Part shown: positions 1 through 63,405 of the stretch, one piece after another
Layout of the letters: each line of letters starts with the position of its first letter
How positions within the stretch are numbered: the first letter of the stretch is position 1
NCBI GenBank assembly: GCA_028708605.1
Contig: JAQVYS010000004.1
Location: forward strand, 1 to 63,405
Direction: 5' to 3'
From: Bacillota bacterium
GTDB taxonomy: Bacteria; Bacillota; DTU065
Length of the DNA stretch: 63,405 nucleotides
Translations under genes and position numbers: made by a program
The notes under the pieces: generated by a model
Database searches by the model: none
Told to the model about the DNA's origin: nothing
Seen by the model: only the letters and a program-made list of their open reading frames with translations

Positions 1-819
1 TTTACTTACAACAATACCTGTTAGATAAGATTGATTTTCAGGTTCTTTAACAAAGCTAATAACCGCTTGGCCTAATTGCTTTGAAATTAGAGAAGTGTCA
101 AGAAACATACCAAGAAGATTTCTTAGTGGCCCTTTTTTAAGGTAGTTGTCAATGTGCGTTTTGATAAGTTGCTCAGTTGTGGGTTTTTCTACATACTCTT
201 CGACGCTTGTAGCAAAACTTTGGCTGATTTTAGCAGACCAGATCGGGATATTTTTAAGTATCTCATCTGGAAGAAGCTCCTTTAAGCTTTTGTCTTCGCT
301 AGATAACCTGTCTATCAAAGCCCTCTGCAACTTTTCTTTTATCGCTAAATTGTCTTTAAGATAGTCCTCCAAGCTTAAGCTAACAGACTCGGTCAAACCA
401 TCAATATAACGGTTAACAAAATCCTCAGAGGTCAGTTTTTCACTTAAATACTTCGAGAGACTAATAAGCATCTTGTCTGCGTCTCCAAAGCTCTGTAACA
501 TATCTTTAATTGTCTTTTCGCTGTTTTCAAATGCTAAGAGCTTTTTGTCTATAAATCCTTCAATTGCTAAGAGCTTGTCCGCAGAAACAGCTTCTTTAGC
601 TAGATACTCGGGATTTAGAAGATTCTCTCCTATAGCATCTGCAATGCTTTTAGCGATTCTTTTACGTTCTTTTGGAATCAGACCAGGTGTAAATGGCAAA
701 CCAAGGGGGCCAATATAGACCTTTTTTAGGGGTCTAAATAGCATTTTGATAGCCACCCAATTAGTTATGTAACCTATAATTGCTCCAATAATTGGACTGA
801 CTAAATAGATCCTATCCAT
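1..819 (-). CDS. DUF445-family membrane protein (3' end runs off the window)
   Basis: Absent from the ORF track because there is no stop in the window. Reverse-strand ATG at 819-817 opens an uninterrupted frame to position 1: MDRIYLVSPIIGAIIGYITNWVAIKMLFRPLKKVYIGPLGLPFTPGLIPKERKRIAKSI... This shows the GxxTNxxAIKMLFxP and GLIPK signatures typical of DUF445. The + ORFs 146..364 and 473..718 are its antisense shadows. Confidence 0.65.
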   Translation of the reverse strand, partial: MDRIYLVSPIIGAIIGYITNWVAIKMLFRPLKKVYIGPLGLPFTPGLIPKERKRIAKSIADAIGENLLNPEYLAKEAVSADKLLAIEGFIDKKLLAFENSEKTIKDMLQSFGDADKMLISLSKYLSEKLTSEDFVNRYIDGLTESVSLSLEDYLKDNLAIKEKLQRALIDRLSSEDKSLKELLPDEILKNIPIWSAKISQSFATSVEEYVEKPTTEQLIKTHIDNYLKKGPLRNLLGMFLDTSLISKQLGQAVISFVKEPENQSYLTGIVVSK

Positions 820-919
820 ATCTAGACACCTCGTTTTTCTACGACTATTAGTTATATTATAGACGGAATCACTAAAAAACTACATCAAAAAGGTGGAGGA
901 CTAAACCTCCACCAAGGTT

Positions 920-2203
920 TTATTGTTTCATTCTACTTATATAGCGAGCAAACTCGGTTTGTTTGCGTTTCATTTCTGCTTCGACTAACGAATGAGCCTC
1001 AAGCAAAGCCTTTTTAGGTTCTGTACTCTGCAAAATGACACTCATAGCAGCATTTGATACATGACGCTGGCTTACAACAGAGCCAAGGCCATAACGTGGT
1101 GCCATTGATTGGTAGGATTGCTCATACATTACTTGGACATGCTCTTTAGGGAAGTAATCAATCTGGTTTGCAACATTGATATTGGCAGAGAAGAAAAAGC
1201 CTGAAGGTAACGTTTGCATAACTCTTCTACCATATTCTGCTTGAACCTCTTCTTGGAAGAACCATTTGATGAATTCCCAACTCTCTTTTTGATACTTAGA
1301 GTTGTTAAAAATACCTATTGGAAGTGGTCCATTATAAACAGCGTGGTTTACAGAGCCATCTAGGTGTCTAGTACCTGGATCTAAGCCCAAAGACCATTTA
1401 CCACGAATATTAGGAAAACCCTGGTCTACTGCAGAATAGTTCCAATTCCCTCCTGCAACAATTGGGTGCTCACCAGATGCGAAGGTATTCATTGGAATAA
1501 CTTCCTGTGGTATTTTATAGTCAGTAAATAGCTCCATCATTTCTGCAAAACCGTTTAGTGCCTTTTGGCTGTTTAAACCACTTGAAATACCGTCATCATT
1601 GACATAAACCCCTCCATGTTGCCAGATAAAGTTCATAGTAGACTGAAAATCAGGCAGGAGATACTGAGAGATACAGCCCATATTCATCTCTCTCGCCTGC
1701 ATCTTCGGAAGTAGGGTTCTTACATCATCCCAAGTCTCCGGGTATTCCCACCCATGCTCAGCAAAAATATCAGTCCGATAGTAAGTTAAACCGAATCCAA
1801 ATTCCAGTGGAAGACCATAAGCTGTGCCCATAAACTCTAATGATCTCATCTGCCCTGGATAGAGCTTCTTTTCAAGCTCTGCAAATTCTTCCGGGAAAGT
1901 GCTTCTTAGATCAAGCAAACCTCCACGCATACCAAATTCTACTGGCCACTCAGAGCCAAAGGTCGCTAGATCAGGTGTGTCCCCAGCAGCTAGCGCAAGC
2001 ATTGCTTTAGTCCAAAGATCATCATAACCCATCGTAGTAAAATTTACATCAATATCGGTTTTTGGCGTAAAGTATTCATTAGTCATGTCTTTGATTACCA
2101 TTGCAATCTCGTTTGGCCTAGTCCACCAAATTTCAAGAGTAACTGCATTTACCCCAACAGAAAGTAATAACAATAATAAGACAATAACAGTATAATTTTT
2201 CAT
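920..2203 (-). CDS. ABC transporter extracellular solute-binding protein, family 1 (sugar type), orphan (SBP-A)
   Basis: 427 aa with a cleavable signal peptide (LLLLLSVGVNA/VT) and no lipobox Cys. Size and sequence pattern fit SBP_bac_1/8. C-terminal EMKRKQTEFARYISRM motif is shared with the other five SBPs in the window. No adjacent permease gene. Confidence 0.8.
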   Translation of the reverse strand: MKNYTVIVLLLLLLSVGVNAVTLEIWWTRPNEIAMVIKDMTNEYFTPKTDIDVNFTTMGYDDLWTKAMLALAAGDTPDLATFGSEWPVEFGMRGGLLDLRSTFPEEFAELEKKLYPGQMRSLEFMGTAYGLPLEFGFGLTYYRTDIFAEHGWEYPETWDDVRTLLPKMQAREMNMGCISQYLLPDFQSTMNFIWQHGGVYVNDDGISSGLNSQKALNGFAEMMELFTDYKIPQEVIPMNTFASGEHPIVAGGNWNYSAVDQGFPNIRGKWSLGLDPGTRHLDGSVNHAVYNGPLPIGIFNNSKYQKESWEFIKWFFQEEVQAEYGRRVMQTLPSGFFFSANINVANQIDYFPKEHVQVMYEQSYQSMAPRYGLGSVVSQRHVSNAAMSVILQSTEPKKALLEAHSLVEAEMKRKQTEFARYISRMKQ

Positions 2204-2261
2204 ATTTTCTTCCCCCCAATTTTCCTCTGTTATTTCGTTACATTACTAAATCTAGTTTTAT

Positions 2262-4085
2262 TTACCTTCTTTGTTTCTTCAAAGCACGCTTAAGCCTTTT
2301 TTCATCTGGCACAAGGCACTTTTTATCGCTACCAATTAAATCACTTCGTTCCTCCTTCTTTAGCGCTTCTCTAACTAAAGGCCAGTTCCTTTTGTCCTGA
2401 AACTGTAAAAGCGCCCTTTGCATCTTTTTCTCTTTTTCGCCTGGAACATAGACAGGTTTTCCTGTAAAAGGGTTTTTCCCTGTATACCACATCGCGCAAG
2501 ATACAGTTAAAGGCAGAGGAATAAAGTCTTGAACCTGTTCAAAAAAACGTCCTTGTTTTTTTAGATACAGTGCTAAATCAATCGCATCTCTTAAAGTGCT
2601 TCCTGGGTGAGAGGATATTATATAAGGTATAACATACGGTTTTTTACCTTGGCTTAATGAGATCTGACTATAAGTGTCACAAAACTCTTGATATACTTGA
2701 TGTTTTGGTTTATTCATCAGCTTGAGTACATTATCCGAGATGTGTTCTGGTGCTACCTTAAGTTGCCCTGACACAAAATGTTGACTTAGTTCTTTCATAA
2801 AATTCTTGTCTTTTAGAGCTACATCAAAACGCACTCCTGACTGCACAAACACCCTTTTAACACCAGAGATATTTCTGATTTTATTAAGAAGCTTAACGTA
2901 AGCTTCTTGATTTAATTTAAGATTAGGGCAAATCTTTGGTGTAAGACAGTGCCTGTTTTTGCAGACACCTTTAATGCTCTGTTTAGAACAAACTGTCTGA
3001 TATAAATTAGCTGAAGGACCACCAGCATCATCTATGGTACCCCCAAATTCGCTATCTTGGGCTATAATTCTAGCCTCTTTTAGGATTGAGTCTTCGCTTC
3101 GAGACTGTACAGTTCGGCCTTGATGGAGAGCCAAAGTGCAGAAAAAACACTCACCTGGACAGCCTCTGTGGGTTGTGATACTAAACTGAACAGTTTTTAG
3201 AGCTGGCACTCCACCAGCTTCTTCATATGCTGGGTGTGCTCGCCTTAGAAACGGCAGATTATAGATATAGTCTAACTCATATGATGATAGTGGTGTTTCA
3301 GGTGGATTTACAACTGCATACCAACCATCAAATTGTTCCTGAACTACTGTACGCCCAGATAGTGGATCTAATTCGTTATAAAACGATTTAAACGCCCGGT
3401 TAAACTCTTCTTTGTCGTGCACTTCCTTATATGATGGTAGCACGACGGTATCCTTTGTTAAATACGGGTCTTTTTCTTTGTGAACGCTTCCTCTGATGGC
3501 ATAAAGGCTCTCAATTCCAAGCCCCAAGGCCAAGTTTTGAGCAATGGCCTCTATCTGTTTTTCGCCCATACCATACACTAACAAATCCGCCTTGGCATCA
3601 AAAAGTAAGGAATGACGCAGGCTATTACTCCAGTAATCATAATGAGCTATTCGTCTCATACTTGCTTCAATACCGCCTAGAATAATAGGAACATCGGGAT
3701 AAACTTCCTTTAACTTGTTGCTATAGACAATACTTGCTCGGTCTGGTCTTAAACCAGCCTTCCTGCCAGGCGAATATGCATCTTCTCTACGGCGCCTTTT
3801 AAAAGATGAGTAGTTAGCCACCATTGAATCTAAGTTGCCAGCAGTTACTCCAAAAAAAAGATTTGGCCTGCCAAGTCTCTTAAAATCCTCGTTAGTTCGC
3901 CAGTTTGGTTGTGAGATAATACCAACCTTATATCCGAGACTAACTAGATATCTTCCAAGCAGGGCAGCTCCAAAAGAGGGGTGGTCAACATAGCTGTCCC
4001 CCGTCACAAGCACTATATCTAAGCTATTCCATCCCCAAAGTTTAGTTTCCTTTAATGTCATCGGTAAAAAAAGCTTTTCTTCCAC
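2262..4085 (-). CDS. YgiQ-family radical SAM protein (UPF0313)
   Basis: 607 aa. N-terminus LDIVLVTGDSYVDHPSFGAALLGRYL is typical of YgiQ. CxxxCxxC cluster in HRGCPGECFFC. Basic C-terminal tail. Confidence 0.8.
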   Translation of the reverse strand: MEEKLFLPMTLKETKLWGWNSLDIVLVTGDSYVDHPSFGAALLGRYLVSLGYKVGIISQPNWRTNEDFKRLGRPNLFFGVTAGNLDSMVANYSSFKRRRREDAYSPGRKAGLRPDRASIVYSNKLKEVYPDVPIILGGIEASMRRIAHYDYWSNSLRHSLLFDAKADLLVYGMGEKQIEAIAQNLALGLGIESLYAIRGSVHKEKDPYLTKDTVVLPSYKEVHDKEEFNRAFKSFYNELDPLSGRTVVQEQFDGWYAVVNPPETPLSSYELDYIYNLPFLRRAHPAYEEAGGVPALKTVQFSITTHRGCPGECFFCTLALHQGRTVQSRSEDSILKEARIIAQDSEFGGTIDDAGGPSANLYQTVCSKQSIKGVCKNRHCLTPKICPNLKLNQEAYVKLLNKIRNISGVKRVFVQSGVRFDVALKDKNFMKELSQHFVSGQLKVAPEHISDNVLKLMNKPKHQVYQEFCDTYSQISLSQGKKPYVIPYIISSHPGSTLRDAIDLALYLKKQGRFFEQVQDFIPLPLTVSCAMWYTGKNPFTGKPVYVPGEKEKKMQRALLQFQDKRNWPLVREALKKEERSDLIGSDKKCLVPDEKRLKRALKKQRR

Positions 4086-4407
4086 TACATCACCCTCCCG
4101 ACTAAACCAAGTAGACCTAGTACCTTTTGGAACACTAAGGCATAAATTATCTTATCGACCTAAGTAGATAAAACAATCTCTTAAAGATGTGAATCTTTGG
4201 CAAATATAAAGAGGTAATTTTATCACATTTAAGAAATATATAGTATAACCCTTTTATATGGCACTCAACCCTGATGAATTTTGTCTTGGAATTTCCAATT
4301 AAGGCTTTAAACAATACTTTCTACTCTATGATCTACAATTTTTTGGTTTATTTGGTGATAATAATAAAAATGGTGGTATATATAATAAAGAGCCAGAGTG
4401 TATTATC

Positions 4408-4851
4408 TTGACACTTCCTGGAGATTATCTTAAAATAGGCAAAGTACTCCAAAGTAAAAGCAGTGTTTGGGAGTACAAGAAAGGGGGATGCCCTATGTTT
4501 GATTTTCTACACAACCGTCGGATTCCTGAAGGGTTTCATCTGCCCAAATGGATGCTAAAAGAGTATTTTGGCATTGAGGAAGAACAGTTGCAAGTGGAAA
4601 CAAATTTGATTCTAGAGAAGTTAACTCAACAAATTGATGACCTATCCCATGATGATCACTCCCCCATTACGATCTGGCTGGCATTCCAAGTTATGGCGGA
4701 TCAGCTCTCTGAGACCTTAAGTGATTCAGTAGAAATATATCATAAGCTAGCCCAAGGCGAATTAACTGCTAGGGAGGCTTTAGCCTTAACAAGGCTTAGA
4801 CAGATAGAGCGCGATTATTATGATGAAGACGAAGATGAAGACAAAGAATGA
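4408..4851 (+). CDS. hypothetical protein with acidic C-terminus (true start possibly the internal Met near 4495)
   Basis: 147-aa ORF with no recognisable motif, ending in a DYYDEDEDEDKE tail and followed by a terminator. Confidence 0.4.
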   Translation: MTLPGDYLKIGKVLQSKSSVWEYKKGGCPMFDFLHNRRIPEGFHLPKWMLKEYFGIEEEQLQVETNLILEKLTQQIDDLSHDDHSPITIWLAFQVMADQLSETLSDSVEIYHKLAQGELTAREALALTRLRQIERDYYDEDEDEDKE

Positions 4852-4853
4852 TT

Positions 4854-4877
4854 GCAGCCCAAAGAGGCTGCTTTTTT
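4854..4877 (+). terminator. rho-independent terminator
   Basis: GCAGCC-caaaga-GGCTGC followed by TTTTTT. Confidence 0.6.
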
Positions 4878-5787
4878 ATAGTTCTTTTAGACCTTCAAGA
4901 AGCCTATAGAGATCACTAGGAAGCTTAGCCTTTAGCTTTAGAATGGAACCGGTTTTCGGATGAAAAAACTCTAAATAAGACGCGTGCAAGAAAATGCGTT
5001 CAAATCCGTTTGTTGCTTCGCCATAGAAATCGTCTCCGGCAATAGGGTGGCCACTAGCACTCAAATGTACCCGGATTTGGTGTGTCCTCCCGCTTTCAAG
5101 ACTAAGCTTAACTAAAGTAAAATCAGCGTAACGTTTTATTACTTGATATCTTGTAATAGCAGTCTTCCCTTGAGGACCTACTGTTCGTTTTATGCCTTCT
5201 TTAGGTTCTACAATATTAAAATCGATAACCCCATTATCTGAAGAAAAATTACCGTGAGTTAGGGCAAGATAAACTTTTTTCATTTGACCTACCTCTTCTG
5301 AAAGAATTGAAGCAGCTAGAGGATTTTTGGCAACAAGAACAAGGCCTGATGTGCCTTTGTCCAAACGGTTAATTAAGTAACTACTTGGAACTTCTCCTTT
5401 TTCTGCCAAATAGCCTGCAATATAGTTTGCAAGAGTTCCTGATATGTATTGGTGCCTTGGATGCATGATCTGACCGGAAGACTTATTAATAACTAAAATT
5501 TCGTCATCTTCATAGACAATCTTTAACGAAGAAACCTCTGGGAATACCTTACTTTGCTGTTCTAAGTACAGCTCTACGATGTCCCAAGCATTAAGTTGTT
5601 TGGTAAAATAAACATTTTCTTTATTCACCTGTAAAACACCATCATTTTTTATGTTTCTAATTAGACCAGTAGAAAAATGATAGTGCCTTTTTAAAACATC
5701 CCTTACTTTCCAACCGGTCTCATTTGGCATAATAACAGCACGAAAGAAAGGTTTTCTATCTTCTATCATCAACATCACTCTTTCCAA
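4876..5787 (-). CDS. RluA-family pseudouridine synthase (RluD-like, with S4-like N-terminus)
   Basis: 303 aa with motifs HRLDKGTSGLVLVAK-like (NRLDKGTSGLVLVAKN) and GRTHQIRVHL. Confidence 0.8.
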   Translation of the reverse strand: MERVMLMIEDRKPFFRAVIMPNETGWKVRDVLKRHYHFSTGLIRNIKNDGVLQVNKENVYFTKQLNAWDIVELYLEQQSKVFPEVSSLKIVYEDDEILVINKSSGQIMHPRHQYISGTLANYIAGYLAEKGEVPSSYLINRLDKGTSGLVLVAKNPLAASILSEEVGQMKKVYLALTHGNFSSDNGVIDFNIVEPKEGIKRTVGPQGKTAITRYQVIKRYADFTLVKLSLESGRTHQIRVHLSASGHPIAGDDFYGEATNGFERIFLHASYLEFFHPKTGSILKLKAKLPSDLYRLLEGLKEL

Positions 5788-5835
5788 AATCTTCCATAAG
5801 CCCTAGCTTGAAATAGCCCTTTGCAGAGCAAAGGG

Positions 5836-6318
5836 CTATTGGGCTCTTTCAAGGGCTCTTTTAGCAGCAACCCTAAACTTATCACTTGTTCCGGTTGCAC
5901 CTGCTATATCATCTACTTCATCAGGGTCTTGTACTTCGAGTAGCTTATCCTCTAGCTGGCGCATTGCATCTAGTGCTAGTGGATAAGGATAGCTTTCATC
6001 CTTAGGTTTTTGTTCATTTTCAGCTTGATACTCGGTATATGAGGCTTCTTTGATTTTACTATCCTTGATCTCTAATTCTATATAGCCATAACTGCCATGG
6101 TCATCGACATCACTTCGACCAACAAAGTTTCCGTTTTTAAACAGCTTCTCTCCAGTCTCTTTTAAATCCTTACCCATGTTCTCAGTTTTGTCTTTGATAT
6201 CTTCTACTTTGTCAGGTCTATCATCTAGTATATCTTCATCAACTTTGTTACCATAATACAACACCAAACCTACTACGACAACTGCTATTGCAAGTAGCCA
6301 AATCACCTTACGATTCAA
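5836..6318 (-). CDS. FMN-binding domain protein, membrane anchored
   Basis: 160 aa with an N-terminal TM helix. C-terminal DDIAGATGTSDKF matches the FMN_bind (xSGATxTS) motif. Confidence 0.55.
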   Translation of the reverse strand: MNRKVIWLLAIAVVVVGLVLYYGNKVDEDILDDRPDKVEDIKDKTENMGKDLKETGEKLFKNGNFVGRSDVDDHGSYGYIELEIKDSKIKEASYTEYQAENEQKPKDESYPYPLALDAMRQLEDKLLEVQDPDEVDDIAGATGTSDKFRVAAKRALERAQ

Positions 6319-6386
6319 CGAGGATCAACTCCTTAAAAGAATCTTCTTATGTTAGGCTACCCTAAGCAGAAAGCTTTATTCCATAA

Positions 6387-6878
6387 CTAAAGGCCGTATT
6401 CGATGTTCCCATCCCACTCTAACATGCCACCTTCGTAATTCAAAACTTCCTCAAAACCATTTTCAGCAAGCAGCCTTGCAGCTTCAAGACTCCTTCTACC
6501 AGATCTACAGACAACGAGAATGGTCTTGTTTTTCGGTAAATTATTAAGAAAAGTTGGGATGTCTCCCAAAGGTATCAGGATTGACCCTGGTATGTGCCCT
6601 GCCTCGTACTCGAATGGTTCTCTCACATCAACAATAAGAAGACTGTCACTTTGTGTGCTGGTCATATCTTTTACCTTACTTGTATTAATGTTCATAATTT
6701 GCTTAGACGCCGACCTTTCTCTGATTGTGATAAATATTATTAAACCAACTAATGCAAAACCTAGAAGTATCGGTAAACTTTTGTGTATCTTTTTCACAAA
6801 GCTGATTCTCCTCGAAGAAATTTGCTTAGAATCTGCGTATACTAAATCCTGCTTAAGTACATAATATTTTTGTGGCAC
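6387..6878 (-). CDS. rhodanese-like sulfurtransferase domain protein with N-terminal TM segment
   Basis: VDVREPFEYEAGHIPGSILIP ... VVCRSGRRS active-site loop (CRSGxRS). Confidence 0.8.
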   Translation of the reverse strand: MPQKYYVLKQDLVYADSKQISSRRISFVKKIHKSLPILLGFALVGLIIFITIRERSASKQIMNINTSKVKDMTSTQSDSLLIVDVREPFEYEAGHIPGSILIPLGDIPTFLNNLPKNKTILVVCRSGRRSLEAARLLAENGFEEVLNYEGGMLEWDGNIEYGL

Positions 6879-6920
6879 GTTAAAAGGCTAAATATATCTA
6901 TTGCTTAGCCTAGTTGCCCA

Positions 6921-6955
6921 AAAAGGTTCGTGAGTCTTATCTCATGAACCTTTTT
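6921..6955 (-). terminator. bidirectional intrinsic terminator (serves the regulator gene 7009..8127)
   Basis: AAAAGGTTCGTGAG-tcttat-CTCATGAACCTTTTT, with an A-run and a T-run on either side. Confidence 0.6.
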
Positions 6956-7008
6956 ATAGTTTAAAGCAGGAGATAATTTGTGCATATGGAAAATTTATAC
7001 TAATGCAA

Positions 7009-8127
7009 TTAAGGCCTAGCTGCAGTTGAGTTTCTCACTATTAGCTCTGTGGGGATTATCTTTGATCTTTTGCTTTCATAGCTCATTAGCATATCAATTG
7101 CTTCTTTGGCAATTTCAAAAAAAGGTTGTTTGACTGTAGTTAGAGGTGGTTGGAGATATATTGCTGCAGGTGAATCGTCAAACCCCACTAATGATACATC
7201 GTTGGGGATGCTTAAATTGAGCTTTTTTAAGGCACTGCTTGCAGCTGAAGCTAGTTCAAACCCTGTTGCAAAAACTGCTGTAATTTGCTGTTTCTCTAAA
7301 AGTTCTTCTAGCGCTTTCTGAATCAAGCTAAGAGTTTCGTTGCCTATGGCATTGATATTAATAAAAAGATCATCAAAGGATTCTAAGCCAAACTCATACA
7401 TCGCATCTTTGGCACCTTGAATGCGCTGCATTGAATTAGAAGTTTCTGCCCAAGAATAAAAAACAGCAATTTTCCTATGACCAAGACTATATAGATGAGA
7501 AATCGCGGTTTTTGCGCCCTGGTAGTTATCTGCGTCTACGAAAGCAACGCCCATATTTTCCCAATTAGCGCTAATTGCAACTATAGGAAGCCCAGATTTC
7601 CCTATTTTATTAATGCTATCGTTCCAGCTATAAAGCGGATTAACTAGAACAAAGCGTTCTCTTTTGCGATCAGCTTTTTCAATGTATTTTTCAAGTTCAA
7701 AAGGGCTAGCAGCAGTCAAAATGGAGAACTCGCAGTTGTAAGGGACCCCTGCCTCCATCAAGTTTCTTAAAATTGTTCCCATATAGACATCCTTAGCAAG
7801 GTATTCTACTGCATTTAAGGCTTCATCTAAGTTGTCTTCGTTTTTTCCCAATTCGCCAAATATGACAATGTTAACTTTAGTAGAAACCTTTTTATCAGGA
7901 TCTTTTGATAAGACAAACGTACCAACACCCATTTCTCTTTCAAGATAGCCTTCTCTTACCAGTTCCTGAATTGCTCTGTTAGCTGTCATTTGACTCACGT
8001 CATAATACATCGCTAATTTGCGCTCACCAGGTAGCTTATCTCCTACCTGACGGTTTCCATTTTTGATTTCCTTAAGGATGCCTTCCTTTACCTTGAGATA
8101 TCTTGGTTTACTACCTCTGCTTCTCAT
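7009..8127 (-). CDS. GntR-type HTH fused to a LacI/PBP1-type sugar-binding domain (AraR-like regulator)
   Basis: 372 aa. N-terminal GDKLPGERKLAMYYDVSQMTANRAIQELVREGYL is a GntR wHTH. The remainder resembles a LacI-family periplasmic-binding fold (VGFDD). Divergent from SBP-B. Confidence 0.7.
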   Translation of the reverse strand: MRSRGSKPRYLKVKEGILKEIKNGNRQVGDKLPGERKLAMYYDVSQMTANRAIQELVREGYLEREMGVGTFVLSKDPDKKVSTKVNIVIFGELGKNEDNLDEALNAVEYLAKDVYMGTILRNLMEAGVPYNCEFSILTAASPFELEKYIEKADRKRERFVLVNPLYSWNDSINKIGKSGLPIVAISANWENMGVAFVDADNYQGAKTAISHLYSLGHRKIAVFYSWAETSNSMQRIQGAKDAMYEFGLESFDDLFININAIGNETLSLIQKALEELLEKQQITAVFATGFELASAASSALKKLNLSIPNDVSLVGFDDSPAAIYLQPPLTTVKQPFFEIAKEAIDMLMSYESKRSKIIPTELIVRNSTAARP

Positions 8128-8347
8128 TAACTGGATCTCACCCTCTTTGATTGTTATAGAACAGAGACGAATTTAGACTCACTTTGTCCGTAAATCACCC
8201 TTTTTTCAATTATATGTTATTTCCAAGAAAATTCAAGCTATGACTAAGTGATGCTGGAAGAGGATCCTAAGAGCAAAATAGTACCTAAAAAACTTTACCT
8301 AAACTTGGTTAGTATTGATACAAAAATTAATATAAGGAGGATTTGCA

Positions 8348-9634
8348 TTGAAAAAAGCAGTTTTATTGTTTTTGCTTTGTATGTTACTGTCCACTCTAGC
8401 AGTAGCACAAGAGAGAACACTAAATATTTGGGCCGCTTGGGCTAATGAATGGGTCAATATTTTCCAACAGTTAACTGACCAACATTTTACTCCTGCTACA
8501 GGTATCGAAGTAAAGATTTCAGCTCTACCTTGGGATAGTTTTGAACAGAAATTTTTGCTTGCAGCTGCAACTGGTGATGTTCCTGATATTGGTTTAACAG
8601 GAGGATTAGGACCTGCAGACCTTGGCGTGCGTGGTGCTGTTGTGGATCTAAAAGCCAGATTTGGCAAAGAGGTTAATGAGCTTTCTAGCCAATTTTTCCC
8701 AGGACTTATGCGTTCGCTTACCTTTTATGATGCAGTTTTTGGAATGCCAATGATCTATGGTAGTTATAATCTTTTCTACAGAACGGATATTTTAACTGAA
8801 TTTGGTTTAAGTGTTCCAGATACTTGGGACGAAGTTCGAGCATTGATTCCAAAACTACAGGCAAATGACAAAAACTTTGCTGTAGCATATGGTCACCAAA
8901 GTATAGCTGACTTTTCGCTCTTTCTCTTCCAAAGAGATGGGGACTGGTATACACCTGATCTTAAGAAATCAGCGTTAGATTCAGGTGAAAGCATTCTGGC
9001 CTTTACGGAGTTTACCGAACTGTTTACCAAGTATAATATCCCTAAAGAAATCCAACCAAACTTCCAACCATTTAGAACCGGAGATATCCCCATGCAAATC
9101 GGAGCTACTTTTGATTATGCCAATCTACAAATAGCAGCACCTGAGATTAGGGGAAAGTGGGGCATGTCCATGGTTCCTGGAACACCCGATGAAAATGGCG
9201 AACTTAATCGATCTGCTTATATTGGTACAATGGGTATTATGATCTTTGAAAAAAGTAAAGACGTTCCTGGAGCTTGGGAGTGGATTAAGTGGTTTATGAG
9301 TGAAGAAACTCAAGCTACAGTGTCTAATGAAATTATGACTAGGATTCCTGGTGGTATGCTGTTCCCTGCAAACTATAATGCACTAATGAACATCAACATT
9401 CCGGAAGAGCACCGTACAGTTTTAGTCAAACAAGGCATGGTAGGTAAAGCACCAGCTTACGCCCTTTCTCCAGAAAGCGTAACTAAGAGATTCATATCTA
9501 ATGCCCTTAGCGAAGTTGTACTGTTAAATTCAGATCCCGAAGAAACAATTCTTAAAGCTGCCAGTGAAATGACTGCTGAACTAACCCGAAAACAAGCAGA
9601 GTTCAACAGATTTATTAGTAAATTAAAAAACTAA
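8348..9634 (+). CDS. ABC transporter solute-binding protein, family 1, orphan (SBP-B)
   Basis: 428 aa. TTG start 7 nt after AAGGAGG. Signal peptide ...STLAVA/QE. C-terminal ELTRKQAEFNRFISKL motif. Confidence 0.8.
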   Translation: MKKAVLLFLLCMLLSTLAVAQERTLNIWAAWANEWVNIFQQLTDQHFTPATGIEVKISALPWDSFEQKFLLAAATGDVPDIGLTGGLGPADLGVRGAVVDLKARFGKEVNELSSQFFPGLMRSLTFYDAVFGMPMIYGSYNLFYRTDILTEFGLSVPDTWDEVRALIPKLQANDKNFAVAYGHQSIADFSLFLFQRDGDWYTPDLKKSALDSGESILAFTEFTELFTKYNIPKEIQPNFQPFRTGDIPMQIGATFDYANLQIAAPEIRGKWGMSMVPGTPDENGELNRSAYIGTMGIMIFEKSKDVPGAWEWIKWFMSEETQATVSNEIMTRIPGGMLFPANYNALMNINIPEEHRTVLVKQGMVGKAPAYALSPESVTKRFISNALSEVVLLNSDPEETILKAASEMTAELTRKQAEFNRFISKLKN

Positions 9635-9656
9635 CTTGTGCCTTGGCAGACAATTG

Positions 9657-9691
9657 AAAAAAGCAGACCAAATAACAGTGGTCTGCTTTTT
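9657..9691 (+). terminator. rho-independent terminator
   Basis: AGCAGACCA-aataacag-TGGTCTGCT plus a T-run. Nearly the same hairpin recurs at 11765..11796. Confidence 0.75.
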
Positions 9692-9870
9692 GCTTAGAAC
9701 ATTCAAGTGTAAAGAAAAATAGCATTTTTTAAACGGTTCTATTTATTAAGACATTAAGATTTGGAGAACCTTGACATTGCAAAAAAGCAGGATATCTTTC
9801 CATTTTCTATAATTAAACAGATGTAATTAATAAAAAGACGTGCAATTTATAGTCAATAGTTTCTAATGGA

Positions 9871-10420
9871 CTTTGGCAACCACATAGTCATTCCACATCA
9901 ACGTTAGAAGGTGAGTAATTCCAAGCATAGTTGGGATCAAACGCTCGATTGTTAGACCACAACCCATAGATTAATTGTGTAATTTTGCAGGCTATAATTT
10001 GAGTTATTACACTCGAATCATAGCCTAGATCTCTTTTAGTATTGTAGTATTCCTGGAATTCTGGTTAATTCTATGTACATTGGTAGCAGCGATCCAAAGG
10101 CTATGGCGTAAAACAGAGAACCATATTTAGACATGCGATTCCGAGTGCATGCCATTCGAATGAAAGCATCAATACCAGCAAATAAAACGACAGCCTCGGC
10201 ATCTTTGAATCTGTGGATGTCACTTACTTCACCGCAAATTGTGACAACAAGATCAAGTGTGATTCTTGAAATAGCCTCAATTACATGGCGGTCGAGGGTT
10301 TCCTTTGCAGGTTGCAATTCTCCCATAACGTTATCGGGAGCTTTTTCTATTTCGTCAACCTAGCTTCTTATACGAGAAAACCTTACCATTTGACGTGGAA
10401 TCCCTATGTGGTTGTCAAAG
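9871..10420. mobile_element. internally deleted IS remnant bounded by 30-bp imperfect inverted repeats
   Basis: 9871-9900 ctttggcaaccacatagtcattccacatca matches the reverse complement of 10391-10420 ctttgacaaccacatagggattccacgtca at 26/30 positions. It encloses a transposase fragment. Confidence 0.55.
10036..10326 (-). pseudogene. IS110-family-like transposase C-terminal fragment
   Basis: ICGEVSDIHRFKDAEAVVLFAGIDAFI...RMSKYGS resembles the IS110 C-terminal block (EIGDIxRFxxxxxLxAYAGLxP...ISKRGS). Only ~96 aa remain and they are degenerate. Confidence 0.45.
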
Positions 10421-10482
10421 ATTATATTACATTGACATCAGTGCATGTCAACAACATTACAATATAAGGGGGGACATATTCT

Positions 10483-11760
10483 TTGAAAAGGAATATATGT
10501 CTAAGTCTGTTTTTAATTGTAGTTTTGTCTTTAACAGGTTTTGCCAAACCACTTGAATTATGGGTTGTAGGATGGTCTAATGAAATGGCTCGGATTGCTG
10601 AAGATCTGATCGCTACCGAGTACACACCTAAAACAGGTGTTGAGGTCAATATAACCCCTATTGGCTGGGGTGACGGCGACAAAATTACTCTTGCAATTAT
10701 ATCTAATGATGCTCCTGACATTGTTACCGGTGGCGTAGAACTTGGTATTAGAGGCGCAGTCATCGATCTTAGAAAAACCTTTGGCAATGAATTTGAAGAA
10801 TTAGAAGCATCACTTTTTCCTGCAATTACAAAGCAAACACATTTCGAAGGTACTAGATTTGCAATCCCTCAGAATATCAGCGTTATGAACGCTGCATACC
10901 GTACTGACATTTTAGCAGATATGGGTATGGAAATCCCAGTTACTTGGGATGATGTTCGTCAAATGAGGCCAAAACTTAATGCCAACGGTAGTGAAATGGC
11001 CTTCTTCTATGGTAGCCCTGACTACGATGCGCTTTGGGGAGCTTATACCTTAATTACCCAACATGGTGGTAACTTTTTTAAAACCGATGGATTTACATCC
11101 GCTATGGATCAGCCAGAATCCATTAGAGGTTTTACAGAGTATGTAGAACTCTATACAAAGCACAACATGCCACAATCTGTAACTGGCATCACCCAGTTTA
11201 GAAACGGTGAATTGACTATGATGATTGATGGCTACTGGATATATACAAATCTATTGCAAAGTGCCCCAGAGATCGCTGGCAAGTGGGAACCTGGATTGAT
11301 TCCAGGCACCAAAAGACCAGACGGTACAATAAACCACGGCACATTTACCGGTGGTTCTCATTGGGCTATCCCAACAACAACTAAGGACAAAGAGCAAGCA
11401 TGGAATTTCATGAAGTGGTTCTTATCGGACGACATCCAGAGAAGATACACCGACGCAGTTATCACAGGAATCCCTGGTTTTTTAATGGTTCCTACTTCAA
11501 TGGAAGCCCTTTACACGCTTGAAGGTTTACCAGAGAATATCGTAAAAGTTATTCATGCCCAAATCGACCAATCTATAGCTGTTCCATACGCTCCAACACA
11601 AGGTGTTCATTATCGTTTCATCAACTTTGCTATCCAATCCTGTCTACAACTAAACTCCGATCCTGAAACAGAAGCAATTAAATCTGCAGTTGAAATGAAC
11701 AAAGAAATGGATAGAAGAAAAATCGAGTACAAGCGTTTCTTGGATCAGTTACACAAATGA
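10483..11760 (+). CDS. ABC transporter solute-binding protein, family 1, orphan (SBP-C1, tandem paralogue 1 of 3)
   Basis: 425 aa. Long identical stretches with the next two ORFs (e.g. ITPIGWGDGDKITLAIISNDAPDIVTGGVELGIRGA, NISVMNAAYRTD, YTLITQHGGNFF). Has its own RBS (AAGGGGGG) and terminator. Confidence 0.85.
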   Translation: MKRNICLSLFLIVVLSLTGFAKPLELWVVGWSNEMARIAEDLIATEYTPKTGVEVNITPIGWGDGDKITLAIISNDAPDIVTGGVELGIRGAVIDLRKTFGNEFEELEASLFPAITKQTHFEGTRFAIPQNISVMNAAYRTDILADMGMEIPVTWDDVRQMRPKLNANGSEMAFFYGSPDYDALWGAYTLITQHGGNFFKTDGFTSAMDQPESIRGFTEYVELYTKHNMPQSVTGITQFRNGELTMMIDGYWIYTNLLQSAPEIAGKWEPGLIPGTKRPDGTINHGTFTGGSHWAIPTTTKDKEQAWNFMKWFLSDDIQRRYTDAVITGIPGFLMVPTSMEALYTLEGLPENIVKVIHAQIDQSIAVPYAPTQGVHYRFINFAIQSCLQLNSDPETEAIKSAVEMNKEMDRRKIEYKRFLDQLHK

Positions 11761-11764
11761 TTTA

Positions 11765-11796
11765 CAAAGCAGACCAAACATTAGGTCTGCTTTTTC
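11765..11796 (+). terminator. rho-independent terminator
   Basis: AGCAGACC-aaacatta-GGTCTGCT plus TTTTT. Confidence 0.75.
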
Positions 11797-11952
11797 TTTG
11801 AGTTTTGTAGGAAAGTAAAGAAAAGCAAGATTTGGAAGTACCTCCTTTATTCAGTAAAGCTGTAATTTTAATGAACTCTAACATTACACGAAAAGCAGGA
11901 TATTTTTACAGCTTATATAATAAAATAAAGGAAAGAAGGGGGGACATGTCCT

Positions 11953-13242
11953 ATGAAAAGGAATCTATGTATAAGTATGCTATTAATTGCAGCTTTATCT
12001 TTAACGGGTTTTGCTGAAATACTTGATGTTTGGATTGTCGGATGGACTAATGAGATGGCACGAATTGCAGAAGATCTTATTGCCTCTGATTATACTCCTA
12101 GAACAGGTGTTGAAGTTGATATCACCCCTATTGGCTGGGGCGATGGTGACAAGATTACGCTTGCGATTATATCTAACGATGCACCAGATATTGTCACCGG
12201 TGGCGTCGAACTTGGAATTAGAGGCGCACTTATTGATCTTAGGAAAACTTTCGGCGATGAATTTGATGAATTAGAAGCAACAATTTTCCCTGCGATTACA
12301 CAGCAATTGCATTTCGAAGGTACCAGATTTGCTATTTCACAAAATATTAGTGTTATGAACGCTGCCTACCGTACCGATGTTTTGGCAGAAATGGGTATGG
12401 AAGTTCCTGTAACCTGGGATGAGGTTAATCAAATGAGGCCAAAACTTAATGCTAACGGCAGAGAACTGGCCTTTCATTATGGTAGCCCTGACTACGATGC
12501 GCTTTGGGGAGCTTATACCTTAATTACCCAACACGGTGGAAACTTTTTTCAAAAAGATGGATTCACATCTGCTATGGATCAGCCAGAGTCTATTGAAGGG
12601 TTTACAAAGTATATAGAATTCTTTACAAAACACAATATGCCACAATCCACAACTGGTCTTACCCAATTTAGAAGTGGTGAGCTAGCTATGATGATTGATG
12701 GCTATTGGATGTACACTAATTTATTACAGAGTGCGCCTGAAATAGCTGGTAAGTGGCAAGCTGATCTAATTCCTGGCACCAAGAGACCAGATGGTACAAT
12801 AAACCATGGTACATTTACAGGTGGCACACACTTTGCTATCCCTACAACAACGAAGGACAAAGAGCGGGCTTGGGATTTCATTAAATGGTTTTTGTCTACC
12901 GACACCCAGAGGAAATTTACTGATGCAGTTATTACTGGAATCCCGGGATTTTTAATGGTTCCTAGTTCCATGGATGCACTTTACACTCTTGAGGGCTTAC
13001 CAGGAAATATCGCACAGGTAATCCATGCTCAGATTGAAGAGTCTACAGCTGTTCCATATGCTCCGACTGCTGGTGTTCTTTACAGATTTGTTAACTTTGC
13101 AATCCAATCGTGTATACAACTAGGTTCTGATCCTAAAGCAGAAGCAATCAATGCTGCACAAGAAATGAACAAAGAGATGGATAGAAGGAAAATTGAGTAC
13201 AAACGTTTCTTGGATCAGCTAGCAAAAGGAAACGCTCGATAA
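11953..13242 (+). CDS. ABC transporter solute-binding protein, family 1, orphan (SBP-C2)
   Basis: 429 aa, tandem paralogue. The same 5' leader (aaggggggacatgtcctATG) as SBP-C1. Confidence 0.85.
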   Translation: MKRNLCISMLLIAALSLTGFAEILDVWIVGWTNEMARIAEDLIASDYTPRTGVEVDITPIGWGDGDKITLAIISNDAPDIVTGGVELGIRGALIDLRKTFGDEFDELEATIFPAITQQLHFEGTRFAISQNISVMNAAYRTDVLAEMGMEVPVTWDEVNQMRPKLNANGRELAFHYGSPDYDALWGAYTLITQHGGNFFQKDGFTSAMDQPESIEGFTKYIEFFTKHNMPQSTTGLTQFRSGELAMMIDGYWMYTNLLQSAPEIAGKWQADLIPGTKRPDGTINHGTFTGGTHFAIPTTTKDKERAWDFIKWFLSTDTQRKFTDAVITGIPGFLMVPSSMDALYTLEGLPGNIAQVIHAQIEESTAVPYAPTAGVLYRFVNFAIQSCIQLGSDPKAEAINAAQEMNKEMDRRKIEYKRFLDQLAKGNAR

Positions 13243-13410
13243 CTAATACTGTCTAGGAAAACCGTTGCTGTTTTAGTAGCGGTTTTCCAAATGCTAGTAT
13301 TACAAATCCTGATGTCGCCTTCAAATTTACATGGCTACCTCCCTAAAAACGGTTTCTTTTAGAATTTCATTTAATATTCTAATATTGACTTAATCAAGGG
13401 GATGACCAGA

Positions 13411-14700
13411 ATGAAAAAAAGGCTTTGGTTAGGAATCCTAGTAGCTTTTGTTTTATCAGCTTTCAGTATTGCTAAAACGTTGGATGTCTGGATTGTTGGC
13501 TGGACCAACGAAATGACAAAAATTGCAGAAGACTTAATTGCAACAGAGTACACTTCCAAAACAGGCGTTAAAGTCAACATAACTCCAATCGGCTGGGCTG
13601 ATGGAAACAAGATTACTCTAGCGATTATATCTAATGACGCACCAGACATTGTTAGTGCTGGTGTAGAACTTGGAATTCGAGGTTCTCTTATCGATTTAAG
13701 AAAAACCTTTGGTAATGAATTCGAAGAATTGGAGTCAACACTTTTCCCAGCAATTACAAAGCAGTTGCATTTCGAAGGTACTAGATTCGCAATCCCTCAA
13801 AATATCAGTGTCATGAATGCTGCTTACCGTACTGATATTTTAGCGGAGATGGGTCTAGAAATCCCTGTAACTTGGAACGAAGTCTATCTAATTAGACCAA
13901 AACTTAATGCTAATGGCAGAGAAATGGCTTTCCATTATGGCAGTCCCGATTATTCATCAATATGGGGAGCTTACACCTTAATTACTCAACACGGTGGAAA
14001 CTTCTATAAAACAGATGGATTTACATCTGCTATGGATGAGCCAGAATCTATTAGAGGTTTTACAGAATATGTAGAACTCTATACTAAACATAAGATGCCC
14101 CTTTCTGTAACAGGTATTACCCAGTTTAGAAGTGGCGAGTTAGCTATGATGATTGATGGCTACTGGATGTACACTAATTTGTTGCAGAGTGCTCCAGAAA
14201 TAGCTGGCAAATGGGAAGCAGGATTGATTCCAGGCACTAAAAGGCTTGACGGAACAGTAAATCATGGTACATTTACCGGCGGTACACACTTTGCCATACC
14301 AACTACAACTAAAAACAAACAACAGGCTTGGGATTTTATTAAATGGTTCTTATCTAGTGAGATCCAAAGAAAATATGTCGACTTAATTATTAACCGAATC
14401 CCTGGTTCTTTAATGGTTCCTACTTCTATGGCTGCTCTTTACAATCTCGAAGGCTTACCTGGAAATATCGCACAGGTCATCCATGCTCAGGTTGATGAAT
14501 CAGTCCCAGTTCCATATGCGCCAACACAAAGTGTTCTTCATAGATTTGTTGCATTTGCAATCCAATCTTGCATTCAACTAGGTTCTGACCCAGAAGCAGA
14601 AGCAAAAAATGCAGCAATTGAAATGAACAAAGAAATGGACAGAAGAAAGATCGAGTATAAACGTTTCTTAGATCAACTAGCAAAAGAAAGTACCATATGA
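13411..14700 (+). CDS. ABC transporter solute-binding protein, family 1, orphan (SBP-C3)
   Basis: Track ORF is 13402..14700. The second ATG (13411) has better spacing from AAGGGGA. Tandem paralogue ending EMDRRKIEYKRFLDQLAK. Confidence 0.85.
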   Translation: MKKRLWLGILVAFVLSAFSIAKTLDVWIVGWTNEMTKIAEDLIATEYTSKTGVKVNITPIGWADGNKITLAIISNDAPDIVSAGVELGIRGSLIDLRKTFGNEFEELESTLFPAITKQLHFEGTRFAIPQNISVMNAAYRTDILAEMGLEIPVTWNEVYLIRPKLNANGREMAFHYGSPDYSSIWGAYTLITQHGGNFYKTDGFTSAMDEPESIRGFTEYVELYTKHKMPLSVTGITQFRSGELAMMIDGYWMYTNLLQSAPEIAGKWEAGLIPGTKRLDGTVNHGTFTGGTHFAIPTTTKNKQQAWDFIKWFLSSEIQRKYVDLIINRIPGSLMVPTSMAALYNLEGLPGNIAQVIHAQVDESVPVPYAPTQSVLHRFVAFAIQSCIQLGSDPEAEAKNAAIEMNKEMDRRKIEYKRFLDQLAKESTI

Positions 14701-15246
14701 GTCGTAGATATATAACCATTACTAAAAGGCGATGAATCTGAGGATCTTTAGTTTTTTAACCACTCGTCATAGTCGGTAGATTAAGTTGCTCTTCCGTTAT
14801 GTTAAAAAGCAATTTGAAACAGATTTTGTCCTAGTTTTCGTGGCAAGGTAGGAACATAAATATATGAATCTCGAAATCAAACCTCTCATTCCTAATCTAG
14901 CTACCGAAGTGTTCCCTTTTTTTTACCAACCGAGTATTTACAGATAATTCGCCAATGCGATTATACTACTGTAGTGCGTTTCCTATGCCTGAAGCGTAGG
15001 ACAAAACCAGCTTTTTGATTAGGTTCAAGAGAACGGTGGAAGTAAAGAAGGCTTTAAGCGTTCGTTGCGCAAGAAGGCAGAACAACAGATTAAATCTGGC
15101 ATCCTGAAAAGCTATTTAGGCTTTGCAAGCGTTATTGCCAAGGCTGTTGTTCTGTAAAAGACAAAAAGGTGTGAAGGCCGAAGTAAAACTAATAGTTTCA
15201 ATAAAATAGCTTAGTAGCAAGTGTTCTGTTCAAAATACTCAGCAAA

Positions 15247-15282
15247 GAAAAAAGGCTTCCGAAGTACACAAAATCGGAAGCC
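15247..15282 (-). terminator. intrinsic terminator downstream of ssrA
   Basis: Minus strand reads GGCTTCCGA-ttttgtgtact-TCGGAAGCC followed by TTTTTTC, ~85 nt after the tmRNA 3' end. Confidence 0.6.
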
Positions 15283-15367
15283 CATTATTTTTCGCTATTT
15301 TGCAGTATAGTACAACAAAGGCCAATCCTTAAACGGAATGACCTATTATATAAAACAAAACTTTATT

Positions 15368-15727
15368 TGGTGGAGGCGGTGGGTGTCGAACCCACGTCCG
15401 AAAAGACGACCATAGTCCCGTCTACGAGCGTAGTCTGATTACTTAGTTTTCGCTTGAAAGAACGCCATCAGACAGGCTTCTTTCTCACTACACTTCTATA
15501 GTCTTTCGTTTTCGCCTAGAAGTAATGGCTAAACGGCAACCCGCTAATTTGATGCCCAAAAGATAGCCGCAGGTTTACTATCTAAGGACAGCTACTTTTA
15601 ATTAAGCAGCGTAAGCTAAATTATCGTTTGCGTTTATTATACGCTTCCGCCTTTTTATCGAGGTTTGCGGAGAACTCGGCTCGCTGTGACTAACATCATA
15701 ACTCCCCGTCGAAGCCAAATCGCCCCC
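15368..15727 (-). ncRNA. ssrA: tmRNA (SsrA)
   Basis: Minus strand starts GGGGGCGATTTGGCTTCGACGGGG and ends GGACGTGGGTTCGACACCCACCGCCTCCACCA. The acceptor stem GGGGGCG/CGCCTCC has G3:U. Tag ORF GCA AAC GAT AAT TTA GCT TAC GCT GCT TAA encodes ANDNLAYAA* (15631..15602). Confidence 0.95.
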
Positions 15728-15763
15728 GTGCAATAACTATACTAAAGGTTTTTGTTCCTAATG

Positions 15764-16228
15764 TCAATAAGTGTTCCTTTCCTTGAGCGCCCGTTCAGCT
15801 TGCCTTCTTGCATCTCTTTTAGCTATATCATCTCTTTTATCATAGAGCTTTTTACCCTTTGCTAAAGCTATAACCACTTTTGCCCAATTGCGCTCATTAA
15901 AATAAATCTCTAACGGAATTAACGTATAACCTTCTTGTTGGGTTTTACCTATCAATGATTTAATTTGTTTTTTATTTAAGAGAACTTTTCTTGGTCTGAC
16001 AGGATCGTGGTTATAGATGTTGCCTTGTTCGTGAGGGCTGATATGCATATTGTAGATATAGATTTCGCCTCCACTAAAAGCAGCATAAGCATCTTGCAAG
16101 TTGCACCTCCCGAGCCGTAAAGACTTTACTTCCGTTCCTTGCAAAACAAGACCTGCCTCATAGGTATCCTCAATATGGTATTCATGTCTAGCTTTTCGGT
16201 TTTGGGCAATTTTTTTAATTTCACGCAT
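15764..16228 (-). CDS. smpB: SsrA-binding protein SmpB
   Basis: 154 aa: IAQNRKARHEYHIEDTYEAGLVLQGTEVKSLR. Adjacent to ssrA. Confidence 0.95.
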   Translation of the reverse strand: MREIKKIAQNRKARHEYHIEDTYEAGLVLQGTEVKSLRLGRCNLQDAYAAFSGGEIYIYNMHISPHEQGNIYNHDPVRPRKVLLNKKQIKSLIGKTQQEGYTLIPLEIYFNERNWAKVVIALAKGKKLYDKRDDIAKRDARRQAERALKERNTY

Positions 16229-16267
16229 ATCAAAAGCACCTCCTTTAGTGGAATAATGGTGAGAAGA

Positions 16268-17734
16268 CTACTTCTTCTCACCATTACTATATTCCAACGC
16301 AAATGAAGTAGAAGATATGGTATCTCCCATACCTACAGTACTTACAGGATTAGGTATTACATGGGCTGGCACTACTAATAGATAGTGGTCATCCCCTTCA
16401 TATATGCCTGTTTCTAAGAACTCACTAGGTAAGTCCATTTCTTCTTTAATTCCTAGAAGCTGTTTAAAACCGATCTCAGACAAGGGGATATTTCCTGCCT
16501 CAGGCAGCTTTTTAGACTCTGCAAATCCTCCATACTTTGCTTTTAAGGCATTGACTGAGGAAGCGTAGAGACAAGCTTCTAAGCATCTCTGTGGTGATAT
16601 ATGATAACTTTTTGAAATAATAACGACATAATACCCTAGGTTGTGAACATGGAGCCTTTTTAAGTTCATTTTCCTAAATATTGGTAGAGCAGCTTTATAA
16701 AGTGTATAGGCTCTCTCCGATTTCTCAAGGGCATGCTTTTCTTCTTGGAAATTAAAATCATCAAGAACAAGCTTGAGCTCATTTTCATTAATACCAAAGC
16801 TTTCAATGGTGTTACCTATTTCAGCTAAGGTTTTAGCCTCCAAATTTCTAGCTTTCATTGGAACGTATTCGTAGTGAAAGGCTAGGTTAGGGTTTTTACT
16901 ACGCATCAATTCAATCTCTTTAAGAGCCTTATCTAAGAATTCTTGGTAAGAGCGTCCATCAGGATTTTCTTCTTCGATATAATGGTACCCTGCCATAAAA
17001 GCCAAGTCTATTTGCTTGCCTAGTTCAGGAAGATGCTCCATCATCTCATCTGAAAAAGACATAATGGCATTTTTCGGTCTTGTTGCTAAGATGACACGAT
17101 TTGCACGAGGAGTAGTAACTGTAAAACCTCCTAGGTTAACAGTAACTCCTTTGCCATATTCAAAGATCCAGTTAATCTTACATTGATCCGACTGTCTTGC
17201 TGCTCTTTTTACAGAGTCAATCACCAGTTTATTACCTTTTATAGTCGGTACTAATACTTCATCTTTAAAAAGAGCTGCTTGCTGTGGAGGCATAAGCCTT
17301 GAATAAACAACGGCTTGAGTGCCTAAAGAGCTGATCTGGTTTGCAACAATACCTGCTTGCCCTCCAAGGATCTCTTTGGCATCAGGAAATGACTTACAGA
17401 GCCAATCTAAGAGATCATCTGAATTTGTAAGGGTATAAAGAGATTTTCCTTTTTCCATCGCACCAAGCAAGGTACTTAAAAATTCTTCTGGAGTCTTGAT
17501 TAAATCCGCTTGCCTAGAAAAGTCTTCTTCCAGTCCAGAACTAATAATATTAGGATTATTAGCGAGTACTCTATTAAGGTTTTCGTTGTTTACATGAACA
17601 ACTACATCAACGTTGGTATTAAAAGCCGTAAAAACACGACTATTTATCTTTTGAGATGCTGCCTTTTGGACTCTTTCTGCCCAGCTAGCATACACTTTCT
17701 GAATTTGAGGTTCTTCCATATTGCATTCCTCCAT
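16268..17734 (-). CDS. ADP-dependent sugar kinase family protein (ADP-glucokinase/phosphofructokinase type)
   Basis: 488 aa. All family blocks are readable: FTAFNTNVDVV (NxNxD), LGGQAGIVANQ (GGQAGIMAN), SFGINENEL (NExE), LHVHNLGYYV (HTHxYY-like) and C-terminal TVGMGDTISSTSF (GxGDxIS). Confidence 0.75.
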   Translation of the reverse strand: MEECNMEEPQIQKVYASWAERVQKAASQKINSRVFTAFNTNVDVVVHVNNENLNRVLANNPNIISSGLEEDFSRQADLIKTPEEFLSTLLGAMEKGKSLYTLTNSDDLLDWLCKSFPDAKEILGGQAGIVANQISSLGTQAVVYSRLMPPQQAALFKDEVLVPTIKGNKLVIDSVKRAARQSDQCKINWIFEYGKGVTVNLGGFTVTTPRANRVILATRPKNAIMSFSDEMMEHLPELGKQIDLAFMAGYHYIEEENPDGRSYQEFLDKALKEIELMRSKNPNLAFHYEYVPMKARNLEAKTLAEIGNTIESFGINENELKLVLDDFNFQEEKHALEKSERAYTLYKAALPIFRKMNLKRLHVHNLGYYVVIISKSYHISPQRCLEACLYASSVNALKAKYGGFAESKKLPEAGNIPLSEIGFKQLLGIKEEMDLPSEFLETGIYEGDDHYLLVVPAHVIPNPVSTVGMGDTISSTSFALEYSNGEKK

Positions 17735-17878
17735 CTTCAGCCTAGCAAGGACTAAATATCTGCAGATAGTCTGCTAATTAGCTATGCTTAGTATACTATA
17801 TTCAAACAAACTATGTGAGAACAATACGTCAAAATAAAGGTTTTTATCAATAAAGACCAGGTTATTATTAAAAATAAA

Positions 17879-18925
17879 TTATAAAGCCTTAATAATAGCT
17901 TTCGTCATCTGTGATGTAGTGACTCCCTCGGGGTTAAGGTCTTTAGTTACAAATTTCCCGTCTGCTAAAACTGTTTCAATAGCTTTAGTTATATTGCTGG
18001 CGATTTGTTTTTCGCCAAGATACTCAAGCATCATATTAGCAGAGAGCAAAAGGCCTAGAGGATTAGCAAGATCCTTGCCAGCAATATCTGGTGCAGAACC
18101 GTGTGTGGCTTCAAAGATAGCCATATTATCGCCAATATTAGCTCCTGGAGCTACACCTAACCCACCAACTAATCCTGCGACTAAATCAGATAGCAGATCC
18201 CCATAAAGGTTTGACATAACTAAGACATCGAAATGCTCTGGATTTTGTACTAGTTTCATGCAGAGTGCATCGACCAGAACTTCATGATATTCGATCTCAG
18301 GATATTCTTTGGCTACCTTTCTTAATGAGTCATAAAACAGTCCATCTGTGAATTTCATTATATTCGCTTTAGCACTTGCTGTGACTTTTTTTCTACCATG
18401 TTTTTTTGCGTATTCAAAAGCATATCTGCCAATTTTCTCTGAGGCTCTAGCAGTAATTGCTTTGATCGATATCGCCGAATCAAGAGAGACTGAGCCATTA
18501 CTCAGCTTACTTATCACTCTAGCTTCCTCTGAGTTTGCCTCAAACTCCACACCTTTATATAAATCTTCAGTATTTTCTCGAACAACTACAATATCAACAT
18601 TCTCATATCTAGAATTAATTCCAAGCATGCTTTTGTAAGGACGCACACAGGCATAGAGATTAAACTTTTGTCTTAAGCTGACGTTAATGCTTCGAAATCC
18701 TTTGCCAATAGGAGTTGTGATTGGACCTTTTAGCCCTATTTTGTTTTTCTCTAGAGACTGAAGTGTTTTAAGGGGTAAGAGATCTCCCTCAGTTTTAAGA
18801 GCTGTCTCACCAGCTTGTGCCTCTTCAAATTCAATTGGAGCCCTTGCGCTAGATAGTATCTCTTTAACCGATTCTGTAATTTCTGGCCCAATGCCGTCTC
18901 CAGGTATTAGTGTTACAAGACGCAC
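17879..18925 (-). CDS. isocitrate/isopropylmalate dehydrogenase family, NAD-IDH-like
   Basis: 348 aa: [38 protein letters not shown]. Confidence 0.7.
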
Positions 18926-18952
18926 TAAACTACCCCCTTCTATTTGAGTTTC

Positions 18953-19459
18953 TTAAAGATCCTTACATTCTTTATCCAAAAAACGCAATCTCTTTAATGC
19001 GTAGATTAGAGGTAGCGCTATGACTGTGCTACCAAATCCCTGAACAAGATTTGCAACCATGTCAGCTGCAGATACCGCCCAGCCATACATAATAGCCCCT
19101 GCAAAGAGGTAGCCAAAAGCCATTACCAATGCTCCACACACTAGTCCACATACTATTCTAAAATGATTTGGAGATTTTTTGCCTTTAGCAAGAATTAAGC
19201 CGACTATTAGTCCTTCTAAACCTTTGATAATAAAAGTAGCTGGGGCCCAGTATGCATATCCTGTTAGTACATCAGCAAGAGCAGATCCTAAAGATCCTAC
19301 GAAAAGACCAAATCTAGCACCGAACAAAACAGCCAAAACCATAATAACGCTGTCACCTAGATTAAGATATCCTTTGGTTGCTGGTATAGGTATCTGAACC
19401 AGCATCGTTGCAATGCAAACTAATGCAATACCAAGGCCTACATAACTAATACGTTTCAT
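18953..19459 (-). CDS. ECF-transporter S component (substrate not assignable)
   Basis: 168 aa, ~5-6 TM segments. GYLNLGDSVIM...GSALADVLTGY pattern is typical of solitary ECF S units. Confidence 0.55.
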   Translation of the reverse strand: MKRISYVGLGIALVCIATMLVQIPIPATKGYLNLGDSVIMVLAVLFGARFGLFVGSLGSALADVLTGYAYWAPATFIIKGLEGLIVGLILAKGKKSPNHFRIVCGLVCGALVMAFGYLFAGAIMYGWAVSAADMVANLVQGFGSTVIALPLIYALKRLRFLDKECKDL

Positions 19460-19485
19460 TATATTACTCCTTCTTGAGACAGAGC

Positions 19486-20070
19486 CTAGTGCTTTTCCAA
19501 AAAAGGCGCGGTTCCCATGCTCTTCGCAATATATGTCTGGATAGCATTTTCTTCTATAACTTGAAGCCTAAAAACACACTCTTCGAGGTCCTCTCCCCAT
19601 ACCACTACCCCATGATTTTTAAGGACAATAACCTGAGCTGTAGTATTACTGACTAGATCAGCAAGATCCTTTGACCCAGGTGAAACAGCCGGAATGTAGT
19701 CTATTGACTCACAAAATACAGCAGCTTCATAGGTAAGTGGTTTTATTTCCATGATTGTCCCTATTATTGTAGCATATAGTGGATGGGCATGAACAATTGC
19801 CTGACAGTTGGAGTTTCCTCTGTAGATACCTAAATGCATCGATGCTTCCATTGAGGGCATTTTACTATTATCACTTAATGACTTGCCCTTAGAATCTATT
19901 TCAATTATATCTCCAGAGTTTAACTTATTTAAAGGCTCTCCAGAAGGTGTAATGAAAATGCTATCTAGGCCTGCTCTTACCGAGATATTTCCCGAATTGG
20001 CTCTTACAAGGCCAAGCTCAACTAGCTCCTTGCCACAACTGACAATAGCGTTTCTTTTAGCCATTTTCAA
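19486..20070 (-). CDS. class II aldolase/adducin-domain protein
   Basis: 194 aa: GNISVR, SMHLGIY, VHAHPLYAT (His metal ligands). Confidence 0.7.
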   Translation of the reverse strand: MKMAKRNAIVSCGKELVELGLVRANSGNISVRAGLDSIFITPSGEPLNKLNSGDIIEIDSKGKSLSDNSKMPSMEASMHLGIYRGNSNCQAIVHAHPLYATIIGTIMEIKPLTYEAAVFCESIDYIPAVSPGSKDLADLVSNTTAQVIVLKNHGVVVWGEDLEECVFRLQVIEENAIQTYIAKSMGTAPFLEKH

Positions 20071-20086
20071 ACACCTTCTCCTAAAG

Positions 20087-21277
20087 CTACTTTACTAATT
20101 TGTAGGTATCTAGGGCAATAGAGAGTTCTTCGTTAGTTGGGATCAGTAACACCTCTACCTTAGACTCTTTAGTGCTTAACCGTGTTTCTTTCCCTTTTAG
20201 ACCATCATTTAGTTCTTCGTCGATAAAAACACCCATAAAGGCTAGTTCTTTGCAGATATCACGACGAGCTTCATAGTCGTTTTCACCAATACCTGCAGTA
20301 AATACCATACAATCTAACCCGCCAAGGGCTGCCGTGTAAGCACCAACGTATTTGACAATCCTATAAACAAACATCTCATAAACTAGCTGAGCTAATTTAT
20401 TGCCCTCACTTCTTGCCTGTTGGATATCTCTCATATCATTTGAAAGACCAGAAAAGCCTTTAAGGCCACTTTCTTTATTCATCAGAGTGTCTACTTCATC
20501 AGGTGTCATATCAAGTTTTTTACCTATATAAGGGACAATAGCAGGGTCCATATCGCCACAACGAGTTCCCATAACTAATCCTTCAAGTGGTGTAAAGCCC
20601 ATGGATGTATCGATACATTTACCATTCTTTACAGCTGCCATTGAAGAACCATTACCAAGATGAAGAGTAATCATTTTTAGATCGTCTTGGGATTTCCCTA
20701 AAAACTCTGCAGCTCTATTTGTTACATATTTGTGACTAGTACCGTGGAACCCATAACGGCGAATTTTAAAACTCTCGTAAAGATCGTACGGTAGAGCGTA
20801 TAGGTGAGCTTTAGCTGGAATAGTTGCATGGAAGGCTGTGTCAAATGCTCCAATTTGAGGAACATTAGGCATTAAGCTAAAACAAGCTTCAATACCGCCA
20901 ATATTTGCCGGCATATGCAAAGGACCCATTTCAATAAAACCTTTTAGAGTTTCAACTTTTTCTTTATCTAGTATTACTGATTCTGTAAACACTTCTTGTC
21001 CATGCAAAATCCTATGCCCAACAGCATCTATCTCATCAAGACTCTTAATAACCCCAAGCTTTGGGTCTGTTAAAAGGTCGAGGACTTCTTTTAAGGCTAC
21101 CTTATGGTTAGGAAGTTCAAGATCAATTACAGTTTTTTCTCCGTTCTCGTGTTTAATAAATGAATCCGTCCCACCAATTCTTTCTGCAACGCCACTTACT
21201 AAAGATTTTTGTTTGTCCATATCAAAAAGTTTGTACTTTAATGAAGAACTACCACTATTGATTACAAGAATATTCAT
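20087..21277 (-). CDS. ackA: acetate kinase
   Basis: 396 aa: MNILVINSGSSSLKYKLFD, RYGFHGTSH, EELSIA. Confidence 0.95.
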   Translation of the reverse strand: MNILVINSGSSSLKYKLFDMDKQKSLVSGVAERIGGTDSFIKHENGEKTVIDLELPNHKVALKEVLDLLTDPKLGVIKSLDEIDAVGHRILHGQEVFTESVILDKEKVETLKGFIEMGPLHMPANIGGIEACFSLMPNVPQIGAFDTAFHATIPAKAHLYALPYDLYESFKIRRYGFHGTSHKYVTNRAAEFLGKSQDDLKMITLHLGNGSSMAAVKNGKCIDTSMGFTPLEGLVMGTRCGDMDPAIVPYIGKKLDMTPDEVDTLMNKESGLKGFSGLSNDMRDIQQARSEGNKLAQLVYEMFVYRIVKYVGAYTAALGGLDCMVFTAGIGENDYEARRDICKELAFMGVFIDEELNDGLKGKETRLSTKESKVEVLLIPTNEELSIALDTYKLVK

Positions 21278-21896
21278 CGGTGACTACTCTCCTGTTCTTT
21301 ATTGATATTTATGTTAAACAGACTACAACTGCGATTTTTTGTCTTAAATATCAGAATTAGTTTATCATTTATAGCTCTAATGAGTCAACAAAGACTGACC
21401 TCTAATCAAGTCTGAAAAACCTTTCCCTTTTTTTCATCAAAAGTGTTTTTAATTACTGGATTTTTCTTCTTAACTCAACTCGAAACTAGTTCTCCTAAAT
21501 GCAAAACTTAAAGCTTACATTAACTTTAGTTTGCGTTTTAACATCCAAAACAACACTATCGAATGAGGAAAACTCTACTTTGCTCAGGACACTAAAAACG
21601 TGTGTTACTACATTCAATGTTCTAAAAAAAGCAACTCACTAATAAGAACCATACAAGGAAACTGGTCTCCTTTCTTTCGAGTCAAAAACCAGCACGTCAC
21701 AAAAAGCCATAACTCGTATCAAAACGTCCACACCTTATTGCTAGGAATATTAAAAGCAACCTCATCTCAACTCTGGTTTCAGGCTGCTCTCAATATTTAA
21801 AACCACATTTACTAACTGCCTTTTGTATACCTTTAACCTTGGTCTTTTTCAGCTCTCATATTATGTTATAATAGGCTATAATGTAGTTGTAAGGAA

Positions 21897-22409
21897 GTGA
21901 TTATCATTAAAACCAAACACCTTATTACAGCAAGTCTTCTTGCTGCTGTTGCAGTTGTTCTCACTCGATTTTTTGGTATTCCTCTCGGTATCTACCGCAT
22001 ATCTCTAGGGACAATACCAATAATGCTTTCCGGCATAATCCTTGGACCTTTTTGGGGTTTTGCAACAGGAACTGTTGCTGACCTTGTTGGAGTATTAATA
22101 AATTCACAAGGCGGTCCTTACTTTCCAGGCTTTACACTCACTACAGCACTAGTTGGATTTTTACCTGGATTCTTCTTAAAAGACAAAAAACCTTCGCTTG
22201 GAAAACTTGCTCTTGCAATTGGTATTACCGAGATACTATGCCATGTCCTTCTCAATACTGTGTGGGTAAGTATGATTACAGGAAAAGCATACATCGCACT
22301 TTTACCACCAAGAATTGTTTCTAGAATCGTCCACTTCCCAGTTATAACAGGTGCAATCTATTTTCTACTGCACACTGTTCTTGTTCCAACAAAAACGGCA
22401 AAAGACTAA
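21897..22409 (+). CDS. folT: folate-family ECF transporter S component
   Basis: 170 aa, GTG start. LTASLLAAVAVVLTRFFGIPL...IPIMLSGIILGP resembles FolT. An extended -10 (TGtTATAAT, 21864-21872) lies upstream. Confidence 0.6.
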   Translation: MIIIKTKHLITASLLAAVAVVLTRFFGIPLGIYRISLGTIPIMLSGIILGPFWGFATGTVADLVGVLINSQGGPYFPGFTLTTALVGFLPGFFLKDKKPSLGKLALAIGITEILCHVLLNTVWVSMITGKAYIALLPPRIVSRIVHFPVITGAIYFLLHTVLVPTKTAKD

Positions 22410-22876
22410 GGGATTAAGTTTGGAAAGTTTAATTGCCTGAGAGCCTCATAGACAACAATAGCTACTGAACTTGCTAAATTTAGCGAGCGAATATCAGAAA
22501 GCATTGGAACGCGAATACACTCCATAGGATGATTCAATAGTAACTCTTCGGGAAGCCCTCTGGATTCTGGACCAAACATTATAGTATCGTCAATGCTATA
22601 TTGAACATCAGTATATCTTTGGGCGCCTTTGGTAGTTGCAAGCCAAATACGCCCTTTTTGTTTATCCATATAGTATTCGCCTAAGGTGAGGGTCCGTTTT
22701 ATCGATTCTAAGTTGAGATAATCCATACCCGCTCTTTTGACAAGCTTGTCACTAAGATGAAAGCCTAGAGCACCGACTAGATTGAGCTCTACTCCACTTG
22801 CAGAGGCAAGCCGAGCAATATTTCCTGTGTTTTGAGGAATTTCAGGCTCAAAAAGAGCTATTTCCAACTTACTCAC
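22406..22876 (-). CDS. trmL: tRNA (cytidine/uridine-2'-O)-methyltransferase TrmL (SpoU family)
   Basis: 156 aa: LFEPEIPQNTGNIARL ... SLNLASSVAIVVYE. Confidence 0.85.
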   Translation of the reverse strand: MSKLEIALFEPEIPQNTGNIARLASASGVELNLVGALGFHLSDKLVKRAGMDYLNLESIKRTLTLGEYYMDKQKGRIWLATTKGAQRYTDVQYSIDDTIMFGPESRGLPEELLLNHPMECIRVPMLSDIRSLNLASSVAIVVYEALRQLNFPNLIP

Positions 22877-22979
22877 TCCTTTTTTTAAAAGCTTCCCTTA
22901 CAAGTATACACTGTGTTTGCTAAAATTTTTAGATTTGATCTCGTATATTAGTAAAAACTTTTCTTTTCGGAGGTGCGAT

Positions 22980-24899
22980 ATGGGCTTAAATATAACCCAA
23001 AAGATTATTAAAAGTCATCTTGTATCAGGGGAGATGGTCCCTGGCAAAGAAATTGGTATAAAGATTGATCAAACTCTTACTCAAGACGCAACAGGTACTA
23101 TGGCATATCTTCAGTTTAGAGCCATGGATATTCCCACAGTAAAAACTCAACTATCCGTCAGTTATGTCGATCATAATACACTCCAGTCTGACTTTAAAAA
23201 TGCTGATGATCATCGCTTTCTCCAAACTGTTGCAAGTAAACATGGCATCTACTTTAGTAAACCAGGTAATGGTATCTGTCACCAGGTTCACTTAGAAAGA
23301 TTTGGCAAGCCCGCTAAAACTCTTTTAGGTTCAGACAGTCACACTCCAACTGGTGGCGGGATTGGTATGTTAGCAATAGGCGCAGGTGGTCTTGATGTAG
23401 CTGTCGCTATGGCAGGGCAGCCTTTTTATCTTCCCATGCCTAAGATTGTACGTGTGGAATTAAAAAACAGCCTGAAGCCCTGGGTATCTGCTAAGGATGT
23501 TATTTTACATCTACTTTCTTTAATAAGTGTCAAAGGCGGAGTTAATAAGATCATGGAATATGGCGGTGAAGGAGTCACAACATTAAGTGTCCCTGAAAGA
23601 GCCACGATCACTAATATGGGAGCAGAACTAGGTGCAACTACTTCAATCTTCCCATCTGATAATAACACTAAAAAGTTCTTAGAAGCTCAAGGTCGCCTAA
23701 AGGATTTTACGCCTCTAACATCTGACAGCGATGCTACCTATGATGAGGTAATTGTTATTAATCTAGCAGAGCTTGAGCCTCTTGCAGCTTGTCCACACTC
23801 ACCTGACAATATCATGCCAATTAAAGACCTAGACCTAACGGTTAACCAGGTTGTAATTGGTAGCTGCACCAACTCTTCTTATACAGACATGAAAAGAATC
23901 AGCGAAATTCTAAAAGGAAAAAAAGTTCACCCTGAAGTGAGTCTCGCAATTGCTCCAGGCTCTAGACAAGTGCTAGAAATGCTTGCAAGAGATGGTTCGC
24001 TTGCAAACCTAATCTCAGCTGGAGCTAGAATCTTAGAATCTGCTTGCGGTCCTTGTATTGGTATGGGCCAAGCTCCAAATAGTGGTGGAATAACTCTAAG
24101 AACCTTTAATCGTAACTTTGAAGGTCGCTCTGGTACTAAAGACGCTTCAGTCTATTTAGTAAGTCCTGAAACTGCAGCAGCAAGTGCTCTCTCAAGCAAA
24201 ATAACTGACCCTAGAACCTTAGGCGCATATATCCCTGTTAATATGCCTGAAAAATATTTGCTTGATGATAGCATGATTCTTGCGCCATCAAATCAGCCAG
24301 AAAAGGTAACGGTTGTACTTGGACCAAACATTAAGCCTGTCCCAATAGGAGAGCCTCTAAAGAGTCAAATGGAACTCCCTATATCAATTAAAGTTGGAGA
24401 CAACATTACAACAGATCACATTATGCCAGCTGGTGCGAAGGTGCTGCCTTTCCGCTCTAATATTCCTGCAATTAGTGAGTTCGTTTTTAGTGCTATAGAT
24501 CCTGGTTTCTCAAATAGATCAAAGGAGCTTGGACAGAGCATCATCATCGGTGGTCAAAACTATGGCCAAGGCTCTAGCCGAGAGCATGCTGCTCTTGCTC
24601 CAATGTATCTAGGAGTTAGAGTCGTTATTGCTAAGTCATTTGCTCGCATTCACAAGGCAAACCTTGTTAACTTTGGTATTCTACCCCTTGAATTTAAAGA
24701 TCCTGCTGATTTTGACTTTTTAGAGCAAAACGATACTTTACTTTTGGATAATCTCTTAACCGACTTAAGAGGCGGTACGGTTAATGTCACAAACCGAAGA
24801 ACTGGAAGAAATATTGAGTTAACAGTAGATTTGAGCCCACGTCAGCTTGATGTTATTGAGAAAGGTGGCCTTTTAGCTTTTACTAAAGCTAAGGCTTAG
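22980..24899 (+). CDS. aconitate hydratase (~640-aa type)
   Basis: Track ORF starts at 22917, but ATG 22980 follows GGAGGTG. Motifs: DQTLTQDATG, GSDSHT, IGSCTNSS, CGPCIGMG. Confidence 0.85.
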   Translation: MGLNITQKIIKSHLVSGEMVPGKEIGIKIDQTLTQDATGTMAYLQFRAMDIPTVKTQLSVSYVDHNTLQSDFKNADDHRFLQTVASKHGIYFSKPGNGICHQVHLERFGKPAKTLLGSDSHTPTGGGIGMLAIGAGGLDVAVAMAGQPFYLPMPKIVRVELKNSLKPWVSAKDVILHLLSLISVKGGVNKIMEYGGEGVTTLSVPERATITNMGAELGATTSIFPSDNNTKKFLEAQGRLKDFTPLTSDSDATYDEVIVINLAELEPLAACPHSPDNIMPIKDLDLTVNQVVIGSCTNSSYTDMKRISEILKGKKVHPEVSLAIAPGSRQVLEMLARDGSLANLISAGARILESACGPCIGMGQAPNSGGITLRTFNRNFEGRSGTKDASVYLVSPETAAASALSSKITDPRTLGAYIPVNMPEKYLLDDSMILAPSNQPEKVTVVLGPNIKPVPIGEPLKSQMELPISIKVGDNITTDHIMPAGAKVLPFRSNIPAISEFVFSAIDPGFSNRSKELGQSIIIGGQNYGQGSSREHAALAPMYLGVRVVIAKSFARIHKANLVNFGILPLEFKDPADFDFLEQNDTLLLDNLLTDLRGGTVNVTNRRTGRNIELTVDLSPRQLDVIEKGGLLAFTKAKA

Positions 24900-24928
24900 G
24901 GCCTTTAGATAAGAAGGGAGAGATCTAA

Positions 24929-26500
24929 TTGACAAGCCCAGAGAGCCTTTTAGATGGCATGTCCTTAAAACAAAAGATCGGACAGCTTATAACCCTTGGT
25001 ATCCCCTCTCCAAGGTTTAGTCAGGAGGACATTAACCTTATAAAGACCATTGAACCTGGTGGGGTGATCTATTTTAGTCGTAACATTAAGAAGCCAGCTC
25101 AAATCAGAGAACTTAGCCAGGCTCTACAAAATTTAAGCTCTACTCCTCTTTTTATCTGTACTGATCAAGAAGGTGGATCGGTATTAAGAATCATAGACGG
25201 CGTTACAGTTTTTCCCGGTAATATGGCTTTAGGTGCTACAAAATCAACAGCGATGTCCTATCAAGCTGGGAAAATAACAGGTGAAGAACTCTATCGCCTA
25301 GGCATCAACATGAATTTAGCTCCTTGTCTTGATGTAAATAACAATCCGAAAAACCCTGTTATTGGCCTAAGATCATTCGGAGAGGACCCGAAACTTGTAG
25401 CAGACCTTGGCTCAGCTTTTGCTTTAGGACTCCAGGACGCAAACGTAATTTCAACTGGCAAGCATTTCCCTGGACATGGAGACACAGAGATAGATAGTCA
25501 TCATCTGCTGCCTGTTGTCGGTCACGATAAAAATCATTTAGATGAAGTAGAACTTCTACCTTTTAAAGATGCCATACAAAAAGGCATTGGAGCTATCATG
25601 ACAGCTCATATTGCCTTCCCTGCTATCGAAGAAAATACCAAAATCCCAGCCACACTTTCAAAGAAAGTGCTCACAGGACTCTTACGAGACGAGCTCGGCT
25701 TTAAAGGACTTATTATGACAGATTGCATGGAGATGAAAGCTATTAAGGATTCTTTTGGTACCATAGAAGGGGCGGTGCTTGCAATTGAAGCCGGAGCTGA
25801 CATGATTTTAGTCTCACATACGCCCTCTTTGCAGCTGCAAGTCTTTAATGCTCTTTTAGAGGCAGTGAACCTAAACCGAATTAGTGAAAAAACACTACAC
25901 AAGGCTGTTTTACGAATTCTAAAAACAAAATCAGACTTTGGTATAATTGGTCAAGACTGGGCCAAAAGTAGATTAGAAAAACCCTTAAAAGCAAATACCG
26001 ATACTGCTACTTTTATTGCAAAGAGTGCCCTTACAGTTTTAAAAGGTAAAGACCTTTTGCCAATCAACGGGAAAATTGCCGTAATTGACTTTGAAACTAA
26101 AGCTAAAACTATTGCTGAGGAAGTAATTAAAAACGAAGTTTATTTAGGCGATCTAGCTCCAAAAGAGGCAGTTAAAATTCGTTTAGCTTCTAATGGCGAA
26201 GACTACAGCGAAGAGTTAGTAGCAATAAAGGCATTAGATGCTGATATCTTCGTCGTCCAAACCATGGATGCTCACTTAAATAGAAATCAAATGGAGTTTG
26301 TTAAAGAGTTAAAATGTTTTGGAAAACTTATCTTTGCAGTAGGTTTAAGAGCTCCTTATGAATACAGCGTTTTAAAAGATTATGTAGACTTGTACCTTGC
26401 AACGTATAGCTATAGAAAGTCTTCTCTAGAGGCAGCTTGGGATGTGTTAACTGGCAAAGCTAGAGCTCCAGGCATCTTACCTGTAACCGTAATCGGGTAG
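24929..26500 (+). CDS. glycoside hydrolase family 3 (NagZ-like beta-N-acetylhexosaminidase) with C-terminal extension
   Basis: 523 aa: KHFPGHGDTEIDSHH, MTDCMEM. The stop codon (26498-26500) is overlapped by the predicted 3' terminal helix of the group II intron on the opposite strand. Confidence 0.8.
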   Translation: MTSPESLLDGMSLKQKIGQLITLGIPSPRFSQEDINLIKTIEPGGVIYFSRNIKKPAQIRELSQALQNLSSTPLFICTDQEGGSVLRIIDGVTVFPGNMALGATKSTAMSYQAGKITGEELYRLGINMNLAPCLDVNNNPKNPVIGLRSFGEDPKLVADLGSAFALGLQDANVISTGKHFPGHGDTEIDSHHLLPVVGHDKNHLDEVELLPFKDAIQKGIGAIMTAHIAFPAIEENTKIPATLSKKVLTGLLRDELGFKGLIMTDCMEMKAIKDSFGTIEGAVLAIEAGADMILVSHTPSLQLQVFNALLEAVNLNRISEKTLHKAVLRILKTKSDFGIIGQDWAKSRLEKPLKANTDTATFIAKSALTVLKGKDLLPINGKIAVIDFETKAKTIAEEVIKNEVYLGDLAPKEAVKIRLASNGEDYSEELVAIKALDADIFVVQTMDAHLNRNQMEFVKELKCFGKLIFAVGLRAPYEYSVLKDYVDLYLATYSYRKSSLEAAWDVLTGKARAPGILPVTVIG

Positions 26501-26815
26501 GAGGCTACCCATTATTTGAGTAGCCGACCTCCCACACCACCGTGCTTACCGTTCGGTACACGGCGGTTCCCTTGTTTACGCTGTAACATACTGGTAATAA
26601 TCCGAAAAGTATAAGAAACCTAATTTTCGTACAACATCATTAGTTAACGTTTTATTTAGAATAGAGCTATTGGAGATTCTCCAGTAGCTCTTTCTTGTGT
26701 TCGCATTCATCCAGGCTTCCTCTGCGTGCATGCCATAGGTTTGCAACATCTGGAACTTTGTTTTGGTTCGCTTCCATTGTTTCCAGTAGACCATGCGAAT
26801 ACGTCTCCTTATCCA
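26497..26815 (-). mobile_element. group II intron, 3' segment (maturase C-terminus, domain V, domain VI); 3' boundary +/-15 nt
   Basis: Minus strand encodes WIRRRIRMVYWKQWKRTKTKFQMLQTYG...ANTRKSYWRISNS (maturase X / C-terminal block; stop at 26576). Next comes a DV-like helix at 26567-26536: ACCGCCGTG-TACC-GAAC-GGTA-[AG bulge]-CACGGTGGT. A terminal hairpin follows: GTGGGAGG...CCTCCTAC. Confidence 0.8.
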
Positions 26816-26866
26816 TTTGGGAGCGTTTTGTCAAGACCGTATTTGTGTCACTTGCAAAATAACACA

Positions 26867-27028
26867 TCACGCACTTTCCTTGTGAATATCCTCTTTTACC
26901 GCCCTGAGTGCCTTTTCCTGCATACTCATACCCTCATCCCTAAAATTCATCACTATCTCATAATTTGTATTGCCTATGGTGGTTTCAAAGCTCCCACCGG
27001 CATTGTACTTTGTCTCTCTTTCTTCCAT
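26867..27028 (-). CDS. TnpW-like small transposon protein (53 aa; below the ORF-track cutoff)
   Basis: AGGGAGA RBS, then MEERETKYNAGGSFETTIGNTNYEIVMNFRDEGMSMQEKALRAVKEDIHKESA*. The IGxTxYxVxxxF...K..R pattern and the position after the relaxase match tnpW of Tn4451-type elements (recalled from memory). Confidence 0.5.
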   Translation of the reverse strand: MEERETKYNAGGSFETTIGNTNYEIVMNFRDEGMSMQEKALRAVKEDIHKESA

Positions 27029-27090
27029 GCTTCTCCCTTCACGCAAAAAGGACAGCTACAAACCACTGTCTGTAAACTGCCCTCTCGCTG

Positions 27091-28638
27091 TTATAATGAC
27101 CGTTCATTTTTCTTGTGCTTCGGCACTCTGTTTCTTTGCCTCTGCTCTGCTTCTCTCGTCAAGGCATACATCTTTCTGTTATGCTCTATAACCTCTGCGG
27201 ATGCAAGCTCCGTAACAACCTTTGCATAGCCTGGATTGCTCTCTTGCAATTTTGCTTCAAGCTGGGCTTTCTGCTCCGTCCACTTCTTCGGTGTAATCTT
27301 CTCTTCCGGTGCAAGCATTCTTTTCAAATCTGCCCGATAACTATCGTACATTTCAAGCTCCGTTTGATGGGCTTTATCATAATTACGCTTGGCAAATCCT
27401 TTCATAGAATTGCTCGTTTTATGATATTCCACATAAGGCTGTAACTCACTGTACGCATAAAGCAACTGCTCCAGTCTTGCTATCTGCTCCGCTATGCCCT
27501 GCCTTTCTTGTGCCAGTTTTTCATAAGCCGGCACACGCTGTTCCATAAATCCCTGCAACTGCTCAAAGCTCTCAATCTGATTTGAAACAACAAACTGCTC
27601 CATTCTGTCCTGCTCCTGCAATGCCTGCCTCTGGGAAATCTTTTTCAGATACTTGCTACCCACAACCGGAATATCCAGTCTGCCTTTTCTGCCGACAACT
27701 GCCCTTATCATATCAAGCACTTCATTGGCAGTATTGCGCACTGCTTCGACCGGCTTGGAATTAACAAGCTTCTGCAACTGTTCCTCTGCTTTTGCCACAA
27801 GCATTTTTGCAGTAAGAATCGCCTTATTCTGCTCCATAATTCTACGGTTGATATTTCCTCTCTCGGTCTGTATGCCTGCTCTCTCAAGCGCACTGGCTTT
27901 TTCTCCCAAATGTATCTGTGGGATAATATCAAGCCCCTGCGCCTCAAAGGAACGGTGTTCCCAAAAATTCTCCGTCAATCCGTTCTTCTCATTGATTGCA
28001 TTGATAGTGTCTGCCCAGTTCTTGCGCCACCTCTTTGCATTCTCCTTATTGTTCCATCCGGTCACATCCTGCGTGGTGCATTTATAGTTCCCCTTCTTGG
28101 TTCTAATCTTGTTCCCATCTGCATCCAGTATATAAATCTTTTTCTGCTTTTCTCCCCATGTTCCATCTTCCATAATCGGTCGCATGGTCATCATAATATG
28201 ACAATGCAAGTTCCTCTGATGCGTAACCGGATTTTCAGAGTCATGAATAGCAAACTGCACACACATTCCCTCATCCAAAAAATTACGCTTCACATAATCC
28301 CTCACTACCTCGGTGGCAAGCTCATAGCTCCATTCATTCGGAATAGAAATCTTGTATGACCTTGCAAGCTGTGCCTTGGAATTATTTTTCTCACGCATTT
28401 CCACTGAGTTCCACAATACAGATGGGTCTGCATATTCCTCCGGCGCATTCTCCGGTAGCATAACCTCACTATGCACCAAATCTTCACTATACTTGGGATA
28501 ATAATAAGTTCCGTCATATTCAGAGTACATGGTGGTACGGCTGATATATGCTGACCTGTCAACTGCGGATGAGCCACCACTGCACTTTGCGCCCCTGCCT
28601 ATGATAGCAATACGAGTACTTAGGCTTTTTACAGCCAT
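27091..28638 (-). CDS. MobA/MobL (MobQ-type) relaxase
   Basis: Track ORF extends to 28659, but ATG 28638 follows AAAGAGGTG. N-terminus has AVDRSAYISR (catalytic Tyr region) and HDSENPVTHQRNLHCHIMM (HxDxxxxH.H histidine triad). Long coiled-coil C-terminus. Confidence 0.8.
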   Translation of the reverse strand: MAVKSLSTRIAIIGRGAKCSGGSSAVDRSAYISRTTMYSEYDGTYYYPKYSEDLVHSEVMLPENAPEEYADPSVLWNSVEMREKNNSKAQLARSYKISIPNEWSYELATEVVRDYVKRNFLDEGMCVQFAIHDSENPVTHQRNLHCHIMMTMRPIMEDGTWGEKQKKIYILDADGNKIRTKKGNYKCTTQDVTGWNNKENAKRWRKNWADTINAINEKNGLTENFWEHRSFEAQGLDIIPQIHLGEKASALERAGIQTERGNINRRIMEQNKAILTAKMLVAKAEEQLQKLVNSKPVEAVRNTANEVLDMIRAVVGRKGRLDIPVVGSKYLKKISQRQALQEQDRMEQFVVSNQIESFEQLQGFMEQRVPAYEKLAQERQGIAEQIARLEQLLYAYSELQPYVEYHKTSNSMKGFAKRNYDKAHQTELEMYDSYRADLKRMLAPEEKITPKKWTEQKAQLEAKLQESNPGYAKVVTELASAEVIEHNRKMYALTREAEQRQRNRVPKHKKNERSL

Positions 28639-28659
28639 AGAAACACCTCTTTTCTGCAT

Positions 28660-28914
28660 GGACTATGGCTGACCGATACAGTGGACTTTGCGGTATCGGC
28701 TGACTTTGTGGGCAGTGCAGCTCCGCTCTTTGGAGCTTCACTGAACGCAAAGTATGCAAATGGGTAGGTGCGCCCTCTGCACCGAAGGGAAAACGCAGTG
28801 TTCCCTTTTGACTGCCCTCGGCAGGCAATGGCTGTCTGCAAGACCCCTCGGAGAGCGCACATACCATCGCAGATGGTATATCTGTGCGCAACGAAAAAAT
28901 TTCGTTGAATGGTT
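28660..28914 (-). promoter_or_regulatory. candidate oriT / mob promoter region (cluster of inverted repeats)
   Basis: Inverted repeats: CCGATAC(13)GTATCGG at 28673-28699, AGCTCC(7)GGAGCT at 28719-28737, and GCGCACATACCAT-cgcag-ATGGTATatctGTGCGC at 28855-28889. Non-coding and directly upstream of the relaxase. Confidence 0.45.
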
Positions 28915-29268
28915 TTAAGCACTTTCGCCCTTGCCGGCACCTTCATCATTAGCCACCTCACTTTCAGATTTTGCAAATGCACTGCCACTCTTTTCAGCAC
29001 TTTCCTTTTTCACAATTTCAATAATACGCTGGCACTGCTCTGACTTGATAGCGGATGCAATAATGCGGTTCAGCTCCAACTCGTCAAACTGGTAGCACTC
29101 GGGAAAGTATTTATGAATAATACCGCCCATCATGTACTTATGCTGATTTTCCTCTTTTCTCTTCTTTGCTCCCTCTTTCCTCTTAGCTTCTGCCAGTCTC
29201 GCCTTGGCTTGTGCCAACTGCTCCTCTGCTCTTAAAATTTCTGCTGATTTTTCGTTGTTCTTAATCAT
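28915..29268 (-). CDS. coiled-coil mobilisation accessory protein (DUF3847-like)
   Basis: Start taken at the Met preceded by AAGGAGA (MIKNNEKSAEILRAEEQLAQAKARLAEAKRKE...). Lys/Glu-rich helix followed by GGIIHKYFPE. This kind of protein commonly sits upstream of MobA/L relaxases. Confidence 0.5.
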   Translation of the reverse strand: MIKNNEKSAEILRAEEQLAQAKARLAEAKRKEGAKKRKEENQHKYMMGGIIHKYFPECYQFDELELNRIIASAIKSEQCQRIIEIVKKESAEKSGSAFAKSESEVANDEGAGKGESA

Positions 29269-29302
29269 GTTTTTCATTCTCCTTTTCTTCATTTTGGGTA
29301 AC

Positions 29303-29344
29303 AAAAAAGGCGGTCATGGTTTTGACTTTCCATGCCACCTTTTT
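29303..29344 (-). terminator. intrinsic terminator after the hydrolase cargo gene
   Basis: Minus strand reads GGTGGCATGG-aaagtcaaaa-CCATGACCGCC followed by TTTTTT. Confidence 0.6.
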
Positions 29345-29394
29345 GGTGTTCGATATTAAATTAAAGTGCGGTGAAACCTGAAATTTTCAAGTGC

Positions 29395-30390
29395 TTATAA
29401 TTTTTCAATATAAGGAATCAGATAATTATTTATAAGTTCCATTCTCGGTTTTGGATTATACACCAACGAACAAGTCATACAAATAACGGTATCAATCTCT
29501 GGTATAACCGTCACTAAGGAGCCACCTACACCATTCATACAATAAGAATCATACTTTCCTGTACTATATTCTTTTCGTATTATTTTTATTGTACTATTTT
29601 TCTTATAAATCCACCATAAATATCCGTAGCTTTCTTCTCGCTCCGTTAGCATCTCGCGAATATATTGCTCTGAAAGGATTCTTTTACCATTATATAAACC
29701 ATTATTTAACACTAACACGCCAATCTTTGCAAAGTCATCTGTTGTAAGCGAAAACCCCCATCCAGTCGTATAATATCCGCTTGGGTCTTTTACCCAACCA
29801 CGATTATCTCTCGCTTTATAAAATGCTTCTTGCGATGCTCTGTCATAAACATTCGCATTCGGTACATCCAAAATCCCCAATGGTTCAAATAAATTTTTTG
29901 TTGCAAACTCTTTCAAACTCATATTTGTAGCCTTTGCTAAAACATTCGATAATACTTGAATTCCAAGTGTTGAGTAGTGGAAGTTTTCTCCAATCTGTTC
30001 CTTTCCACCAACCTGCTCTAAAACCTTGCCACCCCAATCTTCGCTAGTACACACCTTAGTCCACGGTTCACTTTTGAACTTATACGGAACAGTCATTGTA
30101 AGGAAATTCTCAATCGTTACTTCTTTCAACTGTTCTTGATTTCTCTTTAACTTATACTCAGGGAAAAAATCAATTACTTTTTGATGTACACCCTCTAAAT
30201 ATCCTTTATCAATCGCAATCCCCACAAGTATTGCCACAACACTTTTCACTATTGAAAAGGTATGTACTGATTCATTCTCATGTGCACCTTTAAAATACTC
30301 TTCAATGACCTTTTCACCATTTTTATATGCGATAATACCAAGTGTATTCGCATATTCTTTTCCTACAACTTCTCTTATTTTTTCCATCAT
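29395..30390 (-). CDS. beta-lactamase-family serine hydrolase (class C / PBP-like fold), cargo gene
   Basis: 331 aa: SxxK in HTFSIVKSV, a Y-S-T (YxN-like) motif in HYSTLGIQVLSN, and C-terminal NGVGGSLVTVIPE. Much more A+T-rich than the neighbouring element genes. Confidence 0.7.
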   Translation of the reverse strand: MMEKIREVVGKEYANTLGIIAYKNGEKVIEEYFKGAHENESVHTFSIVKSVVAILVGIAIDKGYLEGVHQKVIDFFPEYKLKRNQEQLKEVTIENFLTMTVPYKFKSEPWTKVCTSEDWGGKVLEQVGGKEQIGENFHYSTLGIQVLSNVLAKATNMSLKEFATKNLFEPLGILDVPNANVYDRASQEAFYKARDNRGWVKDPSGYYTTGWGFSLTTDDFAKIGVLVLNNGLYNGKRILSEQYIREMLTEREESYGYLWWIYKKNSTIKIIRKEYSTGKYDSYCMNGVGGSLVTVIPEIDTVICMTCSLVYNPKPRMELINNYLIPYIEKL

Positions 30391-30482
30391 CTTACACCTC
30401 GTATATTCTTAAGATTTGGACGTCCATATAAAAGCCTAATTTAATTAGAAATTTATTTCAATAGTTTTTTATAAGTTTTTAT

Positions 30483-30517
30483 AAAAAAAGATATCTAAGT
30501 TAATAGACATCTTTTTT
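30483..30517 (-). terminator. bidirectional hairpin separating the small ORF from the cargo module
   Basis: AAAAAAAGATATCTA-agttaa-TAGACATCTTTTTT. Confidence 0.5.
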
Positions 30518-30589
30518 CACAACATAAAATTCAAATTTTCGCTCTCCTTGTAGCAAATCGATTATATCACAGAACATACATTTTCTCAA

Positions 30590-30871
30590 CTAACTATCCC
30601 TTGAATTGTATCGTGTCATTTGCTCTCTTTTATGCTCCCTGCATTCATCACTTAACCTTCTCGGCTTGCGATAACTAATGTGTGATTTTGGCATGGAATA
30701 TGTCTTATCAATATCAGTTTCACTAACAAGCCTATACACATCAGGGAACTCAATAACTAACGCATCAATTCGCCTCATAACAGCCTTATCTCTGGTGTAA
30801 ACAATGGCTGTCTGCTCCCCTGCATTGAAATTGATAACAGTTTCCTGCTCGTACTTGGATAAACTGCCCAT
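30590..30871 (-). CDS. hypothetical small protein of the IME (position equivalent to tnpV)
   Basis: 93 aa with a good RBS (AAAGGAGTG). No motif recognised. Confidence 0.45.
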   Translation of the reverse strand: MGSLSKYEQETVINFNAGEQTAIVYTRDKAVMRRIDALVIEFPDVYRLVSETDIDKTYSMPKSHISYRKPRRLSDECREHKREQMTRYNSRDS

Positions 30872-30961
30872 GAAATCACTCCTTTCTACTAGGCTCGTAC
30901 TTTTTACGACTCTTGACTCGTACTTTTGACGGGCAAATAATAAAGCCTGCCTACGGCAGGC

Positions 30962-31106
30962 GGATAGGATGGGATAGGATAAGATAGAGATGGTATATCT
31001 CTTTTTTATCTTTTTATTTTATTCTTTTCTTTGGTTCTTTCTTTTCTGCTTTTCTTTTTCTCTTTTTTCTCTAGGAAGAGAAAGAGAAGGAAGGGGAAGG
31101 GAAGGT
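30962..31106. repeat. GATAG pentamer-rich block plus a ~75-nt polypyrimidine tract plus a complementary polypurine block
   Basis: ggataggatgggataggataagatagagatgg, then tctcttttttatctttttattttattcttttctttggttctttcttttctgcttttctttttctcttttttctct, then aggaagagaaagagaaggaaggggaagggaagg. Confidence 0.7.
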
Positions 31107-31296
31107 TACACCGGTCATACCAACAGAAAAGACATCCGCAACACACAGTTCCAACTGTCCGTTTTGAATGCCCTTTTTTGCTGATTTCATACGATAACTA
31201 CCGCACCAAATCATTCCCCTATTCTCTTGATGATAATTTCCCGGGCTGCCCTATTTCAGCTCCCATCCATACAATAATTATCGTGTAGCATTTAAG

Positions 31297-33324
31297 CTAT
31301 GACACTTTTCTCTTTGCTCTGCGCTTTGCTTTCTCACGCTCACTTGCCACTTGCTTTTTATGCTCAATTCTTCGGTCATATTCCGTCAATAGTTCCACTG
31401 CCCGACTGTCCCCCTGCTCTGCCAGTGCCTTTGTAGCCTTATATTTCTCCTGCTCCCTGCGATAACGATCCTTGAAGTATGCCTTGCTCTGCTCCCGCTT
31501 TTTCTCTTCATTCCTACAATACTCTTCATATTCTGCAATCGCTTTAGGGTCACCGGCTTCTGCATCTGCCTTAAGCTGTGCCAGTCTCTTGGCTTTATTT
31601 TCCTTGTACCGTTTCACGGTTTCTGCCCTTTTTTCTGCTCTTATTCTGTCCTTTTCCGCTTTCTTAACAGCCTGCTCCTTTGCTTCTGCTTTCAGCTCTG
31701 CTGTGCTGTATGGCGGTATAAATTGCCCGATAAAATTAAAATAAATCTCAATCTTCTGCTTTCGCCCGAACCCTCTCACACCATTTGACTCATGGACTAC
31801 AATTTTATCAATAAACTCATGTATCATGGTCGGTGTGAGTTCCTCAAAATCTGCATATTTCTTTGCTAATGCAATAAAGGAGTCCATGGCACTCTTCGGT
31901 GTCTGTTCCTCTTCATCCGGCACAAGTTCCTCTACCATTGCTTCCAGTTCTCCGTACTCGTCCTCATACTGGTTCATAAGTCGCTGATACTGTCTGTCCG
32001 ATATTTTTTCCAGTGCATAGGTTTCATACAGCTTGCCTATCAAAATATCAAGCTCCTTCATCCTTGCCTCTGCATTTGCGATAACTTCCGCATTTTTGGA
32101 AGTATCAACTTCCTGCCTTACTGCTAACTCGGCAAGTATCTGTTCCCTAAATTCTTTCTCGTTAGTTATCGTGTATTTACTGACTCTTTGAATGGATTTT
32201 TTTATCAGTTCCAATATGTCCGAACGCTTGATAAAGTGCATGGTGCAATCACTGGTAATCTGCCGATATTGGCTACAACAATAGGCTTGGTCGCTTTCAT
32301 ATCTTTCTCTGGTGCCGGAATTATAATTTCTTCTGATGAGCTTTGCTCCACAATCCGCACAATAGAGAAGTCCGGTAAGATTGAGTGGGTCTGCGCTGTA
32401 TGGTGTCTTTTTCCGGTATGCCTTTACCTTGTTGGCAATTTTCCATGTTTCCTCGTCAACAATTGCCTCATGCGTATTCTTGAAAATAATCTTGTCCTCA
32501 TCCGCAACTTTAACACGCTTCTTCGACTTGTAGGATAATCCCTTGGACTTTTTCAAAACTGTATGTCCTAAATACTCCTGCCGATGAATGATATATCCCA
32601 ATGTTGTGGAGTTCCATCTGTAAGGGTCATCCATTGGCTTGTGCCTGCAATCTTCGGGATAATGCAGTCTGTTGTATTCTGTCGGGCACAAGACCTTTTC
32701 CTCACTGAAAATCTTAGCAATCTCTGCATAGGAATATCCCTTAACCACCATATCAAAAATTCGCCTTACCACCTTTGCTGACTCTTCATCCACATAAAGG
32801 GTCTGCTTATCATCCGGCTTACGATAATAACCGTATGGAATTGCACCACTGCACCTAAGACCGCTCTCCATCCGGCTTGCAAATACTGCATTTATTTTTC
32901 TACTGGCATCTCTTGCATACCACTCATTCATAATGTTCAGAAATGGAGTGAAATCACTGTCCGTCTGATTGGCACTATCAATGTTGTTATTGATAGCAAT
33001 GAAACGCACTCCCTTTTCCACGAACATAATCTCTGTATAGTAACCGACTTTCAGATAATCTCGTCCAAAACGGCTCATGTCCTTTACAATGATTGTCGAT
33101 ATATTTCCTTCCATAACCTCTTCAATCATTGCCTTAAAGCCTTTTCTTTCAAAGGTTGTACCGCTGATACCGTCATCCGTAAAGTGTCGGAAATTGTCAA
33201 ATCCATGCTTCTTAGCGTAATCTTCCAAAAGTCGCTTTTGGTTTGTAATACTGTTGCTTTCGCCCTGCAATTCGTCATCTCTGGAGAGGCGCTCATACAG
33301 GGCTGTGTACTGATGTTTACTCAT
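31297..33324 (-). CDS. large serine recombinase (TnpX-like)
   Basis: Start at ATG 33324, 6 nt after GGAGG. MSKHQYTALYERLSRDDELQGESNSITNQK... (catalytic Ser in YERLSRDD), DMSRFGRDY, a recombinase plus zinc-ribbon region, and a long Lys/Glu-rich C-terminal tail. Confidence 0.9.
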   Translation of the reverse strand: MSKHQYTALYERLSRDDELQGESNSITNQKRLLEDYAKKHGFDNFRHFTDDGISGTTFERKGFKAMIEEVMEGNISTIIVKDMSRFGRDYLKVGYYTEIMFVEKGVRFIAINNNIDSANQTDSDFTPFLNIMNEWYARDASRKINAVFASRMESGLRCSGAIPYGYYRKPDDKQTLYVDEESAKVVRRIFDMVVKGYSYAEIAKIFSEEKVLCPTEYNRLHYPEDCRHKPMDDPYRWNSTTLGYIIHRQEYLGHTVLKKSKGLSYKSKKRVKVADEDKIIFKNTHEAIVDEETWKIANKVKAYRKKTPYSADPLNLTGLLYCADCGAKLIRRNYNSGTRERYESDQAYCCSQYRQITSDCTMHFIKRSDILELIKKSIQRVSKYTITNEKEFREQILAELAVRQEVDTSKNAEVIANAEARMKELDILIGKLYETYALEKISDRQYQRLMNQYEDEYGELEAMVEELVPDEEEQTPKSAMDSFIALAKKYADFEELTPTMIHEFIDKIVVHESNGVRGFGRKQKIEIYFNFIGQFIPPYSTAELKAEAKEQAVKKAEKDRIRAEKRAETVKRYKENKAKRLAQLKADAEAGDPKAIAEYEEYCRNEEKKREQSKAYFKDRYRREQEKYKATKALAEQGDSRAVELLTEYDRRIEHKKQVASEREKAKRRAKRKVS

Positions 33325-33382
33325 GTTTTGCCTCCATTTTTTCAAAATGACTATTTTACTGTCCTATTCAAATTTAACCGTT

Positions 33383-34232
33383 CGTCTGTTTCTTTTAGTA
33401 ATGACTTTATATCCGCTATCTTGAAGTAGTTTACCCACCCCATAATATAACGTCTGAGTCTCAGTATTCTCTCTTTATTGCTCATTCCGTTACTCCTAAA
33501 AGTAAGGTCCTTGATTTTGCTTCTCATTTTAGCAGTTGATTTAGGATGTATCCTAACTCGTGTTGCACCTTTTCTCTTGAGCAATTGCTTGTTGCACTAC
33601 TCTGTCTACCACTGTAGGTATTCCTAACTTCCTCTTTTTCCCGTTTTCTTTGGGTATCTCTGTCCGTCTAACAGGATTAGGTTTCTACTTACCGTTCAAA
33701 ATACTTTCTTTAATACTTTTAAGATTCTTTTCGAGATACTTTCTGAGTTCATCGACTCCCATTCCGTCTACGCCTGGTGCTCCTTTGTTGGATTTCACCT
33801 TATGGAAGGCTTGATTGAAATTCTGGATGTCTATGACTTTCTCAAGTAGGTTCTCGGTTAGCCCCTCCTCGATTAACTCGAGTACTATGGCACCTGCTGA
33901 CTTCTCATGGCAAATCTTGTTTCAACCGTAGCTCGAAATATATCTCCTCGCGTCCATGAGACCTCCCATGGTAAGACGATTCACTTTCACCCCATGTACC
34001 CACATCATCTACATTCGTATGTCCGTGTAGTTAATTGGACTTCGTTTTGTTTAGCAAACTCATCCCATATCCACTGCCTAATGATGTTCGTGTTCCTTGG
34101 GTCAGGGTTTTACCTCCAACTTCCTTCAGATTCCACCTCGCAATAATCACCCTTGCTCTTGGCTAATGGTTGGTAACTACAAACCCCCATAGTGGACTTT
34201 CACCACCTAGTTAATCGACATGCATGGCGCAC
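33383..34232 (-). mobile_element. group II intron, 5' segment (5' GUGCGCC end, domains I-IV, decayed RT ORF)
   Basis: Minus strand begins GTGCGCCATGCATG at 34232. The RT ORF reads ...NFNQAFHKVKSNKGAPGVDGM...ILNGK*KPNPVRRTEIPKENGKKRKLGIPTVVDRVVQQAIAQ, then jumps directly to ...RVRIHPKSTAKMRSKIKDLTFRSNG...GWVNYFKIADIKSLLKETDE. So there is an in-frame TAG and no YADD palm region. Confidence 0.8.
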
Positions 34233-34233
34233 T

Positions 34234-34263
34234 AAAAAAAAGCCCCGAGATAATTCTCGGGGC
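34234..34263 (-). terminator. intrinsic terminator of the GH18-like gene (group II intron homing site)
   Basis: Minus strand reads GCCCCGAGA-atta-TCTCGGGGC plus TTTTTTTT, then A, then the intron 5' GTGCGCC. Confidence 0.85.
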
Positions 34264-34281
34264 TTTTCAAAAGCACCAAAT

Positions 34282-35205
34282 CTATAGACAGTCCCAAATA
34301 CTCCTATCTTCCTGGCCTAAACGCCAAAAGGCGATTCCAGCAAGTCCTTCTGCGATCCTAATTTTCTTTAGCAAGGTGTCTTTGTTCTCAAAATAGATCT
34401 GCTCGATCGAGCCATCTGCAAATTCTACCTTAATATACATACAACCAGATTCGTGAAGCACTGGGCTTTCCTGCCACTTGTAAGCAAACTCCATTGACTC
34501 ATCATAAGTTACCCCTCTACCTATAGAGTGAACTCCAAATGGGTCAGTGACCCAGTGACGCCCATATAGAGGAAGACCTAAAACAATCTTCTGGCTAGGC
34601 ACAATGCTAGTAGCATATTTCTTTACATCCTCAAGCCAGAAATTTGGTGAAACCGGTCCAGGAGGGCTATTTGTATGAGAGTAATCATAGCCCATTAAAA
34701 CAAGATAATCGATTACAGGTCCTAGAGCCCTGTAATCAAAGGGGTAACCCCACGTATGCTGGGGCGTCGGATCCTGATCTAGGGCAATAACATCAACAGA
34801 GATCTCTCTGTCATTTTCGTGGAGCATTTCAGCTAGAAGGCAAATAAACTCGCTGAACTCATTTCGATAATCACCAAATGGCCCTTCAAAATCTACATTA
34901 AGCCCAGGATAATTGTCTTTTAAGACTTTTGCAGTCAAAATCTCTGCAGTCTTTTTTCTGCTAGCATGCGTTTTTAGTAGCCTAGCTGCAATCCCTGCAT
35001 CAAACCCCTTGTTTGCTACTAAAGGAAATACCTTAAAACCCATTTCCAGCATTTTATCAACGTTTGGATCTTTTGTTTCTATGAGGCTAAAGTCTCCATC
35101 TAAAGTAAGGATTGTCGGGCTCACCCTATCAAGGCACTTTCTGGCAATCTCTAAAGAACCAAAACTACTCTGATTGTTCGGCACCATCCAAGGTAGAATC
35201 AGCAT
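34282..35205 (-). CDS. glycoside hydrolase family 18-like protein (YaaH/YdhD-type), no signal peptide
   Basis: 307 aa. YPGLNVDFEG resembles the GH18 DxxDxDxE catalytic strip. Overlaps the upstream ORF by 41 nt. Confidence 0.5.
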   Translation of the reverse strand: MLILPWMVPNNQSSFGSLEIARKCLDRVSPTILTLDGDFSLIETKDPNVDKMLEMGFKVFPLVANKGFDAGIAARLLKTHASRKKTAEILTAKVLKDNYPGLNVDFEGPFGDYRNEFSEFICLLAEMLHENDREISVDVIALDQDPTPQHTWGYPFDYRALGPVIDYLVLMGYDYSHTNSPPGPVSPNFWLEDVKKYATSIVPSQKIVLGLPLYGRHWVTDPFGVHSIGRGVTYDESMEFAYKWQESPVLHESGCMYIKVEFADGSIEQIYFENKDTLLKKIRIAEGLAGIAFWRLGQEDRSIWDCL

Positions 35206-36196
35206 TAATCCTGGCCTCCTCTATGCTAAAGTAATAGGAAAGCGGTAGATTCTCACCCACATAAAACTCAATCTTGTATTCACCCTGTGGCCAGCTGCGA
35301 TTTGCTCCTAACGAAAGTGTCAACTCTACAAGATTGTTTAACTCATCTAATATCACAGTTTGACTGCCAACTAACCAAGCCTTTTCATTATGCAAATAGT
35401 AACAACGAACAGAAACAGTTTCAGGAAGAAACAGTCTCTCCCAGTTCTGTGGAGTAGTAACACTTCCAGCTAAATTGGCTCTACTTTCTAATCTTCCGTC
35501 TACATTAAAGCGAACAAGAATATCGCTGGTTTTTGCTTCAATATTTGTATAGCCGTCTAAGATGGCATGAGGCGCAGGATCTATAATAGAAATATCCGTT
35601 AGATCCCAGTTAGCCACTAGGCCAAGATGCTCAAAAAGCTTCATTTTTTCTTGCTGCATAGTGCGAAGAGGCTCTGGCTCGGCAATTTCTACTGCTGTGC
35701 CATAGATCTCTACCTCTTCAACTATAATATTTTCTACAACAGGCGAATTAGTACTAAGCTCTAGCAAAACATACTTTGCTAGTCTCGGTTCAAAAACATT
35801 TCCCAGCGCTCCTGAATACGCTAGTCTTAAAGTTCCTGCATCTAAAAAAGGGCCTTCAGCTTTCTCTGCTGTTTGAACTTTGATCTCAAATGCCTGCCCG
35901 TCTCGCCACATTGGTACCTTTGCTGTTACAACCACTTCATCAATTCTATTTAAACTTTTCCCACCGAGTTCTACAAGAATTCTGGCTTTTTGTTCCGGTC
36001 CAAAGGTAAATACCACACCTCCTGTACCGCTAACGCCATCTAAGATGGTATGAAGCGCTATAGTATCTTTTAAAGGCTCACTAGTTATTACGGTGCCACC
36101 TTCTACTACAGAGGCTAGATTAACATTATCTTGTGCTGTTGAATAAAGAGATAGGACCAAAATAAGGATGAGTAGTACAGTAAATTTATGCTTCAT
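35165..36196 (-). CDS. secreted protein with a putative carbohydrate-binding (discoidin-like) N-terminal domain
   Basis: 343 aa with signal peptide MKHKFTVLLILILVLSLYSTA/QD. Beta-rich and has no catalytic motif. Confidence 0.45.
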   Translation of the reverse strand: MKHKFTVLLILILVLSLYSTAQDNVNLASVVEGGTVITSEPLKDTIALHTILDGVSGTGGVVFTFGPEQKARILVELGGKSLNRIDEVVVTAKVPMWRDGQAFEIKVQTAEKAEGPFLDAGTLRLAYSGALGNVFEPRLAKYVLLELSTNSPVVENIIVEEVEIYGTAVEIAEPEPLRTMQQEKMKLFEHLGLVANWDLTDISIIDPAPHAILDGYTNIEAKTSDILVRFNVDGRLESRANLAGSVTTPQNWERLFLPETVSVRCYYLHNEKAWLVGSQTVILDELNNLVELTLSLGANRSWPQGEYKIEFYVGENLPLSYYFSIEEARINADSTLDGAEQSE

Positions 36197-36705
36197 TTTC
36201 TTTCCTCCAATTCATTAAATAAAAATATCTCCTCTTATATTTTATTGTACATAAACTGTTCTTTCCTGCTTTAGTTAATAAGTAATTATTAGACTTTCCC
36301 TTCTTTCTAGAGTTGAATTATCTAGACTAAAGGATTAAGCTGAGAGTGAGGAGAAGCGCTAGAGCTTCTTTTGTATAATATTTAGAGGTAAGACCAAAAT
36401 TTACTAGAAATAGACATTTAGCTGCCTATTTAGGTTAAGGTTTTTGTTTCTAAAAAGAATAGCCAAGCATCATAGGATTTTCCCTTCATACAGAGAAATC
36501 AGAAAGCAAGCTAGAGGGTTTTTAAGTAAAATAAAAGGGCAAAATAAGATAAACACCTTAAGTAAAGCACCTTTTAATTCTCTTTTGTAAAGACGGTTTC
36601 CTTTTTACAATCTTTAAAGAGTAGCACTTAGAGGATCTAGCACTGACTTAAAAACTCGCTTTTTAAAAAACTATAAAACAAATAACAGTAGTGGGAGGAG
36701 TTTTT

Positions 36706-37560
36706 GTGGAACGCATTTTTTATGTTAATGGTAAATATCTTCCTGCAAGCCAAGCAGTTGTCTCTGCTGAAGATAGAGGGTTTAATTTTGGAGATGGCGT
36801 CTATGAAGTAGTTCACTGGTATAACTACCAGCCTTTTTTACTGGAAGAGCATGTTGAAAGGCTAATTCAAAGCGCAAGTGTAATCAAAATAGACCTACCG
36901 TGGTCAAAAGAAGAGTTAATTGATATTGCAATCGAAACTGCTAAACAAAACAACTTAAAAGACGATTATATCTACATGCAAATCTCTAGAGGCGCTGCTA
37001 TTAGACAGCATTCCTTCCCAGACAGTACCCAGCCGACTTTAGTAATGAATTCGCAGCCTTCAGCAAAACCAGCCAAAGAGATTATCCAGAAAGGTGCTAG
37101 AGTTATCACAATTCCTGATATAAGGTGGCTTCACTGTGACATTAAAGCCTTAAGTGCACTTGCCAATGTTCTTGCTAAACAAGCAGCTAAGGAACACAGT
37201 GTTGATGATGTTCTCTACGACCGCGCAGGCGTTGGCGTTGTAGAAGGTGGATCTAGCAACATCTTCTACTACAAAGAAGGTAAGCTTTATACGCCTCCTC
37301 TTTCTCCATATATCTTCCCTGGTATCACTAGAGCGAAGGTAATTGAGGTTGCTAAAGAGTGTAATATCCCCTTAGAAGAAAAGGTCTTTAGTTTAAAAGA
37401 AGTCCTAGATGCTGACGAAGTAATGCTTGCAAGTACTGGATATGAGGTTTTAAGTGTCACTGAAGTAAACGGCCAGAAGATCGGTAGAGGTGTCCCAGGA
37501 GATATCTCCAAAGAGCTTCTGCAAACCTACACGAAGCATGTAAAAGAGGCTTGCTACTAA
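36706..37560 (+). CDS. class IV aminotransferase, D-amino-acid transaminase-like
   Basis: GTG 36706 follows GGGAGGAG. SAEDRGFNFGDGVYEV; fold-type IV pattern. Confidence 0.7.
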   Translation: MERIFYVNGKYLPASQAVVSAEDRGFNFGDGVYEVVHWYNYQPFLLEEHVERLIQSASVIKIDLPWSKEELIDIAIETAKQNNLKDDYIYMQISRGAAIRQHSFPDSTQPTLVMNSQPSAKPAKEIIQKGARVITIPDIRWLHCDIKALSALANVLAKQAAKEHSVDDVLYDRAGVGVVEGGSSNIFYYKEGKLYTPPLSPYIFPGITRAKVIEVAKECNIPLEEKVFSLKEVLDADEVMLASTGYEVLSVTEVNGQKIGRGVPGDISKELLQTYTKHVKEACY

Positions 37561-37610
37561 GTTTCCATTGCATTTTTCGTTCAATAAGATTAATATATTC
37601 TTTAGAACTA

Positions 37611-37642
37611 AAAGGGGCCTATCTAGATGCCCCTTCCTTTAT
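37611..37642 (+). terminator. probable terminator
   Basis: AAGGGGC-ctatctagat-GCCCCTT followed by cctttatt. Confidence 0.5.
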
Positions 37643-37675
37643 TCAATAATTTAAGCAATATTTGGAGGTGTCTTT

Positions 37676-37876
37676 ATGCCCACATATGTCTACAAATGTC
37701 CTAAGTGCGGTAAATTCGATTTTTACCAAAATATTAATGATAAACCTCTTGTAAATTGTCCGAAGTGTGATTCTGAAGTTAAAAAATTGATCTCTGGTGG
37801 AGCAGGTGTTATTTATAAAACAGATGGTTTTTATATCACAGACAGCAAAAAAAACAAAGACACTGCAGCATCATAA
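37676..37876 (+). CDS. FmdB-family zinc-ribbon protein
   Basis: 66 aa: YVYKCPKCGKFD...CPKCDS (CxxC...CxxC). Confidence 0.8.
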   Translation: MPTYVYKCPKCGKFDFYQNINDKPLVNCPKCDSEVKKLISGGAGVIYKTDGFYITDSKKNKDTAAS

Positions 37877-37904
37877 AAAGAGGAGTTGATCAACTCCTCT
37901 TTTT
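37876..37904. terminator. bidirectional terminator between convergent genes
   Basis: AAAAGAGGAGTTG-at-CAACTCCTCTTTTT. Confidence 0.8.
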
Positions 37905-37915
37905 AGCGTTTATAT

Positions 37916-38779
37916 TTAAAATAGTGATAACTGTTTAGACTGAACTTCAGTCCAATACGGTGCTTCGCACCTCATCCCTTGTTCTCTAGCAAGGGTCTCT
38001 ATCATTTCGTTTATTGGCTGCCAATAAGAATCTGGCACAATGCCTTCTCTTCCATACAAAAACCGATAAGGTTGGACTAGCTCCCTGTAATTGGTTTCCA
38101 AAAATGCCAAAAATGCCCTTTCGTGTTTGCTGGCAATACTTAGTGGCGCTTTTAAGATATAACTTGCACCTGATTCTTTTGCAGCTATAATTATCTGTTT
38201 AATACCTTTTTGGTCATCCCCTATAAATGGCAATATCGGGTTAAGAGCAACCCCACAGGTTACGCCTTTTGAGGCAAGGTTATGTAGGGCATTGAAACGC
38301 TTTATCGGAGAAGGTACATTTGGTTCTAGCTGCTTTGCTAGACTAATAAAAGGCGAGCAAAACTCGAACGTAACTGAAGCCATCGTTTTACTGGCTATCT
38401 CTTGTAAGATTTTCTTGTCTCTTAATACTAGAGTACTGCGTGTTTTGATATGTACTGGAAAGCCCTGAACAGCTAAGACCTGCAACAGATCGTGAGTTAT
38501 CAAATAATGCTTTTCCAAGGGCATGTAAGGATCACATTTATAACCGATACCAACTGTCTCTCGAGATTTTTTAACTAATTGCCTTGAAAGCACCTCAGCT
38601 GCATTCAAGCGTACTTGCACAGTCTGAGTTTCTAACTCAATAGGGTTAGCACAATAGGTACACTGCTGAGAGCAGCCAAGATATGGATCAGCAACATATC
38701 TGTAACCAAACACCGGGTCTCTATTGCGGTAAATATCTAGGATGGATTTAACTTTTTGTTCTTTTGTAGCAATACTCAT
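37916..38779 (-). CDS. SPL-family (COG1533, 'DNA repair photolyase'-like) radical SAM protein
   Basis: 287 aa with the CxxxCxxC cluster in YLGCSQQCTYCAN. Size and layout fit SplB-like proteins. Confidence 0.65.
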   Translation of the reverse strand: MSIATKEQKVKSILDIYRNRDPVFGYRYVADPYLGCSQQCTYCANPIELETQTVQVRLNAAEVLSRQLVKKSRETVGIGYKCDPYMPLEKHYLITHDLLQVLAVQGFPVHIKTRSTLVLRDKKILQEIASKTMASVTFEFCSPFISLAKQLEPNVPSPIKRFNALHNLASKGVTCGVALNPILPFIGDDQKGIKQIIIAAKESGASYILKAPLSIASKHERAFLAFLETNYRELVQPYRFLYGREGIVPDSYWQPINEMIETLAREQGMRCEAPYWTEVQSKQLSLF

Positions 38780-38892
38780 TAAAAAATCCTCCTGTCTACC
38801 GCAAAAAATAACTTTTTAATCCGTCTCTGTAAAGTATATCTTAACATAGTCTAGATAAATATTAAAGAAACGACCTATAAAACTGCTCCGTG

Positions 38893-38921
38893 AAAAAAAG
38901 CTGCAGGCATACCTGCAGCTT
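38893..38921 (-). terminator. strong intrinsic terminator closing the riboswitch leader
   Basis: Minus strand reads AGCTGCAGG-tatg-CCTGCAGCT plus TTTTTT, 114 nt upstream of the radical SAM ATG. Confidence 0.85.
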
Positions 38922-38947
38922 AAATCCGAATCCTCGTGATTATGATA

Positions 38948-39048
38948 AGCCTACTCCACCCCCCTGTTTCTCCCCCGTAAGATAGAGCGGAGAAACCTCA
39001 TGGTCTGATCTCTTATAGTTTCATGCCGGGTTGGCAGACCCGTAGGCT
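38948..39048 (-). promoter_or_regulatory. unassigned ~100-nt structured leader domain (possible second aptamer)
   Basis: Closing helix AGCCTAC/GTAGGCT (39048-39042 / 38954-38948). Internal helices are GGTCTG/CAGACC (39040-35 / 39007-02) and GTTTCTCC/GGAGAAAC (38996-89 / 38973-66). A G6 run lies at 38964-59. No plausible ORF. Confidence 0.45.
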
Positions 39049-39084
39049 ATAAGTTGGGTAGATGAACAGACTTAGAGTGCCGCT

Positions 39085-39154
39085 CCCTCATAGTCAGATA
39101 GTTAACGGCTATCTGGTAGATACTCTCATGCCATATTCCTGAGATTATACGAGG
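39085..39154 (-). promoter_or_regulatory. purine riboswitch aptamer, guanine class
   Basis: Minus strand reads CCTCGTATAATCTCAGGAATATGGCATGAGAGTATCTACCAGATAGCCGTTAACTATCTGACTATGAGG. P1 is CCTCGTA/TATGAGG. The conserved UAUAAU, AUAUGG, UCUACC and CCGUUAA elements are present. J3/1 is GACUAUG (C at the specificity position, hence guanine-type). Confidence 0.9.
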
Positions 39155-39178
39155 AAATCTCATAACCACTTTACGTTT

Positions 39179-39207
39179 ATTCTACCCTTAAATATCATTA
39201 CTGTCAA
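39179..39207 (-). promoter_or_regulatory. sigma70-type promoter for the riboswitch transcript
   Basis: Minus strand reads TTGACA (39207-39202), a 17-nt spacer, then TAGAAT (39184-39179). It overlaps the last codons and stop of the upstream ttcA-like gene. Confidence 0.65.
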
Positions 39208-39976
39208 TATTACCTAAATACTTTAGATAGAACTGATGCATCTCTAGCTTGTTTTTTTGTTTAGGCCATAGTTCAACTTTTTTTCCTTCGCGCATTGCGG
39301 ACAAAAGATGCGTATAAACATTAGGGTTATCTTTAACAAGATCTTTTAAAAGATTTTTCACCTGTTCTCTTTGAGTTTTGCCTGAATATGGACAAGGATT
39401 TTTTACTGGTTCAGCTTCAGCGTATGTTAAACCACCTTTTACCTCTGCCTCTGTAAAATAAACTAGTGGCCTAATTACTCTGATAGCACTTTTGTCTAAG
39501 TAGGTTGTGGGCATAAAAGTTTTTAACTGACCAGAATAAAAGAGGCTAAGCAAAAATGTCTCAAGCGCATCATCTTGGTGATGAGCAAAAGCAAGAACAT
39601 TTGCTTCTTCTCGTTTTAATATTCTGATCAAAGCCCCTTTTCTATAAAAAGCGCAACTACTACAGGGATTATTAGGCGATCTTTCTTTTACAACCTCAGC
39701 GATATTTGTTCTTTCTAAATAAAACGGTACAGATAGCTTCTTGCAATAATTCCTTAAATAATCTTCTCTAATCTGACCATATCCTAAGTCAATTGTTGCA
39801 GCAGCAAGTTCAAAAGAAAAGGGCGAGTTATTTTGCATTACCCGTAAGGCGTACAATAAAAACAGACTGTCTTTGCCACCTGAAAGACCAACTACTACTT
39901 TATCATTTTCTTTTAACATTTCAAACTCCATTGCTGCTCGCCAAAGTTTGCGTAGATATAACTTCGGAAGTCTCAT
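39188..39976 (-). CDS. PP-loop ATPase, TtcA-like tRNA 2-thiocytidine biosynthesis protein
   Basis: Start at ATG 39976 (RBS AGAGGTG). VGLSGGKDS PP-loop plus the CSSCAFYRKG cysteine motif. Confidence 0.75.
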   Translation of the reverse strand: MRLPKLYLRKLWRAAMEFEMLKENDKVVVGLSGGKDSLFLLYALRVMQNNSPFSFELAAATIDLGYGQIREDYLRNYCKKLSVPFYLERTNIAEVVKERSPNNPCSSCAFYRKGALIRILKREEANVLAFAHHQDDALETFLLSLFYSGQLKTFMPTTYLDKSAIRVIRPLVYFTEAEVKGGLTYAEAEPVKNPCPYSGKTQREQVKNLLKDLVKDNPNVYTHLLSAMREGKKVELWPKQKNKLEMHQFYLKYLGNIDSNDI

Positions 39977-40126
39977 TATTGCACCTCTACCATAGTTAGG
40001 ATAAAGATATTTTATCTCAAATACTAGCAAAAGCAACCCAAAAAATTAGTGGCACCTCTAATAGTAGGTACCACTATACACATATTAAATATTGAAATTT
40101 AAGATTAAGCTCTTTTCAGTTATAGA

Positions 40127-40288
40127 TTACTCTTCTTTCTCAAAGTCTTCTTTACTTGCTCCGCAGAGGGGACATACCCAATCATCTGGAAGATCCTCGA
40201 ATTTTACTCCAGGCTCAATACCACCTTCTGGATCGCCAACTGCTGGATCATAAACCCATCCACATAAAGTGCAAACCCACTTATCCAT
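40127..40288 (-). CDS. rubredoxin (53 aa; below the ORF-track cutoff)
   Basis: GGAGG plus 7 nt, then [53 protein letters not shown]. Two CxxCG knuckles. Confidence 0.9.
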
Positions 40289-40461
40289 ATGATTTCCTCC
40301 TTCACTTTTCTTAAAATGTTCACTTCTTTTTACCTATACCACTTAAATGCGAAAATAAACCAATTTATTAGGAAATTGTCTTCTAGCAGCTTGATTTTTG
40401 GAAATCCCGATAACCAATGGTTATCAAAAAGACTCCCCCCAAATTTGGAGGGAGTAAAAAT

Positions 40462-41745
40462 TTACAGTCTAGAAACAAACCGTTCAAATTCTTTTTGTTT
40501 TCTAGTGAGTTCTAAGTTAGAATCTCGAGCTGCTTCTAATAGAACTGTCTTTGGATCTGCATCTTGCATTACTACCTTAGAAAAAGCAAAGCTAAGGTAT
40601 CGATAGGTCTGGTATCCACCTACGACAGGCATAGGTCCAAGTGACTCTGAGAGCGCACCATCAATAACTGTTCTAACATTTTCTGGGAAAATTTCGGAAT
40701 TTGCTGTGCCCCTTGTACCAAAGACTAGATACCATTCTTCAGGTGAATCATAGATCCTAGTCTGGAACTCTTTTTGCACACGATCTGAAGCAATCCATTT
40801 GACGAACTCCCAAGATGCCTTAACCTTCTCTTCATTATTGTTGTTTGGCATCGCAAAAGCAAATGAACCAAGAGGAACCGTGCGATCTAGATTACCATCT
40901 TTATCGATAGTTCCAGGTGCTTGAGTTACTGTCCACTTGCCCTGTAGTTGCGGTTGCGTTCTGGTGATCTGAGCATATATCCAGTTCAAGGTTACCATAT
41001 AAGGAGTGTCTCCACTCATAAACGCCTGGACTTCAGGTAGTTCTAGTGGCAAGCGTTGCTCAGTATAAAAAGAGGTGAAGTTGAGAAAAGCATCTAAAGC
41101 TTCAGGTGAATCCAGATTAGAACTTAAGCCGTCTGCAGTAAAGATATCTGAGCCTCTTTGGTAAATAAATGGAAAGAATGATCGTACATGACCATCTGTA
41201 TTATTACCTATGGTAGAAAGCCATGGATCTTTACCTTGTGCTTGGATTTTAGGTATAATCGCTCTAAATTCATCCCAAGTATCAGGAGGACTGATACCAA
41301 GATCATTAAATATGTCAATCCGATAAAAAGCTTGCGTCCAACCTAATTCAAAAGGTATACCATAAACATGGTCCTTAAAAGTTAAAGCTCTCATCGCCCC
41401 TGGATAGATGTCTTTAATAGCATCATCATAGTCTGAGAATTGACTTATATCAGTAATTGCTCCGCGAATTGCCATATCGATAACCTGCGCTGCACCTAAG
41501 GTCATTACATCAGGAGCATCACCAGTGGCCAAAGCCAACAGTGCTTTTTGAAAGAAAGCTCCGTCAACCATATACGGCTGGTAATTTACTTCAATCCCAG
41601 TTGCTGGAGTGAAGTCATTTTCAATAAGGTCCTGCAAAATAGCTCCCATTACACCTCCATAAGTTATCCATGCAGTAATTTCAACTGCACTGCCAATTAC
41701 ACTTAGTAACAGAATTATTGCTAACAATAAAGCAGTTTTACGCAA
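40462..41745 (-). CDS. ABC transporter solute-binding protein, family 1, orphan (SBP-D)
   Basis: 427 aa with signal peptide LLLSVIGSA/VE. C-terminal ELTRKQKEFERFVSRL motif. No permease nearby. Confidence 0.8.
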   Translation of the reverse strand: MRKTALLLAIILLLSVIGSAVEITAWITYGGVMGAILQDLIENDFTPATGIEVNYQPYMVDGAFFQKALLALATGDAPDVMTLGAAQVIDMAIRGAITDISQFSDYDDAIKDIYPGAMRALTFKDHVYGIPFELGWTQAFYRIDIFNDLGISPPDTWDEFRAIIPKIQAQGKDPWLSTIGNNTDGHVRSFFPFIYQRGSDIFTADGLSSNLDSPEALDAFLNFTSFYTEQRLPLELPEVQAFMSGDTPYMVTLNWIYAQITRTQPQLQGKWTVTQAPGTIDKDGNLDRTVPLGSFAFAMPNNNNEEKVKASWEFVKWIASDRVQKEFQTRIYDSPEEWYLVFGTRGTANSEIFPENVRTVIDGALSESLGPMPVVGGYQTYRYLSFAFSKVVMQDADPKTVLLEAARDSNLELTRKQKEFERFVSRL

Positions 41746-41881
41746 TATTAACCCTCCTTGTTCAATTTATCACGTATAATGATGGTATTATCTATTGTAG
41801 GTTGTTTTCCCTGCAAAAGGTTAATTATTTCCAGAAACGTCATTACACTTGGACTAATAGCAGTGTTTAGAGGTGTTAAAG

Positions 41882-42157
41882 ATGAGCTTTTTATTACTAT
41901 GTTTGCTTTTTTTAACCTTAGGATTTATAAGTGGCCAAAAACTGAAAATGGCAAAAAAATTAACTAGACGCATCTCAGAAAGTATTCTCTTTTTCATACT
42001 AATCTCGCTTGGCTATAAAGTCGGCTCTAACAGAGAAATTCTTAATAGCCTCAACTCCTTAGGTCTACAAGCACTAGTTATCTGTTTAGCCGGTGTTTTG
42101 GGCAGTATTTTTGCCGTTTGGCTATATCTTTCTAGGAGGAAATCTAGTGACCATTAA
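41882..42157 (+). CDS. LysO/DUF340-family membrane protein, small subunit
   Basis: ATG 41882 follows AGAGGTG. ~91 aa with 3 TM segments. Overlaps the start of the larger partner. Confidence 0.6.
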   Translation: MSFLLLCLLFLTLGFISGQKLKMAKKLTRRISESILFFILISLGYKVGSNREILNSLNSLGLQALVICLAGVLGSIFAVWLYLSRRKSSDH

Positions 42158-42758
42158 AATTATCGGTTTAACCTTTCTTGGCGGAGTTCTAGGGTATTTC
42201 TTTCCGAATTTTTCTAATGCGATAGATCCTATTGTTTCAGTTGCCTTGCTTCTTATGCTATTTTTTGTCGGCCTTGATTTTGAACAAGATAGAGCGCTTT
42301 ATGAGCATATAAAAAAAGAAGGCCCTTCTCTTCTTATATTCCCAGTATTAATCGCCCTAGGTAGTTTAGGGGGATCTATTATCGCAGGCATGTTTTTACC
42401 AATTACAATACTAGAAAGTGTAACAGTTGGTTCAGCCTTTGGTTGGTATAGCCTCTCTGGTCCTTTACTAAGCAAGATGGTATCTGAACCTTTAGGAACT
42501 ATCGCGTTTTTGGCAAACCTCATGCGAGAATTGCTAACCTTTTTACTTGTGCCTCTTCTTGCAAAAGTACGACTAGATAAAAATGGCGTCAAGGCTCTGA
42601 CTTTTTCTCCTGCAGGAGCAACTAGCATGGACGTAACCCTCGGCGTTATTCATAAGACAACTGATACTAAAACTGCAATCGCTGCATTTATATCTGGTGC
42701 AGTTTTGTCGATGTTAGCACCTATATTGCTACAATTTTTTATCTCTTTAATGATTTAA
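42147..42758 (+). CDS. LysO/DUF340-family membrane protein, large subunit (lysine-exporter family)
   Basis: GTG 42147, 6 nt after AGGAGG. ~203 aa, multi-TM. The pairing with a small DUF340 ORF is typical. Confidence 0.6.
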   Translation: MTIKIIGLTFLGGVLGYFFPNFSNAIDPIVSVALLLMLFFVGLDFEQDRALYEHIKKEGPSLLIFPVLIALGSLGGSIIAGMFLPITILESVTVGSAFGWYSLSGPLLSKMVSEPLGTIAFLANLMRELLTFLLVPLLAKVRLDKNGVKALTFSPAGATSMDVTLGVIHKTTDTKTAIAAFISGAVLSMLAPILLQFFISLMI

Positions 42759-43352
42759 TCACAGCTTAGACCAAGCGGTTTCTCTCTCAAGTAGATCAAA
42801 AGTCCCTTGACTCATCTTCTTTGCATCTCTGACTGGATGCCAAATAGCAATTTGAGATAGTGTCCCTGAAAGACTAAGTGGTGCTTTGACTCTGTCAACC
42901 ATAGCGCAGGCCTCGAAAAATTCTGCCTCGCTCCATTTTCTGTCAGCTAAAAAAGTATTAGCTAAAGTCAAATGGTAGACAAATTCGCTCCCAAAAGGTT
43001 TTACAGATTTGATGCCATAGATATCTAAATATTCTTCAACGGTATTTATCGCGTACGTTAGTTCTGTAGTTTTTTCAATTAAAAGACCAACAGATTTATA
43101 GGGCGGTGGAAAACAGGCAAAACCGGTAGCCCTTACTGTAAATTTTTGGATACGTTGAGACGCCCTCATAACTGCGTCCCTTATTTTGCCAAGATTATTT
43201 TCATCCTCCTCAACTATCTCTAAGGTGATATGCAGATTCGGAAGACTATTATGGTATAGCTGATACTTCTCAGCGAAAAGTTTTTGCAAAACGATAGCTT
43301 TTTTCATTAAATCGCCTTCGACGATACCGACGATAAAAAGACGCTTCTCCAT
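42759..43352 (-). CDS. 2H-phosphoesterase superfamily protein (LigT / 2'-5' RNA ligase-like)
   Basis: Two HxT motifs: LHITLE and YHLTLA. Confidence 0.55.
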   Translation of the reverse strand: MEKRLFIVGIVEGDLMKKAIVLQKLFAEKYQLYHNSLPNLHITLEIVEEDENNLGKIRDAVMRASQRIQKFTVRATGFACFPPPYKSVGLLIEKTTELTYAINTVEEYLDIYGIKSVKPFGSEFVYHLTLANTFLADRKWSEAEFFEACAMVDRVKAPLSLSGTLSQIAIWHPVRDAKKMSQGTFDLLERETAWSKL

Positions 43353-43532
43353 ACAAGATATACCTCCCATCCTCCAACTATTTTACCCTCGTTAATCAAC
43401 TTTACCCACTTAGTCTTTGCAAGTTGTATTAAAAGTGTAATAATCTTCAAGTAGTTTTTTATCGTTAGCAGCTTTTAACAAAAAAAGAGGGGCCTAACCA
43501 CCTTTGGCTAGACTCCTCTCTATTCTTTCTAC

Positions 43533-44276
43533 CTATAAAATCTTTTTTAACTTATCTAATGCTTGTCTTTCCAAACGCGAAACATGCATCTGAGATATTC
43601 CCAAAAGACCTGCAACTTGCCTTTGAGGCATTGTCTGATAATACCTGAGTTTTAATATCTCTTGCTGCCTTTCAGGTAATTTTTGCATCGCTACATCTAA
43701 GGTCTGGCGATCTATTATGGTTTCAAAACCTGCATCATGCTCGCCATATAAAGAACCAAGATCGTCAGTATCAGGATTCGAAGAAATCGGCGCATCAAGA
43801 CTTAAAGTGTAAAAATTCTCAAGAATCTGAAGTGCATCGCTAACATCAGCGCTAGATAGATTCATCTCATTTGCGATAACCTCACTTGTAGGCTTATGTC
43901 CCGCAGATCTAATATATCTGTCGATGAAATCTTTTACTTGAAGAGCACGTTCCTTATTCCTCCGTGATATCTTAAGTCGCCATGCTCTATCCCTGAAATG
44001 TCTTTTTAACTCTCCTTGAATAGTTGGAGTTGCGTATGCTACAAAAGAATTGCCTTGTTCTGGGTCGAACCTGTCAATAGCCTTTAGTAGACCAAGATAG
44101 CCAACCTGCATAAGATCCTCATAGCTTTCACCTTTTCCCAAAAACCTTCTTACTAGCCTTGGGACTAGCTCACGATAGTGATCAAACAGCTCAGTTCTTA
44201 ATTGTTCAACAGACGCCAAGTTATTGTTCTCTAAACTTGTGGTTTTTGTTCTTGTCTCACTAAGCATGTCGGTCAC
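43533..44276 (-). CDS. group-3 sigma-70 factor (SigB/SigF/SigG-like), stand-alone
   Basis: 247 aa. Region 2 is DLMQVGYLGLLKAIDRFDP...YATPTIQGELKRHFRD. Region 4 HTH is QRQVAGLLGISQMHVSRLERQAL. No anti-sigma or anti-anti-sigma neighbours. Confidence 0.8.
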   Translation of the reverse strand: MTDMLSETRTKTTSLENNNLASVEQLRTELFDHYRELVPRLVRRFLGKGESYEDLMQVGYLGLLKAIDRFDPEQGNSFVAYATPTIQGELKRHFRDRAWRLKISRRNKERALQVKDFIDRYIRSAGHKPTSEVIANEMNLSSADVSDALQILENFYTLSLDAPISSNPDTDDLGSLYGEHDAGFETIIDRQTLDVAMQKLPERQQEILKLRYYQTMPQRQVAGLLGISQMHVSRLERQALDKLKKIL

Positions 44277-44444
44277 CCACCCTTATTAAGATTAGTAATT
44301 ATTACTATTTACAATAGTATATCTAAGTTATGGGTCTATTGCAAGAAGCAATTCAACAAATAAAGTCTTTGGCACCATATTTTACCAAATAAAATTCTAG
44401 TTTGCCATATTTATTTCTTTCTTTATTCCCTTTTTTATTCCTCT

Positions 44445-44482
44445 CTGTTTACTATAAATATATCTGTTTACTATAAATATAT
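44445..44482. repeat. perfect 19-bp tandem duplication
   Basis: ctgtttactataaatatat occurs twice, in the sigma/ldh intergenic region. Confidence 0.9.
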
Positions 44483-44705
44483 CGGATACATAATTGAGAC
44501 TAGCCTGTTAATTTATATAGTCGCAATAGAAGACAAATTGTTCATATTTAGTTAAAGCCTAGGTCTAAGAAGGAACTTGCTAATATTTACTAAATCTAAC
44601 TAAAATAAAACCCGGTCTCAAATCATATGAGCTCTTAAGAAATGCTAAGTAAGTTTAGCTAGCAATTCCAAGTGGTATATTATAATAAAGTTGGGAGGGG
44701 ATTCT

Positions 44706-45662
44706 TTGATTAAAAAAAATAAAGTTGCCATAATTGGTGCAGGTCAAGTTGGCTCTACAACGGCCTTTACTTTAGCTGTTAAAGGCTTGGTATCTGAGTT
44801 AGTTATCATAGATATCAACAAAGAAAAGGCAGAAGGCGAAGCCTTGGACATAAACCACGGGATGCCTTTTTTAAACCCAGCTAAGATCTATGCTGGCTCA
44901 TATGAGGACACAAAAAATGCTGAAGTAGTTATCATTACAGCTGGACTACCTAGAAAACCGGGACAAAGCCGAAGAGATTTAATTCATTCAAACAGCAGAA
45001 TTATCAAAGAGATTATCTCAAATCTTAATGAGCACGCTGAGGATCCTGTTATTGTCATTGCTACAAACCCTGTTGATCTTATGGCACTAACTGCACAAAA
45101 AGTCTCAAAACAACCCAAAACGAAAGTTTTTGGTTCTGGCACTCTCCTAGATACAGCAAGATTCAAGTTTGCTTTAGCACAAAACTGTAATATTGAAGCC
45201 CGCAGCATCCAAGCGGAAATTATTGGTGAGCATGGTGAAGGTGAGATCCCTGTTTGGAGTTTAGCCAATGTTGTTGGCGTACCACTTGCCATTTATTGCA
45301 ACGTCTGCGATCGTATCTGTGAAGAAGAAAAACGCATAGAACTTTTTGAGAAAGTGCGCGATTCTGGCATGGAAGTCATTAAGAAAAAAGGCGCTACCTA
45401 TTATGCAATTTCTCTTACACTTGCTAGAATCACTGAAGCGATTTTACGAGACGAAAATTCGGTACTAACCGTTTCAACATACATCGATGGTTTTTTAGGA
45501 ATAAACGATGTAAGCATGGGATTACCTGCAGTAGTTGGCACAGGTGGGATTCAAAGAATTATCGAATTGCCTCTTGATTTAGAAGAAAAGGAAGCCTTTA
45601 TCAATACATCAAAGGTTCTTAAAACTTTAGCTAAAGATATCGATGAATTTAAGCCTGAATAA
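44706..45662 (+). CDS. ldh: L-lactate dehydrogenase
   Basis: TTG 44706 follows GGGAGGGG. IIGAGQVGST, ITAGLPRKPGQSR, GEHGEGE. Confidence 0.8.
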   Translation: MIKKNKVAIIGAGQVGSTTAFTLAVKGLVSELVIIDINKEKAEGEALDINHGMPFLNPAKIYAGSYEDTKNAEVVIITAGLPRKPGQSRRDLIHSNSRIIKEIISNLNEHAEDPVIVIATNPVDLMALTAQKVSKQPKTKVFGSGTLLDTARFKFALAQNCNIEARSIQAEIIGEHGEGEIPVWSLANVVGVPLAIYCNVCDRICEEEKRIELFEKVRDSGMEVIKKKGATYYAISLTLARITEAILRDENSVLTVSTYIDGFLGINDVSMGLPAVVGTGGIQRIIELPLDLEEKEAFINTSKVLKTLAKDIDEFKPE

Positions 45663-45696
45663 AGTCTATAAATTAATAGCTGCCTTAAGGCAGCTA

Positions 45697-47271
45697 TTAA
45701 TTTATCTTTCGTATTTCTTGGCAACGCCTATCGATATGTGGCATTCCCATTACTAAAGCAATGACCTTCGCGTCATATTTTTCCTGCAATTTAACAGGCA
45801 AACTAATAAAGAGTATTGGGCGTTTTTTAGATATGTCTTTGGGACGAGTGACCCCTTCTTCAAGCTTCAATGTCCCCTGATACCAACTAGGGAGACTTCT
45901 TGAAAGCCCTTGTTTTAGAAAGTCTAAAAGTACATAATCACTAAGCTCAGGAAACTCTTTGGCCAAAAATCGAAAATAAGCCTCTAGTTTTGATCTTGAA
46001 AAAAGAAGTCCATTTTCTTTTAACCTTTTTGTAAGCTCTAGAAAAAAATCGCCAACATCCAAAACTTCATCTAGAGTCTCCGTAAAAAGATCGCTGTTAT
46101 AGAAACGATCTATAGCAAAATCAAGGCCCTTAAGTTCCGCTAGTTCCATATAAGAAATATCTTTTGTTTTTAATACCTCATATGGTGGATAGTCGGAATA
46201 GACAATCCCAAACTGCTCCGCATTTTCGCGCAATAAAGTCCCTGGAAGAAGCTTTAAAAATCCAAGATGCAATCTGTCAGGACGGGTCTTTAACACATCC
46301 TTAAAGCTTTGGAGAAACCTTTGATAGCTTTCAAAGGGAAGACCTGCAATCAAGTCTGCATAGATTAGAACCTTAGTCTCTTTTGATAGCTGGGATATGC
46401 GTTTTAAAAGCTTTTCTATATCAGTCTTGCGGTTAATTGCCTTAAGTGTAGGAGGATTAGTAGACTGCACACCAATTTCCATCTGAAATAGGCCTGGAGG
46501 CACCTTTTTTAAGAAGTCTATCTCCTCATCCGATATGCGATCTGCAGAGATCTCAAAATGAAAATTACCGTCAGGATAATTATCATAGAGATGTTCCCAC
46601 AAAGCTAGAGTGCGTTTTTTATCTAAGTTAAAAGTCCGATCTACAAACTTAACCTGCCTAACGCCTTTATGCCAAAGTTGTTTTAGATCTGTATAGACCA
46701 AATCTAATGGGCGAAACTCCACAGCTCGATCTACTGAAGATAAACAGTAAGCACAGCGGTTAGCGCAACCCCTCGATGATTCATAGTAAACTAGATGATT
46801 TTTTAGCTCATCCTCTTTTTGATAAGGGAAAAAAGTCTCTGCCAAGCTAATCGGTTTACTTAAAACCTTATTATCAGGCAAAGATCCACTTTTAAAACTT
46901 AAAAGCAACTCTGGCCAAACAGCTTCCCCAGGGCCATTAATTACATAATCCGCTTGGTATTTTCTTAAAGCTTCCTCTGGAGTCTCGCTTACCTCTGGCC
47001 CGCCTAGAACGATAACCGTTTTAGGAAGTAGCTTTTTTAGATCTGTAATAAGCCTGCGTATAACATCAATATTCCAAATATAACATGAAAAGCCAACGAC
47101 ATCTGGATTATATCCAACAATGCTAGTTAGGTGACTTTCTATTAGTTCATTGACGTTGCTTTCATAAATTTTGCAATGGATACCTTCCCTTTGACAAGCT
47201 GTCCGCAGGGCATACACTGCTAGGTTAGATTGGACAAATTTTGCATTAAGTGCTACTAAGAGTGTTTTCAT
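45697..47271 (-). CDS. B12-binding-domain radical SAM protein (DUF4080 type)
   Basis: 524 aa. N-terminal Rossmann-like B12 domain (DVVGFSCYIWN) and the SRGCANRCAYC cluster. Confidence 0.75.
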   Translation of the reverse strand: MKTLLVALNAKFVQSNLAVYALRTACQREGIHCKIYESNVNELIESHLTSIVGYNPDVVGFSCYIWNIDVIRRLITDLKKLLPKTVIVLGGPEVSETPEEALRKYQADYVINGPGEAVWPELLLSFKSGSLPDNKVLSKPISLAETFFPYQKEDELKNHLVYYESSRGCANRCAYCLSSVDRAVEFRPLDLVYTDLKQLWHKGVRQVKFVDRTFNLDKKRTLALWEHLYDNYPDGNFHFEISADRISDEEIDFLKKVPPGLFQMEIGVQSTNPPTLKAINRKTDIEKLLKRISQLSKETKVLIYADLIAGLPFESYQRFLQSFKDVLKTRPDRLHLGFLKLLPGTLLRENAEQFGIVYSDYPPYEVLKTKDISYMELAELKGLDFAIDRFYNSDLFTETLDEVLDVGDFFLELTKRLKENGLLFSRSKLEAYFRFLAKEFPELSDYVLLDFLKQGLSRSLPSWYQGTLKLEEGVTRPKDISKKRPILFISLPVKLQEKYDAKVIALVMGMPHIDRRCQEIRKIN

Positions 47272-47277
47272 TGACGT

Positions 47278-47916
47278 CTATCCTTTAATTAGAGGTGGCT
47301 CAAAGTTATTATTAATAAGAATCTCCACTACTTTTTCGAGGATCAAATAGTAAATGTAGATACCTGCCAAAGTAGAAGGAGAACCTACTTTTAAGCCATA
47401 CTCAGGAATCTCTACTAATAGATCACTTTTTGTGCCATGATTATCTATGGCTACATCACTAACCTCTGAAAGAAATTTACCACTTTGAGCCAAAGATGGT
47501 AGTTCTCCTTTAACCGAATGAGCTGAAATACTGATTACTTTAGCGCCCTGTCTTTGAGCCTCTTCTGCTACTTCAATTGTAAGGGGGTATCTCCCGGAGT
47601 TAGATGCTACAAAGACAGTATCAACTGATTTTAATTGATAGCTTTTCATCAATACAAGACCAAGGCCTGGTATTCTTTCAAAACGTGCAAGATTCGGTAT
47701 ATGCTCATCTAAGAGCTTTGCCTTGTATAGGCTACCTCTTTTGCCAACAGCCTCTAGAGCCACACTAAAAGAATGACCTGTTCCAAAGGTATAAAGCGTT
47801 CCGTCATTTATAACGGTCTCTGCAAGAATCTGTGCGGCTATATTGATTCTACCTTCTTCGTAACTTTTAATATCGCTAAAAACCTTTTCCATGCTGTCTG
47901 TAATATTACTTGACAT
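47278..47916 (-). CDS. SIS-domain protein (UPF0309-like)
   Basis: 212 aa: LYTFGTGHSFSVALE, VFVASNSGRYP. Confidence 0.65.
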   Translation of the reverse strand: MSSNITDSMEKVFSDIKSYEEGRINIAAQILAETVINDGTLYTFGTGHSFSVALEAVGKRGSLYKAKLLDEHIPNLARFERIPGLGLVLMKSYQLKSVDTVFVASNSGRYPLTIEVAEEAQRQGAKVISISAHSVKGELPSLAQSGKFLSEVSDVAIDNHGTKSDLLVEIPEYGLKVGSPSTLAGIYIYYLILEKVVEILINNNFEPPLIKG

Positions 47917-47930
47917 CCACTTTCCTCCCT

Positions 47931-48752
47931 CTACTTATACAAAACGAAAGGATCGGGTGTTTCTATATATTCAATCTCTAACTCAGGGATCTCTTTTTTT
48001 AGAAACTCTGAGAGGCTTTTCATTCCAGGATTTTCGCTATTGGAATGGCCTATTGGCATAAGAGCCACACTAGAATCCTCAGAGTAGCGAGCTGCTTGCC
48101 ATTCGACAGTCTCCCCACAGATCAAGCAATCTGCACCTAATTGCATAGCATCCTTAAGATTATTTAACATTCCTAGAGACCCTACTCCAAGGCCAATGCG
48201 GGTTATGTCTTGATCTGGATCGCCAACGTAACGCAGACCCTTTAGTCCTAAGTCAGCTTTTACCTTTTTTGCTAGATCATGTAACGAAATTATCCTGCTC
48301 TTATATACACGAATTTTCGTAGTCTCCCCAACAACACGATCTAAACCCAAAGCTTTAGCGAGACTATCTAAAATACCATATTCCGGGTAGAAGTCCCATC
48401 CGTCATGAACCCTGTAAATCGGAATATTGTGTTCTTCAAGAAGCTCCTTTTTAACCTTATAAACAGTATCATCTGCTAGATTAGCTGTTTCATCCCAATG
48501 GTTATAGAAAGTAGGCTCATGGGTCACAACCATATCCACGCCTCGCCTAAGTGCTTCATGCAAGACTCCCATAGTAGCCATCCAGGTCACTGCTACTTTC
48601 TTTACTGACTTTTCGGGGTCACCAAATTTAAACCCATCACAAGTCTCCCTAGTGTACACCTCTGGCGTCAATTCTTTAAAAAACTCTGCCACATCCCGCG
48701 CCTTCAAAGCTAAATCGCTCCTTCCATGGCTAAATTGCTGTTTTTTTCGCAA
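47931..48752 (-). CDS. Nif3-like dinuclear metal-centre protein
   Basis: 273 aa: VDMVVTHEPTFYNH ... IGHSNSENPGM. Confidence 0.65.
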   Translation of the reverse strand: MRKKQQFSHGRSDLALKARDVAEFFKELTPEVYTRETCDGFKFGDPEKSVKKVAVTWMATMGVLHEALRRGVDMVVTHEPTFYNHWDETANLADDTVYKVKKELLEEHNIPIYRVHDGWDFYPEYGILDSLAKALGLDRVVGETTKIRVYKSRIISLHDLAKKVKADLGLKGLRYVGDPDQDITRIGLGVGSLGMLNNLKDAMQLGADCLICGETVEWQAARYSEDSSVALMPIGHSNSENPGMKSLSEFLKKEIPELEIEYIETPDPFVLYK

Positions 48753-48826
48753 TTATAGCAACTACAATTATAGCAATTATTCCACAACAGAAGCGGTTAA
48801 CCTTCAAGCTTTACTTTTAATTAATA

Positions 48827-50461
48827 CTACCCTTCAAAAACACTCCCACCAACAAACTCACGCAAAATACTAGTGTTGGGAATGTTCTCACTGCTTAAAT
48901 CAGCAAAATACCTTAAAAACGAAAGTAGCCTCTGAGCTTCAGTGAATTCGTTTTCGTCTTTCGCTACCTTAGTAAGCAGTGGTTCTACATAAGGTTTTAA
49001 GACCGCTAATTCATATGGGAGAGATGAATTAATCATAATGTCTGCCTCTTCTTGGAATGGAAAAATATATTTTTCTTCTCCTCGTCTAACTTTAGGCCAC
49101 ATTTTTAGCGTCTTTACGGCATCATGTCCTCTTGACCTGTTGTCTCTCACTATTCGACGAAGTAACCTTGCATCTGTTGTTGGCACACGGTTATGATCGT
49201 CAATATTAAGCTGAGTTAGAGCGCTGATATAGATCTTATACTTATGGTTTTTAGGAATAGCATCGGTAAGCTCCTCATTAAGTCCGTGGATACCTTCGAT
49301 AATTATTGGCGACGATGTTCCTACTTTAAGTTTTTTAGTCTTTTCATCTCTTTTTCCAAGCTTAAAATTGTATGTCGGAGTTTCAACTGTCTCACCCTGC
49401 ATTAAGCGCGCGAGATGGTCATTAAATAGATCAAGCTCAATAGCTCGAATATTTTCAAAGTCTGGCTGGCCGTCCTCACCTAGAGGTGTGTTTTCCCTGT
49501 CTACAAAGTAATCATCTAGAGAAATAGAGACTGGCTTTAAACCTAACGCTTGCAACTGAATAAGCAAACGATGAGAGAGGGTCGTTTTACCTGAAGATGA
49601 TGGCCCAGCAATCAAAATTAATCTCTTTTCTGGGTTTTCGATAATCTGATTAACAACTTCTGTTATTTTTCTCGAATGAAGCGCCTCTGAGATGAGAATT
49701 AGCCTTTTACTGTCAGTGCTAATTTGGCGATTTAGAGAGGAAACATCAGAAACCTCTAGGATCTCTGCCTGCCTTTCTTCTTCCATAAAGACATGGGCAA
49801 GTTTTGGTTGCTCAACATAACGTCCTAGCTTACCACCGTGATGATAGCTAGGCAAAACTAAGATAAAGCCAGGCAAATAGAACTTCAACTCAAAGTCTTT
49901 AAGAAGACCTGCATGATAAACCACTGGAAGATGAGTATAGTCTTTGTACCAACCAAGACTAAAGATTGGGATATAGTCCTCTGGTCTTTGCCTTAGTATC
50001 TCAATCTTATCTAACTGTCCATCTTCCAAAAAGATCTTCTCTGCGTCACGTTTTCTAACGACCTCTTTAACGAATATCTCATTGCTATCGATAATTTGTC
50101 TCATTCTTTGTGAGATAGTTTTGGCCATAGCAGGACTCATAGCTTTGCCTACATTTTTGATGTCAACAAAAATACCATTAGAAATAGAGTGTCTTACAAC
50201 AACTCTAGCATTAGGATATAACTCTCTAGTTGCCCTAACTAAGACAAAAACCAAACTCCTTTCAAAGATCCTCTGCCCGACAACAGAAGAAAGGGTCACA
50301 CTCTTAATCTCTACTTCATTATTTATCTCGTAGCTTAAACTCTCTAGATAGTTGTCTACTTTACAAGCTAGAGTTCCAGGTTGTACAATATCCAAAACCT
50401 TTGTACCTTCAGAAACTTCCAAAGTCTTTCCATCAAGGATTACTCTCATTGGTAACTTCAC
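48827..50461 (-). CDS. uridine-kinase-family nucleoside kinase with N-terminal ThrRS/TGS-like extension
   Basis: 544 aa: P-loop IAGPSSSGKTT, then a PRK/udk-like C-terminal half. Confidence 0.65.
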   Translation of the reverse strand: MKLPMRVILDGKTLEVSEGTKVLDIVQPGTLACKVDNYLESLSYEINNEVEIKSVTLSSVVGQRIFERSLVFVLVRATRELYPNARVVVRHSISNGIFVDIKNVGKAMSPAMAKTISQRMRQIIDSNEIFVKEVVRKRDAEKIFLEDGQLDKIEILRQRPEDYIPIFSLGWYKDYTHLPVVYHAGLLKDFELKFYLPGFILVLPSYHHGGKLGRYVEQPKLAHVFMEEERQAEILEVSDVSSLNRQISTDSKRLILISEALHSRKITEVVNQIIENPEKRLILIAGPSSSGKTTLSHRLLIQLQALGLKPVSISLDDYFVDRENTPLGEDGQPDFENIRAIELDLFNDHLARLMQGETVETPTYNFKLGKRDEKTKKLKVGTSSPIIIEGIHGLNEELTDAIPKNHKYKIYISALTQLNIDDHNRVPTTDARLLRRIVRDNRSRGHDAVKTLKMWPKVRRGEEKYIFPFQEEADIMINSSLPYELAVLKPYVEPLLTKVAKDENEFTEAQRLLSFLRYFADLSSENIPNTSILREFVGGSVFEG

Positions 50462-50798
50462 ACTCCTAACAAAGTTAATTGTTGGTACAAAAATGATTTT
50501 ATAAGCTTAATTGGTAAATCTAGGGTATTTCCTACTTCCTTCTACTATTTATAAAGTAAGACCTTTTTAATCCCAGTATTAACCTTCGGTTTGATACACT
50601 CAATAAGGAGCTTATAATAGAAGTTTACCCATTTAATAGATGCTAATAAACAACCCATATTCTTAGAATAGAAGAGCATCTTACATAAGACGAACTTACT
50701 TTCTCATAAATAGCTTGATAAAACAACAAGTTTATTAATACACTAACACGGGTAATTAGCTTCAGATGGGAACTTTACAAGAGAAGGGGATGTGGAAA

Positions 50799-52526
50799 AT
50801 GGACCTTTCAATTATTGTCGGTGGCTCAGCTGGGCAAGGGATGCAATCTCTTAGCCATGCTGTTGTGCGCGCTGGGGCTAAAGCTGGATTCCATGTTTTT
50901 GCCACGCAAGACTATATGTCTCGTGTCAGAGGCGGACACAACTTTTCTAGCATCAGGTTTGCTGAAAATGAGCTCCGTACAACTAATCAAGATTGCCATC
51001 TTATAGTTGCACTAGACAAAGAAACCGTTGAGACGCATCGAATTAATTTGCACAAAGACGGCCTTATAATTTGCGATCCAGAAGATGTAAAAGTTGATTC
51101 AGAGATGATGTTTTTTGTTCCATTAAAAGCCCTTGCACAAAAGCACGCCGGTAACAAGATAATGAGTAATACTGTTGCACTCGGTGCAATTTGGGGACTT
51201 CTAGGGGGCGAAATTAAAGATATTAACGATCTCCAGGAACAGACCTGGGAACGTAAAGGTCAAGAGATTATAGACAAAAACAAAAGTGCCGCTTTAGCTG
51301 GTTATACCTATGCTAAAGAAAACAGACCTGAAAACTTTAAATTTAAGTTTAAGAAAGCTAATACAAAACAAAAACGCCTTGTTATTGACGGCGCTACTGC
51401 AATGGGTATGGGTGCTATTGCCGCTGGTTGCCGTTTTGTTAGTGCATATCCTATGACACCGTCTACAAGCCTTACAGAATACATGGCATCACATAAGTCC
51501 TCCTGTAACATAATCGTAGAGCAAGTGGAGGATGAAATCGCTGCGATTAACATGGGTATCGGCGCTGCAAATGCAGGTGCTAGAGTTTTGGTCCCAACCT
51601 CTGGTGGTGGTTTTTCACTGATGGTCGAGGGTTTAGGTTTAGCTGGTATCTCCGAAACCCCTATTGTCATAGTAAACATGCAAAGACCTGGTCCTGCAAC
51701 AGGACTACCAACCCGTACTGAACAGGCAGATTTGCTTTTTGTAATCTATGCTCACCAAGGCGAATTCCCTCGCATGGTTATGGCCCCTCATACTCACGAA
51801 GAAGCCTTTGATACGATGGTCAGAGCTTTTAATATAGCAGATAAGATGCAGACTCCTGTTATCATATTAGGCGATCAGTTCCTAGCGGACTCTTTAAAGA
51901 CCAATCCGGTATTTGACTTTAGCAAGGTTGAAATTGATCGAGGTAAACTAATATCAAAAGAAGGAGGCGACTTGCTAGGAACCGATTACAGGCGTTACAA
52001 GCTAAATGATGACGCCATATCCCCAAGAGCTGTGCCAGGAAGAAGTAAAGCTCTTGTAAGAGTAATTGGCGACGAGCATGATGAGGAAGGCAATCTGATT
52101 GAAGATGCCAAAACTCGTATAGCACAACATGAAAAACGCTTAAAAAAGATAGAAATGCTGCGCAATATGGGTAGAAAACCAATTGAGTATGGCCCGACAG
52201 ATGCACCCTCTGTCCTAGTTTCTTGGGGTTCAAGCTATGGTGCTGTAAAAGAGGCTGTTGATCTGTTAAATAAGGCAGGCAGACCTACCAAAATGGCTCA
52301 CTTTATTGATGTATACCCATTAAATCATGAGCATGTTATTAATGCTGTATCTAAACACAAGTCTAGAATTGCTGTAGAATCTAACGCTACTAGCCAATTT
52401 GCTAAACTGATTAAGTCAGAAACTGGAATTGGAATGACAGGTTTTGTTCTACGATATGACGGAAGACCTCTTACCCCTGAATATATTGTAAGCAAGATAG
52501 AAGAAGGAGGCGATCTTCCTTGGTAA
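50799..52526 (+). CDS. korA: 2-oxoacid:ferredoxin oxidoreductase, fused gamma/alpha subunit
   Basis: N-terminal IVGGSAGQGMQS (gamma-like), then YPMTPST (alpha). Start chosen at MDLSI. Confidence 0.8.
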   Translation: MDLSIIVGGSAGQGMQSLSHAVVRAGAKAGFHVFATQDYMSRVRGGHNFSSIRFAENELRTTNQDCHLIVALDKETVETHRINLHKDGLIICDPEDVKVDSEMMFFVPLKALAQKHAGNKIMSNTVALGAIWGLLGGEIKDINDLQEQTWERKGQEIIDKNKSAALAGYTYAKENRPENFKFKFKKANTKQKRLVIDGATAMGMGAIAAGCRFVSAYPMTPSTSLTEYMASHKSSCNIIVEQVEDEIAAINMGIGAANAGARVLVPTSGGGFSLMVEGLGLAGISETPIVIVNMQRPGPATGLPTRTEQADLLFVIYAHQGEFPRMVMAPHTHEEAFDTMVRAFNIADKMQTPVIILGDQFLADSLKTNPVFDFSKVEIDRGKLISKEGGDLLGTDYRRYKLNDDAISPRAVPGRSKALVRVIGDEHDEEGNLIEDAKTRIAQHEKRLKKIEMLRNMGRKPIEYGPTDAPSVLVSWGSSYGAVKEAVDLLNKAGRPTKMAHFIDVYPLNHEHVINAVSKHKSRIAVESNATSQFAKLIKSETGIGMTGFVLRYDGRPLTPEYIVSKIEEGGDLPW

Positions 52527-53374
52527 CTGTTAATGATTATGTTCTAAAAGAAACTGCTTGGTGCCCAGGTTGTGGCAACTTTGGTATTAGAGAGGCAGTT
52601 AGGGAAGCCGTTGTTGAAATGGGATTAGAGCCACATCAAGTATTGTTTGCTTCAGGAGTTGGTCAGGCAGCTAAACTCCCTGTTTATATCACCGGGAACA
52701 CCTATACAGGTCTCCATGGTAGAACTCTCCCTGCAGCACAAGGAATAAAGATGGCAAACCCAGCCCTAAAGGTTTTTGTTTTTGGTGGCGATGGTGATGG
52801 GTATGCAGAAGGTGGAAACCATCTACTTCACGCTATTAGGAGAAATGTAGATTTAACATACATTGTCCATGATAATCAGGTCTTTGGTCTGACAAAAGGA
52901 CAGGCTTCACCAACTAGTCTCGAAGGTTATATTGCGGGTATGAGCCCCGAAGGGACAAGAGCCCCAAGCTTTAACCCTATTCCTTTTGCAATTGCTGCAG
53001 ATATAGGTTTTGTGGCAAGATCTTACTCTGCTGACAAAAAACATTTAACTTCGATGATTAAGGCTGCTACAGAGTATCAAGGCTTTGCATTAATTGATGT
53101 CCTACAGCCATGTGTTACCTTTAATAAGATCAACACATATAAATGGTATGGTGAAAGAGTCTATCACCTCCAAGAGGACTATGATCCAACAGACAAGCTA
53201 GTTGCTTTTGAAAAAGCCCACGAATTTGGGGATCGGATTCCTCTTGGCATAATTTACCGCTCTAACCGACCTGCTTATATAGCTGGTGAAGGTAATACTA
53301 AGGAAGACCCATTTGTTTTCCGTGATCATAACCCAGCAGATTTCTCCTTCTTAAACGATGAAAATATAATCTAG
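52520..53374 (+). CDS. korB: 2-oxoacid:ferredoxin oxidoreductase, beta (TPP-binding) subunit
   Basis: WCPGCGNFG and GGDGDGYAEGGNH. Overlaps korA by 7 nt. Confidence 0.85.
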   Translation: MVTVNDYVLKETAWCPGCGNFGIREAVREAVVEMGLEPHQVLFASGVGQAAKLPVYITGNTYTGLHGRTLPAAQGIKMANPALKVFVFGGDGDGYAEGGNHLLHAIRRNVDLTYIVHDNQVFGLTKGQASPTSLEGYIAGMSPEGTRAPSFNPIPFAIAADIGFVARSYSADKKHLTSMIKAATEYQGFALIDVLQPCVTFNKINTYKWYGERVYHLQEDYDPTDKLVAFEKAHEFGDRIPLGIIYRSNRPAYIAGEGNTKEDPFVFRDHNPADFSFLNDENII

Positions 53375-53444
53375 TCAATTAGGACACGCTTTTTTGCTAT
53401 AGCTTTGTCTACCTTGAAAAATCGAGGTCTATCCAAATTTCCTT

Positions 53445-53472
53445 TTGCAAATGCAGTACAAAATGATACAAT
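53445..53472 (+). promoter_or_regulatory. putative promoter of the Mn-riboswitch/ATPase unit
   Basis: TTGCAA (53445-50), 16-nt spacer, TACAAT (53467-72). Confidence 0.45.
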
Positions 53473-53504
53473 TGTTGTAATGTTTAATTCTTCTAGTTTA
53501 ATTC

Positions 53505-53596
53505 TAGAGGGGAGTAGCCGCCTCACTTAGAGGATCGTAAGTCGTCATTTCAGCAGATATTCTGCTCGGTTTACGAATATAAATGGCAAGACCTCA
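53505..53596 (+). promoter_or_regulatory. yybP-ykoY (Mn2+) riboswitch
   Basis: AGAGGGGAGUAGCCGCC...AAGUCGUCAUUUCAG...CGGUUUACGAAUAUAAAUGGCAAGACCUC. The GGGGAGUAGC, AGUCGUCA and GCAAGACC blocks match my recollection of the L. lactis yoaB Mn2+ riboswitch. Confidence 0.85.
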
Positions 53597-53616
53597 GTTT
53601 GGGGTCTTGCCATTTT
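53583..53616 (+). terminator. riboswitch expression-platform terminator
   Basis: ATGGCAAGACC-tcagtttg-GGGTCTTGCCAT plus TTTT. The 5' arm reuses the conserved GCAAGACC 3' strand of the aptamer. Confidence 0.8.
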
Positions 53617-53648
53617 CTTTTTCCTAAATATGTGAAAGGAGTCACTTT

Positions 53649-56327
53649 ATGGAAGCATACCAAAAGAGCAAAGAAGAAGTCTTTGAAGAACTAAGCGTTG
53701 GCTTAGACGGACTATCAAATGAAGAAGCTTTGAAACGCCAAGAGCAATATGGTCTAAACAAACTAGAACAAAAGGCTGGGCGAAGTGTGTTTCAAAAGAT
53801 CCTCGCGCAATTTTCAGACTTTCTAATTATCATCTTGATTTTTGCAGCGATTATCTCTGGCTTAATGGGTGAAACAATCAATGCTATCCTGATTTTAGCT
53901 ATCGTTATTATGAATGCGATTTTTGGGCTAGTACAGGAAGCTAAAGCTGACAAAGCTCTGGAAGCTTTGGCAAAAATGAGCTCTCCTAAAGCTAAAGTCA
54001 TCAGAAATGGCAATAGAGAATTCATCTTATCAAACAAGTTAGTCCCTGGCGATATTGTTGTCTTAGAAACTGGTGATAGCATCCCAGCTGACTTAAGACT
54101 GGTTGAAACAACAAATTTAGAAATACAAGAAGCAGCGCTTACTGGTGAATCTGTAGCGTCTTCTAAAAATGCTGATTTTCTCGGCAACGAAAAAACTCCC
54201 TTGGGAGACAGAAAAAACATGGCCTATATGAGCACTATTGTCACCTATGGCAGGGGATTAGGAGTCGTTTGCGGTACAGGCATGAAAACAGAGGTGGGTA
54301 AAATTGCTGAATCAATAAGCACTGTTGATACCTCTTCTACACCACTTCAACGCAAACTTGACACCCTAGGCAAGAGATTAGGCTTATTAATCATTTTTAT
54401 CTCAGTTTTTGTTTTTTTACTAGGGCTTTTAAGAAGCGACCAAGCGATAATCGACCTCTTTATGACTGCCATTTCACTTGCAGTTGCTGCAATTCCCGAG
54501 GGTTTGCCTGCGGTTGTAACTGTCGTACTTGCACTTGGTATGACTAGAATGAGTAAGAAAAATGCAGTTATCAGAAAGCTTCTAGCTGTAGAAACCCTTG
54601 GTACAACAACTGTAATCTGTTCTGATAAAACTGGTACTTTGACCGAAAATCAGATGACAGTTGTAAAAGTTGTTTTACCAAATGGTGAGTTTGAGGTAAC
54701 AGGTGTGGGGTACACACCAGAAGGTGAATTTGAGTTAACCAAAGGCGAAGCCTCCGGATTAAGAGAACTTCTCACTGCGGCATCGCTTTGCACCGATTCC
54801 GAACTGGTAAAAAAGAAAAACCGGTGGGATATCATTGGAGATCCTACAGAAGGAGGTTTAATAGTTGCAGCTTCCAAAGCTGGATTAAAAAAAGCTGACC
54901 TAACGGCAAAATATCCAAGAGTCTTAGAGCTTCCTTTTGATTCAGAGCGCAAAAAAATGAGCACATTACATGCCTTTGAAGATAACTTTAGAATGTGCAC
55001 TAAAGGCGCACCTGATGAGCTTTTAAAACTAGCAGACAAAGTCCTTCTAAACGGCGATGTTGTCGAAATGACGGAGGACATCAGAGCTTATTTTGCTAAA
55101 ACTAATGAAGCTTTAGCTGATGAAGCCCTAAGGGTACTTGCTATAGCAATTAAAGACTATGATAAAAAACCCGAAAAACTAAAAGTAAGTGACGAATCTT
55201 CACTTGTATTCTTAGGTTTAATGGCTATGATCGATCCGCCAAGAAAAGAAGCTAAAGCAGCCATTGAAGAGTGCCTAGAGGCAGGCATTAAGCCTAAAAT
55301 GATTACAGGTGACTACGCAAGAACAGCGCTAGCTATCGGCAAACAGATTGGCTTAGCAGATGAAGAAGACAGAGTCTTAACAGGTACGGAACTATCCGCG
55401 ATGAGCGATAAGGACCTTAAAGAGGCTGTAGAAACAGTAAATATCTACGCTAGAGTCTCACCAGAACATAAAGTCCGCATTGTCAAGGCCTTGAAAGAAA
55501 ATGGGCATATAGTAGCTATGACTGGCGATGGTGTCAACGATGCTATGGCTCTAAAACATGCAGATATCGGTGTATCCATGGGAATTACAGGAACCGATGT
55601 AGCTAAACAGACCGCTGAGATGGTTTTAATGGATGATAACTTTGTAACAATAGTTGGCGCAGTCGAAGAAGGCCGAATCATCTACTCAAACATCCGTAAA
55701 TTTGTCTACTTCCTCTTATCCTGTAACATCGCTGAGGTTTTGGTAATCTTTTTTGCCATGCTATTTGGCCTTCCTATTCCACTTAGTCCAATTCAACTTC
55801 TTTGGATAAATGTTCTTACAGATGCTTTCCCTGCTCTTGCTTTAGGTATGGAGCCTGGTGAGCCAGGTATTATGAAGCAAAACCCACGCAGTCCCAAAGA
55901 ACCACTCATTGATCGGAAACTCTGGGGTTCTATTATTGTGCAAGCCCTAATCATTGCCAGCGCCACACTATTTGCCTTTTTAATAGGCATGTATAGTACA
56001 CCTACTCCAAACGTGGGTCTAGGTAGAACTATGGCATTTTTGACACTAATCCTTGGAGAACTACTAAGAGCATTTAGCACACGTTCTGAGCAAATTAGTA
56101 TCTTCAAATTGGGTTTAGTTACTAACAAACCAATGATCTATTCTGTGCTTGGTTCACTTGCTTTAATGATTCCTGTTTTATTTATCCCAGCATTAAATGA
56201 GGCTTTTGGTATTGTATTTCTAAGTGCAAGCCAGTGGCTTACTGTGATAGCTCTTGGGTTTTTACCTTTTATCGGTGGAGAAGTTCACAAACTGATCATC
56301 AGACAGAAAGCTATAAAGGTAAGCTGA
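53649..56327 (+). CDS. P2-type cation-transporting ATPase (Ca2+/Mn2+ exporter-like)
   Basis: 892 aa: Cation_ATPase_N, TGES, CSDKTGTLT, TGDGVNDA, 10 TM segments. Confidence 0.85.
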   Translation: MEAYQKSKEEVFEELSVGLDGLSNEEALKRQEQYGLNKLEQKAGRSVFQKILAQFSDFLIIILIFAAIISGLMGETINAILILAIVIMNAIFGLVQEAKADKALEALAKMSSPKAKVIRNGNREFILSNKLVPGDIVVLETGDSIPADLRLVETTNLEIQEAALTGESVASSKNADFLGNEKTPLGDRKNMAYMSTIVTYGRGLGVVCGTGMKTEVGKIAESISTVDTSSTPLQRKLDTLGKRLGLLIIFISVFVFLLGLLRSDQAIIDLFMTAISLAVAAIPEGLPAVVTVVLALGMTRMSKKNAVIRKLLAVETLGTTTVICSDKTGTLTENQMTVVKVVLPNGEFEVTGVGYTPEGEFELTKGEASGLRELLTAASLCTDSELVKKKNRWDIIGDPTEGGLIVAASKAGLKKADLTAKYPRVLELPFDSERKKMSTLHAFEDNFRMCTKGAPDELLKLADKVLLNGDVVEMTEDIRAYFAKTNEALADEALRVLAIAIKDYDKKPEKLKVSDESSLVFLGLMAMIDPPRKEAKAAIEECLEAGIKPKMITGDYARTALAIGKQIGLADEEDRVLTGTELSAMSDKDLKEAVETVNIYARVSPEHKVRIVKALKENGHIVAMTGDGVNDAMALKHADIGVSMGITGTDVAKQTAEMVLMDDNFVTIVGAVEEGRIIYSNIRKFVYFLLSCNIAEVLVIFFAMLFGLPIPLSPIQLLWINVLTDAFPALALGMEPGEPGIMKQNPRSPKEPLIDRKLWGSIIVQALIIASATLFAFLIGMYSTPTPNVGLGRTMAFLTLILGELLRAFSTRSEQISIFKLGLVTNKPMIYSVLGSLALMIPVLFIPALNEAFGIVFLSASQWLTVIALGFLPFIGGEVHKLIIRQKAIKVS

Positions 56328-56352
56328 TCTACTAAGCTTTTGGTTTATAGCT

Positions 56353-56403
56353 AAAAAAAACCCTCTTTGTAGACTCATTTTGTTGCCTACAAAGAGGGTT
56401 TGT
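56353..56403. terminator. bidirectional terminator
   Basis: AAAAAAAA-CCCTCTTTGTAG-(14 nt)-CTACAAAGAGGG-TTTGT. Confidence 0.8.
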
Positions 56404-56417
56404 CGTTAAATATAGTG

Positions 56418-57350
56418 TTATTCTGGCGTCTTTAGCTTCCTACTTTGGAATCGTTCTTCCCAGCGCTTAAGATTAAAGTCTATCTCCATTTCCTTGCGTT
56501 CTTTCATTGGAGAAGGCTTAAAACCTTTTCCGAGGACTTCGCTTGCTTCCCAAACCATCACAAAGGCGCTTGGATCTTCTAAATAAATGATATCTTTAAG
56601 CTTTGCAAGCTGAGTAATCGAGATACTAGTCATTAGTACCTCCTTATCAATATGGGAATATGCTCCCCTTCCCTTTAACACTGTAACTCCTCTACCAATT
56701 TGATGCATAATTGCATCTGCCACTTCTTTAGAACGGTCAGAAATAATGAAAACATTTTGAGCTCTGTCAAAGCCAAGTTGAACTTTGTCTAAAACCACTC
56801 CCGATATATACATAGAGATTAGGGTATAACCGACATATCTAACATCAAAAAACGCAAGCGAAACAGCCATAATAACAGAGTTTATTAAGAAATTCATTGA
56901 ACCAATATTTACTGAGTACTTGCGCCTTAAAATCATTGAGATAATGTCAGTTCCTCCAGAAGAGCCCCTGCCTCTAAAAATCAGTCCATATCCTATACCT
57001 TGTAATAAACCAGCAAATATTGCTGCAAGTAAGAGATCATCTATTACAATAACGGGAATAAATGATTTTGTTAGAGCCAAAAAAAAAGTTAAAGAACCAA
57101 GCCCAAGTAAACTACGCATTAAATAGCCATAATGCAGTTGATAGAATCCAATTATAAATATAGGTATATTAATTAAAAGCATCATCACCGGAATTGGTAG
57201 ACCAAAAAGATAATGTAAAATGATTGATATACCAGATACTCCACCTGCAAGAAGATGATTTGGTACTACAAACATGTTAATACCAATTGCCGCAAAAACA
57301 CATCCCACTACAATCTGTAAGAGTTTATACCTATAAAGGCGGACAGCCAC
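56418..57350 (-). CDS. YitT-family membrane protein (DUF2179 C-terminal domain)
   Basis: 310 aa: GGVSGISIIL, GSSGGTDI, C-terminal soluble domain. Confidence 0.7.
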   Translation of the reverse strand: MAVRLYRYKLLQIVVGCVFAAIGINMFVVPNHLLAGGVSGISIILHYLFGLPIPVMMLLINIPIFIIGFYQLHYGYLMRSLLGLGSLTFFLALTKSFIPVIVIDDLLLAAIFAGLLQGIGYGLIFRGRGSSGGTDIISMILRRKYSVNIGSMNFLINSVIMAVSLAFFDVRYVGYTLISMYISGVVLDKVQLGFDRAQNVFIISDRSKEVADAIMHQIGRGVTVLKGRGAYSHIDKEVLMTSISITQLAKLKDIIYLEDPSAFVMVWEASEVLGKGFKPSPMKERKEMEIDFNLKRWEERFQSRKLKTPE

Positions 57351-57559
57351 AAAAACTACCCCCTTTTGCCTAAGAACAAATTATCCTCATCTTTAGTGTA
57401 TACTTCTTTGTGATCAACATAAACTCCTTTGGTCCCTTCTCGGTTTAACTGAAACACCAAAATAAGTATTTCATCTGCTGGACAAAAAAGCCTTTTCTAG
57501 ATTGTTTTGCAAGCAAACCAAGCTATTGTCTGCTCTGAAGCAACTAAATTTTCGCGAAT

Positions 57560-58114
57560 TTACGGATCTACACAGTTAACTCTACTGTTTTTATACTGTT
57601 TAAGATCGCCTCTGAATATGATCTTACCATCTATGTCTAAAAGATCCTGTGGCTTGACAAGATTTCGAGAAATCTTCAAATCAGCGATACCACTTTCATA
57701 AAGAATATGATAAACAAATTCAGAGCAGACAAAGCGGTACTCATAGTTAATGCTTCTACCTAGCCAACTATTGATTATCCCAATATAGTTGTATTTATAG
57801 TTTTCGCTGTGCCTAATAAACTCATTTAATAGCTCTACAGCTTTATCATATTGTTCTTTTGTTACTTCAAGCTCAATAACTATTCCAGGGAGTTTTTTTT
57901 GGAGTCCATAAACTCCTTTATCTAGTTCTTCACTGCGAAATCTTCCTACAAAAGGATTATAGGTGTTTTTTCTCGCAAAACTGTACATTACACTCAGGTC
58001 TCTATTGTAAGAGATCGCAGCATGAGTATACTCATCTCTGCTTACAAAGTGTATCAATCTAGATACTATAGTCTTAGTTCTAGTTAAAACAACGTATAAA
58101 TGATATTTATCCAT
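57560..58114 (-). CDS. YiiX/YebB-like permuted papain-fold (NlpC/P60-type) cysteine hydrolase
   Basis: Start at MDKYHLYVV (RBS GAAGAGG). YTHAAIS (His) precedes FVCSEFV (Cys), which is the permuted order. Confidence 0.55.
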   Translation of the reverse strand: MDKYHLYVVLTRTKTIVSRLIHFVSRDEYTHAAISYNRDLSVMYSFARKNTYNPFVGRFRSEELDKGVYGLQKKLPGIVIELEVTKEQYDKAVELLNEFIRHSENYKYNYIGIINSWLGRSINYEYRFVCSEFVYHILYESGIADLKISRNLVKPQDLLDIDGKIIFRGDLKQYKNSRVNCVDP

Positions 58115-58377
58115 GATTAAGTACCTCTTCAAGATGTGTTTTCATAATTTTATCTAACGCACTGCCTAGCGACAAAACTTTTTCAAATCTATTATATGAC
58201 TTTTTAAGAGGTATAAGCAATGCCAAAAAGAGATCGCAAAAGAGTATGCTCTGCTACATGTTTTTGCCTGTAAACTAACTATAAAATATGATCGAAAAGA
58301 AGAACTTGTCTAAACGTTTGAAGATTAGAACTACAATTTAGGAGGATGCGCCATTTTAGGCACATCCTCCTCTTTCC

Positions 58378-58587
58378 TTATTCAACCTTACTTATCTCAT
58401 ACCCAGCATCTAACACTGCTTCTTTTAAGGTAATTACCTCTATATCCTTATTCAACTCTACAGTTACTGTTTTGTTTTTGAGGTCAACCTTGACCGAGTC
58501 GACTCCTCCTAATTTTTTTAAGGCTTTTTCCACACGCCCTGCACAATGGTTGCAACTTATTCCTTCAATCGTAAGCCTTCTTATCAT
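58378..58587 (-). CDS. copZ: copper chaperone CopZ (HMA domain)
   Basis: 69 aa: IEGISCNHCAGRVEKAL. Confidence 0.85.
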   Translation of the reverse strand: MIRRLTIEGISCNHCAGRVEKALKKLGGVDSVKVDLKNKTVTVELNKDIEVITLKEAVLDAGYEISKVE

Positions 58588-58610
58588 AAAATAGTGAACC
58601 TCGCTTTTCT

Positions 58611-61091
58611 CTATTTATAGACTGGTTTAAAACGTCTTAACCTTAGTGCATTAGTTACGACTGAGACAGAACTAAATGCCATAGCCGCTGCTGCAATCAT
58701 CGGATTTAGTCTAGGTCCCCCAAATAGATACAAAAATCCTGCAGCTATAGGTATACCTAAAGTATTATAAGCAAAAGCCCAAAATAAATTTTCCTTAATA
58801 TTCTTGATAGTCTTTTTACTTAGTTGGATTGCTGTCGCTACATCCATTAAGTCACTGCGCATTAAAACAATATCTGCTGATTCCATAGCAACATCAGTAC
58901 CAGAGCCTATAGCAATGCCAACATCAGCCTGGGCTAATGCGGGAGCATCGTTTATTCCGTCTCCAACCATTGCAACTTTAATTCCCTCTTCTTGGAGTTT
59001 TTTTACCTGGCTTGCTTTGTCTTCAGGTAAAACTTCTGCTAATACTCTGTCGATACCAACTTGTCTTGCGATAGCCTCTGCCGTTTTTTGGTTATCTCCT
59101 GTGATCATATAAACTGTAATACCCATCTTATGGAGAGTGTCAATAGCTTTTTTACTGCTTGGCTTTAGAACATCCGCAACTGCTATGATACCGACGAACT
59201 TATCATTAATAGCTACAAACATTGGAGTTTTACCTTCATTTGCAAGCTGGTCTGCTCTCCCCTGAAGAGTTATCTCTATTTTATTATCGTCCATTAGGCG
59301 TTTGTTGCCAAGCAAAACAGTTTTTTCACTAACAACTACTTCAATACCCCTCCCTGGAATGGCTTCAAACCTATCTAGCGGCACTAATTCAACATCCTCT
59401 TCAAGAGCACTACCTACAATAGCCTCACCTAAAGGATGCTCTGAAGCCTTTTCTGCGGAGGCTCCAAGCTTTAATAGTTCTCTTTGATCCATACCGTCTA
59501 TAGTGACAATATCAGTAATCTTGGGTTTCCCTTCAGTGATTGTACCTGTCTTATCAAAAACCACTGTATTTACTTTATGAGCAGTTTCTAAAGCTTCCCC
59601 ACCTTTAATGAGCACACCATACTCTGCACCTTTGCCCGTTCCAACCATAATTGCGGTTGGAGTTGCAAGCCCTAGGGCGCAAGGGCAGGCTATTACTAAA
59701 ACTGACATAAAAATAGTCATTGAAAAGACAGCGGATTCACCTGAAACGTACCATAAAAGGCCTGCTAAGACAGCTATGCCTATGACAATAGGTACAAAGT
59801 AACCAGAGATAATATCTGCGATTTTTGCGATAGGTGCCTTTGAACCTTGGGCGTCTTCAACAAGTTTTATAATCTGTGCTAGAACAGTATCTTTACCTAC
59901 TTTAGTGGTTTTAAAACGTATTGTGCCGTTTTTATTGATACTCGCGCCAACGACTTTGCTCCCCACATTTTTTTCAACAGGTATGCTCTCTCCTGTGAGC
60001 ATCGATTCATCAACTGAAGTTCTACCGAAAACAACTTCACCATCTACCGGTATTCTCTCTCCTGGCTTAACCAATATAATATCACCGACTTCTACTTCGT
60101 CTATAGGCATTTCAACTTCGTTTTCGCCTTGGATGACAGTGGCTGTTTTTGGCGTTAAGCCCATCAGCTTTTTTATCGCCTCTGAAGTCTTACCCTTACT
60201 TACAGCCTCAAAATATTTGCCAAGCAGAATTAGAGTAATAATGACTCCTATTGTTTCAAAGTAGAGCTCCATTGCGTAGGAGACATCTCCCTTTATAATC
60301 TGAAAAATCGCATAGATTCCGTAGACAAATGCTGCACTCGTACCAATTGCTATAAGAGAATCCATATTTGGATCAAGTCTAAAAAGCCTGTTGTACCCAA
60401 CTGTATAAAATCTATAGCCTGCTATCATCACAGGTAGTGTCAAAAAGACCTGCGCAAAGGCAAAGTTTAATGGGACTCTATCAGGATTGATGAAGCTTGG
60501 TAGAGGTAATCCTACCATATGCCCCATTGATATATAAAAAAGTGGAACAGTAAAGATTGCAGCTATTATAAACTTCTTCCATAGCGTCTCGATCTCTTTT
60601 TGTCGACGATCTTTCTCACTATCAACTGCTGTTCCAATTTCGATATTTAACGCTTTGTAACCAGCTTTATCAATTGCCTCTTTGATCTCAGAAAGCCTCG
60701 TTTTACTTGGATCGTAAATTACTTTGGCATTTTCCGTGGCATAGTTTACCGATGCTTCTTCTACCCCAGCCAGTTTATTCAAAGACCTTTGCACAGCATT
60801 CGCACAGGAAGCGCAAGTCATACCTTCAATTGGCACTACGATTTCTTTGGAGTTTTTGTCTAATGCCTCTTCCACTGTGTAGCCAGCACTCATAACAGCA
60901 CTCTTGAGGTCAGGTAAGTCTACTTTTGATTCATCAAACTCTACAACAAGTTTTTCTAGGGCTAAATTGACATTTGCATTTTTTACACCATCTATCTTTA
61001 CCACACTGCGTTCCACGGCTTTTGCACAAGATGCACATGTCATGCCACTTATAGCTAATGTCTCTTTTTTCATACTGCCTGTCACCACCAA
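58611..61091 (-). CDS. copA: copper-translocating P1B-type ATPase
   Basis: 826 aa: two N-terminal [11 protein letters not shown] domains, [20 protein letters not shown]. Confidence 0.95.
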
Positions 61092-61109
61092 ACACCTAGA
61101 TTATCTAGG

Positions 61110-61376
61110 CTATTTAATATATTTATCAAGAAGCTCGATGATCTCATTAACCTTTTCATCGCCACTACCTTCAAGAAATGCTGCTTTTACACAGTGCTTG
61201 ATATGTTGATCTATTATTTGTAAATTAACCTTTTTTAGCTGAGCTTGAACAGAGAGAATTTGCTTTGAAATGTCGACGCAATATCTGTCATCTTCAACCA
61301 TCTTAATTATTCCTTCTATTTGGCCTCTTGATGTTTTAAGTAGGTTTAGAACCTTAGTTTTATCCGTACTTTCCAT
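61110..61376 (-). CDS. csoR: CsoR-family metal-sensing repressor
   Basis: 88 aa: DDRYCVDISKQILSVQAQL...HIKHC (C-H-C ligand set). Confidence 0.85.
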   Translation of the reverse strand: MESTDKTKVLNLLKTSRGQIEGIIKMVEDDRYCVDISKQILSVQAQLKKVNLQIIDQHIKHCVKAAFLEGSGDEKVNEIIELLDKYIK

Positions 61377-61442
61377 ATCTTATACCTCCAGTAGAGTATC
61401 GAGCTAGTTTTATCTCTCTCATTTGGAAAAAGAACCAGACTC

Positions 61443-61504
61443 GCCCCCCCTCCCCCTATTGGGGGGGGCATATACATTATAACCTACATTCCGCACCCTT
61501 CTAA
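61443..61504 (-). promoter_or_regulatory. cop promoter with a G/C-tract CsoR-type operator
   Basis: Minus strand reads TTAGAA (61504-61499), a 17-nt spacer, TATAAT (61481-76), then gtatatg-CCCCCCCC-AATA-GGGGG-A-GGGGGGG (61469-61443). Confidence 0.6.
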
Positions 61505-61597
61505 AAATAAATTCATTATTTATAGGTAGAGTTTAAAGAACTTTGTTATCTCCCTCTAGAACCACCTTTTATCGATTCTTTTGAGAGGGGTGTCTAT

Positions 61598-62378
61598 GTG
61601 AAAAAGCGTAGCGTTATAGACAGTCCAATACAATCCTACCAAAATCAGCATTTAGTGATGAGCATTATTAATCAACTTGGCTTAGTTGACCTAATTAACA
61701 ACGAGGTAACGTGGGATCAAACCCAATGGAAAAACTCACCAGGTTTGATTGTCGCTGGATTAATAATCAGCATCTTACATCAACGAAACCCTCTCTATAA
61801 GGTAACGGAGTACTTTGAGTAGTTTGATACTGAAGCCATTTTTGGAGAAGGCATTCTTCCTGAAAACTTTATCGATGATAGACTCGGAAGAGTTTTAGAT
61901 CGCATTTCAGACGTTGGAGTCAATAAGTTGTTTTCTGCAATTTCGCTTAGAGTAACACTAGCTGAAAAGATTACAACATCAAGCTTTCATGCAGCTACAA
62001 CCTCTATAAGTGTCTGGGGCGATTATCTTCAGGTTGCAAAGAATGGTTTCAAGTTAGCTCATGGCCATAGCAAAGATGGTCATCCAGAACTCAAGCAATT
62101 TCTTTGCGGTATGATCGTAAATCAAGAAGGGATCCCTCTTTCTTGTGACATCGTAAGTGGAAATATGTCTGATAAAAAGTGGAATGAGGAGACTTTAAGG
62201 GAAATCGACGGGATGATAAAAGGCTATGGCAACATTCCGTACATTGCCGACTCCGCTCTTATTACAAAAAACAATCTGAACCTTATTGCAGACAAGAAAC
62301 TCTCCTTCATTTCAAGATCTCCTTCGACATTTTCTATCACAGAAGATCTAAAAGAACGAGCATGGGACATAAATAGAC
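61598..62378 (+). pseudogene. IS1634-family transposase, N-terminal part (one in-frame TAG; truncated by IS3 insertion)
   Basis: ORFs 61598..61822 and 61928..62416 are in the same frame, separated by TAG 61820-22. DUF4277-like N-terminus. HAATTSISVWGDY...GHSKDGHPELKQF...GIPLSCDIVSGNMSDKK matches the IS1634 DDE N-terminal blocks. The frame is cut at the IS3 end (62379). Confidence 0.7.
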
Positions 62379-62420
62379 TGTACTGGGTTTGCCGGACACG
62401 TATAAAAAATCTATAATGAG

Positions 62421-62744
62421 TTGAAAGAACGTGTCTGGGATCGTGCAGAGAATAAGTACCATAAGAGATTTGATGATGACTATAAGCGAGAAATAGTACG
62501 CTTAGTCGATGAACTGGGTGAATCCCCAAAACAAGTGGCCGAGGATATTGGAGTTACTCCTCAAACGGTTCGTGCTTGGGTCAGGAAGTTTGGAAAAGCC
62601 AGCTCAGATGTATTTCCAGGCAAGGGTAAGCTCCATCCCGCCGACGATGAGCTTCGACAAATGAAAAAAAGAATCAAAGACCTAGAAGAAGAGAACTTAA
62701 TCCTAAAAAAAGCTATGACCATCTTCACCAAGGACGGGAAATAA
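62421..62744 (+). CDS. IS3 OrfA (HTH)
   Basis: KRFDDDYKREIVRLVDELGESPKQVAEDIGVTPQTVRAWVRKF plus a leucine zipper. The start codon is uncertain (the track uses TTG). Confidence 0.65.
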   Translation: MKERVWDRAENKYHKRFDDDYKREIVRLVDELGESPKQVAEDIGVTPQTVRAWVRKFGKASSDVFPGKGKLHPADDELRQMKKRIKDLEEENLILKKAMTIFTKDGK

Positions 62745-63280
62745 GGTACCAGTTCATTTGGGACCACCGCTCCGAGTTTTCTGTCAAGAAGGTGTGCCGT
62801 GTTTTAAAGGTTGGTCGGAGCTCGTATTACGACTGGGTCAACCGCCCCTTATCTAAGCTAGAAATCGAAGATATGGACATCAAAGAGAAGATTTGCCTGA
62901 TCTTCCATGAATCGGGCAGCACGTACGGTCATCGCCGGATCAAGAAACGTCTCCGGAAAAAGTATAAGATAAAGTGCAGTAATGAACGAGTTCGGCGGCT
63001 TATGCGAGAATTGAATTTAGTCGCCATTCAGACTAAGAAGTTCAAAGCCACGACGAATTCGAAGCACTCTCTGCCAGTAGCGCCTAATCTCTTGCAAAAG
63101 GATTTTACAGCCTCAGCACCTTGACAGAAATGGGTTGGCGATATCACCTATGTGCCCACCGAAGAAGGCTGGCTCTACCTGGCGACTGTTATAGACCTGT
63201 TTTCAAGAAAAATTATAGGATGGGCTATCTCAAAGCGCATGACAAAGCGGCTAGTGATAGATGCCATGAAGTGGAGTGCG
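62705..63280 (+). pseudogene. IS3 OrfB (DDE transposase), reached by -1 frameshift; carries an in-frame TGA and is 3'-truncated
   Basis: A7G run at 62705-62712. The -1 frame reads ...RYQFIWDHRSEFSVKKVCRVLKVGRSSYYDW...[50 protein letters not shown] at 63122-24. Similarity is lost after IDAMK. Confidence 0.65.
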
Positions 63281-63405
63281 GTAATTTTCTCTAAGATACT
63301 CTTTAATAAAATCAGCGTGCCTTGTTTTCAAAATGTCCAAAACTGAGTTATTATCTGCATCCATAATAACGAACTGGTACTTATAATGCCTGTCTTCAAT
63401 CATGC
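63281..63405 (-). pseudogene. ISL3-family transposase internal fragment (enters from the window edge)
   Basis: Minus strand reads [40 protein letters not shown], resembling the ISL3 block GxKYQxIxxDxxxxxVLDILPxRxxxxLxxYF. Confidence 0.5.

Follow-up and report, generated by a model that had tools for sequence, protein, structure and literature searches.

In the 63,405 nucleotides of Bacillota DNA analysed here (the window), the maturase ORF of a group II intron breaks off and resumes about 6.6 kb further on, which raises the question of what the intervening DNA is and how it came to lie there. We find a base-precise nesting, in which a 6.6-kb mobilizable transposon lies at a secondary site within a group II intron that had decayed already. 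Very probably the insert is a MOBQ-relaxase integrative mobilizable element (IME) of the Tn6104/traG-targeting kind, lodged in a neutral secondary site of a dead intron.

A decayed group II intron and its insert

The intron runs along the minus strand (34232..26492) and is split at 33383/26815 by the 6,565-bp insert. Rfam matches, translation and alignment with intact IEPs delimit its 5′ segment (33383..34232, minus strand), which carries domains I–III, with minus-strand matches to Rfam D1D4-3 (33976–34147, 121 bits) and D1D4-1 (33861–33922, 38 bits), and the start of the domain IV ORF (RT0–2, then the X domain up to ...KETD). The 3′ segment (26492..26815, minus strand), recognized by translation and RF00029, holds the rest of the X domain (WIRRRIRM...YVTA*) followed by domains V and VI, which match RF00029 at 26492–26568 (43.3 bits, cut-off 40). 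The intron thus ends at 26492 (or 26491), rather than at 26497 as given in the first-pass annotation, and the identity between the window and another contig, L029, stops at 26491, just past this end. At its other end the intron begins with GUGCG at 34232, directly past a terminator hairpin and T-run: the intrinsic terminator of a GH18 gene (34282..35205) lies at 34234..34263 on the minus strand (stem GCCCCGAGA/TCTCGGGGC), and a single A separates its T-run from the intron. This terminator is presumably the intron's target motif.

The first-pass annotation took the maturase ORF as the host; it is indeed interrupted there, but what had been missed is that the ORF was a pseudogene already. An in-frame TAG (33685..33687, minus strand; context GK*KPNPVRR) stands where homologues have Tyr; at 33571..33588 (minus strand) an internal deletion and frameshift join RT-2 (..VVQQAIAQ) to ..KGATRVRIHPKS, the two parts being in different frames; and about 190 aa, comprising RT3–7, have been lost (a gap over alignment columns 111–291). 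Without the insert the intron is only 1,174 nt long. We found no close intact IEP, the nearest being 66% identical.

The junctions can be read from the host and, separately, from other copies of the element. Followed along the minus strand, the intron has the sequence ...GWVNYFKIADIKSLLKETDE to position 33383 and then AA, and the maturase reading picks up as WIRRRIRMVYWKQWKR at 26815; when one AA is kept, GAC GAA TGG ATA (D E W I) is in frame and the ...TDE-WIRRRIRM... segment is restored, as the first-pass annotation had proposed. Eight intact IEP homologues (52–66% identical, 410–433 aa) read straight through this point as ..xDEWxRRRIRM.., and D167 and W169 are invariant among them. With both AA copies, the element spans 26816..33382 (minus strand), its length of 6,565 bp counting one of them, and the putative AA crossover dinucleotides lie at 33381..33382 (attL) and 26816..26817 (attR), again on the minus strand. 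Copies borne by coupling-protein (T4CP) genes confirm these boundaries independently: in junction alignments, the 100% identity of one such copy (L035) to the window begins exactly at 33382, and the right ends of five others (L018–L021, L041) agree with the window up to ...CTCCCAAA and diverge beyond. The conserved right end, corresponding to the right arm of attP (26816..26932, minus strand; ...CAAGTGACA..GTCTTGACAAAACGCTCCCAAA), is near-identical in L018–L021, L029–L032, L040 and L041.

An assembler might have mis-joined the IME into the intron, and one MAG contig (L022) does end exactly at 33381, while Logan unitigs begin at 33410, marking a graph branch at the junction. Such a branch past the shared AA is, however, expected where copies with and without the insert, or with different inserts, coexist. 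The left junction is spanned by five independent contigs (NCBI MAG L023, ENA L033 and Logan L034, L036 and L037) and the right by one (ENA L029), and joining the flanks at the shared AA gives back, in frame, a stretch of protein that does not vary among intact homologues; a chimera is therefore extremely improbable.

Genes and parts of the element

Judged by its sequence, the insert is an intact IME, with parts that follow one another on the minus strand as a TnpX-family recombinase, a 93-aa ORF, a cargo slot, a weakly DUF3847-like ORF, a candidate oriT, a MOBQ relaxase and a small terminal ORF. The gene order in the first-pass annotation was correct, as was its view of the insert as a serine-recombinase mobilizable element with an AA crossover, placed with base precision in the maturase coding sequence of a terminator-adjacent intron. 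The large serine recombinase (31297..33324) has 675 aa from an ATG following GGAGG, the same length as its homologues, and contains the Pfam domains Resolvase, Recombinase, Zn_ribbon_recom and DUF4368; over its first 115 residues it shares 68% identity with the catalytic domain of TnpX (PDB 2mhc, E=1.6e-49). Past this gene lies a terminator-like hairpin, found in the sequence of the intron-sense (minus) strand at 30945..30961. The 93-aa backbone ORF (30590..30871) occupies the tnpV position and is conserved in L001, L010, L012 and L039, its exact sequence being present on 510 contigs; it had no Pfam or NCBIfam match, and TnpV was not detectable.

The variable cargo slot (29390..30525) is delimited by the backbone homology to L001, L010 and L021, which breaks off at 30525–30530 and is back at 29387–29389. 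It holds a predicted beta-lactamase-fold serine hydrolase (29395..30390, 331 aa; Pfam Beta-lactamase, 8.5e-22), for which the nearest solved structure is Lsa45 (8dc1). The 129-aa coiled-coil ORF that adjoins the relaxase (28915..29304) is weakly DUF3847-like (PF12958, E=0.048, below the cut-off), and its counterpart in L039 gives the same weak match. DUF3847 is found alongside MOBQ2 IME relaxases (PMC12084326), and by analogy this ORF is likely to encode a relaxosome accessory protein. The candidate oriT (28660..28914; G+C 0.533) contains several hairpins, with an ssDNA fold z of -4.77, a mean column identity of 83% over five elements and compensatory changes in the first hairpin.

The relaxase (27091..28638; 515 aa from MAVKSL, with the frame open from 28659) matches PF03389 with 234.5 bits and NCBIfam MobQ with 174.5 bits, under the cut-off of 200. 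It belongs to the MobA/MobL (MOBQ) family and not to the Mob/Pre (MOBV) family, and so is not the TnpZ counterpart that had been proposed. Similarly, the 59-aa terminal ORF at the tnpW position (26867..27046) had been called TnpW-like, but had no Pfam match, TnpW included: it shares only a 17-aa motif with its positional counterpart in L039, a related plasmid-borne element, and that counterpart alone matched Pfam TnpW. A reported G+C excess exists for the recombinase (0.427) and the relaxase (0.447) relative to the rest of the window (0.390), but is modest rather than clear; the cargo slot is at 0.333.

The usual target and the intron site

Comparison of insertion sites shows that this element family primarily targets the codons for T-D-P|K-G in the VirD4/TraG coupling-protein gene, a gene carried by Tn1549/Tn5252-type conjugative elements. 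All close relatives examined, including a 100% identical copy, sit in this gene. Four relatives whose recombinases are 77–98% identical to the window's (P0001, P0004, P0005, P0017), and one identical copy, directly follow a truncated T4CP gene ending ..SY(V/C)VTDP; right ends adjoin ..KGT(L/V)L.E.G.. of at least five different T4CP alleles (from Roseburia, Faecousia, Lachnospiraceae and Bacillota MAGs), and the T4CP reading frame is restored only when a single AA is kept. L035, a T4CP-borne copy from the same sample series as the window, shares 2,169 nt with it at 100% identity and encodes the identical 675-aa protein. Because this identical DNA sits in a T4CP gene, we regard the intron as a secondary site; further non-T4CP sites are seen in L030 and in L031/L040. 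The intron site is a poor mimic of the T4CP site, matching its consensus at 14 of 48 positions and ranking 765th of 11,931 AA sites with a PWM built from T4CP half-sites. No canonical T4CP target was found within the 63-kb window.

The intron site could instead be a dedicated, recurrent attB: the lineage would then have two genuine targets, one of them the conserved ..TDEWIRRR.. stretch encoded by maturase genes of class C introns, and multi-copy introns would act as landing pads. At precisely this position of the intron, L029 has a different variant of the element, unrelated in its interior from 26932 upstream, the composite of intron and IME is also present in L033 with another 5′ flank, and T4CP genes and introns, the two kinds of target known, are themselves parts of other mobile elements. 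We nevertheless think this unlikely: in addition to the identical recombinase and DNA in a T4CP gene and the poor score of the intron site, at least eight independent T4CP alleles have been used versus one intron lineage, no insertions were seen in other intron families, and the L029 variant could stem from recombination within one original insertion. Still, two variants at one intron position are more than a random one-off insertion predicts, and hint at some real affinity for the site.

Even less likely, in our estimation, is that the composite spreads as a unit, either because a 7.7-kb intron RNA retrohomes with maturase/RT supplied in trans and the IME as domain IV cargo, or because dispersed copies of the intron recombine homologously and so move the IME. 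Two contigs that apparently place the composite in other flanks hint at such further spread: the homology of L033 starts at the intron's first nucleotide, beside a different 5′ exon, and includes the same RT deletion, junction and cargo, and that of L029 stops at the intron's last nucleotide, beside a different 3′ exon. Both, however, may be assembly chimeras, being MEGAHIT k141 metagenome contigs that cross 640 nt and 324 nt, respectively, of possibly repeated intron, and L033 is a mosaic (divergent by 21% in the first 210 nt, identical in the rest), which recombination or chimera fits better than clean retrohoming. Logan unitigs break 23–29 nt inside both intron ends, as expected of a multi-copy intron, no empty copy of the RT-deleted intron was present among the protein matches, and the IME genes are all co-oriented with the intron; on the other hand, the intron's own IEP is dead, no intact IEP closer than 66% identity was found, and terminator-like hairpins lie inside the IME on the intron-sense strand.

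For an IME at a secondary site of a dead intron, the following route appears plausible. The recombinase would excise the element as a circle, with the joint (attP) ...CTCCCA-AA-CGGTTAAATTTG..., and recombine this joint with a target through a 2-bp staggered cut at AA, as the junctions suggest. For transfer, the MOBQ relaxase would nick the structured oriT upstream of its gene, and the element, like others of its family, would be transferred by way of a mating pore that a conjugative element in the same cell supplies. In the present host genome, that of an uncultured Bacillota bacterium, it would have used the poorly matching ..ACAGACG-AA-TGGATAAGG.. instead of a T4CP target, in the X (thumb)-domain coding region, within the domain IV loop, of a class-C-like intron that had itself inserted 3′ of the GH18 gene terminator. 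The intron may already have been non-autonomous or may have become so later, through the stop codon, frameshift and RT3–7 deletion. The insertion probably persisted because a dead, intergenic intron carries no cost to the host. We infer that the IME is active from its intact ORFs and the identical copies at two sites.

Relation to known mobile elements

Known kinds of mobile DNA make up the nesting. The element resembles Tn6104 and the traG-targeting MOBQ IMEs more closely than it does Tn4451, the likeness to Tn6104 being judged from published descriptions. Tn6104 lies in the traG/VirD4 gene of Tn6103 in Clostridioides difficile R20291, and streptococcal traG-targeting serine-integrase IMEs include IME_Sco1050_traG, of integrase family Ser_1 (PMC3158075, PMC5704250, PMC5357655). 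Common to these and the window element are a terminal TnpX-related large serine recombinase followed by a small ORF, accessory genes mid-element, a 2-bp repeat at the junctions and a primary target inside an ICE coupling-protein gene. In contrast to them, the window copy sits in a group II intron and has no detectable TnpV homologue, and whereas Tn6104 has 15.6 kb and 21 ORFs, it has 6.6 kb and one cargo gene. Serine-integrase IMEs in traG, and their integration at secondary sites, have been described before (PMC5704250, PMC5357655, PMC3158075, PMC12084326).

The first-pass comparison with Tn4451/Tn4453 (Clostridium perfringens/C. difficile) was right as to the TnpX-family recombinase and the gene order, and the likeness extends to a size of about 6 kb, a single cargo gene, small ORFs at the tnpV and tnpW positions, and a 2-bp crossover with many target sites tolerated. 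It does not extend to the relaxase (TnpZ is MOBV, PF01076), to the crossover (GA in Tn4451, AA here) or to Pfam TnpV and TnpW, and the window family strongly prefers its T4CP site, whereas Tn4451 is described with numerous sites (PMC5704250). Faecalibacterium MOBQ2 IMEs such as IME_Fpr918_traG_2 likewise have a PF03389 relaxase beside a DUF3847-type ORF (PMC12084326). The gene order of the window element recurs, together with the cargo slot and a conserved oriT region, in an aph(2'')-IIa/aac(6')-Im IME from Klebsiella/Citrobacter IncC plasmids (NZ_CP070578). The two relaxases are 82% identical, but the recombinases only 40%; the plasmid IME carries aminoglycoside resistance genes in place of the serine hydrolase, and its integration site differs.

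The host intron resembles class C (terminator-targeting) group II introns in starting right past an intrinsic terminator, in its short domain V (a 4-nt gap versus RF00029) and in the size of its IEP homologues, in which the X domain comes last; unlike typical members, it is a decayed, RT-deleted copy. The three-level nesting, which the first-pass annotation called unusual, is real; it nonetheless arose at a secondary site, and 'matryoshka' nesting of ICEs and IMEs has been amply documented before (PMC12084326, PMC5704250). Nesting of intron and transposon is known from Tn5397, where a group II intron lies inside a transposon (PMC5225093); in the window the order is reversed, with the transposon inside the intron.

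An element inserted in a degraded group II intron

On the minus strand, the ORF of the interrupted intron reads ...GWVNYFKIADIKSLLKETDE to 33383, followed by AA, and picks up as WIRRRIRMVYWKQWKR... at 26815. The first-pass annotation had placed a Tn4451-like mobilizable element inside this maturase ORF and had noted an AA at both junctions; AA is indeed present at each (33382-33381 and 26817-26816), and keeping one copy yields GAC GAA TGG ATA, which restores the frame, rebuilds the conserved maturase segment and gives an insert of 6,565 bp (one AA counted). Intact homologous introns, named there as a possible source of refutation, instead agree with the join: eight intact intron-encoded proteins (IEPs; 410-433 aa, 52-66% identical) are uninterrupted here and run through as ..xDEWxRRRIRM.., with D and W invariant. 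Given the in-frame join and these eight proteins, the boundaries that had been derived from the host sequence are correct. The nested insertion is confirmed, and the interpretation that accompanied it is partly supported.

Several contigs cross the junctions: for the left one, NCBI MAG contig L023, ENA contig L033 and three from Logan; for the right one, a second ENA contig (L029). The organism occurs in samples SRR11702754/55/70/71, SRR22315502/03/05, ERZ27247361 and ERZ27249489. One MAG contig ends exactly at 33381, and Logan unitigs start at 33410, the first 31-mer that includes the first element-specific base. From this pattern of breaks we infer a graph branch just past the shared AA, with filled and differently continued intron copies coexisting. 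The empty intron site is expected to read ..ACAGACGAATGGATAAGG.., and the exact pattern TGGATAAGGAGACGTATTCRCATGG, just 3' of the insertion, had no match in JGI metagenome contigs or IMG/VR; nor was a near-identical uninterrupted IEP found among 5.8 billion proteins (the best was 66% identical). As no empty intron was recovered, the empty site is documented at the protein level only, via homologues.

The host itself is recognizable as a group II intron at 26492-34232 (minus strand), with a GUGYG end, a domain I-IV ribozyme and domains V and VI. Its GUGCG 5' end, at 34232, lies one base past the hairpin and T-run that terminate a GH18 gene (34282..35205). Rfam models for domains I-IV match on the minus strand above their gathering scores (RF02001 at 33976-34147, 121 bits; RF01998 at 33861-33922, 38 bits), and domain V/VI (RF00029, 26492-26568) clears its cut-off of 40 with 43.3 bits, which moves the intron's end from the previously proposed 26497 to 26492 (or 26491). 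The post-terminator position, shortened domain V and homologues lacking an En domain would fit a class C intron. At its 3' end the intron meets a convergent GH3/beta-N-acetylhexosaminidase-like gene (24929..26500), whose final two codons, ATC GGG, and stop, TAG, lie inside the intron (26489-26500, plus strand), so the native C-terminus and stop of that gene were replaced by the intron insertion.

The ORF does not encode an intact reverse transcriptase (RT)/maturase: at 33685-33687 an in-frame TAG replaces the Tyr of homologues, the N-terminal (RT0-2) and C-terminal (X-domain) parts lie in different frames, a deletion has removed about 190 residues (RT3-7), and the element interrupts what remains. 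Without the element the intron is only 1,174 nt long. Judged from its sequence, the ORF is a pseudogene irrespective of the insert. Other intron lineages show comparable RT deletions, but their boundaries differ, which points to independent, ordinary decay, and we rejected a conserved "short maturase" architecture on the same grounds. Within one such lineage (alignment A2), proteins P0139, P0179, P0219 and P0223 show several independent RT-domain deletions with differing boundaries. Intron proteins that retain the X domain and have lost the RT thus seem to arise repeatedly.

Gene content, candidate oriT and known relatives

The element (26816-33382) carries six ORFs, all on the intron's strand: a recombinase, a relaxase, a cargo gene and three small ORFs. 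The large serine recombinase (675 aa, 33324..31297, minus strand) has the Resolvase, Recombinase, Zn-ribbon and DUF4368 domains (PF00239, PF07508, PF13408 and PF14287, all above their cut-offs). Over the N-terminal 115 residues it shares 68% identity with the catalytic domain of TnpX (PDB 2mhc), including an identical YERLSRDD motif, and with its catalytic-serine domain, Recombinase domain, zinc ribbon and long C-terminal region the protein is TnpX-like, as had been proposed. The other minus-strand ORFs are a conserved 93-aa ORF without a family match, a 331-aa beta-lactamase-fold serine hydrolase (closest solved relative Lsa45), a coiled-coil ORF of 129 aa that matches DUF3847 below threshold, a MobA/MobL (MOBQ) relaxase, and a 59-aa terminal ORF at the right end. 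The relaxase matches PF03389 at 234.5 bits (E=1.6e-69), and an HxDxxxxxHxH-type motif (HDSENPVTHQRNLHCH) is readable in its translation, which supports its placement among MOBQ relaxases; its score against the NCBIfam MobQ equivalog, 174.5, is below the cut-off of 200. The recombinase and relaxase genes are richer in G+C, as had been noted, but the excess is modest: 0.427 and 0.447, where the remainder of the window has 0.390. A repeat search of 26700-33500 found no convincing inverted repeats at the element's ends.

Upstream of the relaxase gene lies a G+C-rich spacer of 255 nt (28660-28914) that, as ssDNA, folds far better than shuffled sequences (z=-4.8), is 83% conserved across five elements, including one whose recombinase is only 40% identical (L039, discussed below), and shows compensatory changes in its first hairpin. 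These features make it a good candidate for the oriT. Because mating-pore genes are lacking, the element is classed as an integrative mobilizable element (IME): its gene complement, with its own integrase and its own relaxase and candidate oriT and without VirB4 or mating-pore genes, is that of an IME.

Comparison with three relatives (L001, L010 and L021) defines a cargo slot: the backbones are 83-99% identical, and the elements differ between 30525 and 29390, a stretch lower in G+C content (0.333 versus 0.390) than the remainder of the window. Just inside the slot's left edge is the one inverted repeat that the search reported, 19 nt long (30479-30522, 84% complementary, 6-nt spacer) and perhaps a terminator or a recombination hot spot at which cargo is exchanged.

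In how it works, the element resembles Tn6104 and other serine-integrase IMEs that target traG, as well as the MOBQ2 IMEs of gut Firmicutes. Its proposed likeness to Tn4451/Tn4453 holds for the TnpX-family recombinase and the general layout, but not for three other features. Those transposons have a MOBV relaxase, TnpZ (Mob/Pre, PF01076), whereas ours belongs to PF03389 and gave no Mob_Pre match; they use a GA crossover, as opposed to AA in this element and all its relatives; and they carry TnpV and TnpW, neither of which was detected in its ORFs. The 93-aa and 59-aa ORFs had no Pfam match to TnpV (PF14198) or TnpW (PF14202) even at E<=10, and the description of the terminal 59-aa ORF as TnpW-like is not supported.

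The IME on L039 (NZ_CP070578.1, a Klebsiella pneumoniae IncC plasmid; also on NZ_CP070545, NZ_CP085731 and NZ_CP070596) is of a type found on IncC plasmids of Klebsiella and Citrobacter. It agrees with our element in gene order, and its cargo slot holds aph(2'')-IIa and aac(6')-Im instead of the serine hydrolase. Its relaxase is 82% identical to ours and its recombinase only 40%. Unlike our terminal ORF, its positional counterpart in L039 (66 aa) matches Pfam TnpW (3.1e-8); the two have only a 17-aa motif in common. This type of IME has the same oriT region and resides on conjugative plasmids of Enterobacterales: it represents cross-phylum spread of a Firmicute-type element.

Nested "matryoshkas" of ICEs and IMEs have been documented up to four levels deep (PMC12084326), and Tn5397 is the classic case of an intron within a transposon (PMC5225093). 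Our keyword searches of a collection of papers, which are weak negative evidence, turned up no earlier case of an IME located within a group II intron. The kind of element is already known; its cargo and its secondary site are new.

T4CP genes as the usual home and the intron as a probable secondary site

We retrieved relatives via four recombinase homologues (98, 86, 79 and 77% identical), and in all of them the recombinase gene directly follows a truncated gene for a VirD4/TraG coupling protein (T4CP) ending ...SY(V/C)VTDP. These T4CP genes lie in conjugative-element backbones with ParA, ParB, RepA_N and DUF3801 genes. When one genome of each species was scanned with the conserved right end, GTCTTGACAAAACRCTCCCAAA, there were four matches (Roseburia, Faecousia, Lachnospiraceae and Bacillota MAGs), every one adjoining ...AA|AGGxAC... 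(K-G-T-(L/V)-L) in a different T4CP allele; the pattern had no match in IMG/VR, and metagenomes and Logan supplied more T4CP examples. The T4CP frame (TDP-K-G) is restored only if one AA is kept, so the crossover dinucleotide is AA, which is also found at the junctions in the window and in all relatives. The joint of the excised circle would read ..GACAAAACGCTCCCAAACGGTTAAATTTGAATAGG...

Decisive here is a contig (L035) from the sample series of the window's organism, in which the element sits in a T4CP gene; over 2,169 nt its DNA is 100% identical to the window, starting exactly at window position 33382. The family, an identical copy included, is therefore seen integrated in T4CP genes (L035, L001, L010-L021 and L041). 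The presence of the same clone at the canonical site and in the intron implies recent movement and is indirect evidence that the element leaves as a circle and integrates again. By tblastn, the 63-kb window contains no canonical T4CP target. Fragments of one T4CP gene, on L002, appear to hold two different serine-recombinase elements in succession (601-8654 and 9188 onward), which looks like tandem or nested occupation of one conjugative element.

We considered whether the intron mimics the T4CP attB and rejected the idea: it matches the T4CP consensus at 14 of 48 positions and ranks 765th of 11,931 AA sites by a PWM built from eight left and six right T4CP half-sites, a matrix confounded by T4CP coding constraint. 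The same right end occurs at two further non-T4CP sites (L030, and L031/L040), and together with the poor resemblance to the T4CP site this leads us to read the intron as a secondary site. The L030 copy (1493-2347) is decayed, with an internally deleted relaxase gene, and lies upstream of an EamA-type transporter gene. Secondary-site integration of such elements has been noted before (PMC5704250, PMC5357655, PMC12084326).

Interest lies mainly in one clone caught at both its primary (T4CP) site and a poorly matching secondary one, a clean natural case of a site-specific serine-integrase element using a non-canonical target, and in the possibility that the intron may aid the element's spread. 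The first of these is relevant to how specific large serine recombinases, which serve as genome-engineering tools, are in the real world, and to how resistance-carrying relatives, such as those with the same backbone on Klebsiella IncC plasmids, reach new replicons. Dead introns can offer other mobile DNA a neutral "safe harbour".

Possible spread of the composite, and other features of the window

Two ENA contigs raise the question of whether intron and element have travelled together. In L033 the composite lies next to another 5' exon and agrees with the window in RT deletion, junction and cargo; homology to the window begins at the intron's first base. L029 matches the window at the right junction and along the 3' part of the intron (324 of 325 nt), lies beside a different 3' exon, and has an element interior that differs from the window's upstream of 26932. 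These contigs could reflect recurrent targeting of the intron by the element, or chimeric metagenome assemblies running through repeated intron sequence; Logan unitigs stop 23-29 nt inside each intron end, as expected for a multi-copy intron. L033 is also a mosaic: its first ~210 nt of homology (764-975, against window 34232-34023) differ by 21%, whereas a single difference separates the two over the ~3 kb that follow, and this sharp breakpoint inside domain I marks either recombination between intron copies or a chimeric contig.

L033 and L029 could also be explained if the composite had spread, whether by recombination or by retrohoming. Retrohoming is opposed by the dead IEP, by the failure to find a close intact one (best 66% identical) and by terminator-like hairpins inside the element on the intron-sense strand. 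We consider it improbable that the decayed multi-copy intron is a dispersal platform, with retrohoming, aided by a trans-acting maturase, placing copies of the 7.7-kb composite next to further terminators, or the IME hopping between intron copies by homologous recombination of the intron arms. In both cases the conjugatively mobilizable element would gain a second, T4CP-independent means of moving within and between genomes; a composite mobile as a unit would be a new route of spread.

Elsewhere, the window contains an ordinary tmRNA gene (15368-15727, minus strand, tag ANDNLAYAA) and an ordinary purine riboswitch (39071-39172, minus strand). At 16268-17734 (minus strand) this uncultured Bacillota genome has a homologue of ADP-dependent phosphofructokinase/glucokinase, an enzyme type best known in archaea, whose TIGR02045 match (E=4e-84) is below the cut-off.

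Follow-up and report, generated by a model that had tools for sequence, protein, structure and literature searches.

How does a recombinase gene that starts only 56 nt inside one end of a mobile element obtain a promoter, and does the supply differ between the integrated and the excised state? The question is raised by a 6.6-kb integrative mobilizable element (IME) of the Tn4451 superfamily, which occupies positions 26816–33382 (minus strand) of the window, the whole stretch of 63,405 nt that was analysed, and lies within the maturase region of a group II intron. Judged from the DNA of the two ends, the recombinase gene very probably gains a full sigma-A/sigma-70 promoter only in the excised circle, where a -35 hexamer from one end and a -10 hexamer from the other would be brought together.

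The element, its ends and its genes

The junctions and the two parts of the interrupted intron are placed as follows.

26816–26817, minus strand: AA crossover dinucleotide of the right junction (attR), where identity among independent insertions stops
33381–33382, minus strand: AA crossover dinucleotide of the left junction (attL); the window and a second locus (L004) both carry AACGGTTAAATT and diverge immediately upstream
33383–34147, minus strand: group II intron sequence upstream of the insertion (RNA domains D1–D4 and the start of the maturase frame), with Rfam RF02001 at 33976–34147 and RF01998 at 33861–33922; the open reading frame is restored on deletion of the element
26576–26815, minus strand: downstream part of the interrupted maturase frame (WIRRRIRMVYWKQWK...), read directly and from restoration of the frame

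The minus strand of the distal end is ...ACGGTC TTGACA AAACGCTCCCA AA|TGGATAAGG, and that of the proximal end ...GAAACAGACG AA CGGT TAAATT TGAATAGGACAGTAAAATAGTCATTTTGAAAAAATGGAGGCAAAAC ATG. Both boundaries follow from separate insertions that have identical ends and from the restored maturase frame, and these two lines uphold the ends called in the initial annotation. Locus L004 has the identical recombinase end in another target (...GATCCTAA|CGGTTAAATT), and identity begins at the AA. Ten loci (L008–L017) share the window's distal end exactly (...CTTGACAAAACGCTCCCA|AA) and continue into several differing target sequences. In silico removal of 26818–33382 yields an uninterrupted group II intron maturase frame, ...LLKETDEWIRRRIRMVYWKQWK (...LLKETDE|WIRRRIRMVYWKQWK). 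The AA at the crossover is the sole sequence that attL and attR have in common, as predicted for a serine recombinase with a 2-bp staggered cut: the dinucleotide is identical at both ends, and the empty site is restored exactly, without target duplication. Because nothing but AA is shared, the sequence of the joint and its 17-nt spacer are unambiguous.

The window copy occupies a secondary site in the intron, with the target CG-AA-TGG; secondary targets have CG/CT-AA-TGG in common, among them those of the window, L012 and L013. Identical ends lie within T4SS-DNA_transf genes at L004, L008–L011 and L014–L018. Two target sites thus hold identical copies, which implies mobility. A phage collection gave no match to the element. 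The interrupted intron itself looks degenerate: the open reading frame left after in silico removal of the element has only 151 aa, in the maturase region, and there is no space for a reverse-transcriptase domain between D1–D4 (33861–34147) and the maturase part. No Rfam match to its domains D5–D6 was reported.

The genes of the element, all on the minus strand, include the following.

31297–33324, minus strand: large serine recombinase gene, TnpX-like, 675 aa (Pfam Resolvase, Recombinase, Zn_ribbon_recom and DUF4368; aligned over 576 aa with the TnpX of L098, a Tn4451-type element, at 44% identity)
33324–33322, minus strand: ATG start of the recombinase gene, read directly
33331–33335, minus strand: Shine-Dalgarno sequence GGAGG, 6 nt ahead of the ATG, read directly
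29395–30390, minus strand: cargo gene for a beta-lactamase-fold serine hydrolase of 331 aa (PF00144, E = 8.5e-22)
27091–28659, minus strand: MobA/MobL (MOBQ-type) relaxase gene (PF03389, E = 1.6e-69; NCBIfam MobQ, E = 2e-51, at 174.5 bits below the 200-bit cutoff)
26867–27028, minus strand: small terminal open reading frame (ORF) of 53 aa, weakly TnpW-like (a 17-residue match to the TnpW of a second known element, L001, E = 6e-4)

By an exact-protein look-up, seven further contigs encode the identical recombinase, which is inserted at two distinct sites; samples with this protein are ERZ27247361, SRR11702770, SRR22315505, SRR11702755, SRR22315502 and SRR11702754. A large protein search matched unnamed relatives only, and nothing called TnpX. 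The relaxase makes the element mobilizable. Besides the genes for recombinase, relaxase and cargo, the element holds three small ORFs. The 53-aa terminal ORF has no Pfam (E up to 1) or NCBIfam match and no alignment to the TnpW of L098 (PF14202); a protein identical to it is indexed in 198 blocks of the contig collection. TnpV (PF14198) and TnpY (AAA_25 ATPase) found no match among the six main minus-strand ORFs plus 28559–28891. The cargo protein has a weak, sub-threshold NCBIfam match to 3-succinylated cholic acid synthase (99 bits, where the cutoff is 800), and elements with the identical right end hold other cargo at that position, among it acetyltransferases, a methyltransferase, an isochorismatase and Arr-ms.

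A predicted promoter divided between the two ends

Four short segments, two at each end, would make up the predicted promoter.

26829–26834, minus strand: -35 hexamer TTGACA of the distal (right) end; the plus strand reads TGTCAA, and CTTGACA is invariant in the right ends of relatives
26818–26828, minus strand: AAACGCTCCCA, the 11 nt that separate the -35 from the crossover in the right end and open the spacer of the joint; in relatives the sequence varies and the length is fixed at 10 or 11 nt
33377–33380, minus strand: CGGT, the first 4 nt of the left end and the last part of the joint spacer, read directly
33371–33376, minus strand: -10 hexamer TAAATT (plus strand AATTTA), 4/6 to TATAAT, with T, A and the final T present

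The initial annotation had read TTGACA at 26834–26829 and TAAATT at 33376–33371, with 47 nt from the end of TAAATT to the A of the recombinase ATG at 33324, and had joined the two ends through one AA core into TTGACA-17 nt-TAAATT. Direct reading of the sequence bears out every coordinate, and the joint as well. The predicted circle joint is TTGACA-AAACGCTCCCAAACGGT-TAAATT; it reads ...CTTGACAAAACGCTCCCAAACGGTTAAATTTG, and the 30-mer for it is GACAAAACGCTCCCAAACGGTTAAATTTGA. By sigma-A/sigma-70 standards the joint has a -35 with 6/6 matches, a 17-nt spacer and a moderate -10 (4/6, without an extended TG).

The integrated state looks quite different. At a distance of 17 nt upstream of TAAATT stands ACTAAA, which matches the -35 consensus at 2/6 positions, as had been annotated; spacers of 16 and 18 nt give 3/6 and 2/6. 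A consensus scan of 33200–34300 finds no -35 at the integrated junction, and no sigma-70-like minus-strand site from the junction to the ATG or in the 500 nt upstream; the nearest minus-strand promoter-like site is at 33913–33884.

The sequence of events would then be the following. While integrated, the recombinase gene retains only the -10 box, 4 nt from the AA, and the -35 sits 11 nt in from the opposite end. A conservative crossover at the AA would produce a circle with the joint TTGACA-AAACGCTCCCAAACGGT-TAAATT and its optimal 17-nt spacer, and transcription would be expected to start ∼7 nt past TAAATT, giving a leader of ∼40 nt. High recombinase output from a circle that does not replicate would favour re-insertion; insertion would split the promoter again, lower expression and so stabilise the inserted state. 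This supposes that the circle forms in the host and that its joint is transcriptionally active. The joint was absent from genome_contigs, searched with an exact 38-mer, and from metagenome_contigs, searched with a 26-mer with one free base.

Conservation among relatives and the recombinase arms

A scan of one genome per species provided 80 loci with recombinases 44–98% identical to that of the window, and the right ends of these relatives were located through the continuation of the interrupted coupling-protein gene. In all of them, CTTGACA lies 10 or 11 nt from the AA core, with TTGACG in one lineage, and the bases in between vary. When 15 distinct right ends are aligned on the hexamer, C-T-T-G-A-C reaches 2.0 bits and the final A 1.6 bits; one other column is fully conserved, an A two bases past the hexamer, and there is less information elsewhere. 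When seven divergent right ends are aligned with MAFFT, CTTGACA is the sole invariant block, and mean column identity is 54%. In the left ends, TAnnnT begins 4 or 5 nt past the core in 30 of the 32 distinct sequences and is found almost nowhere else in them. It takes the forms TAAATT, TACATT, TACAAT and TAGATT, and a perfect TATAAT in L042, L053, L074, L087 and L088.

Both ends were recovered for 14 distinct elements, which have coupling-protein genes as their targets throughout, except the window, L098 and L001. The spacer predicted for the joint is 17 nt in 13 of the 14 and 18 nt in the remaining one. This constancy is reached in two registers: in the window, L018 and the Tn4451-type element, 11 nt separate the core from the -35 and 4 nt from the -10; in ten elements the distances are 10 nt and 5 nt. 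AGGACA occupies left-arm positions 16–21 in both registers, and the -10 shifts relative to it, offsetting the change in the right arm. Comparison of the aligned ends indicates that the 1-nt shift in one arm, matched in the other, is real compensation. The two registers may go back to a single evolutionary event, so that the covariation argument rests on few independent changes. A constant spacer could also arise trivially, by sliding of the crossover within one site; this was rejected, since the -10 moves against an AGGACA that stays fixed at positions 16–21.

The arms of the recombination site carry a motif of their own, which adjoins the promoter elements.

33359–33365, minus strand: arm motif AGGACAG, positions 16–22 from the core; an inverted repeat in both arms of relatives (AAGGACA/TGTCCTT)
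26834–26839, minus strand: right-arm counterpart CGGTCT (TGTCCT in relatives), overlapping the first T of the -35

The symmetric AAGGACA/AGGACAG motif is probably an arm determinant for recombinase binding. Could the conserved blocks be nothing else? Under this alternative, CTTGACA and GGTTA/TAnnnT would serve the recombinase as recognition determinants in the arms of the att site, and their likeness to a promoter would have no effect on transcription. TTGACA abuts and overlaps the symmetric motif (TGTCC-TTGACA against AAGGACA), the left arm of one subfamily (TGTTAAGGACA) is near the reverse complement of the right arm, and a GG at positions 2–3 from the core is common to both arms. Read outward from the core, AAGGACA is symmetric, and the symmetry takes in three letters of TTGACA (T, T and the final A). 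Half of the -35 is therefore symmetric between the arms, and part of its conservation could reflect recombinase binding. The remaining letters behave otherwise: G-A-C of TTGACA is invariant only in the right arm, with 0.4–0.6 bits at these positions in the left arm, and for T-A of the -10 it is the left arm alone that is invariant. The letters conserved in one arm alone are exactly those that complete both sigma-A hexamers. A purely recombinational role would also leave aside the 17-nt spacer, maintained by a compensating shift relative to the arm motif, and the identical layout of the Tn4451-type element, which belongs to the family with a published joint promoter. An exclusive role in recombination is quite unlikely on these grounds, and a role at the recombinase site can coexist with a role as promoter. 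For the joint promoter, the overlap of the -35 with the conserved arm motif, and hence of the two functions, makes autorepression plausible: recombinase bound to the joint may repress its own promoter.

An intact joint-like site was found once in a regular-expression scan of 177 loci, at 5290–5360 of L025, a Lachnospiraceae MAG contig. It reads CTTGACA-AACACACCCTAAAGGT-TACGTT-TGTGT-AGGACA, with a 16-nt spacer, and lies directly upstream of a related recombinase gene; further upstream are a MobA/MobL gene and a right-end-like sequence. A second right end is absent from the 11 kb downstream. A tandem array, a trapped circle and an assembly artefact are all possible origins of the site.

The left junctions of L018–L097 show where relatives insert. 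Most are at V-T-D-P-K|G codons (GAYCCNAA|RGG) of type IV coupling-protein genes, and the insertions in these genes are always co-oriented with the gene. Four loci (L009, L010, L014 and L016) are tandem accretions, in which a second element interrupts the same coupling-protein gene ∼0.4–0.5 kb downstream of the point where an element with the window's terminal ORF has its right end. The second element has a different recombinase, of 620 aa, and a different left end; the accretions lie at ∼3160–5700 in L009, L010 and L014 and at ∼2000–4450 in L016.

Other possible sources of transcription and known systems

The orientation of the insertions raises another explanation, in which the recombinase is expressed mainly by read-through from the interrupted co-oriented host gene, or from an internal promoter, and the joint promoter is minor. 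All insertions examined are co-oriented with the interrupted gene (the intron here, a coupling-protein gene elsewhere), no minus-strand terminator-like site was found in 34300–33200, and in ICEKp1 integrase genes are documented to draw on host promoters in a state-dependent way (PMC13023037). There is also a TAAAAT box 22 nt inside the left end. This box was rejected as a real -10, because only ACGGTT stands 17 nt upstream of it, in the integrated and the circular state alike. Read-through accounts for the integrated state, but not for the circle or for a new recipient cell, and it leaves the conservation of TTGACA at a fixed distance from the far end unaccounted for. As the main source it is very unlikely. 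It complements the joint promoter rather than excluding it: with no local promoter, a co-oriented insertion and no minus-strand terminator-like site upstream, read-through of the interrupted gene is the likely source of basal expression in the integrated state. Such a supply would parallel the state-dependent integrase promoters of ICEKp1 and ICEclc.

Alternatively, the terminal TTGACA, which points outward 13 nt from the element end, could act as some insertion sequences do and form hybrid promoters with host DNA for downstream genes. The hexamers 17 nt downstream across attR are poor (TAAGGA in the window, AGCATT in L008), and the preferred target AA(A/G)GGNAC has no TAnnnT, whereas the cognate left ends nearly always provide one; this function is highly improbable. 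Coincidence of both hexamers in AT-rich DNA deserves next to no credence: the window has 39% G+C and 37 TTGACA sites on both strands, against 31 expected at equal base frequencies, but a simulation of 2,000,000 joints of random window positions (TTGACA, 16–18 nt, TAnnnT at ≥4/6, split by the joint) gave 433 split promoters (2.2e-4; 7e-5 for exactly 17 nt), and the comparison across the family, in which the geometry recurs in 14 distinct elements, effectively refutes chance.

The joint promoter has a precedent. The circular intermediate of Tn4451/Tn4453 reportedly forms a promoter for tnpX, a result credited to Lyras and Rood (2000, Mol Microbiol 38:588); a literature search found no openly readable text with the Tn4451 joint sequence. 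A Tn4451-type element from Enterocloster, L098, was recovered with CatP as probe. By its gene set it is a canonical Tn4451/Tn4453-type element: tnpX (707 aa), tnpV (PF14198, E = 5.9e-41), catP, tnpY (AAA_25), tnpZ (Mob_Pre) and tnpW. Its ends read ...GTATC TTGACA AACTCGACCCC GA and GA GGGC TATACT TTAAT AGGACA, which gives TTGACA-11 nt-GA-4 nt-TATACT with a 17-nt spacer and AGGACA at positions 16–21. At 10640–10655 of L098, tnpW ends within the -35, its stop codon TGA being part of the hexamer (cTTGAca), so that coding sequence, promoter box and recombinase arm overlap.

The window element resembles Tn4451/Tn4453 in having a TnpX-clade large serine recombinase (44% identity), with its gene at one end, and a 2-bp crossover without target duplication. 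With L098 it shares the placement of the -35 at 11 nt and the -10 at 4 nt from the core, with a spacer of 17, although for the window element this is a likeness of sequence only. The initial annotation had invoked the logic of Tn4451/Tn4453, and the comparison supports it: the ends of L098 share the geometry, the recombinase is 44% identical to its TnpX and the layout is conserved in 14 distinct elements. The two differ in the core (AA in the window, GA in the Tn4451 type), the -10 (TAAATT against TATACT) and the relaxase (MobA/MobL, PF03389, against the Mob_Pre protein TnpZ, PF01076); the window element is without TnpV and TnpY, and its cargo is a beta-lactamase-fold gene instead of catP.

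A closer match in gene order is L001, the aac(6')-Im/aph(2'')-IIa element of Klebsiella and Citrobacter plasmids (NZ_CP070578.1). Both have a recombinase, a small ORF, cargo, a small ORF, a MobA/MobL relaxase and, before the end, TnpW in L001 and the weakly TnpW-like ORF in the window, and their DNA is ∼83% identical over 44% of the query. The recombinases are ∼41% identical (tblastn, residues 7–535), and 64% over the first ∼110 residues. The predicted joint of L001, with boundaries inferred by analogy and not from an empty site, is TTGACA-10 nt-GA-5 nt-TACACT; the spacer is again 17, whereas core and register differ from those of the window.

Promoters split between the ends of an element are also found among insertion sequences: in IS911, IS2, IS30 and others, circularisation alone brings together a -35 from one end and a -10 from the other to drive the transposase. 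Their transposases are of the DDE type, and their inverted repeats abut across a short spacer of variable length, in contrast with the serine recombinase and exact 2-bp crossover of the window element. Once excised, ICEclc (Pcirc) and ICEKp1 (P3'end) have their integrase genes transcribed across attP from the opposite end (PMC13023037). There, a complete promoter in the far end reads across the junction, whereas in the window element the promoter itself is split by the junction.

Insertion into coupling-protein genes has been described as well. Passages of Coluzzi et al. 2017 (PMC5357655) report that serine-integrase IMEs insert into traG/VirD4 coupling-protein genes of ICEs and already propose that such IMEs excise upon conjugation induction; a split promoter is not mentioned in these passages. 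Copies with identical ends and most relatives of the window element are of this kind, co-oriented at V-T-D-P-K|G, and the window copy differs by its position in the intron.

The mechanism would thus be the known circular-intermediate promoter of Tn4451, in a structurally different member of the superfamily, and no new mechanism is suggested by these sequences. What is added is the conservation of the layout throughout the family and the compensating spacing. The layout of the Tn4451 joint promoter extends to a large and diverse set of elements in gut Clostridia, with varied cargo that includes resistance genes. Sequence alone is enough to locate the precise ends of a serine-recombinase element and to read off how it is likely to be expressed, and the string CTTGACA, 10–11 nt, 2-bp core, 4–5 nt, TAnnnT, AGGACA provides a signature with which such elements can be delimited in genomes and metagenomes. 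A more speculative extension, which is doubtful as it stands, is that the split promoter is ancestral and near-universal in the TnpX clade (thousands of elements in gut Clostridia), that the -35 within the arm-binding motif would confer self-repression, and that the integrated gene would be fed by read-through of the ICE conjugation operon via the coupling-protein gene. If this were true, a two-state promoter switch would tie excision of the IME to induction of the ICE, and re-insertion to formation of the circle.

Two further features of the window are ordinary chromosomal ones, unrelated to the split promoter: a tmRNA gene at 15368–15727 (minus strand, 182.9 bits) and a purine riboswitch aptamer at 39071–39172 (minus strand, 81.3 bits).

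Follow-up and report, generated by a model that had tools for sequence, protein, structure and literature searches.

A guanine-class aptamer most likely fused to a conserved unclassified domain in a composite RNA from one clade of uncultured Bacillota

Guanine riboswitches are textbook examples of a compact aptamer with an abutting terminator. Riboswitch aptamers also occur in small RNAs, such as SreA/SreB of Listeria and EutX/Rli55 of Enterococcus and Listeria, which contain SAM or cobalamin aptamers and have defined trans partners. In another arrangement, the guanine/PRPP tandem riboswitch or ykkC subtype 2b (Sherlock et al. 2018, PMC5912903), of which 192 examples have been described (PMC9481103), a guanine aptamer and a second domain share one terminator, and no terminator lies between them (PMC9481103, PMC5912903).

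We analysed a window of 63,405 nucleotides (contig JAQVYS010000004.1 of a Bacillota bacterium). Its segment 39170–38893 is most likely, as read from sequence and predicted folding, a single composite RNA of ~280 nt, which has its own promoter and in which a guanine aptamer is fused to a conserved unclassified domain, hereafter domain 2 (Table 1). The aptamer is followed by domain 2, the 3' strand of a helix termed P0, a purine-rich linker and the terminator. The interval from aptamer to terminator is no mere spacer but a conserved structured domain of ~130 nt, as observed in seven lineages. A canonical guanine aptamer is thus built into a larger, covariation-supported RNA, located upstream of genes without a purine role. 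Literature searches found no description of a composite RNA made of a guanine aptamer and domain 2.

The locus shares with the canonical guanine riboswitch (RF00167; B. subtilis xpt-pbuX type) the P1-P2-P3 junction, the core, the specificity C and the loop-loop consensus, as well as a promoter upstream and an intrinsic terminator downstream. Unlike that type, it has its terminator 163 nt from P1 (aptamer end 39085 to terminator start 38921), beyond the conserved 130-nt domain, and the leader contains no terminator abutting P1. Further differences are that P0 encloses both the aptamer and domain 2, that the candidate antiterminator would use the 5' strands of P0 and P1 instead of the P1 3' strand, and that the downstream genes, encoding a CUT1-type solute-binding protein (SBP2) and an Rv2578c-like radical SAM protein, stand outside the purine regulon. 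Since the expression platform and the gene association both differ from those of the class, the whole element is not a canonical guanine riboswitch.

The guanine/PRPP tandem offers the second comparison. As in the tandem, domain 2 lies directly 3' of the guanine P1 and there is a single shared terminator; likewise, the 3' strand of the guanine P1 has a complement further downstream, so that mutually exclusive folds can form; this is a resemblance and not homology. Unlike the second domain of the tandem, domain 2 is devoid of the ykkC P1/P1a/P1b, P2 and P3 hallmarks: the motifs CUAGGGUUCC, GGUCCGAG, ACACC and GGGAUAAAAGCCC, taken from published alignment rows, are absent from all eight sequences except for an isolated ACACC in L002, and no RF00442 match was obtained at E ≤ 10 in three homologues. 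A PRPP/ykkC aptamer was therefore rejected as an identity for domain 2. Two other features set the locus apart from the tandem, namely that the P0 3' strand and the linker (14–30 nt across lineages) separate the terminator from domain 2 with no overlap, and that neither codA nor genes of de novo purine biosynthesis lie downstream. Like SreA/SreB and EutX/Rli55, the locus has an aptamer at the 5' end of a putative promoter-to-terminator unit that may act beyond the adjacent gene; unlike them, it carries an extra domain between aptamer and terminator, enclosed by P0.

Table 1 Features predicted at the locus, with positions numbered from the first letter of the window
Feature	Position	Strand	Description
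ttcA-like PP-loop gene	39188..40036	(-)	stop codon 39190-39188; last codons hold the promoter
Sigma-70-type promoter	39179..39207	(-)	-35 TTGACA 39207-39202, 17-nt spacer, -10 TAGAAT 39184-39179
P0 5' strand GUGGUUAUGA	39160..39169	(-)	extreme 5' end of transcript; 39169-39160 pairs with 38945-38936
Guanine-class purine aptamer, P1 to P1	39085..39155	(-)	RF00167; match with flanks 39071-39172
Aptamer P1	39155-39148 with 39092-39085	(-)	
Domain 2, three-way junction	38945..39075	(-)	D1, H3 and H4, from per-sequence folds
D1 stem	39075-39055 with 38965-38945	(-)	long stem of domain 2
Hairpin H3	39053-39012	(-)	invariant CUGCCAACCCGG at 39037-39026
Unpaired junction CAGAC	39007-39003	(-)	conserved within domain 2
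Hairpin H4	38996-38966	(-)	5' strand GUUUCUCC..CUC complementary to aptamer P1 3' strand
P0 3' strand UCAUAAUCAC	38936..38945	(-)	just after domain 2
Purine-rich linker GAGGAUUCGGAUUU	38922..38935	(-)	GAGGA can pair with P1 5' strand 39155-39151
Intrinsic terminator AAGCUGCAGG / CCUGCAGCUU	38893..38921	(-)	stem 38921-38898, then U7 to 38893
Extended -10 promoter-like element TGTTAAGAT	38838..38846	(-)	59 nt upstream of radical SAM start codon
Radical SAM protein, 287 aa, CxxxCxxC motif	37916..38779	(-)	next same-strand gene after the RNA

The aptamer matches RF00167 at 81.3 bits (cmscan, Rfam 15; gathering score 37, E = 5e-13) over the full model without indels. This covariance match above the gathering score, together with the P1-P2-P3 three-way junction, identifies the aptamer by its sequence as a genuine member of the guanine class of RF00167, which presumably binds guanine. 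Specifically, the columns of J1/2 (UAUAAU), J2/3 (GU.UCUACC) and J3/1 (GACU) are invariant in seven lineages and match the family consensus, and the specificity position is a C (GACUAUG), which points to the guanine class by consensus alignment. The aptamers of all homologues score 77–84 bits, with compensatory changes in P2 and P3. Upstream, the promoter agrees with the consensus at 11 of 12 positions, better than any other site in the region, where promoter-like sites otherwise occur at chance frequency (6 found against 5.3 expected). TTGACA, a spacer of exactly 17 nt and TAnAAT are kept in all seven lineages, while the C-terminal tails of TtcA that overlap the promoter vary in length and sequence; the conservation is therefore at the nucleotide level and coding constraint does not explain it. 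The -10 element and the first P0 nucleotide stand at a fixed distance across lineages, and transcription probably starts at ~39170–39172, 1–2 nt before P0. The database orthologue of the ttcA-like protein has 262 residues, so the gene likely starts near 39976. No terminator belonging to ttcA itself was found at the locus, hence ttcA transcripts must presumably run into the composite RNA.

Domain 2 adopts a three-way junction, whose elements D1, H3 and H4 were found in all eight sequences. Folded by itself, it gives one common structure in five lineages (z = -2.5 to -4.0). The inner stem and loop of H3, CGGG[WCUGCCAA]CCCG with the loop CUGCCAA, are invariant, and H3 shows covariation by both RNAalifold and pair counting. 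The 5' strand of H4 (GGUUUCUCC.CUC) can pair with the P1 3' strand at -10.6 to -13.4 kcal/mol in the window, L002, L001 and L004, and in these four sequences the native pairings (P1 and H4) and the swapped ones are nearly isoenergetic. Scans of domain 2 with Rfam 15, covering three divergent homologues, returned no family at E ≤ 10; these permissive scans gave only spurious matches on the terminator hairpin, and other families were rejected on this ground. With nhmmer, domain 2 was located once per locus, and neither the window nor the fetched loci showed it again elsewhere.

The long-range helix P0 is formed in all eight sequences, at -10 to -15.5 kcal/mol. It carries double-sided changes at four positions between lineages, as exemplified by GUGGUUAU/AUAAUCAC, GUAGUUAU/AUAACUAC and GUGACUAC/GUAGUCGC. 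In the linker that follows, GAGGA mimics the P1 3' strand, and such mimicry is frequent across lineages. The terminator stem has 10 bp, six of them G-C, with a loop of 4 nt and a U7 tail; the terminator is kept in every homologue, and its stem core CUGCAGG/CCUGCAG is invariant in all lineages. This architecture was derived from RNAalifold on seven leaders, from explicit pair counting and from per-sequence folding, and all three agree. Across the entire structure, 95.9% of cells are paired, as determined by pair counting, and as a whole the leader is predicted to fold more stably than its shuffled controls (z = -3.4). Double-sided changes occur at 14 pairs, compared with 5.8 ± 1.7 in column shuffles (none of 500 reaches 14) and with 1–6 in slid-partner controls, a covariation signal that rests on few events in ~6 independent lineages. 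The 3' half of domain 2 was aligned by per-sequence folding, not by MAFFT columns. The original prediction had named a near-consensus promoter in the last codons of the ttcA-like gene, a guanine-class aptamer with the specificity C and a terminator ~165 nt beyond it, and had suggested a composite leader as one alternative; these points are borne out, the last of them by a conserved structured domain that the covarying helix P0 ties to the aptamer. A coding function was rejected for this region: a 40-aa ORF (39047–39169) and a 74-aa ORF in L001, both of which start at the GUG of P0, differ in length, and the indels of the leader alignment are not multiples of three.

The RNA was found in seven lineages of uncultured Bacillota, all within a single narrow clade whose members come from digester and fermentation metagenomes. 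The lineages were gathered through TtcA homologues and contig look-ups, with TtcA proteins 67–100% identical to that of the window; those of the other RNA-bearing lineages are only 67–73% identical to it. Scanning genomes with the radical SAM protein yielded a single relative, the Bacillota MAG L001; there, too, the promoter and the aptamer come immediately after the ttcA-like gene, and behind them lie ~130 nt of conserved sequence and the terminator seen in the window. Beyond the clade, no aptamer is present in the 208 nt available after ttcA in L011 (TtcA 63% identical), nor was one found at TtcA homologues of at most 50% identity. A metagenome scan with the invariant 20-mer of domain 2 returned 15 stretches, of which five are real, all from three lineages already known. 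By these searches, the composite RNA is rare and restricted to one narrow clade.

The radical SAM protein finds its best NCBIfam matches in Rv2578c (151.8 bits, cut-off 430) and PA0069 (121.7 bits, cut-off 360), and Pfam gives only a sub-threshold Radical_SAM match. No spore-photoproduct-lyase model of NCBIfam matched it at E ≤ 1e-3. Of the families modelled, Rv2578c and PA0069 come closest to the protein, which by these models is not a spore photoproduct lyase; identity among its homologues falls from at least 63% inside the clade to at most 37% outside. Five of the seven RNA-bearing lineages have, after the RNA, an SBP2 gene of ~430 aa and a covarying terminator hairpin, and only beyond these the radical SAM gene. 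The SBP2 protein, a solute-binding protein of the sugar (CUT1-like) type, is without a known purine link. The spacer behind it contains a hairpin with compensatory changes and then a U-rich tail, and on these two features (alignment A3) the hairpin was called a terminator, which a simple scanner missed because of the long or bulged loop. A small ORF in the SBP2 spacer of the relatives does not keep its frame and was rejected as coding. Additionally, an extended -10-like element TGnTA(A/G)NAT, in the variants TGnTAAGAT, TAATAT and TAGAAT, lies 55–60 nt before the radical SAM start in all seven orthologues of alignment A3 and in L029, an outgroup from the same sample as L011. L029 has the order SBP2, terminator, promoter-like element and radical SAM gene, the promoter-like element lying downstream of the SBP2 terminator, and has no aptamer.

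In the window and in L002, SBP2 is missing and the radical SAM gene is the next same-strand gene after the RNA, with none between. The spacer after the RNA terminator aligns in both with the SBP2–radical SAM intergenic region of the other lineages. Since the outgroup keeps the SBP2 order, the SBP2-containing order is ancestral and the lineage of the window has lost SBP2. The same lineage is also without the flavodiiron gene, which in relatives lies between rubredoxin and ttcA. Judged from these arrangements, the radical SAM gene is probably transcribed separately, from a predicted promoter of its own, and may also receive read-through; with no intervening gene, read-through from the riboswitch promoter could enter it in the window. 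The composite RNA does not appear to be dedicated to the radical SAM gene, and its link to this gene would be at most incidental. Because the adjacency is due to lineage-specific gene loss, the locus gives no purine link for the radical SAM family. As for SBP2, no sigma-70-like promoter was found between the RNA terminator and its start in L001 or L009, and this fits a dependence of SBP2 on read-through.

The reading we favour, at slightly less than an even chance, is that the RNA acts as a guanine-responsive transcription attenuator (OFF switch) with a long-range expression platform and SBP2 as its ancestral target. For this reading we infer the transcription start, the binding of guanine, the antiterminator and the responding genes alike. 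With guanine bound, P1 and P0 would hold the 5'-terminal ~25 nt, and the terminator would form. Without guanine, the 5' strands of P0 and P1 would bind the linker together with the terminator's 5' half, and this antiterminator would allow read-through. Domain 2 would lie inside the switching loop, where the H4/P1 strand swap probably tunes the decision or adds a second input. Read-through would have reached the downstream SBP2 gene as ancestral target; after the loss of SBP2 in the lineage of the window, it would now enter the radical SAM gene, which has its own predicted promoter.

The folding models are consistent with such a switch in some lineages. In the window, the duplex between nt 1–21 and the linker plus terminator 5' strand is predicted at -12.7 kcal/mol, an energy no better than that of shuffled controls (z = -1.4). 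In prefix ensembles, the probability that the terminator 5' strand pairs with nt 1–30 drops from 0.61 with P1 penalised to 0.01 with an aptamer bonus in the window, and between P1 penalised and aptamer favoured it drops from 0.66 to 0.08 in L001 and from 0.38 to 0.03 in L009. A ligand-dependent antiterminator is thus predicted in the window, its near-identical metagenome copy L022, L001 and L009, which amounts to three of six lineages; L004 has only a weak form of the candidate 5'-strand antiterminator, and L002, L006 and L008 have none. No partner of the terminator 5' strand is conserved in position, and the best partner differs between lineages. Two other antiterminators were rejected. One, between the H3 5' strand (CUUGCAGU) and the terminator 5' strand, is strong only in L004, L006 and L009 (-11 to -13 kcal/mol), is weak in the window and is not conserved; the other, through GCAGC just after P1, occurs only in the window and L002. 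In favour of the attenuator, its layout matches that of the validated guanine/PRPP tandem (PMC9481103, PMC5912903). Against it stand the strength of the terminator and the invariance of its stem, the closure of the 5' end onto the pre-terminator segment by P0, which is also expected of a stable stand-alone RNA, and the lack of a known purine connection for SBP2 or the radical SAM protein.

In a different reading, the RNA is a stand-alone or dual-function guanine-sensing small RNA. Here the constitutively terminated transcript of ~280 nt would be the product, protected and closed by P0, guanine would shift which C/U-rich or G-rich segments in domain 2 are open to act in trans or to bind a protein, and the sequence would double as the 3' UTR of the ttcA operon. 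The conserved promoter of its own and the strong invariant terminator argue for it, as do the joining of the extreme 5' end to the segment just before the terminator, the absence of a consistently conserved antiterminator and the lack of a terminator for ttcA. Moreover, synteny ties the unit to the upstream ttcA gene rather than to a particular gene downstream, and the lineages lacking SBP2 still have it intact. We nevertheless regard this as unlikely, given that no trans target is known, that complements of the H3 loop are not enriched in the 63-kb window (3 matches, one of them the element itself, against 1.4 expected), that the SBP2 genes of relatives, being without a recognisable promoter, argue for read-through, and that canonical guanine aptamers are overwhelmingly cis-regulators. 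Decidedly unlikely, in our view, is a two-input tandem riboswitch in which domain 2 would be a new aptamer for a second ligand, sharing P0 and the terminator with the guanine aptamer. The gross layout is that of the guanine/PRPP IMPLY gate, the three-way junction holds invariant unpaired nucleotides in the H3 loop CUGCCAA and the junction CAGAC, and the H4 5' strand can pair with the P1 3' strand, a property shared by the PRPP tail in the known tandem. Yet no known aptamer class matches domain 2, the ykkC/PRPP hallmarks are missing from it, it was found only in one narrow clade and always with the guanine aptamer, which gives no evidence of an independent sensor, and the associated genes offer no clue to a ligand. 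More broadly, that domain 2 is an undescribed sensor or effector, either a new aptamer in a P0-shared two-input gate or the active part of a trans-acting small RNA that senses guanine, is a suggestion we make tentatively and hold to be somewhat doubtful. Were it true, guanine status would be coupled to functions outside purine metabolism, for example a sugar-type binding protein or a radical SAM enzyme. Should domain 2 sense a second signal, this would be a novel tandem logic gate with a novel orphan aptamer; should the RNA function alone, it would count as a small RNA that senses guanine.

The original prediction had instead taken the radical SAM gene, labelled SPL-type (SplB-like), as the regulated gene, with a purine-linked function for its family as one alternative, and had named a separate promoter in 38780–38892 among the findings that would count against it. 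That a guanine riboswitch is dedicated to this gene agrees with the gene order of the window and L002, where it comes next on the same strand with nothing between. We consider this very improbable, however, as SBP2, its terminator and the promoter-like element intervene in five of the seven RNA-bearing lineages, the outgroup keeps the SBP2 order without an aptamer, and the promoter-like element is present in the window itself (38846–38838), within the interval so named. The SPL-type label does not survive the family models, whose best matches, Rv2578c and PA0069, are far below their cut-offs; the Rv2578c-like assignment does agree with the further claim that the gene stands outside the purine regulon. 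The aptamer is present at the radical SAM loci of the seven lineages of the clade, in five of them with SBP2 in between; L029 has none, and a Chloroflexi homologue, 35% identical, lies beside UvrA-like and DinB genes and is without a riboswitch. Finally, the absence of SBP2 from the lineages of the window and L002 would also suit a decaying leader relic, left without current function by the SBP2 deletion, a reading to which we give hardly any credence. The diverged RNAs of the window and L002 keep their pairing through compensatory changes in P0, P2, P3, H3 and H4, and both keep the promoter and the terminator. Since these compensatory changes are kept without SBP2, the RNA appears to be still under selection and functional there, not a relic. 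Even the copy in L022 differs from the RNA of the window at two positions, both in D1, one of which turns a U-G pair into C-G.

We compared the gene content around the rubredoxin-ttcA-RNA cluster in the window with that of related RNA-bearing contigs. In L004 (2536-4795), L006, L008, and L009, a flavodiiron (flavorubredoxin-like) gene lies between rubredoxin and ttcA. This gene is absent from the window (compared: 40127-40288 and 39188-40036, the latter being the ttcA-like gene) and from L002, the relative that also lacks SBP2, the solute-binding-protein gene downstream of the RNA. Around the RNA, the window/L002 lineage has therefore either lost two genes, the flavodiiron gene and SBP2, or never acquired them. 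Additionally, two paralogous CUT1-type solute-binding proteins, represented by one in the window and one in L001 (1545-2864), share 33% identity, and in relatives the two paralogues flank the rubredoxin-ttcA-RNA cluster, one on each side. No permease or ATPase gene is adjacent to either of them, and thus both are orphan binding proteins.

Within domain 2, the three-way junction of the composite RNA, the segment GUCUG of the 5′ strand of stem D1 and the segment CAGAC of the unpaired junction are both invariant and mutually complementary. One possibility is that they pair in an alternative or co-transcriptional helix; another is a pseudoknot involving the CUACC/GGUGG part of D1. With both sides invariant, they offer no covariation for or against such pairing.

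The spacer that separates the RNA terminator from SBP2 contains a conserved block, AAUGAG(G)AAGGAAU(U/A)(U/A)AU ... UGUCUAA (L001 ~1465-1510), which was aligned in L004, L006, L008, and L009 with L001 (alignment A4) and is followed by a G5-7 run ahead of the SBP2 ribosome-binding site. A conserved ORF was ruled out, since a 1-nt indel breaks the frame, and the block does not match a sigma-70 promoter. Possible roles include a site recognized by an alternative sigma factor or by a regulator.

At its 3′ end, the radical SAM gene converges with a Zn-ribbon (FmdB-type) gene, and between them lies a 14-bp hairpin with A and T runs at its sides, which probably acts as a bidirectional terminator. The nearest out-of-clade radical SAM homologue (35% identity) is found in L031 (Chloroflexi contig Ga0164311_10000494, 1-3870), directly downstream of genes for a UvrA-like ABC ATPase, a DinB_2 protein, and two DUF3795 proteins, a context hinting that this group of radical SAM proteins has a role in DNA damage.

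Among other RNA elements, the window carries a full-length tmRNA gene, and two intron-domain matches (33861-34147, minus strand) indicate a putative group II intron about 5 kb from the composite RNA.

Coordinates of features in the window
Feature	Position	Strand	Rfam match	Score (bits)
tmRNA gene	15368-15727	-	RF00023	182.9
Group II intron domain D1-D4-1	33861-33922	-	RF01998	38
Group II intron domain D1-D4-3	33976-34147	-	RF02001	121
Hairpin	37874-37905			
CAGAC	39007-39003	-		
GUCUG	39071-39067	-		
CUT1-type solute-binding protein	40462-41745	-

Follow-up and report, generated by a model that had tools for sequence, protein, structure and literature searches.

What does a guanine riboswitch gain from a second folded domain placed ahead of its terminator? 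Few RNA switches are as well understood as guanine riboswitches, whose known outputs are control of a terminator or of a ribosome-binding site; to our knowledge, a single tandem partner, the PRPP aptamer, has been found for them. In the window (the whole analysed stretch of DNA, 63,405 nt), a 101-nt segment on the minus strand, 38948-39048, lies between a guanine aptamer and an intrinsic terminator. The first-pass annotation had taken it for a non-coding RNA domain that is non-random, contains several helices and stands in tandem with the aptamer, and the sequences it quoted lie on the minus strand where it had placed them. This description is borne out by the fold and by conserved homologues. 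The minimum free energy (MFE) of the segment is -37.7 kcal/mol (z = -2.3, with 2 of 200 shuffles equally good), and an ORF check of the window found none on the RNA strand within the 101 nt; only two ORFs overlap the area, one of 31 aa that starts with GTG and lies on the opposite strand, and one of 40 aa that spans the aptamer. Comparison of homologous sequences indicates that the segment is the core of a real, conserved and folded RNA domain, previously undescribed and specific to one clade. The conserved part, domain 2, covers about 118 nt (38955-39072), as against the 38948-39048 originally delimited. The elements surrounding it are as follows.

39179..39207, minus strand: predicted dedicated promoter, TTGACA-17 nt-TAGAAT (11/12 consensus matches), overlapping the upstream ttcA-like gene at its stop codon
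39071..39172, minus strand: guanine-I (purine) riboswitch aptamer, RF00167 (81.3 bits; gathering score 37), with P1 strands at 39147-39156 and 39084-39093
39160..39169, minus strand: 5' strand of P0, GUGGUUAUGA, pairing with 38936-38945 and lying 1-3 nt from where the transcript is predicted to begin
38955..39072, minus strand: domain 2, conserved second domain with the candidate three-helix fold P1'-P2/P2a-P3 (covariance model R1, 116 bits)
38936..38945, minus strand: 3' strand of P0, UCAUAAUCAC, 9 nt past domain 2 and 17 nt ahead of the terminator core
38893..38921, minus strand: intrinsic terminator, a stem-loop and U-tract, AAGCUGCAGG-UAUG-CCUGCAGCUU followed by U7

The homologue search proposed in the first pass yielded seven other sequence-distinct versions of domain 2, eight with the window, one of them (L285) a near-identical relative of the window sequence. 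All come from one clade of uncultured Bacillota, and in all of them a ttcA-like gene and a canonical guanine-I aptamer directly precede the domain. Model R1 scores 105-143 bits over nine full-length copies, the window (116 bits) counted, and at most 22 bits at 100 unrelated loci; one additional copy, L263, is cut short by a contig end and scores 77.6 bits. These lineages are close relatives, with about 6-7 of them independent, so that complementarity conserved among them does not amount to many independent observations. Mean pairwise identity is 0.74 in domain 2 and 0.88 in the aptamer, whereas the flanking spacers reach 0.38-0.43. The distribution is narrow, being confined to a single clade of uncultured Bacillota from digesters. 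When the GTDB genomes were scanned with two loose DNA patterns, almost all matches were due to chance, and a tighter scan of these genomes recovered the same clade and nothing beyond it. In the GTDB genomes and JGI metagenomes, where exact 20-base patterns were required, all true matches lie 3' of a purine aptamer. A viral pattern scan and blastn against plasmids and phages gave no real match to domain 2.

Aptamer and domain 2 probably belong to one transcript. The promoter pattern TTGACA-17-TAnAAT is kept in 8/8 versions, and transcription is predicted to start at about 39170-39172. The RF00167 match covers model positions 1-102 (the aptamer of the homologous locus L001 scores 78.7 bits), with a C at the specificity position of J3/1 (GACUAU) and a full-length, 9-nt J2/3 (GUAUCUACC). 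A C at the specificity position and an undeleted J2/3, with U47 present, are the criteria that separate guanine from adenine or 8-oxoguanine aptamers (PMC10556655), and the ligand is therefore expected to be guanine rather than either of these. Every lineage has a P0 duplex with a predicted energy between -10 and -17.6 kcal/mol, more stable than in shuffled sequences (z = -3.6 to -5.0), with compensatory changes at 3-4 positions. Since P0 joins the 5' end of the transcript to the segment after domain 2, it would enclose both the aptamer and domain 2. The best reading of these sequences is that the two form a single RNA of about 280 nt, running from its own promoter inside the end of ttcA to the intrinsic terminator.

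Within domain 2, the candidate helices pair in 96.4% of the alignment cells, compared with 43-61% in slid controls.

39056..39066, minus strand: 5' strand of P1', pyrimidine-rich, UUCAUCUACCC, pairing with 38955-38964 (95.5% of cells paired)
38955..38964, minus strand: 3' strand of P1', G-rich, GGGGGGUGGA; other lineages have GGGAGGUGG, which resembles a Shine-Dalgarno sequence
39012..39053, minus strand: P2, CUUAUAG (39047-39053) with CUAUAAG (39012-39018), enclosing an internal loop and P2a
39027..39042, minus strand: P2a hairpin, CGGG-UCUGCCAA-CCCG, invariant in all versions
38966..38996, minus strand: P3 hairpin, GUUUCUCC-G-CUC with GGG-GGAGAAAC (94.8% paired; -10 to -14 kcal/mol)

P2 carries the covariation, with compensatory double changes at four of its eight pairs (A-U/G-C and C-G/U-A) and 97.5% of cells paired; double compensatory changes are absent from P1' and P3. 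P2a and its flanking A and G make up an 18-nt block, ACGGGNCUGCCAACCCGG, of which 17 bases are invariant and only the N varies. The hairpin had been recognised in the first pass as GCC/GGC; its invariance holds, while thermodynamics prefer CGGG/CCCG, in full ACGGG-NCUGCCAA-CCCGG, and covariation does not discriminate between the two. No switching helix explains the invariance of P2a, which hints at a specific binding partner. By eye, a kink-turn in the P2/P2a internal loop was considered and dropped, the GA/AG pattern being inconsistent between lineages. The GUUUCUCC/GGAGAAAC hairpin noted earlier corresponds to P3 and is conserved; its 5' strand is near-invariant (a single C-to-U change, in L225), and its 3' strand varies with pairing maintained.

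The closure of the domain differs from that first proposed. The 7-bp helix AGCCUAC/GUAGGCU (39042-39048 with 38948-38954) forms 7/7 pairs in the window and L285 only, and 1-3/7 in the six other versions, and it is therefore not the conserved closure. The GGUCUG/CAGACC helix shows an uncompensated A·A mismatch in 3/8 versions and competes with better-supported helices. The run of six Gs had been suggested to pair with CCC in the loops; the run belongs to a G-rich strand, GGGRGGUGGR, whose candidate partner is YYCAYCUACCC, just upstream of the start of the original segment. These strands would form P1', for which the register YYCAYCU/RGGUGGR fits 55/56 pairs; the register CUACC/GGUGG was dropped for C·A mismatches in four versions. 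Changes in P1' are one-sided only (Y-G), and P1' and the pairing of GUCUG with CAGAC are mutually exclusive. In longer alignments RNAalifold prefers a linker hairpin with an extended P3 over P1', and for this reason we regard P1' as a candidate closure of domain 2. A small ORF after the GGAGGUG tract is not conserved, as its AUG is present in L219 and L220 only.

A second set of complementarities links domain 2 to the aptamer through an alternative helix, H_alt.

39067..39091, minus strand: 5' strand of H_alt, the 3' strand of aptamer P1 with the linker and invariant GUCUG (AUGAGGGAGCGGCACUCUAAGUCUG), pairing with 38984-39007
38984..39007, minus strand: complementary 3' strand of H_alt, invariant CAGAC (39003-39007) with J2/3 and the P3 5' strand (CAGACCAUGAGGUUUCUCCGCUCU)

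H_alt comprises 18-22 bp with a predicted energy of -22 to -27 kcal/mol in all lineages; its z of -2.7 to -6.1 is to be read with the low complexity of the purine-rich and pyrimidine-rich strands, which inflates cross-complementarity and is only partly controlled by dinucleotide shuffles. The region 38984-39007 is the best partner of the H_alt 5' strand anywhere in the transcript. The sequences in the middle of the helix differ by lineage (e.g. C-G in L001 and U-A in L225), and RNAalifold pairs GAGGGAGCRGC with GUUUCUCC.CUC and GUCUG with CAGAC. The near-invariance of the P3 5' strand, as opposed to its variable 3' strand, fits a strand that has two partners. Forcing H_alt in the full RNA costs 0-8 kcal/mol. 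When the transcript ends before the P3 3' strand, H_alt is the MFE structure in 4/7 lineages, and in the remaining three it comes to within 2.1-3.3 kcal/mol of the P1 fold; with the P3 5' strand just transcribed, the two folds are within +/-5 kcal/mol of each other. In these models the balance between H_alt and P1 is as expected for the decision point of a riboswitch. At equilibrium H_alt is populated in L217 only (0.90), and the aptamer-closed fold dominates in the other six lineages even without a ligand term; the proposed switch thus depends on co-transcriptional kinetics.

The terminator appears to stand apart from this exchange. Its CUGCAGG/CCUGCAG stem is invariant across lineages, with one flanking pair compensated, and its pairing probability is 1.00 in every modelled condition. 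It begins 33 nt past domain 2 in the window (30-45 nt across lineages), with P0 between, and no conserved pairing between domain 2 and terminator was found. The first pass had also allowed that the segment might be a simple antiterminator alternative to 38893-38921; it is not, as truncated MFEs, P1-blocked folds and the consensus fold reveal no conserved antiterminator, the 5' half of the terminator being unpaired or inconsistently paired, with a best partner that varies among lineages. Three candidates were rejected. Pairing of the P2 5' strand with the terminator 5' half is strong in L219, L220 and L222 only, and in the window it is weakened by changes that are compensated within P2. Pairing of the aptamer P1 5' strand with the pre-terminator purine tract is good only in the window, L217 and L001, and this tract instead lengthens the terminator stem by pairing with the U-tract. 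Pairing of the P0 5' strand with the terminator occurs in L001-type sequences only. Because a riboswitch with an unregulated terminator would be unusual, we also allow for a hidden antitermination route that is invisible to secondary-structure models.

Taken together, the models point to domain 2 as a guanine-gated conformational module, an interpretation in which our confidence is evenly balanced. The 3' strand of aptamer P1 and the entire linker through GUCUG are predicted to be complementary to CAGAC, J2/3 and the P3 5' strand. When guanine is bound, P1 would be locked and domain 2 would adopt the P1'/P2/P3 fold. Without guanine, the 18-22 bp H_alt could form once the P3 5' strand has been transcribed; it would block P3 and P1', leave a purine-rich strand of about 30 nt (GGAGG/GGGAGGUGG) unpaired and place the C-rich 5' strand of P1' in a loop. 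The terminator would remain outside this strand exchange, predicted to form in both states, and the output of the switch would therefore be the shape of domain 2 and not classical antitermination. A second small ligand or a protein might read this shape, as might an RNA target, whether in cis or in trans. The fallback suggestion of the first-pass annotation, an elaborate expression platform, comes closer to the evidence insofar as H_alt engages the P1 3' strand, but no control of the terminator is visible.

The genes associated with the RNA encode an orphan SBP and a radical SAM protein (rSAM), with ttcA upstream, and none of them belongs to purine biosynthesis. The link of the RNA to ttcA is constant, while the identity of the downstream gene varies. 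In the window and L217 lineages the SBP gene that lies 3' of the RNA elsewhere has been lost, and the RNA is intact and carries compensatory changes particular to the lineage. In every lineage the rSAM gene has retained an upstream box of its own (TGTTAAGAT, GGTAGACAGGAG), including lineages in which a terminator lies between that gene and the SBP gene. SBP homologues in other settings (L302, L304, L305, L307) have neither aptamer nor domain 2, but they retain a conserved 5' box of their own; both RNA elements are also absent at the ttcA homologues L349 (63% identity) and L350 (50% identity). These observations, together with the strongly conserved promoter over the ttcA stop codon, the strong terminator that lacks an antiterminator and the sequestration of the 5' end in P0, as in many stable RNAs, speak for a further possibility, to which we give limited weight: the aptamer, domain and terminator may form a stand-alone small RNA, or an element at the 3' end that the ttcA operon shares. 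Guanine would then control a trans-acting effector that works by base pairing via the C-rich or GGAGG-rich strands, or by protein binding. The unit does have features expected of a small RNA gene, a conserved promoter and an intrinsic terminator of its own, independent of which gene lies downstream. Against this, no sigma-70-like promoter occurs between terminator and SBP gene in L001 or L219, so the SBP gene may need read-through; moreover, no target or protein partner emerged, and a literature search gave no guanine-aptamer small RNA with such logic. A specific form of this idea, in which our confidence is likewise limited, is a stand-alone guanine-sensing RNA whose aptamer would allosterically refold an effector domain by swapping P1/P3 for the 20-bp H_alt; the target of the effector would not be its own terminator, and could be a protein, a trans mRNA, or a second metabolite bound at the P2a hairpin and the junction. 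If true, this would be a new riboswitch output architecture.

The main idea of the first pass was that domain 2 is an independent second aptamer for another small ligand, forming with the guanine aptamer a two-input gate on a shared terminator. We consider this unlikely, although domain 2 does have the look of an aptamer core: a hairpin block with 17 invariant bases for which no switching helix accounts, an invariant CAGAC junction, a multi-helix fold with possible pseudoknots, and a conservation near that of the guanine aptamer. Guanine-PRPP tandems provide a precedent (PMC5912903; PMC9481103). Domain 2 matches no known family, however, and a gate on the terminator is hard to reconcile with two elements that do not overlap and that no conserved pairing links across P0 and the 30-45 nt between them. 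The gap between the two domains, about 20 nt, exceeds the 5-7 nt of guanine-PRPP tandems; no singlet domain 2 appeared in the pattern scans, which were narrow; and much of domain 2 is engaged in complementarity to the P1 strand of the guanine aptamer.

The remaining readings would place domain 2 in a known class. The Rfam covariance scan proposed in the first pass assigned the aptamer only: domain 2 matches no model, ykkC, PRPP and ppGpp included, at E <= 10 in the window (38760-39260), L001 (1205-1400) or L225 (4160-4372), and a duplicated purine aptamer is not indicated either, as these three lineages give no second RF00167 match at E <= 10. A PrrB/RsmZ match (17 bits) occurs in L001 and is absent in L225 and the window; being confined to L001, it was treated as noise. 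A self-cleaving ribozyme or other catalytic RNA under allosteric control by guanine, by analogy with the c-di-GMP-II/group I arrangement, is very improbable. It would be suited by the invariant nucleotides in loop and junction and by a topology that may include a pseudoknot, and the words CUGCCAA, CCCGG and GGAGGGG of domain 2 resemble an Oryza twister, a lead only; but twister, twister-sister, pistol, hatchet, hammerhead and HDV models give no match at E <= 10 in the window, L001 and L225, the shared words stand in the wrong order for the twister helices, and the CCGGG required for a twister-like P4 is missing in the window, L217 and L225. The lead to a divergent ykkC-family aptamer (PRPP, ppGpp or guanidine-I; RF00442) drew only on a similarity of short words (CUACGGGUCUG... 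compared with CUAGGGUUCCGG...) and is effectively refuted by the missing ykkC-type match in the same three lineages, by a different helix layout, by the lack of guanine-PRPP tandem spacing and terminator overlap, and by the word CUACGGG covering an unconserved position, since AGCCUAC becomes AGUAUAC or AGUUUAC in other lineages.

How, then, would a guanine-gated conformational module compare with known systems? In the guanine-PRPP tandem, a guanine aptamer and a ykkC subtype 2b aptamer share one terminator, which overlaps the second of them, and 5-7 nt lie between the P1 stems (Sherlock et al. 2018; PMC5912903). As in that tandem, the guanine aptamer here is followed by a second structured domain and a single terminator, with none intervening, and the domains appear to be coupled. 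Unlike that tandem, domain 2 has no ykkC sequence or structure match, P1' lies about 20 nt from aptamer P1, the terminator is clear of domain 2, P0 encloses both domains, the coupling would run through an 18-22 bp H_alt in which the 3' strand of guanine P1 takes part, and none of the neighbouring genes (orphan SBP, radical SAM protein and ttcA) belongs to purine biosynthesis. With guanine riboswitches of the xpt-pbuX type (RF00167) the locus shares a canonical aptamer, a similarly stable downstream competitor for the P1 3' strand and an intrinsic terminator that follows. It differs from them in that the competitor is a strand in a conserved 118-nt domain and not the terminator 5' half, no antiterminator is detectable, and about 160 nt lie between the aptamer P1 3' strand and the terminator; the xpt-pbuX type has no counterpart to the invariant hairpin or to P0.

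In SreA/SreB, which derive from SAM riboswitches, and in the AdoCbl-controlled EutX/Rli55, the ligand sets the length of the transcript via a terminator between aptamer and effector. By analogy with these, the aptamer would reside in a discrete non-coding transcript whose downstream part could act on other molecules; unlike in these, no terminator lies between aptamer and domain 2, and the ligand would alter the fold of the effector. In the tandem glycine riboswitch, which has two homologous aptamers, the leader pairs with the inter-aptamer linker (the P0 or leader-linker helix). Here, too, an extra helix from the 5' leader ties together two domains of one leader, but the domains are unrelated and P0 joins the 5' end to sequence past the second domain. 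What sets this locus apart is the combination of a guanine aptamer with an unassigned, conserved 118-nt domain, an enclosing long-range helix, no detectable antiterminator, and an RNA kept despite the loss of its neighbour. If the coupling is real, domain 2 would be either a new partner aptamer with a new two-input logic or a new output of ligand binding, the remodelling of an effector domain, and either outcome, if true, would broaden the known riboswitch architectures.

The stretch between the guanine aptamer and the terminator holds a real, conserved and previously undescribed RNA domain coupled to the aptamer, here termed domain 2, and its conformation is most likely switched by guanine. 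The locus is arranged as follows.

Features of the RNA locus in the window
39188-40036, minus strand: ttcA-like PP-loop gene, first in the minus-strand gene order
39207-39179, minus strand: promoter TTGACA-17-TAGAAT, overlapping the ttcA stop codon and kept in every relative
39071-39172, minus strand: purine riboswitch aptamer (RF00167, 81.3 bits), 3' of the ttcA-like gene
38893-38921, minus strand: intrinsic terminator, 3' of the segment first noticed (38948-39048)
about 115 nt between terminator and radical SAM gene, minus strand: spacer
37916-38779, minus strand: radical SAM gene (rSAM) of the Rv2578c/PA0069 ('DNA repair photolyase') type

The position of the promoter at the ttcA stop codon places the transcript start at about 39170-39172. 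The specificity position of the aptamer is C and its J2/3 is full-length in the RF00167 model alignment, and by these sequence criteria (PMC10556655) it is assigned to the canonical guanine-I type. Synteny 5' of the RNA (40127-41745, minus strand) comprises a paralogous SBP gene, rubredoxin and ttcA and is conserved; a flavodiiron (FprA-like) gene stands between rubredoxin and ttcA in most relatives and is absent in the window and the L217 lineage. Elsewhere, the window holds a tmRNA gene (15368-15727, minus strand; RF00023, 183 bits) and group II intron domains D1-D4 (33861-34147, minus strand; RF02001, 121 bits; RF01998, 38 bits).

The first-pass annotation described the segment as non-random, multi-helix and non-coding, and this observation holds, the words it quoted being found in the sequence as stated; its helix details and its ykkC lead do not. 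Folding of the 101-nt segment is somewhat more stable than that of shuffled sequences (z = -2.3), and the comparative evidence is stronger. Homologues collected via neighbouring proteins and DNA pattern scans gave eight sequence-distinct versions (the window, L285, L217, L001, L219 with its near-identical variant L221, L220, L222 and L225) and a truncated ninth copy (L263), all from a single clade of uncultured Bacillota/Clostridia sampled in digester and fermentation metagenomes. The segment lies directly 3' of the guanine aptamer and the ttcA-like gene in every copy. Mean pairwise identity is 0.88 for the aptamer and 0.74 for domain 2, with 0.43 in the pre-terminator spacer and 0.38 after the terminator. 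A covariance model of domain 2 scores 105-143 bits across nine full-length copies (116 bits at 38955-39072, minus strand) and no more than 22 bits at any of 100 unrelated loci preselected by a common 16-mer. No Rfam family matched domain 2 at E <= 10 in three lineages, so that the suggested kinship with ykkC-type RNAs was wrong, and the arrangement was neither reported in a survey of tandem riboswitches (PMC9481103) nor found by literature searching. Two mechanical ORFs, one of 40 aa across the aptamer (39047-39169, minus strand) and one of 31 aa across the terminator and domain (38890-38985, plus strand), are almost certainly spurious, because the RNA elements that they overlap conserve structure and not coding sequence. 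At a further locus, L255 (1-180 of DUTE01000407.1), the RNA is present as an inverted duplication about an axis in the P3 loop; misassembly where the contig ends is the likeliest cause.

The helices that the alignment supports differ from those first drawn. The proposed closing helix AGCCUAC/GUAGGCU is perfect in the window lineage only, with 1-3 of 7 pairs elsewhere, and the GGUCUG/CAGACC helix carries an uncompensated A·A in three of the eight versions. In their place, P2 (CUUAUAG/CUAUAAG in the window, CUUGCAG/CUGCAAG and CUUACAG/CUGUAAG in other lineages) shows compensatory double changes at four pairs. The 5' strand of P3, GUUUCUCC, is nearly invariant, its sole change being C-to-U in L225, and its 3' strand varies, bulges included, with pairing retained. 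P1' pairs pyrimidine-rich YYCAYCUACCC with G-rich GGGRGGUGGR and is supported by one-sided changes only. The whole model has 96.4% of cells paired, against 43-61% with slid partners. Outside the coordinates first proposed, a long-range helix, P0, joins the opening nucleotides of the transcript to a segment lying 7-9 nt 3' of domain 2 and encloses aptamer and domain 2 jointly in all lineages (GUGGUUAUGA with UCAUAAUCAC in the window, GUAGUUAUGG with UCAUAACUAC in L217, GUGACUAC with GUAGUCGC in most others; -10 to -17.6 kcal/mol, z = -3.6 to -5.0, three to four positions with compensatory changes).

RNAalifold, applied to the alignment from aptamer end to terminator, did not return this three-helix fold. 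It pairs the 3' strand of the aptamer closing helix P1 and the linker (GAGGGAGCRGC) with GUUUCUCC.CUC, and GUCUG with CAGAC; AUGAGGG…GUCUG (39067-39091) is complementary to CAGAC…GUUUCUCC.CUC (38984-39007) over the entire stretch. In every lineage the resulting alternative helix has 18-22 bp and -22 to -27 kcal/mol. It beats dinucleotide shuffles (z = -2.7 to -6.1) and surpasses any other pairing available in the transcript; its middle parts vary in sequence and register (C-G in L001, U-A in L225). It explains the conservation of the linker, GUCUG and CAGAC and the near-invariance of the P3 5' strand, whereas the three-helix fold does not. It is mutually exclusive with aptamer P1, P3 and P1'. 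For the complete RNA its energy is 0-8 kcal/mol higher than the minimum, and L217 alone populates it at equilibrium. When transcripts are truncated directly 3' of the P3 5' strand, four of seven lineages take the alternative helix as their minimum-energy fold, and the remaining three have it within 2.1-3.3 kcal/mol of the P1 fold. Such modelled near-degeneracy as the competing strand emerges is what would be expected at a riboswitch decision point. The P2a hairpin lies within an 18-nt block, ACGGGNCUGCCAACCCGG, in which all bases but N are invariant; since these 17 bases are needed for neither fold, they point to a specific partner, be it a small ligand, a protein or an RNA. The invariant loop CUGCC (39031-39038, minus strand) has a complement in the linker GCRG(C) (39076-39082, minus strand; GGCAG in L219, GCGG/GCAG elsewhere), and the GCAG words of the two terminator arms match it as well. 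The sequences would allow loop and linker to form a tertiary pairing, of 4-5 bp only and with a mismatch in L225.

We propose that guanine most likely drives the switch between the two folds. With guanine bound, P1 would be locked, domain 2 would fold as P1'/P2/P3 and P0 would close the whole RNA. In its absence, the P1 3' strand and linker would invade to form the alternative helix, blocking P3 and P1', freeing some 30 nt of purine-rich strand (GGAGG…GGGAGGUGG) and leaving the C-rich P1' 5' strand in a loop. Since the terminator would form in both states, the output of the switch would be the conformation of domain 2 itself. As modelled, the segment does not act as a mere antiterminator: the best upstream partner of the terminator 5' half (CUGCAGG) varies by lineage; when the transcript is truncated ahead of the 3' half, minimum-energy folding leaves the 5' half unpaired or inconsistently paired, whether or not the aptamer P1 5' strand is blocked; the consensus fold of the truncated alignment has it unpaired; and in the full RNA the terminator pairs with a probability of 1.00 under all three modelled conditions. 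The same results leave no visible control of the terminator by domain 2, which the suggested two-aptamer gate on a shared terminator would require.

Three features would fit an RNA that stands alone or is shared with the ttcA 3' end: it has its own promoter, its 5' end is paired and its terminator is unregulated. Five lineages have SBP2 (an orphan ABC-type substrate-binding protein gene), a terminator and rSAM, in this order, 3' of the RNA. SBP2 was lost in the window and L217 lineages, where P0 and P2 of the still intact RNA carry compensatory changes specific to the lineage. The post-terminator sequence of the window aligns with the SBP2-rSAM spacer of other lineages, including, ahead of the start codon, a TGTTAAGAT box and GGTAGACAGGAG, so rSAM has its own conserved upstream region; both motifs precede rSAM everywhere. 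The window also retains (38838-38892, minus strand) a remnant of the SBP2 terminator 3' half (GUCGUUUCUUUAAU), by comparison with L001 2862-3006. The RNA is absent beside SBP2 homologues elsewhere and beside ttcA homologues of 63% and 50% identity. However, no sigma-70-like promoter was found between terminator and SBP2 in L001 or L219, which keeps a role in cis open. Whether or not the riboswitch is present, every SBP2 homologue carries a box, GAAGGAAUnnAUU-N7-CUGUCUAA, some 60-110 nt 5' of the start codon (L001 1455-1500, L302 2860-2900, L304 2555-2595, L307 about 1-60); it is unlike a sigma-70 promoter and may, judged by sequence, be an operator or 5'-UTR element.

The interest of this RNA lies in its unexplained switch output, restrained by its narrow distribution. 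A ykkC model match and the spacing, terminator overlap and antiterminator that define known systems were not found here, and beyond the aptamer itself the RNA belongs to neither of the two known systems that it most resembles. Closest in working is the ordinary guanine riboswitch, with which it shares a P1 3' strand that has a competing partner. Closest in appearance is the guanine-PRPP tandem, which likewise has two domains and one terminator; in those tandems, however, 5-7 nt separate the stems, and PRPP aptamer and terminator overlap (PMC5912903), whereas this RNA has a gap of about 20 nt and a terminator that starts 33 nt past the end of domain 2, with P0 in between.
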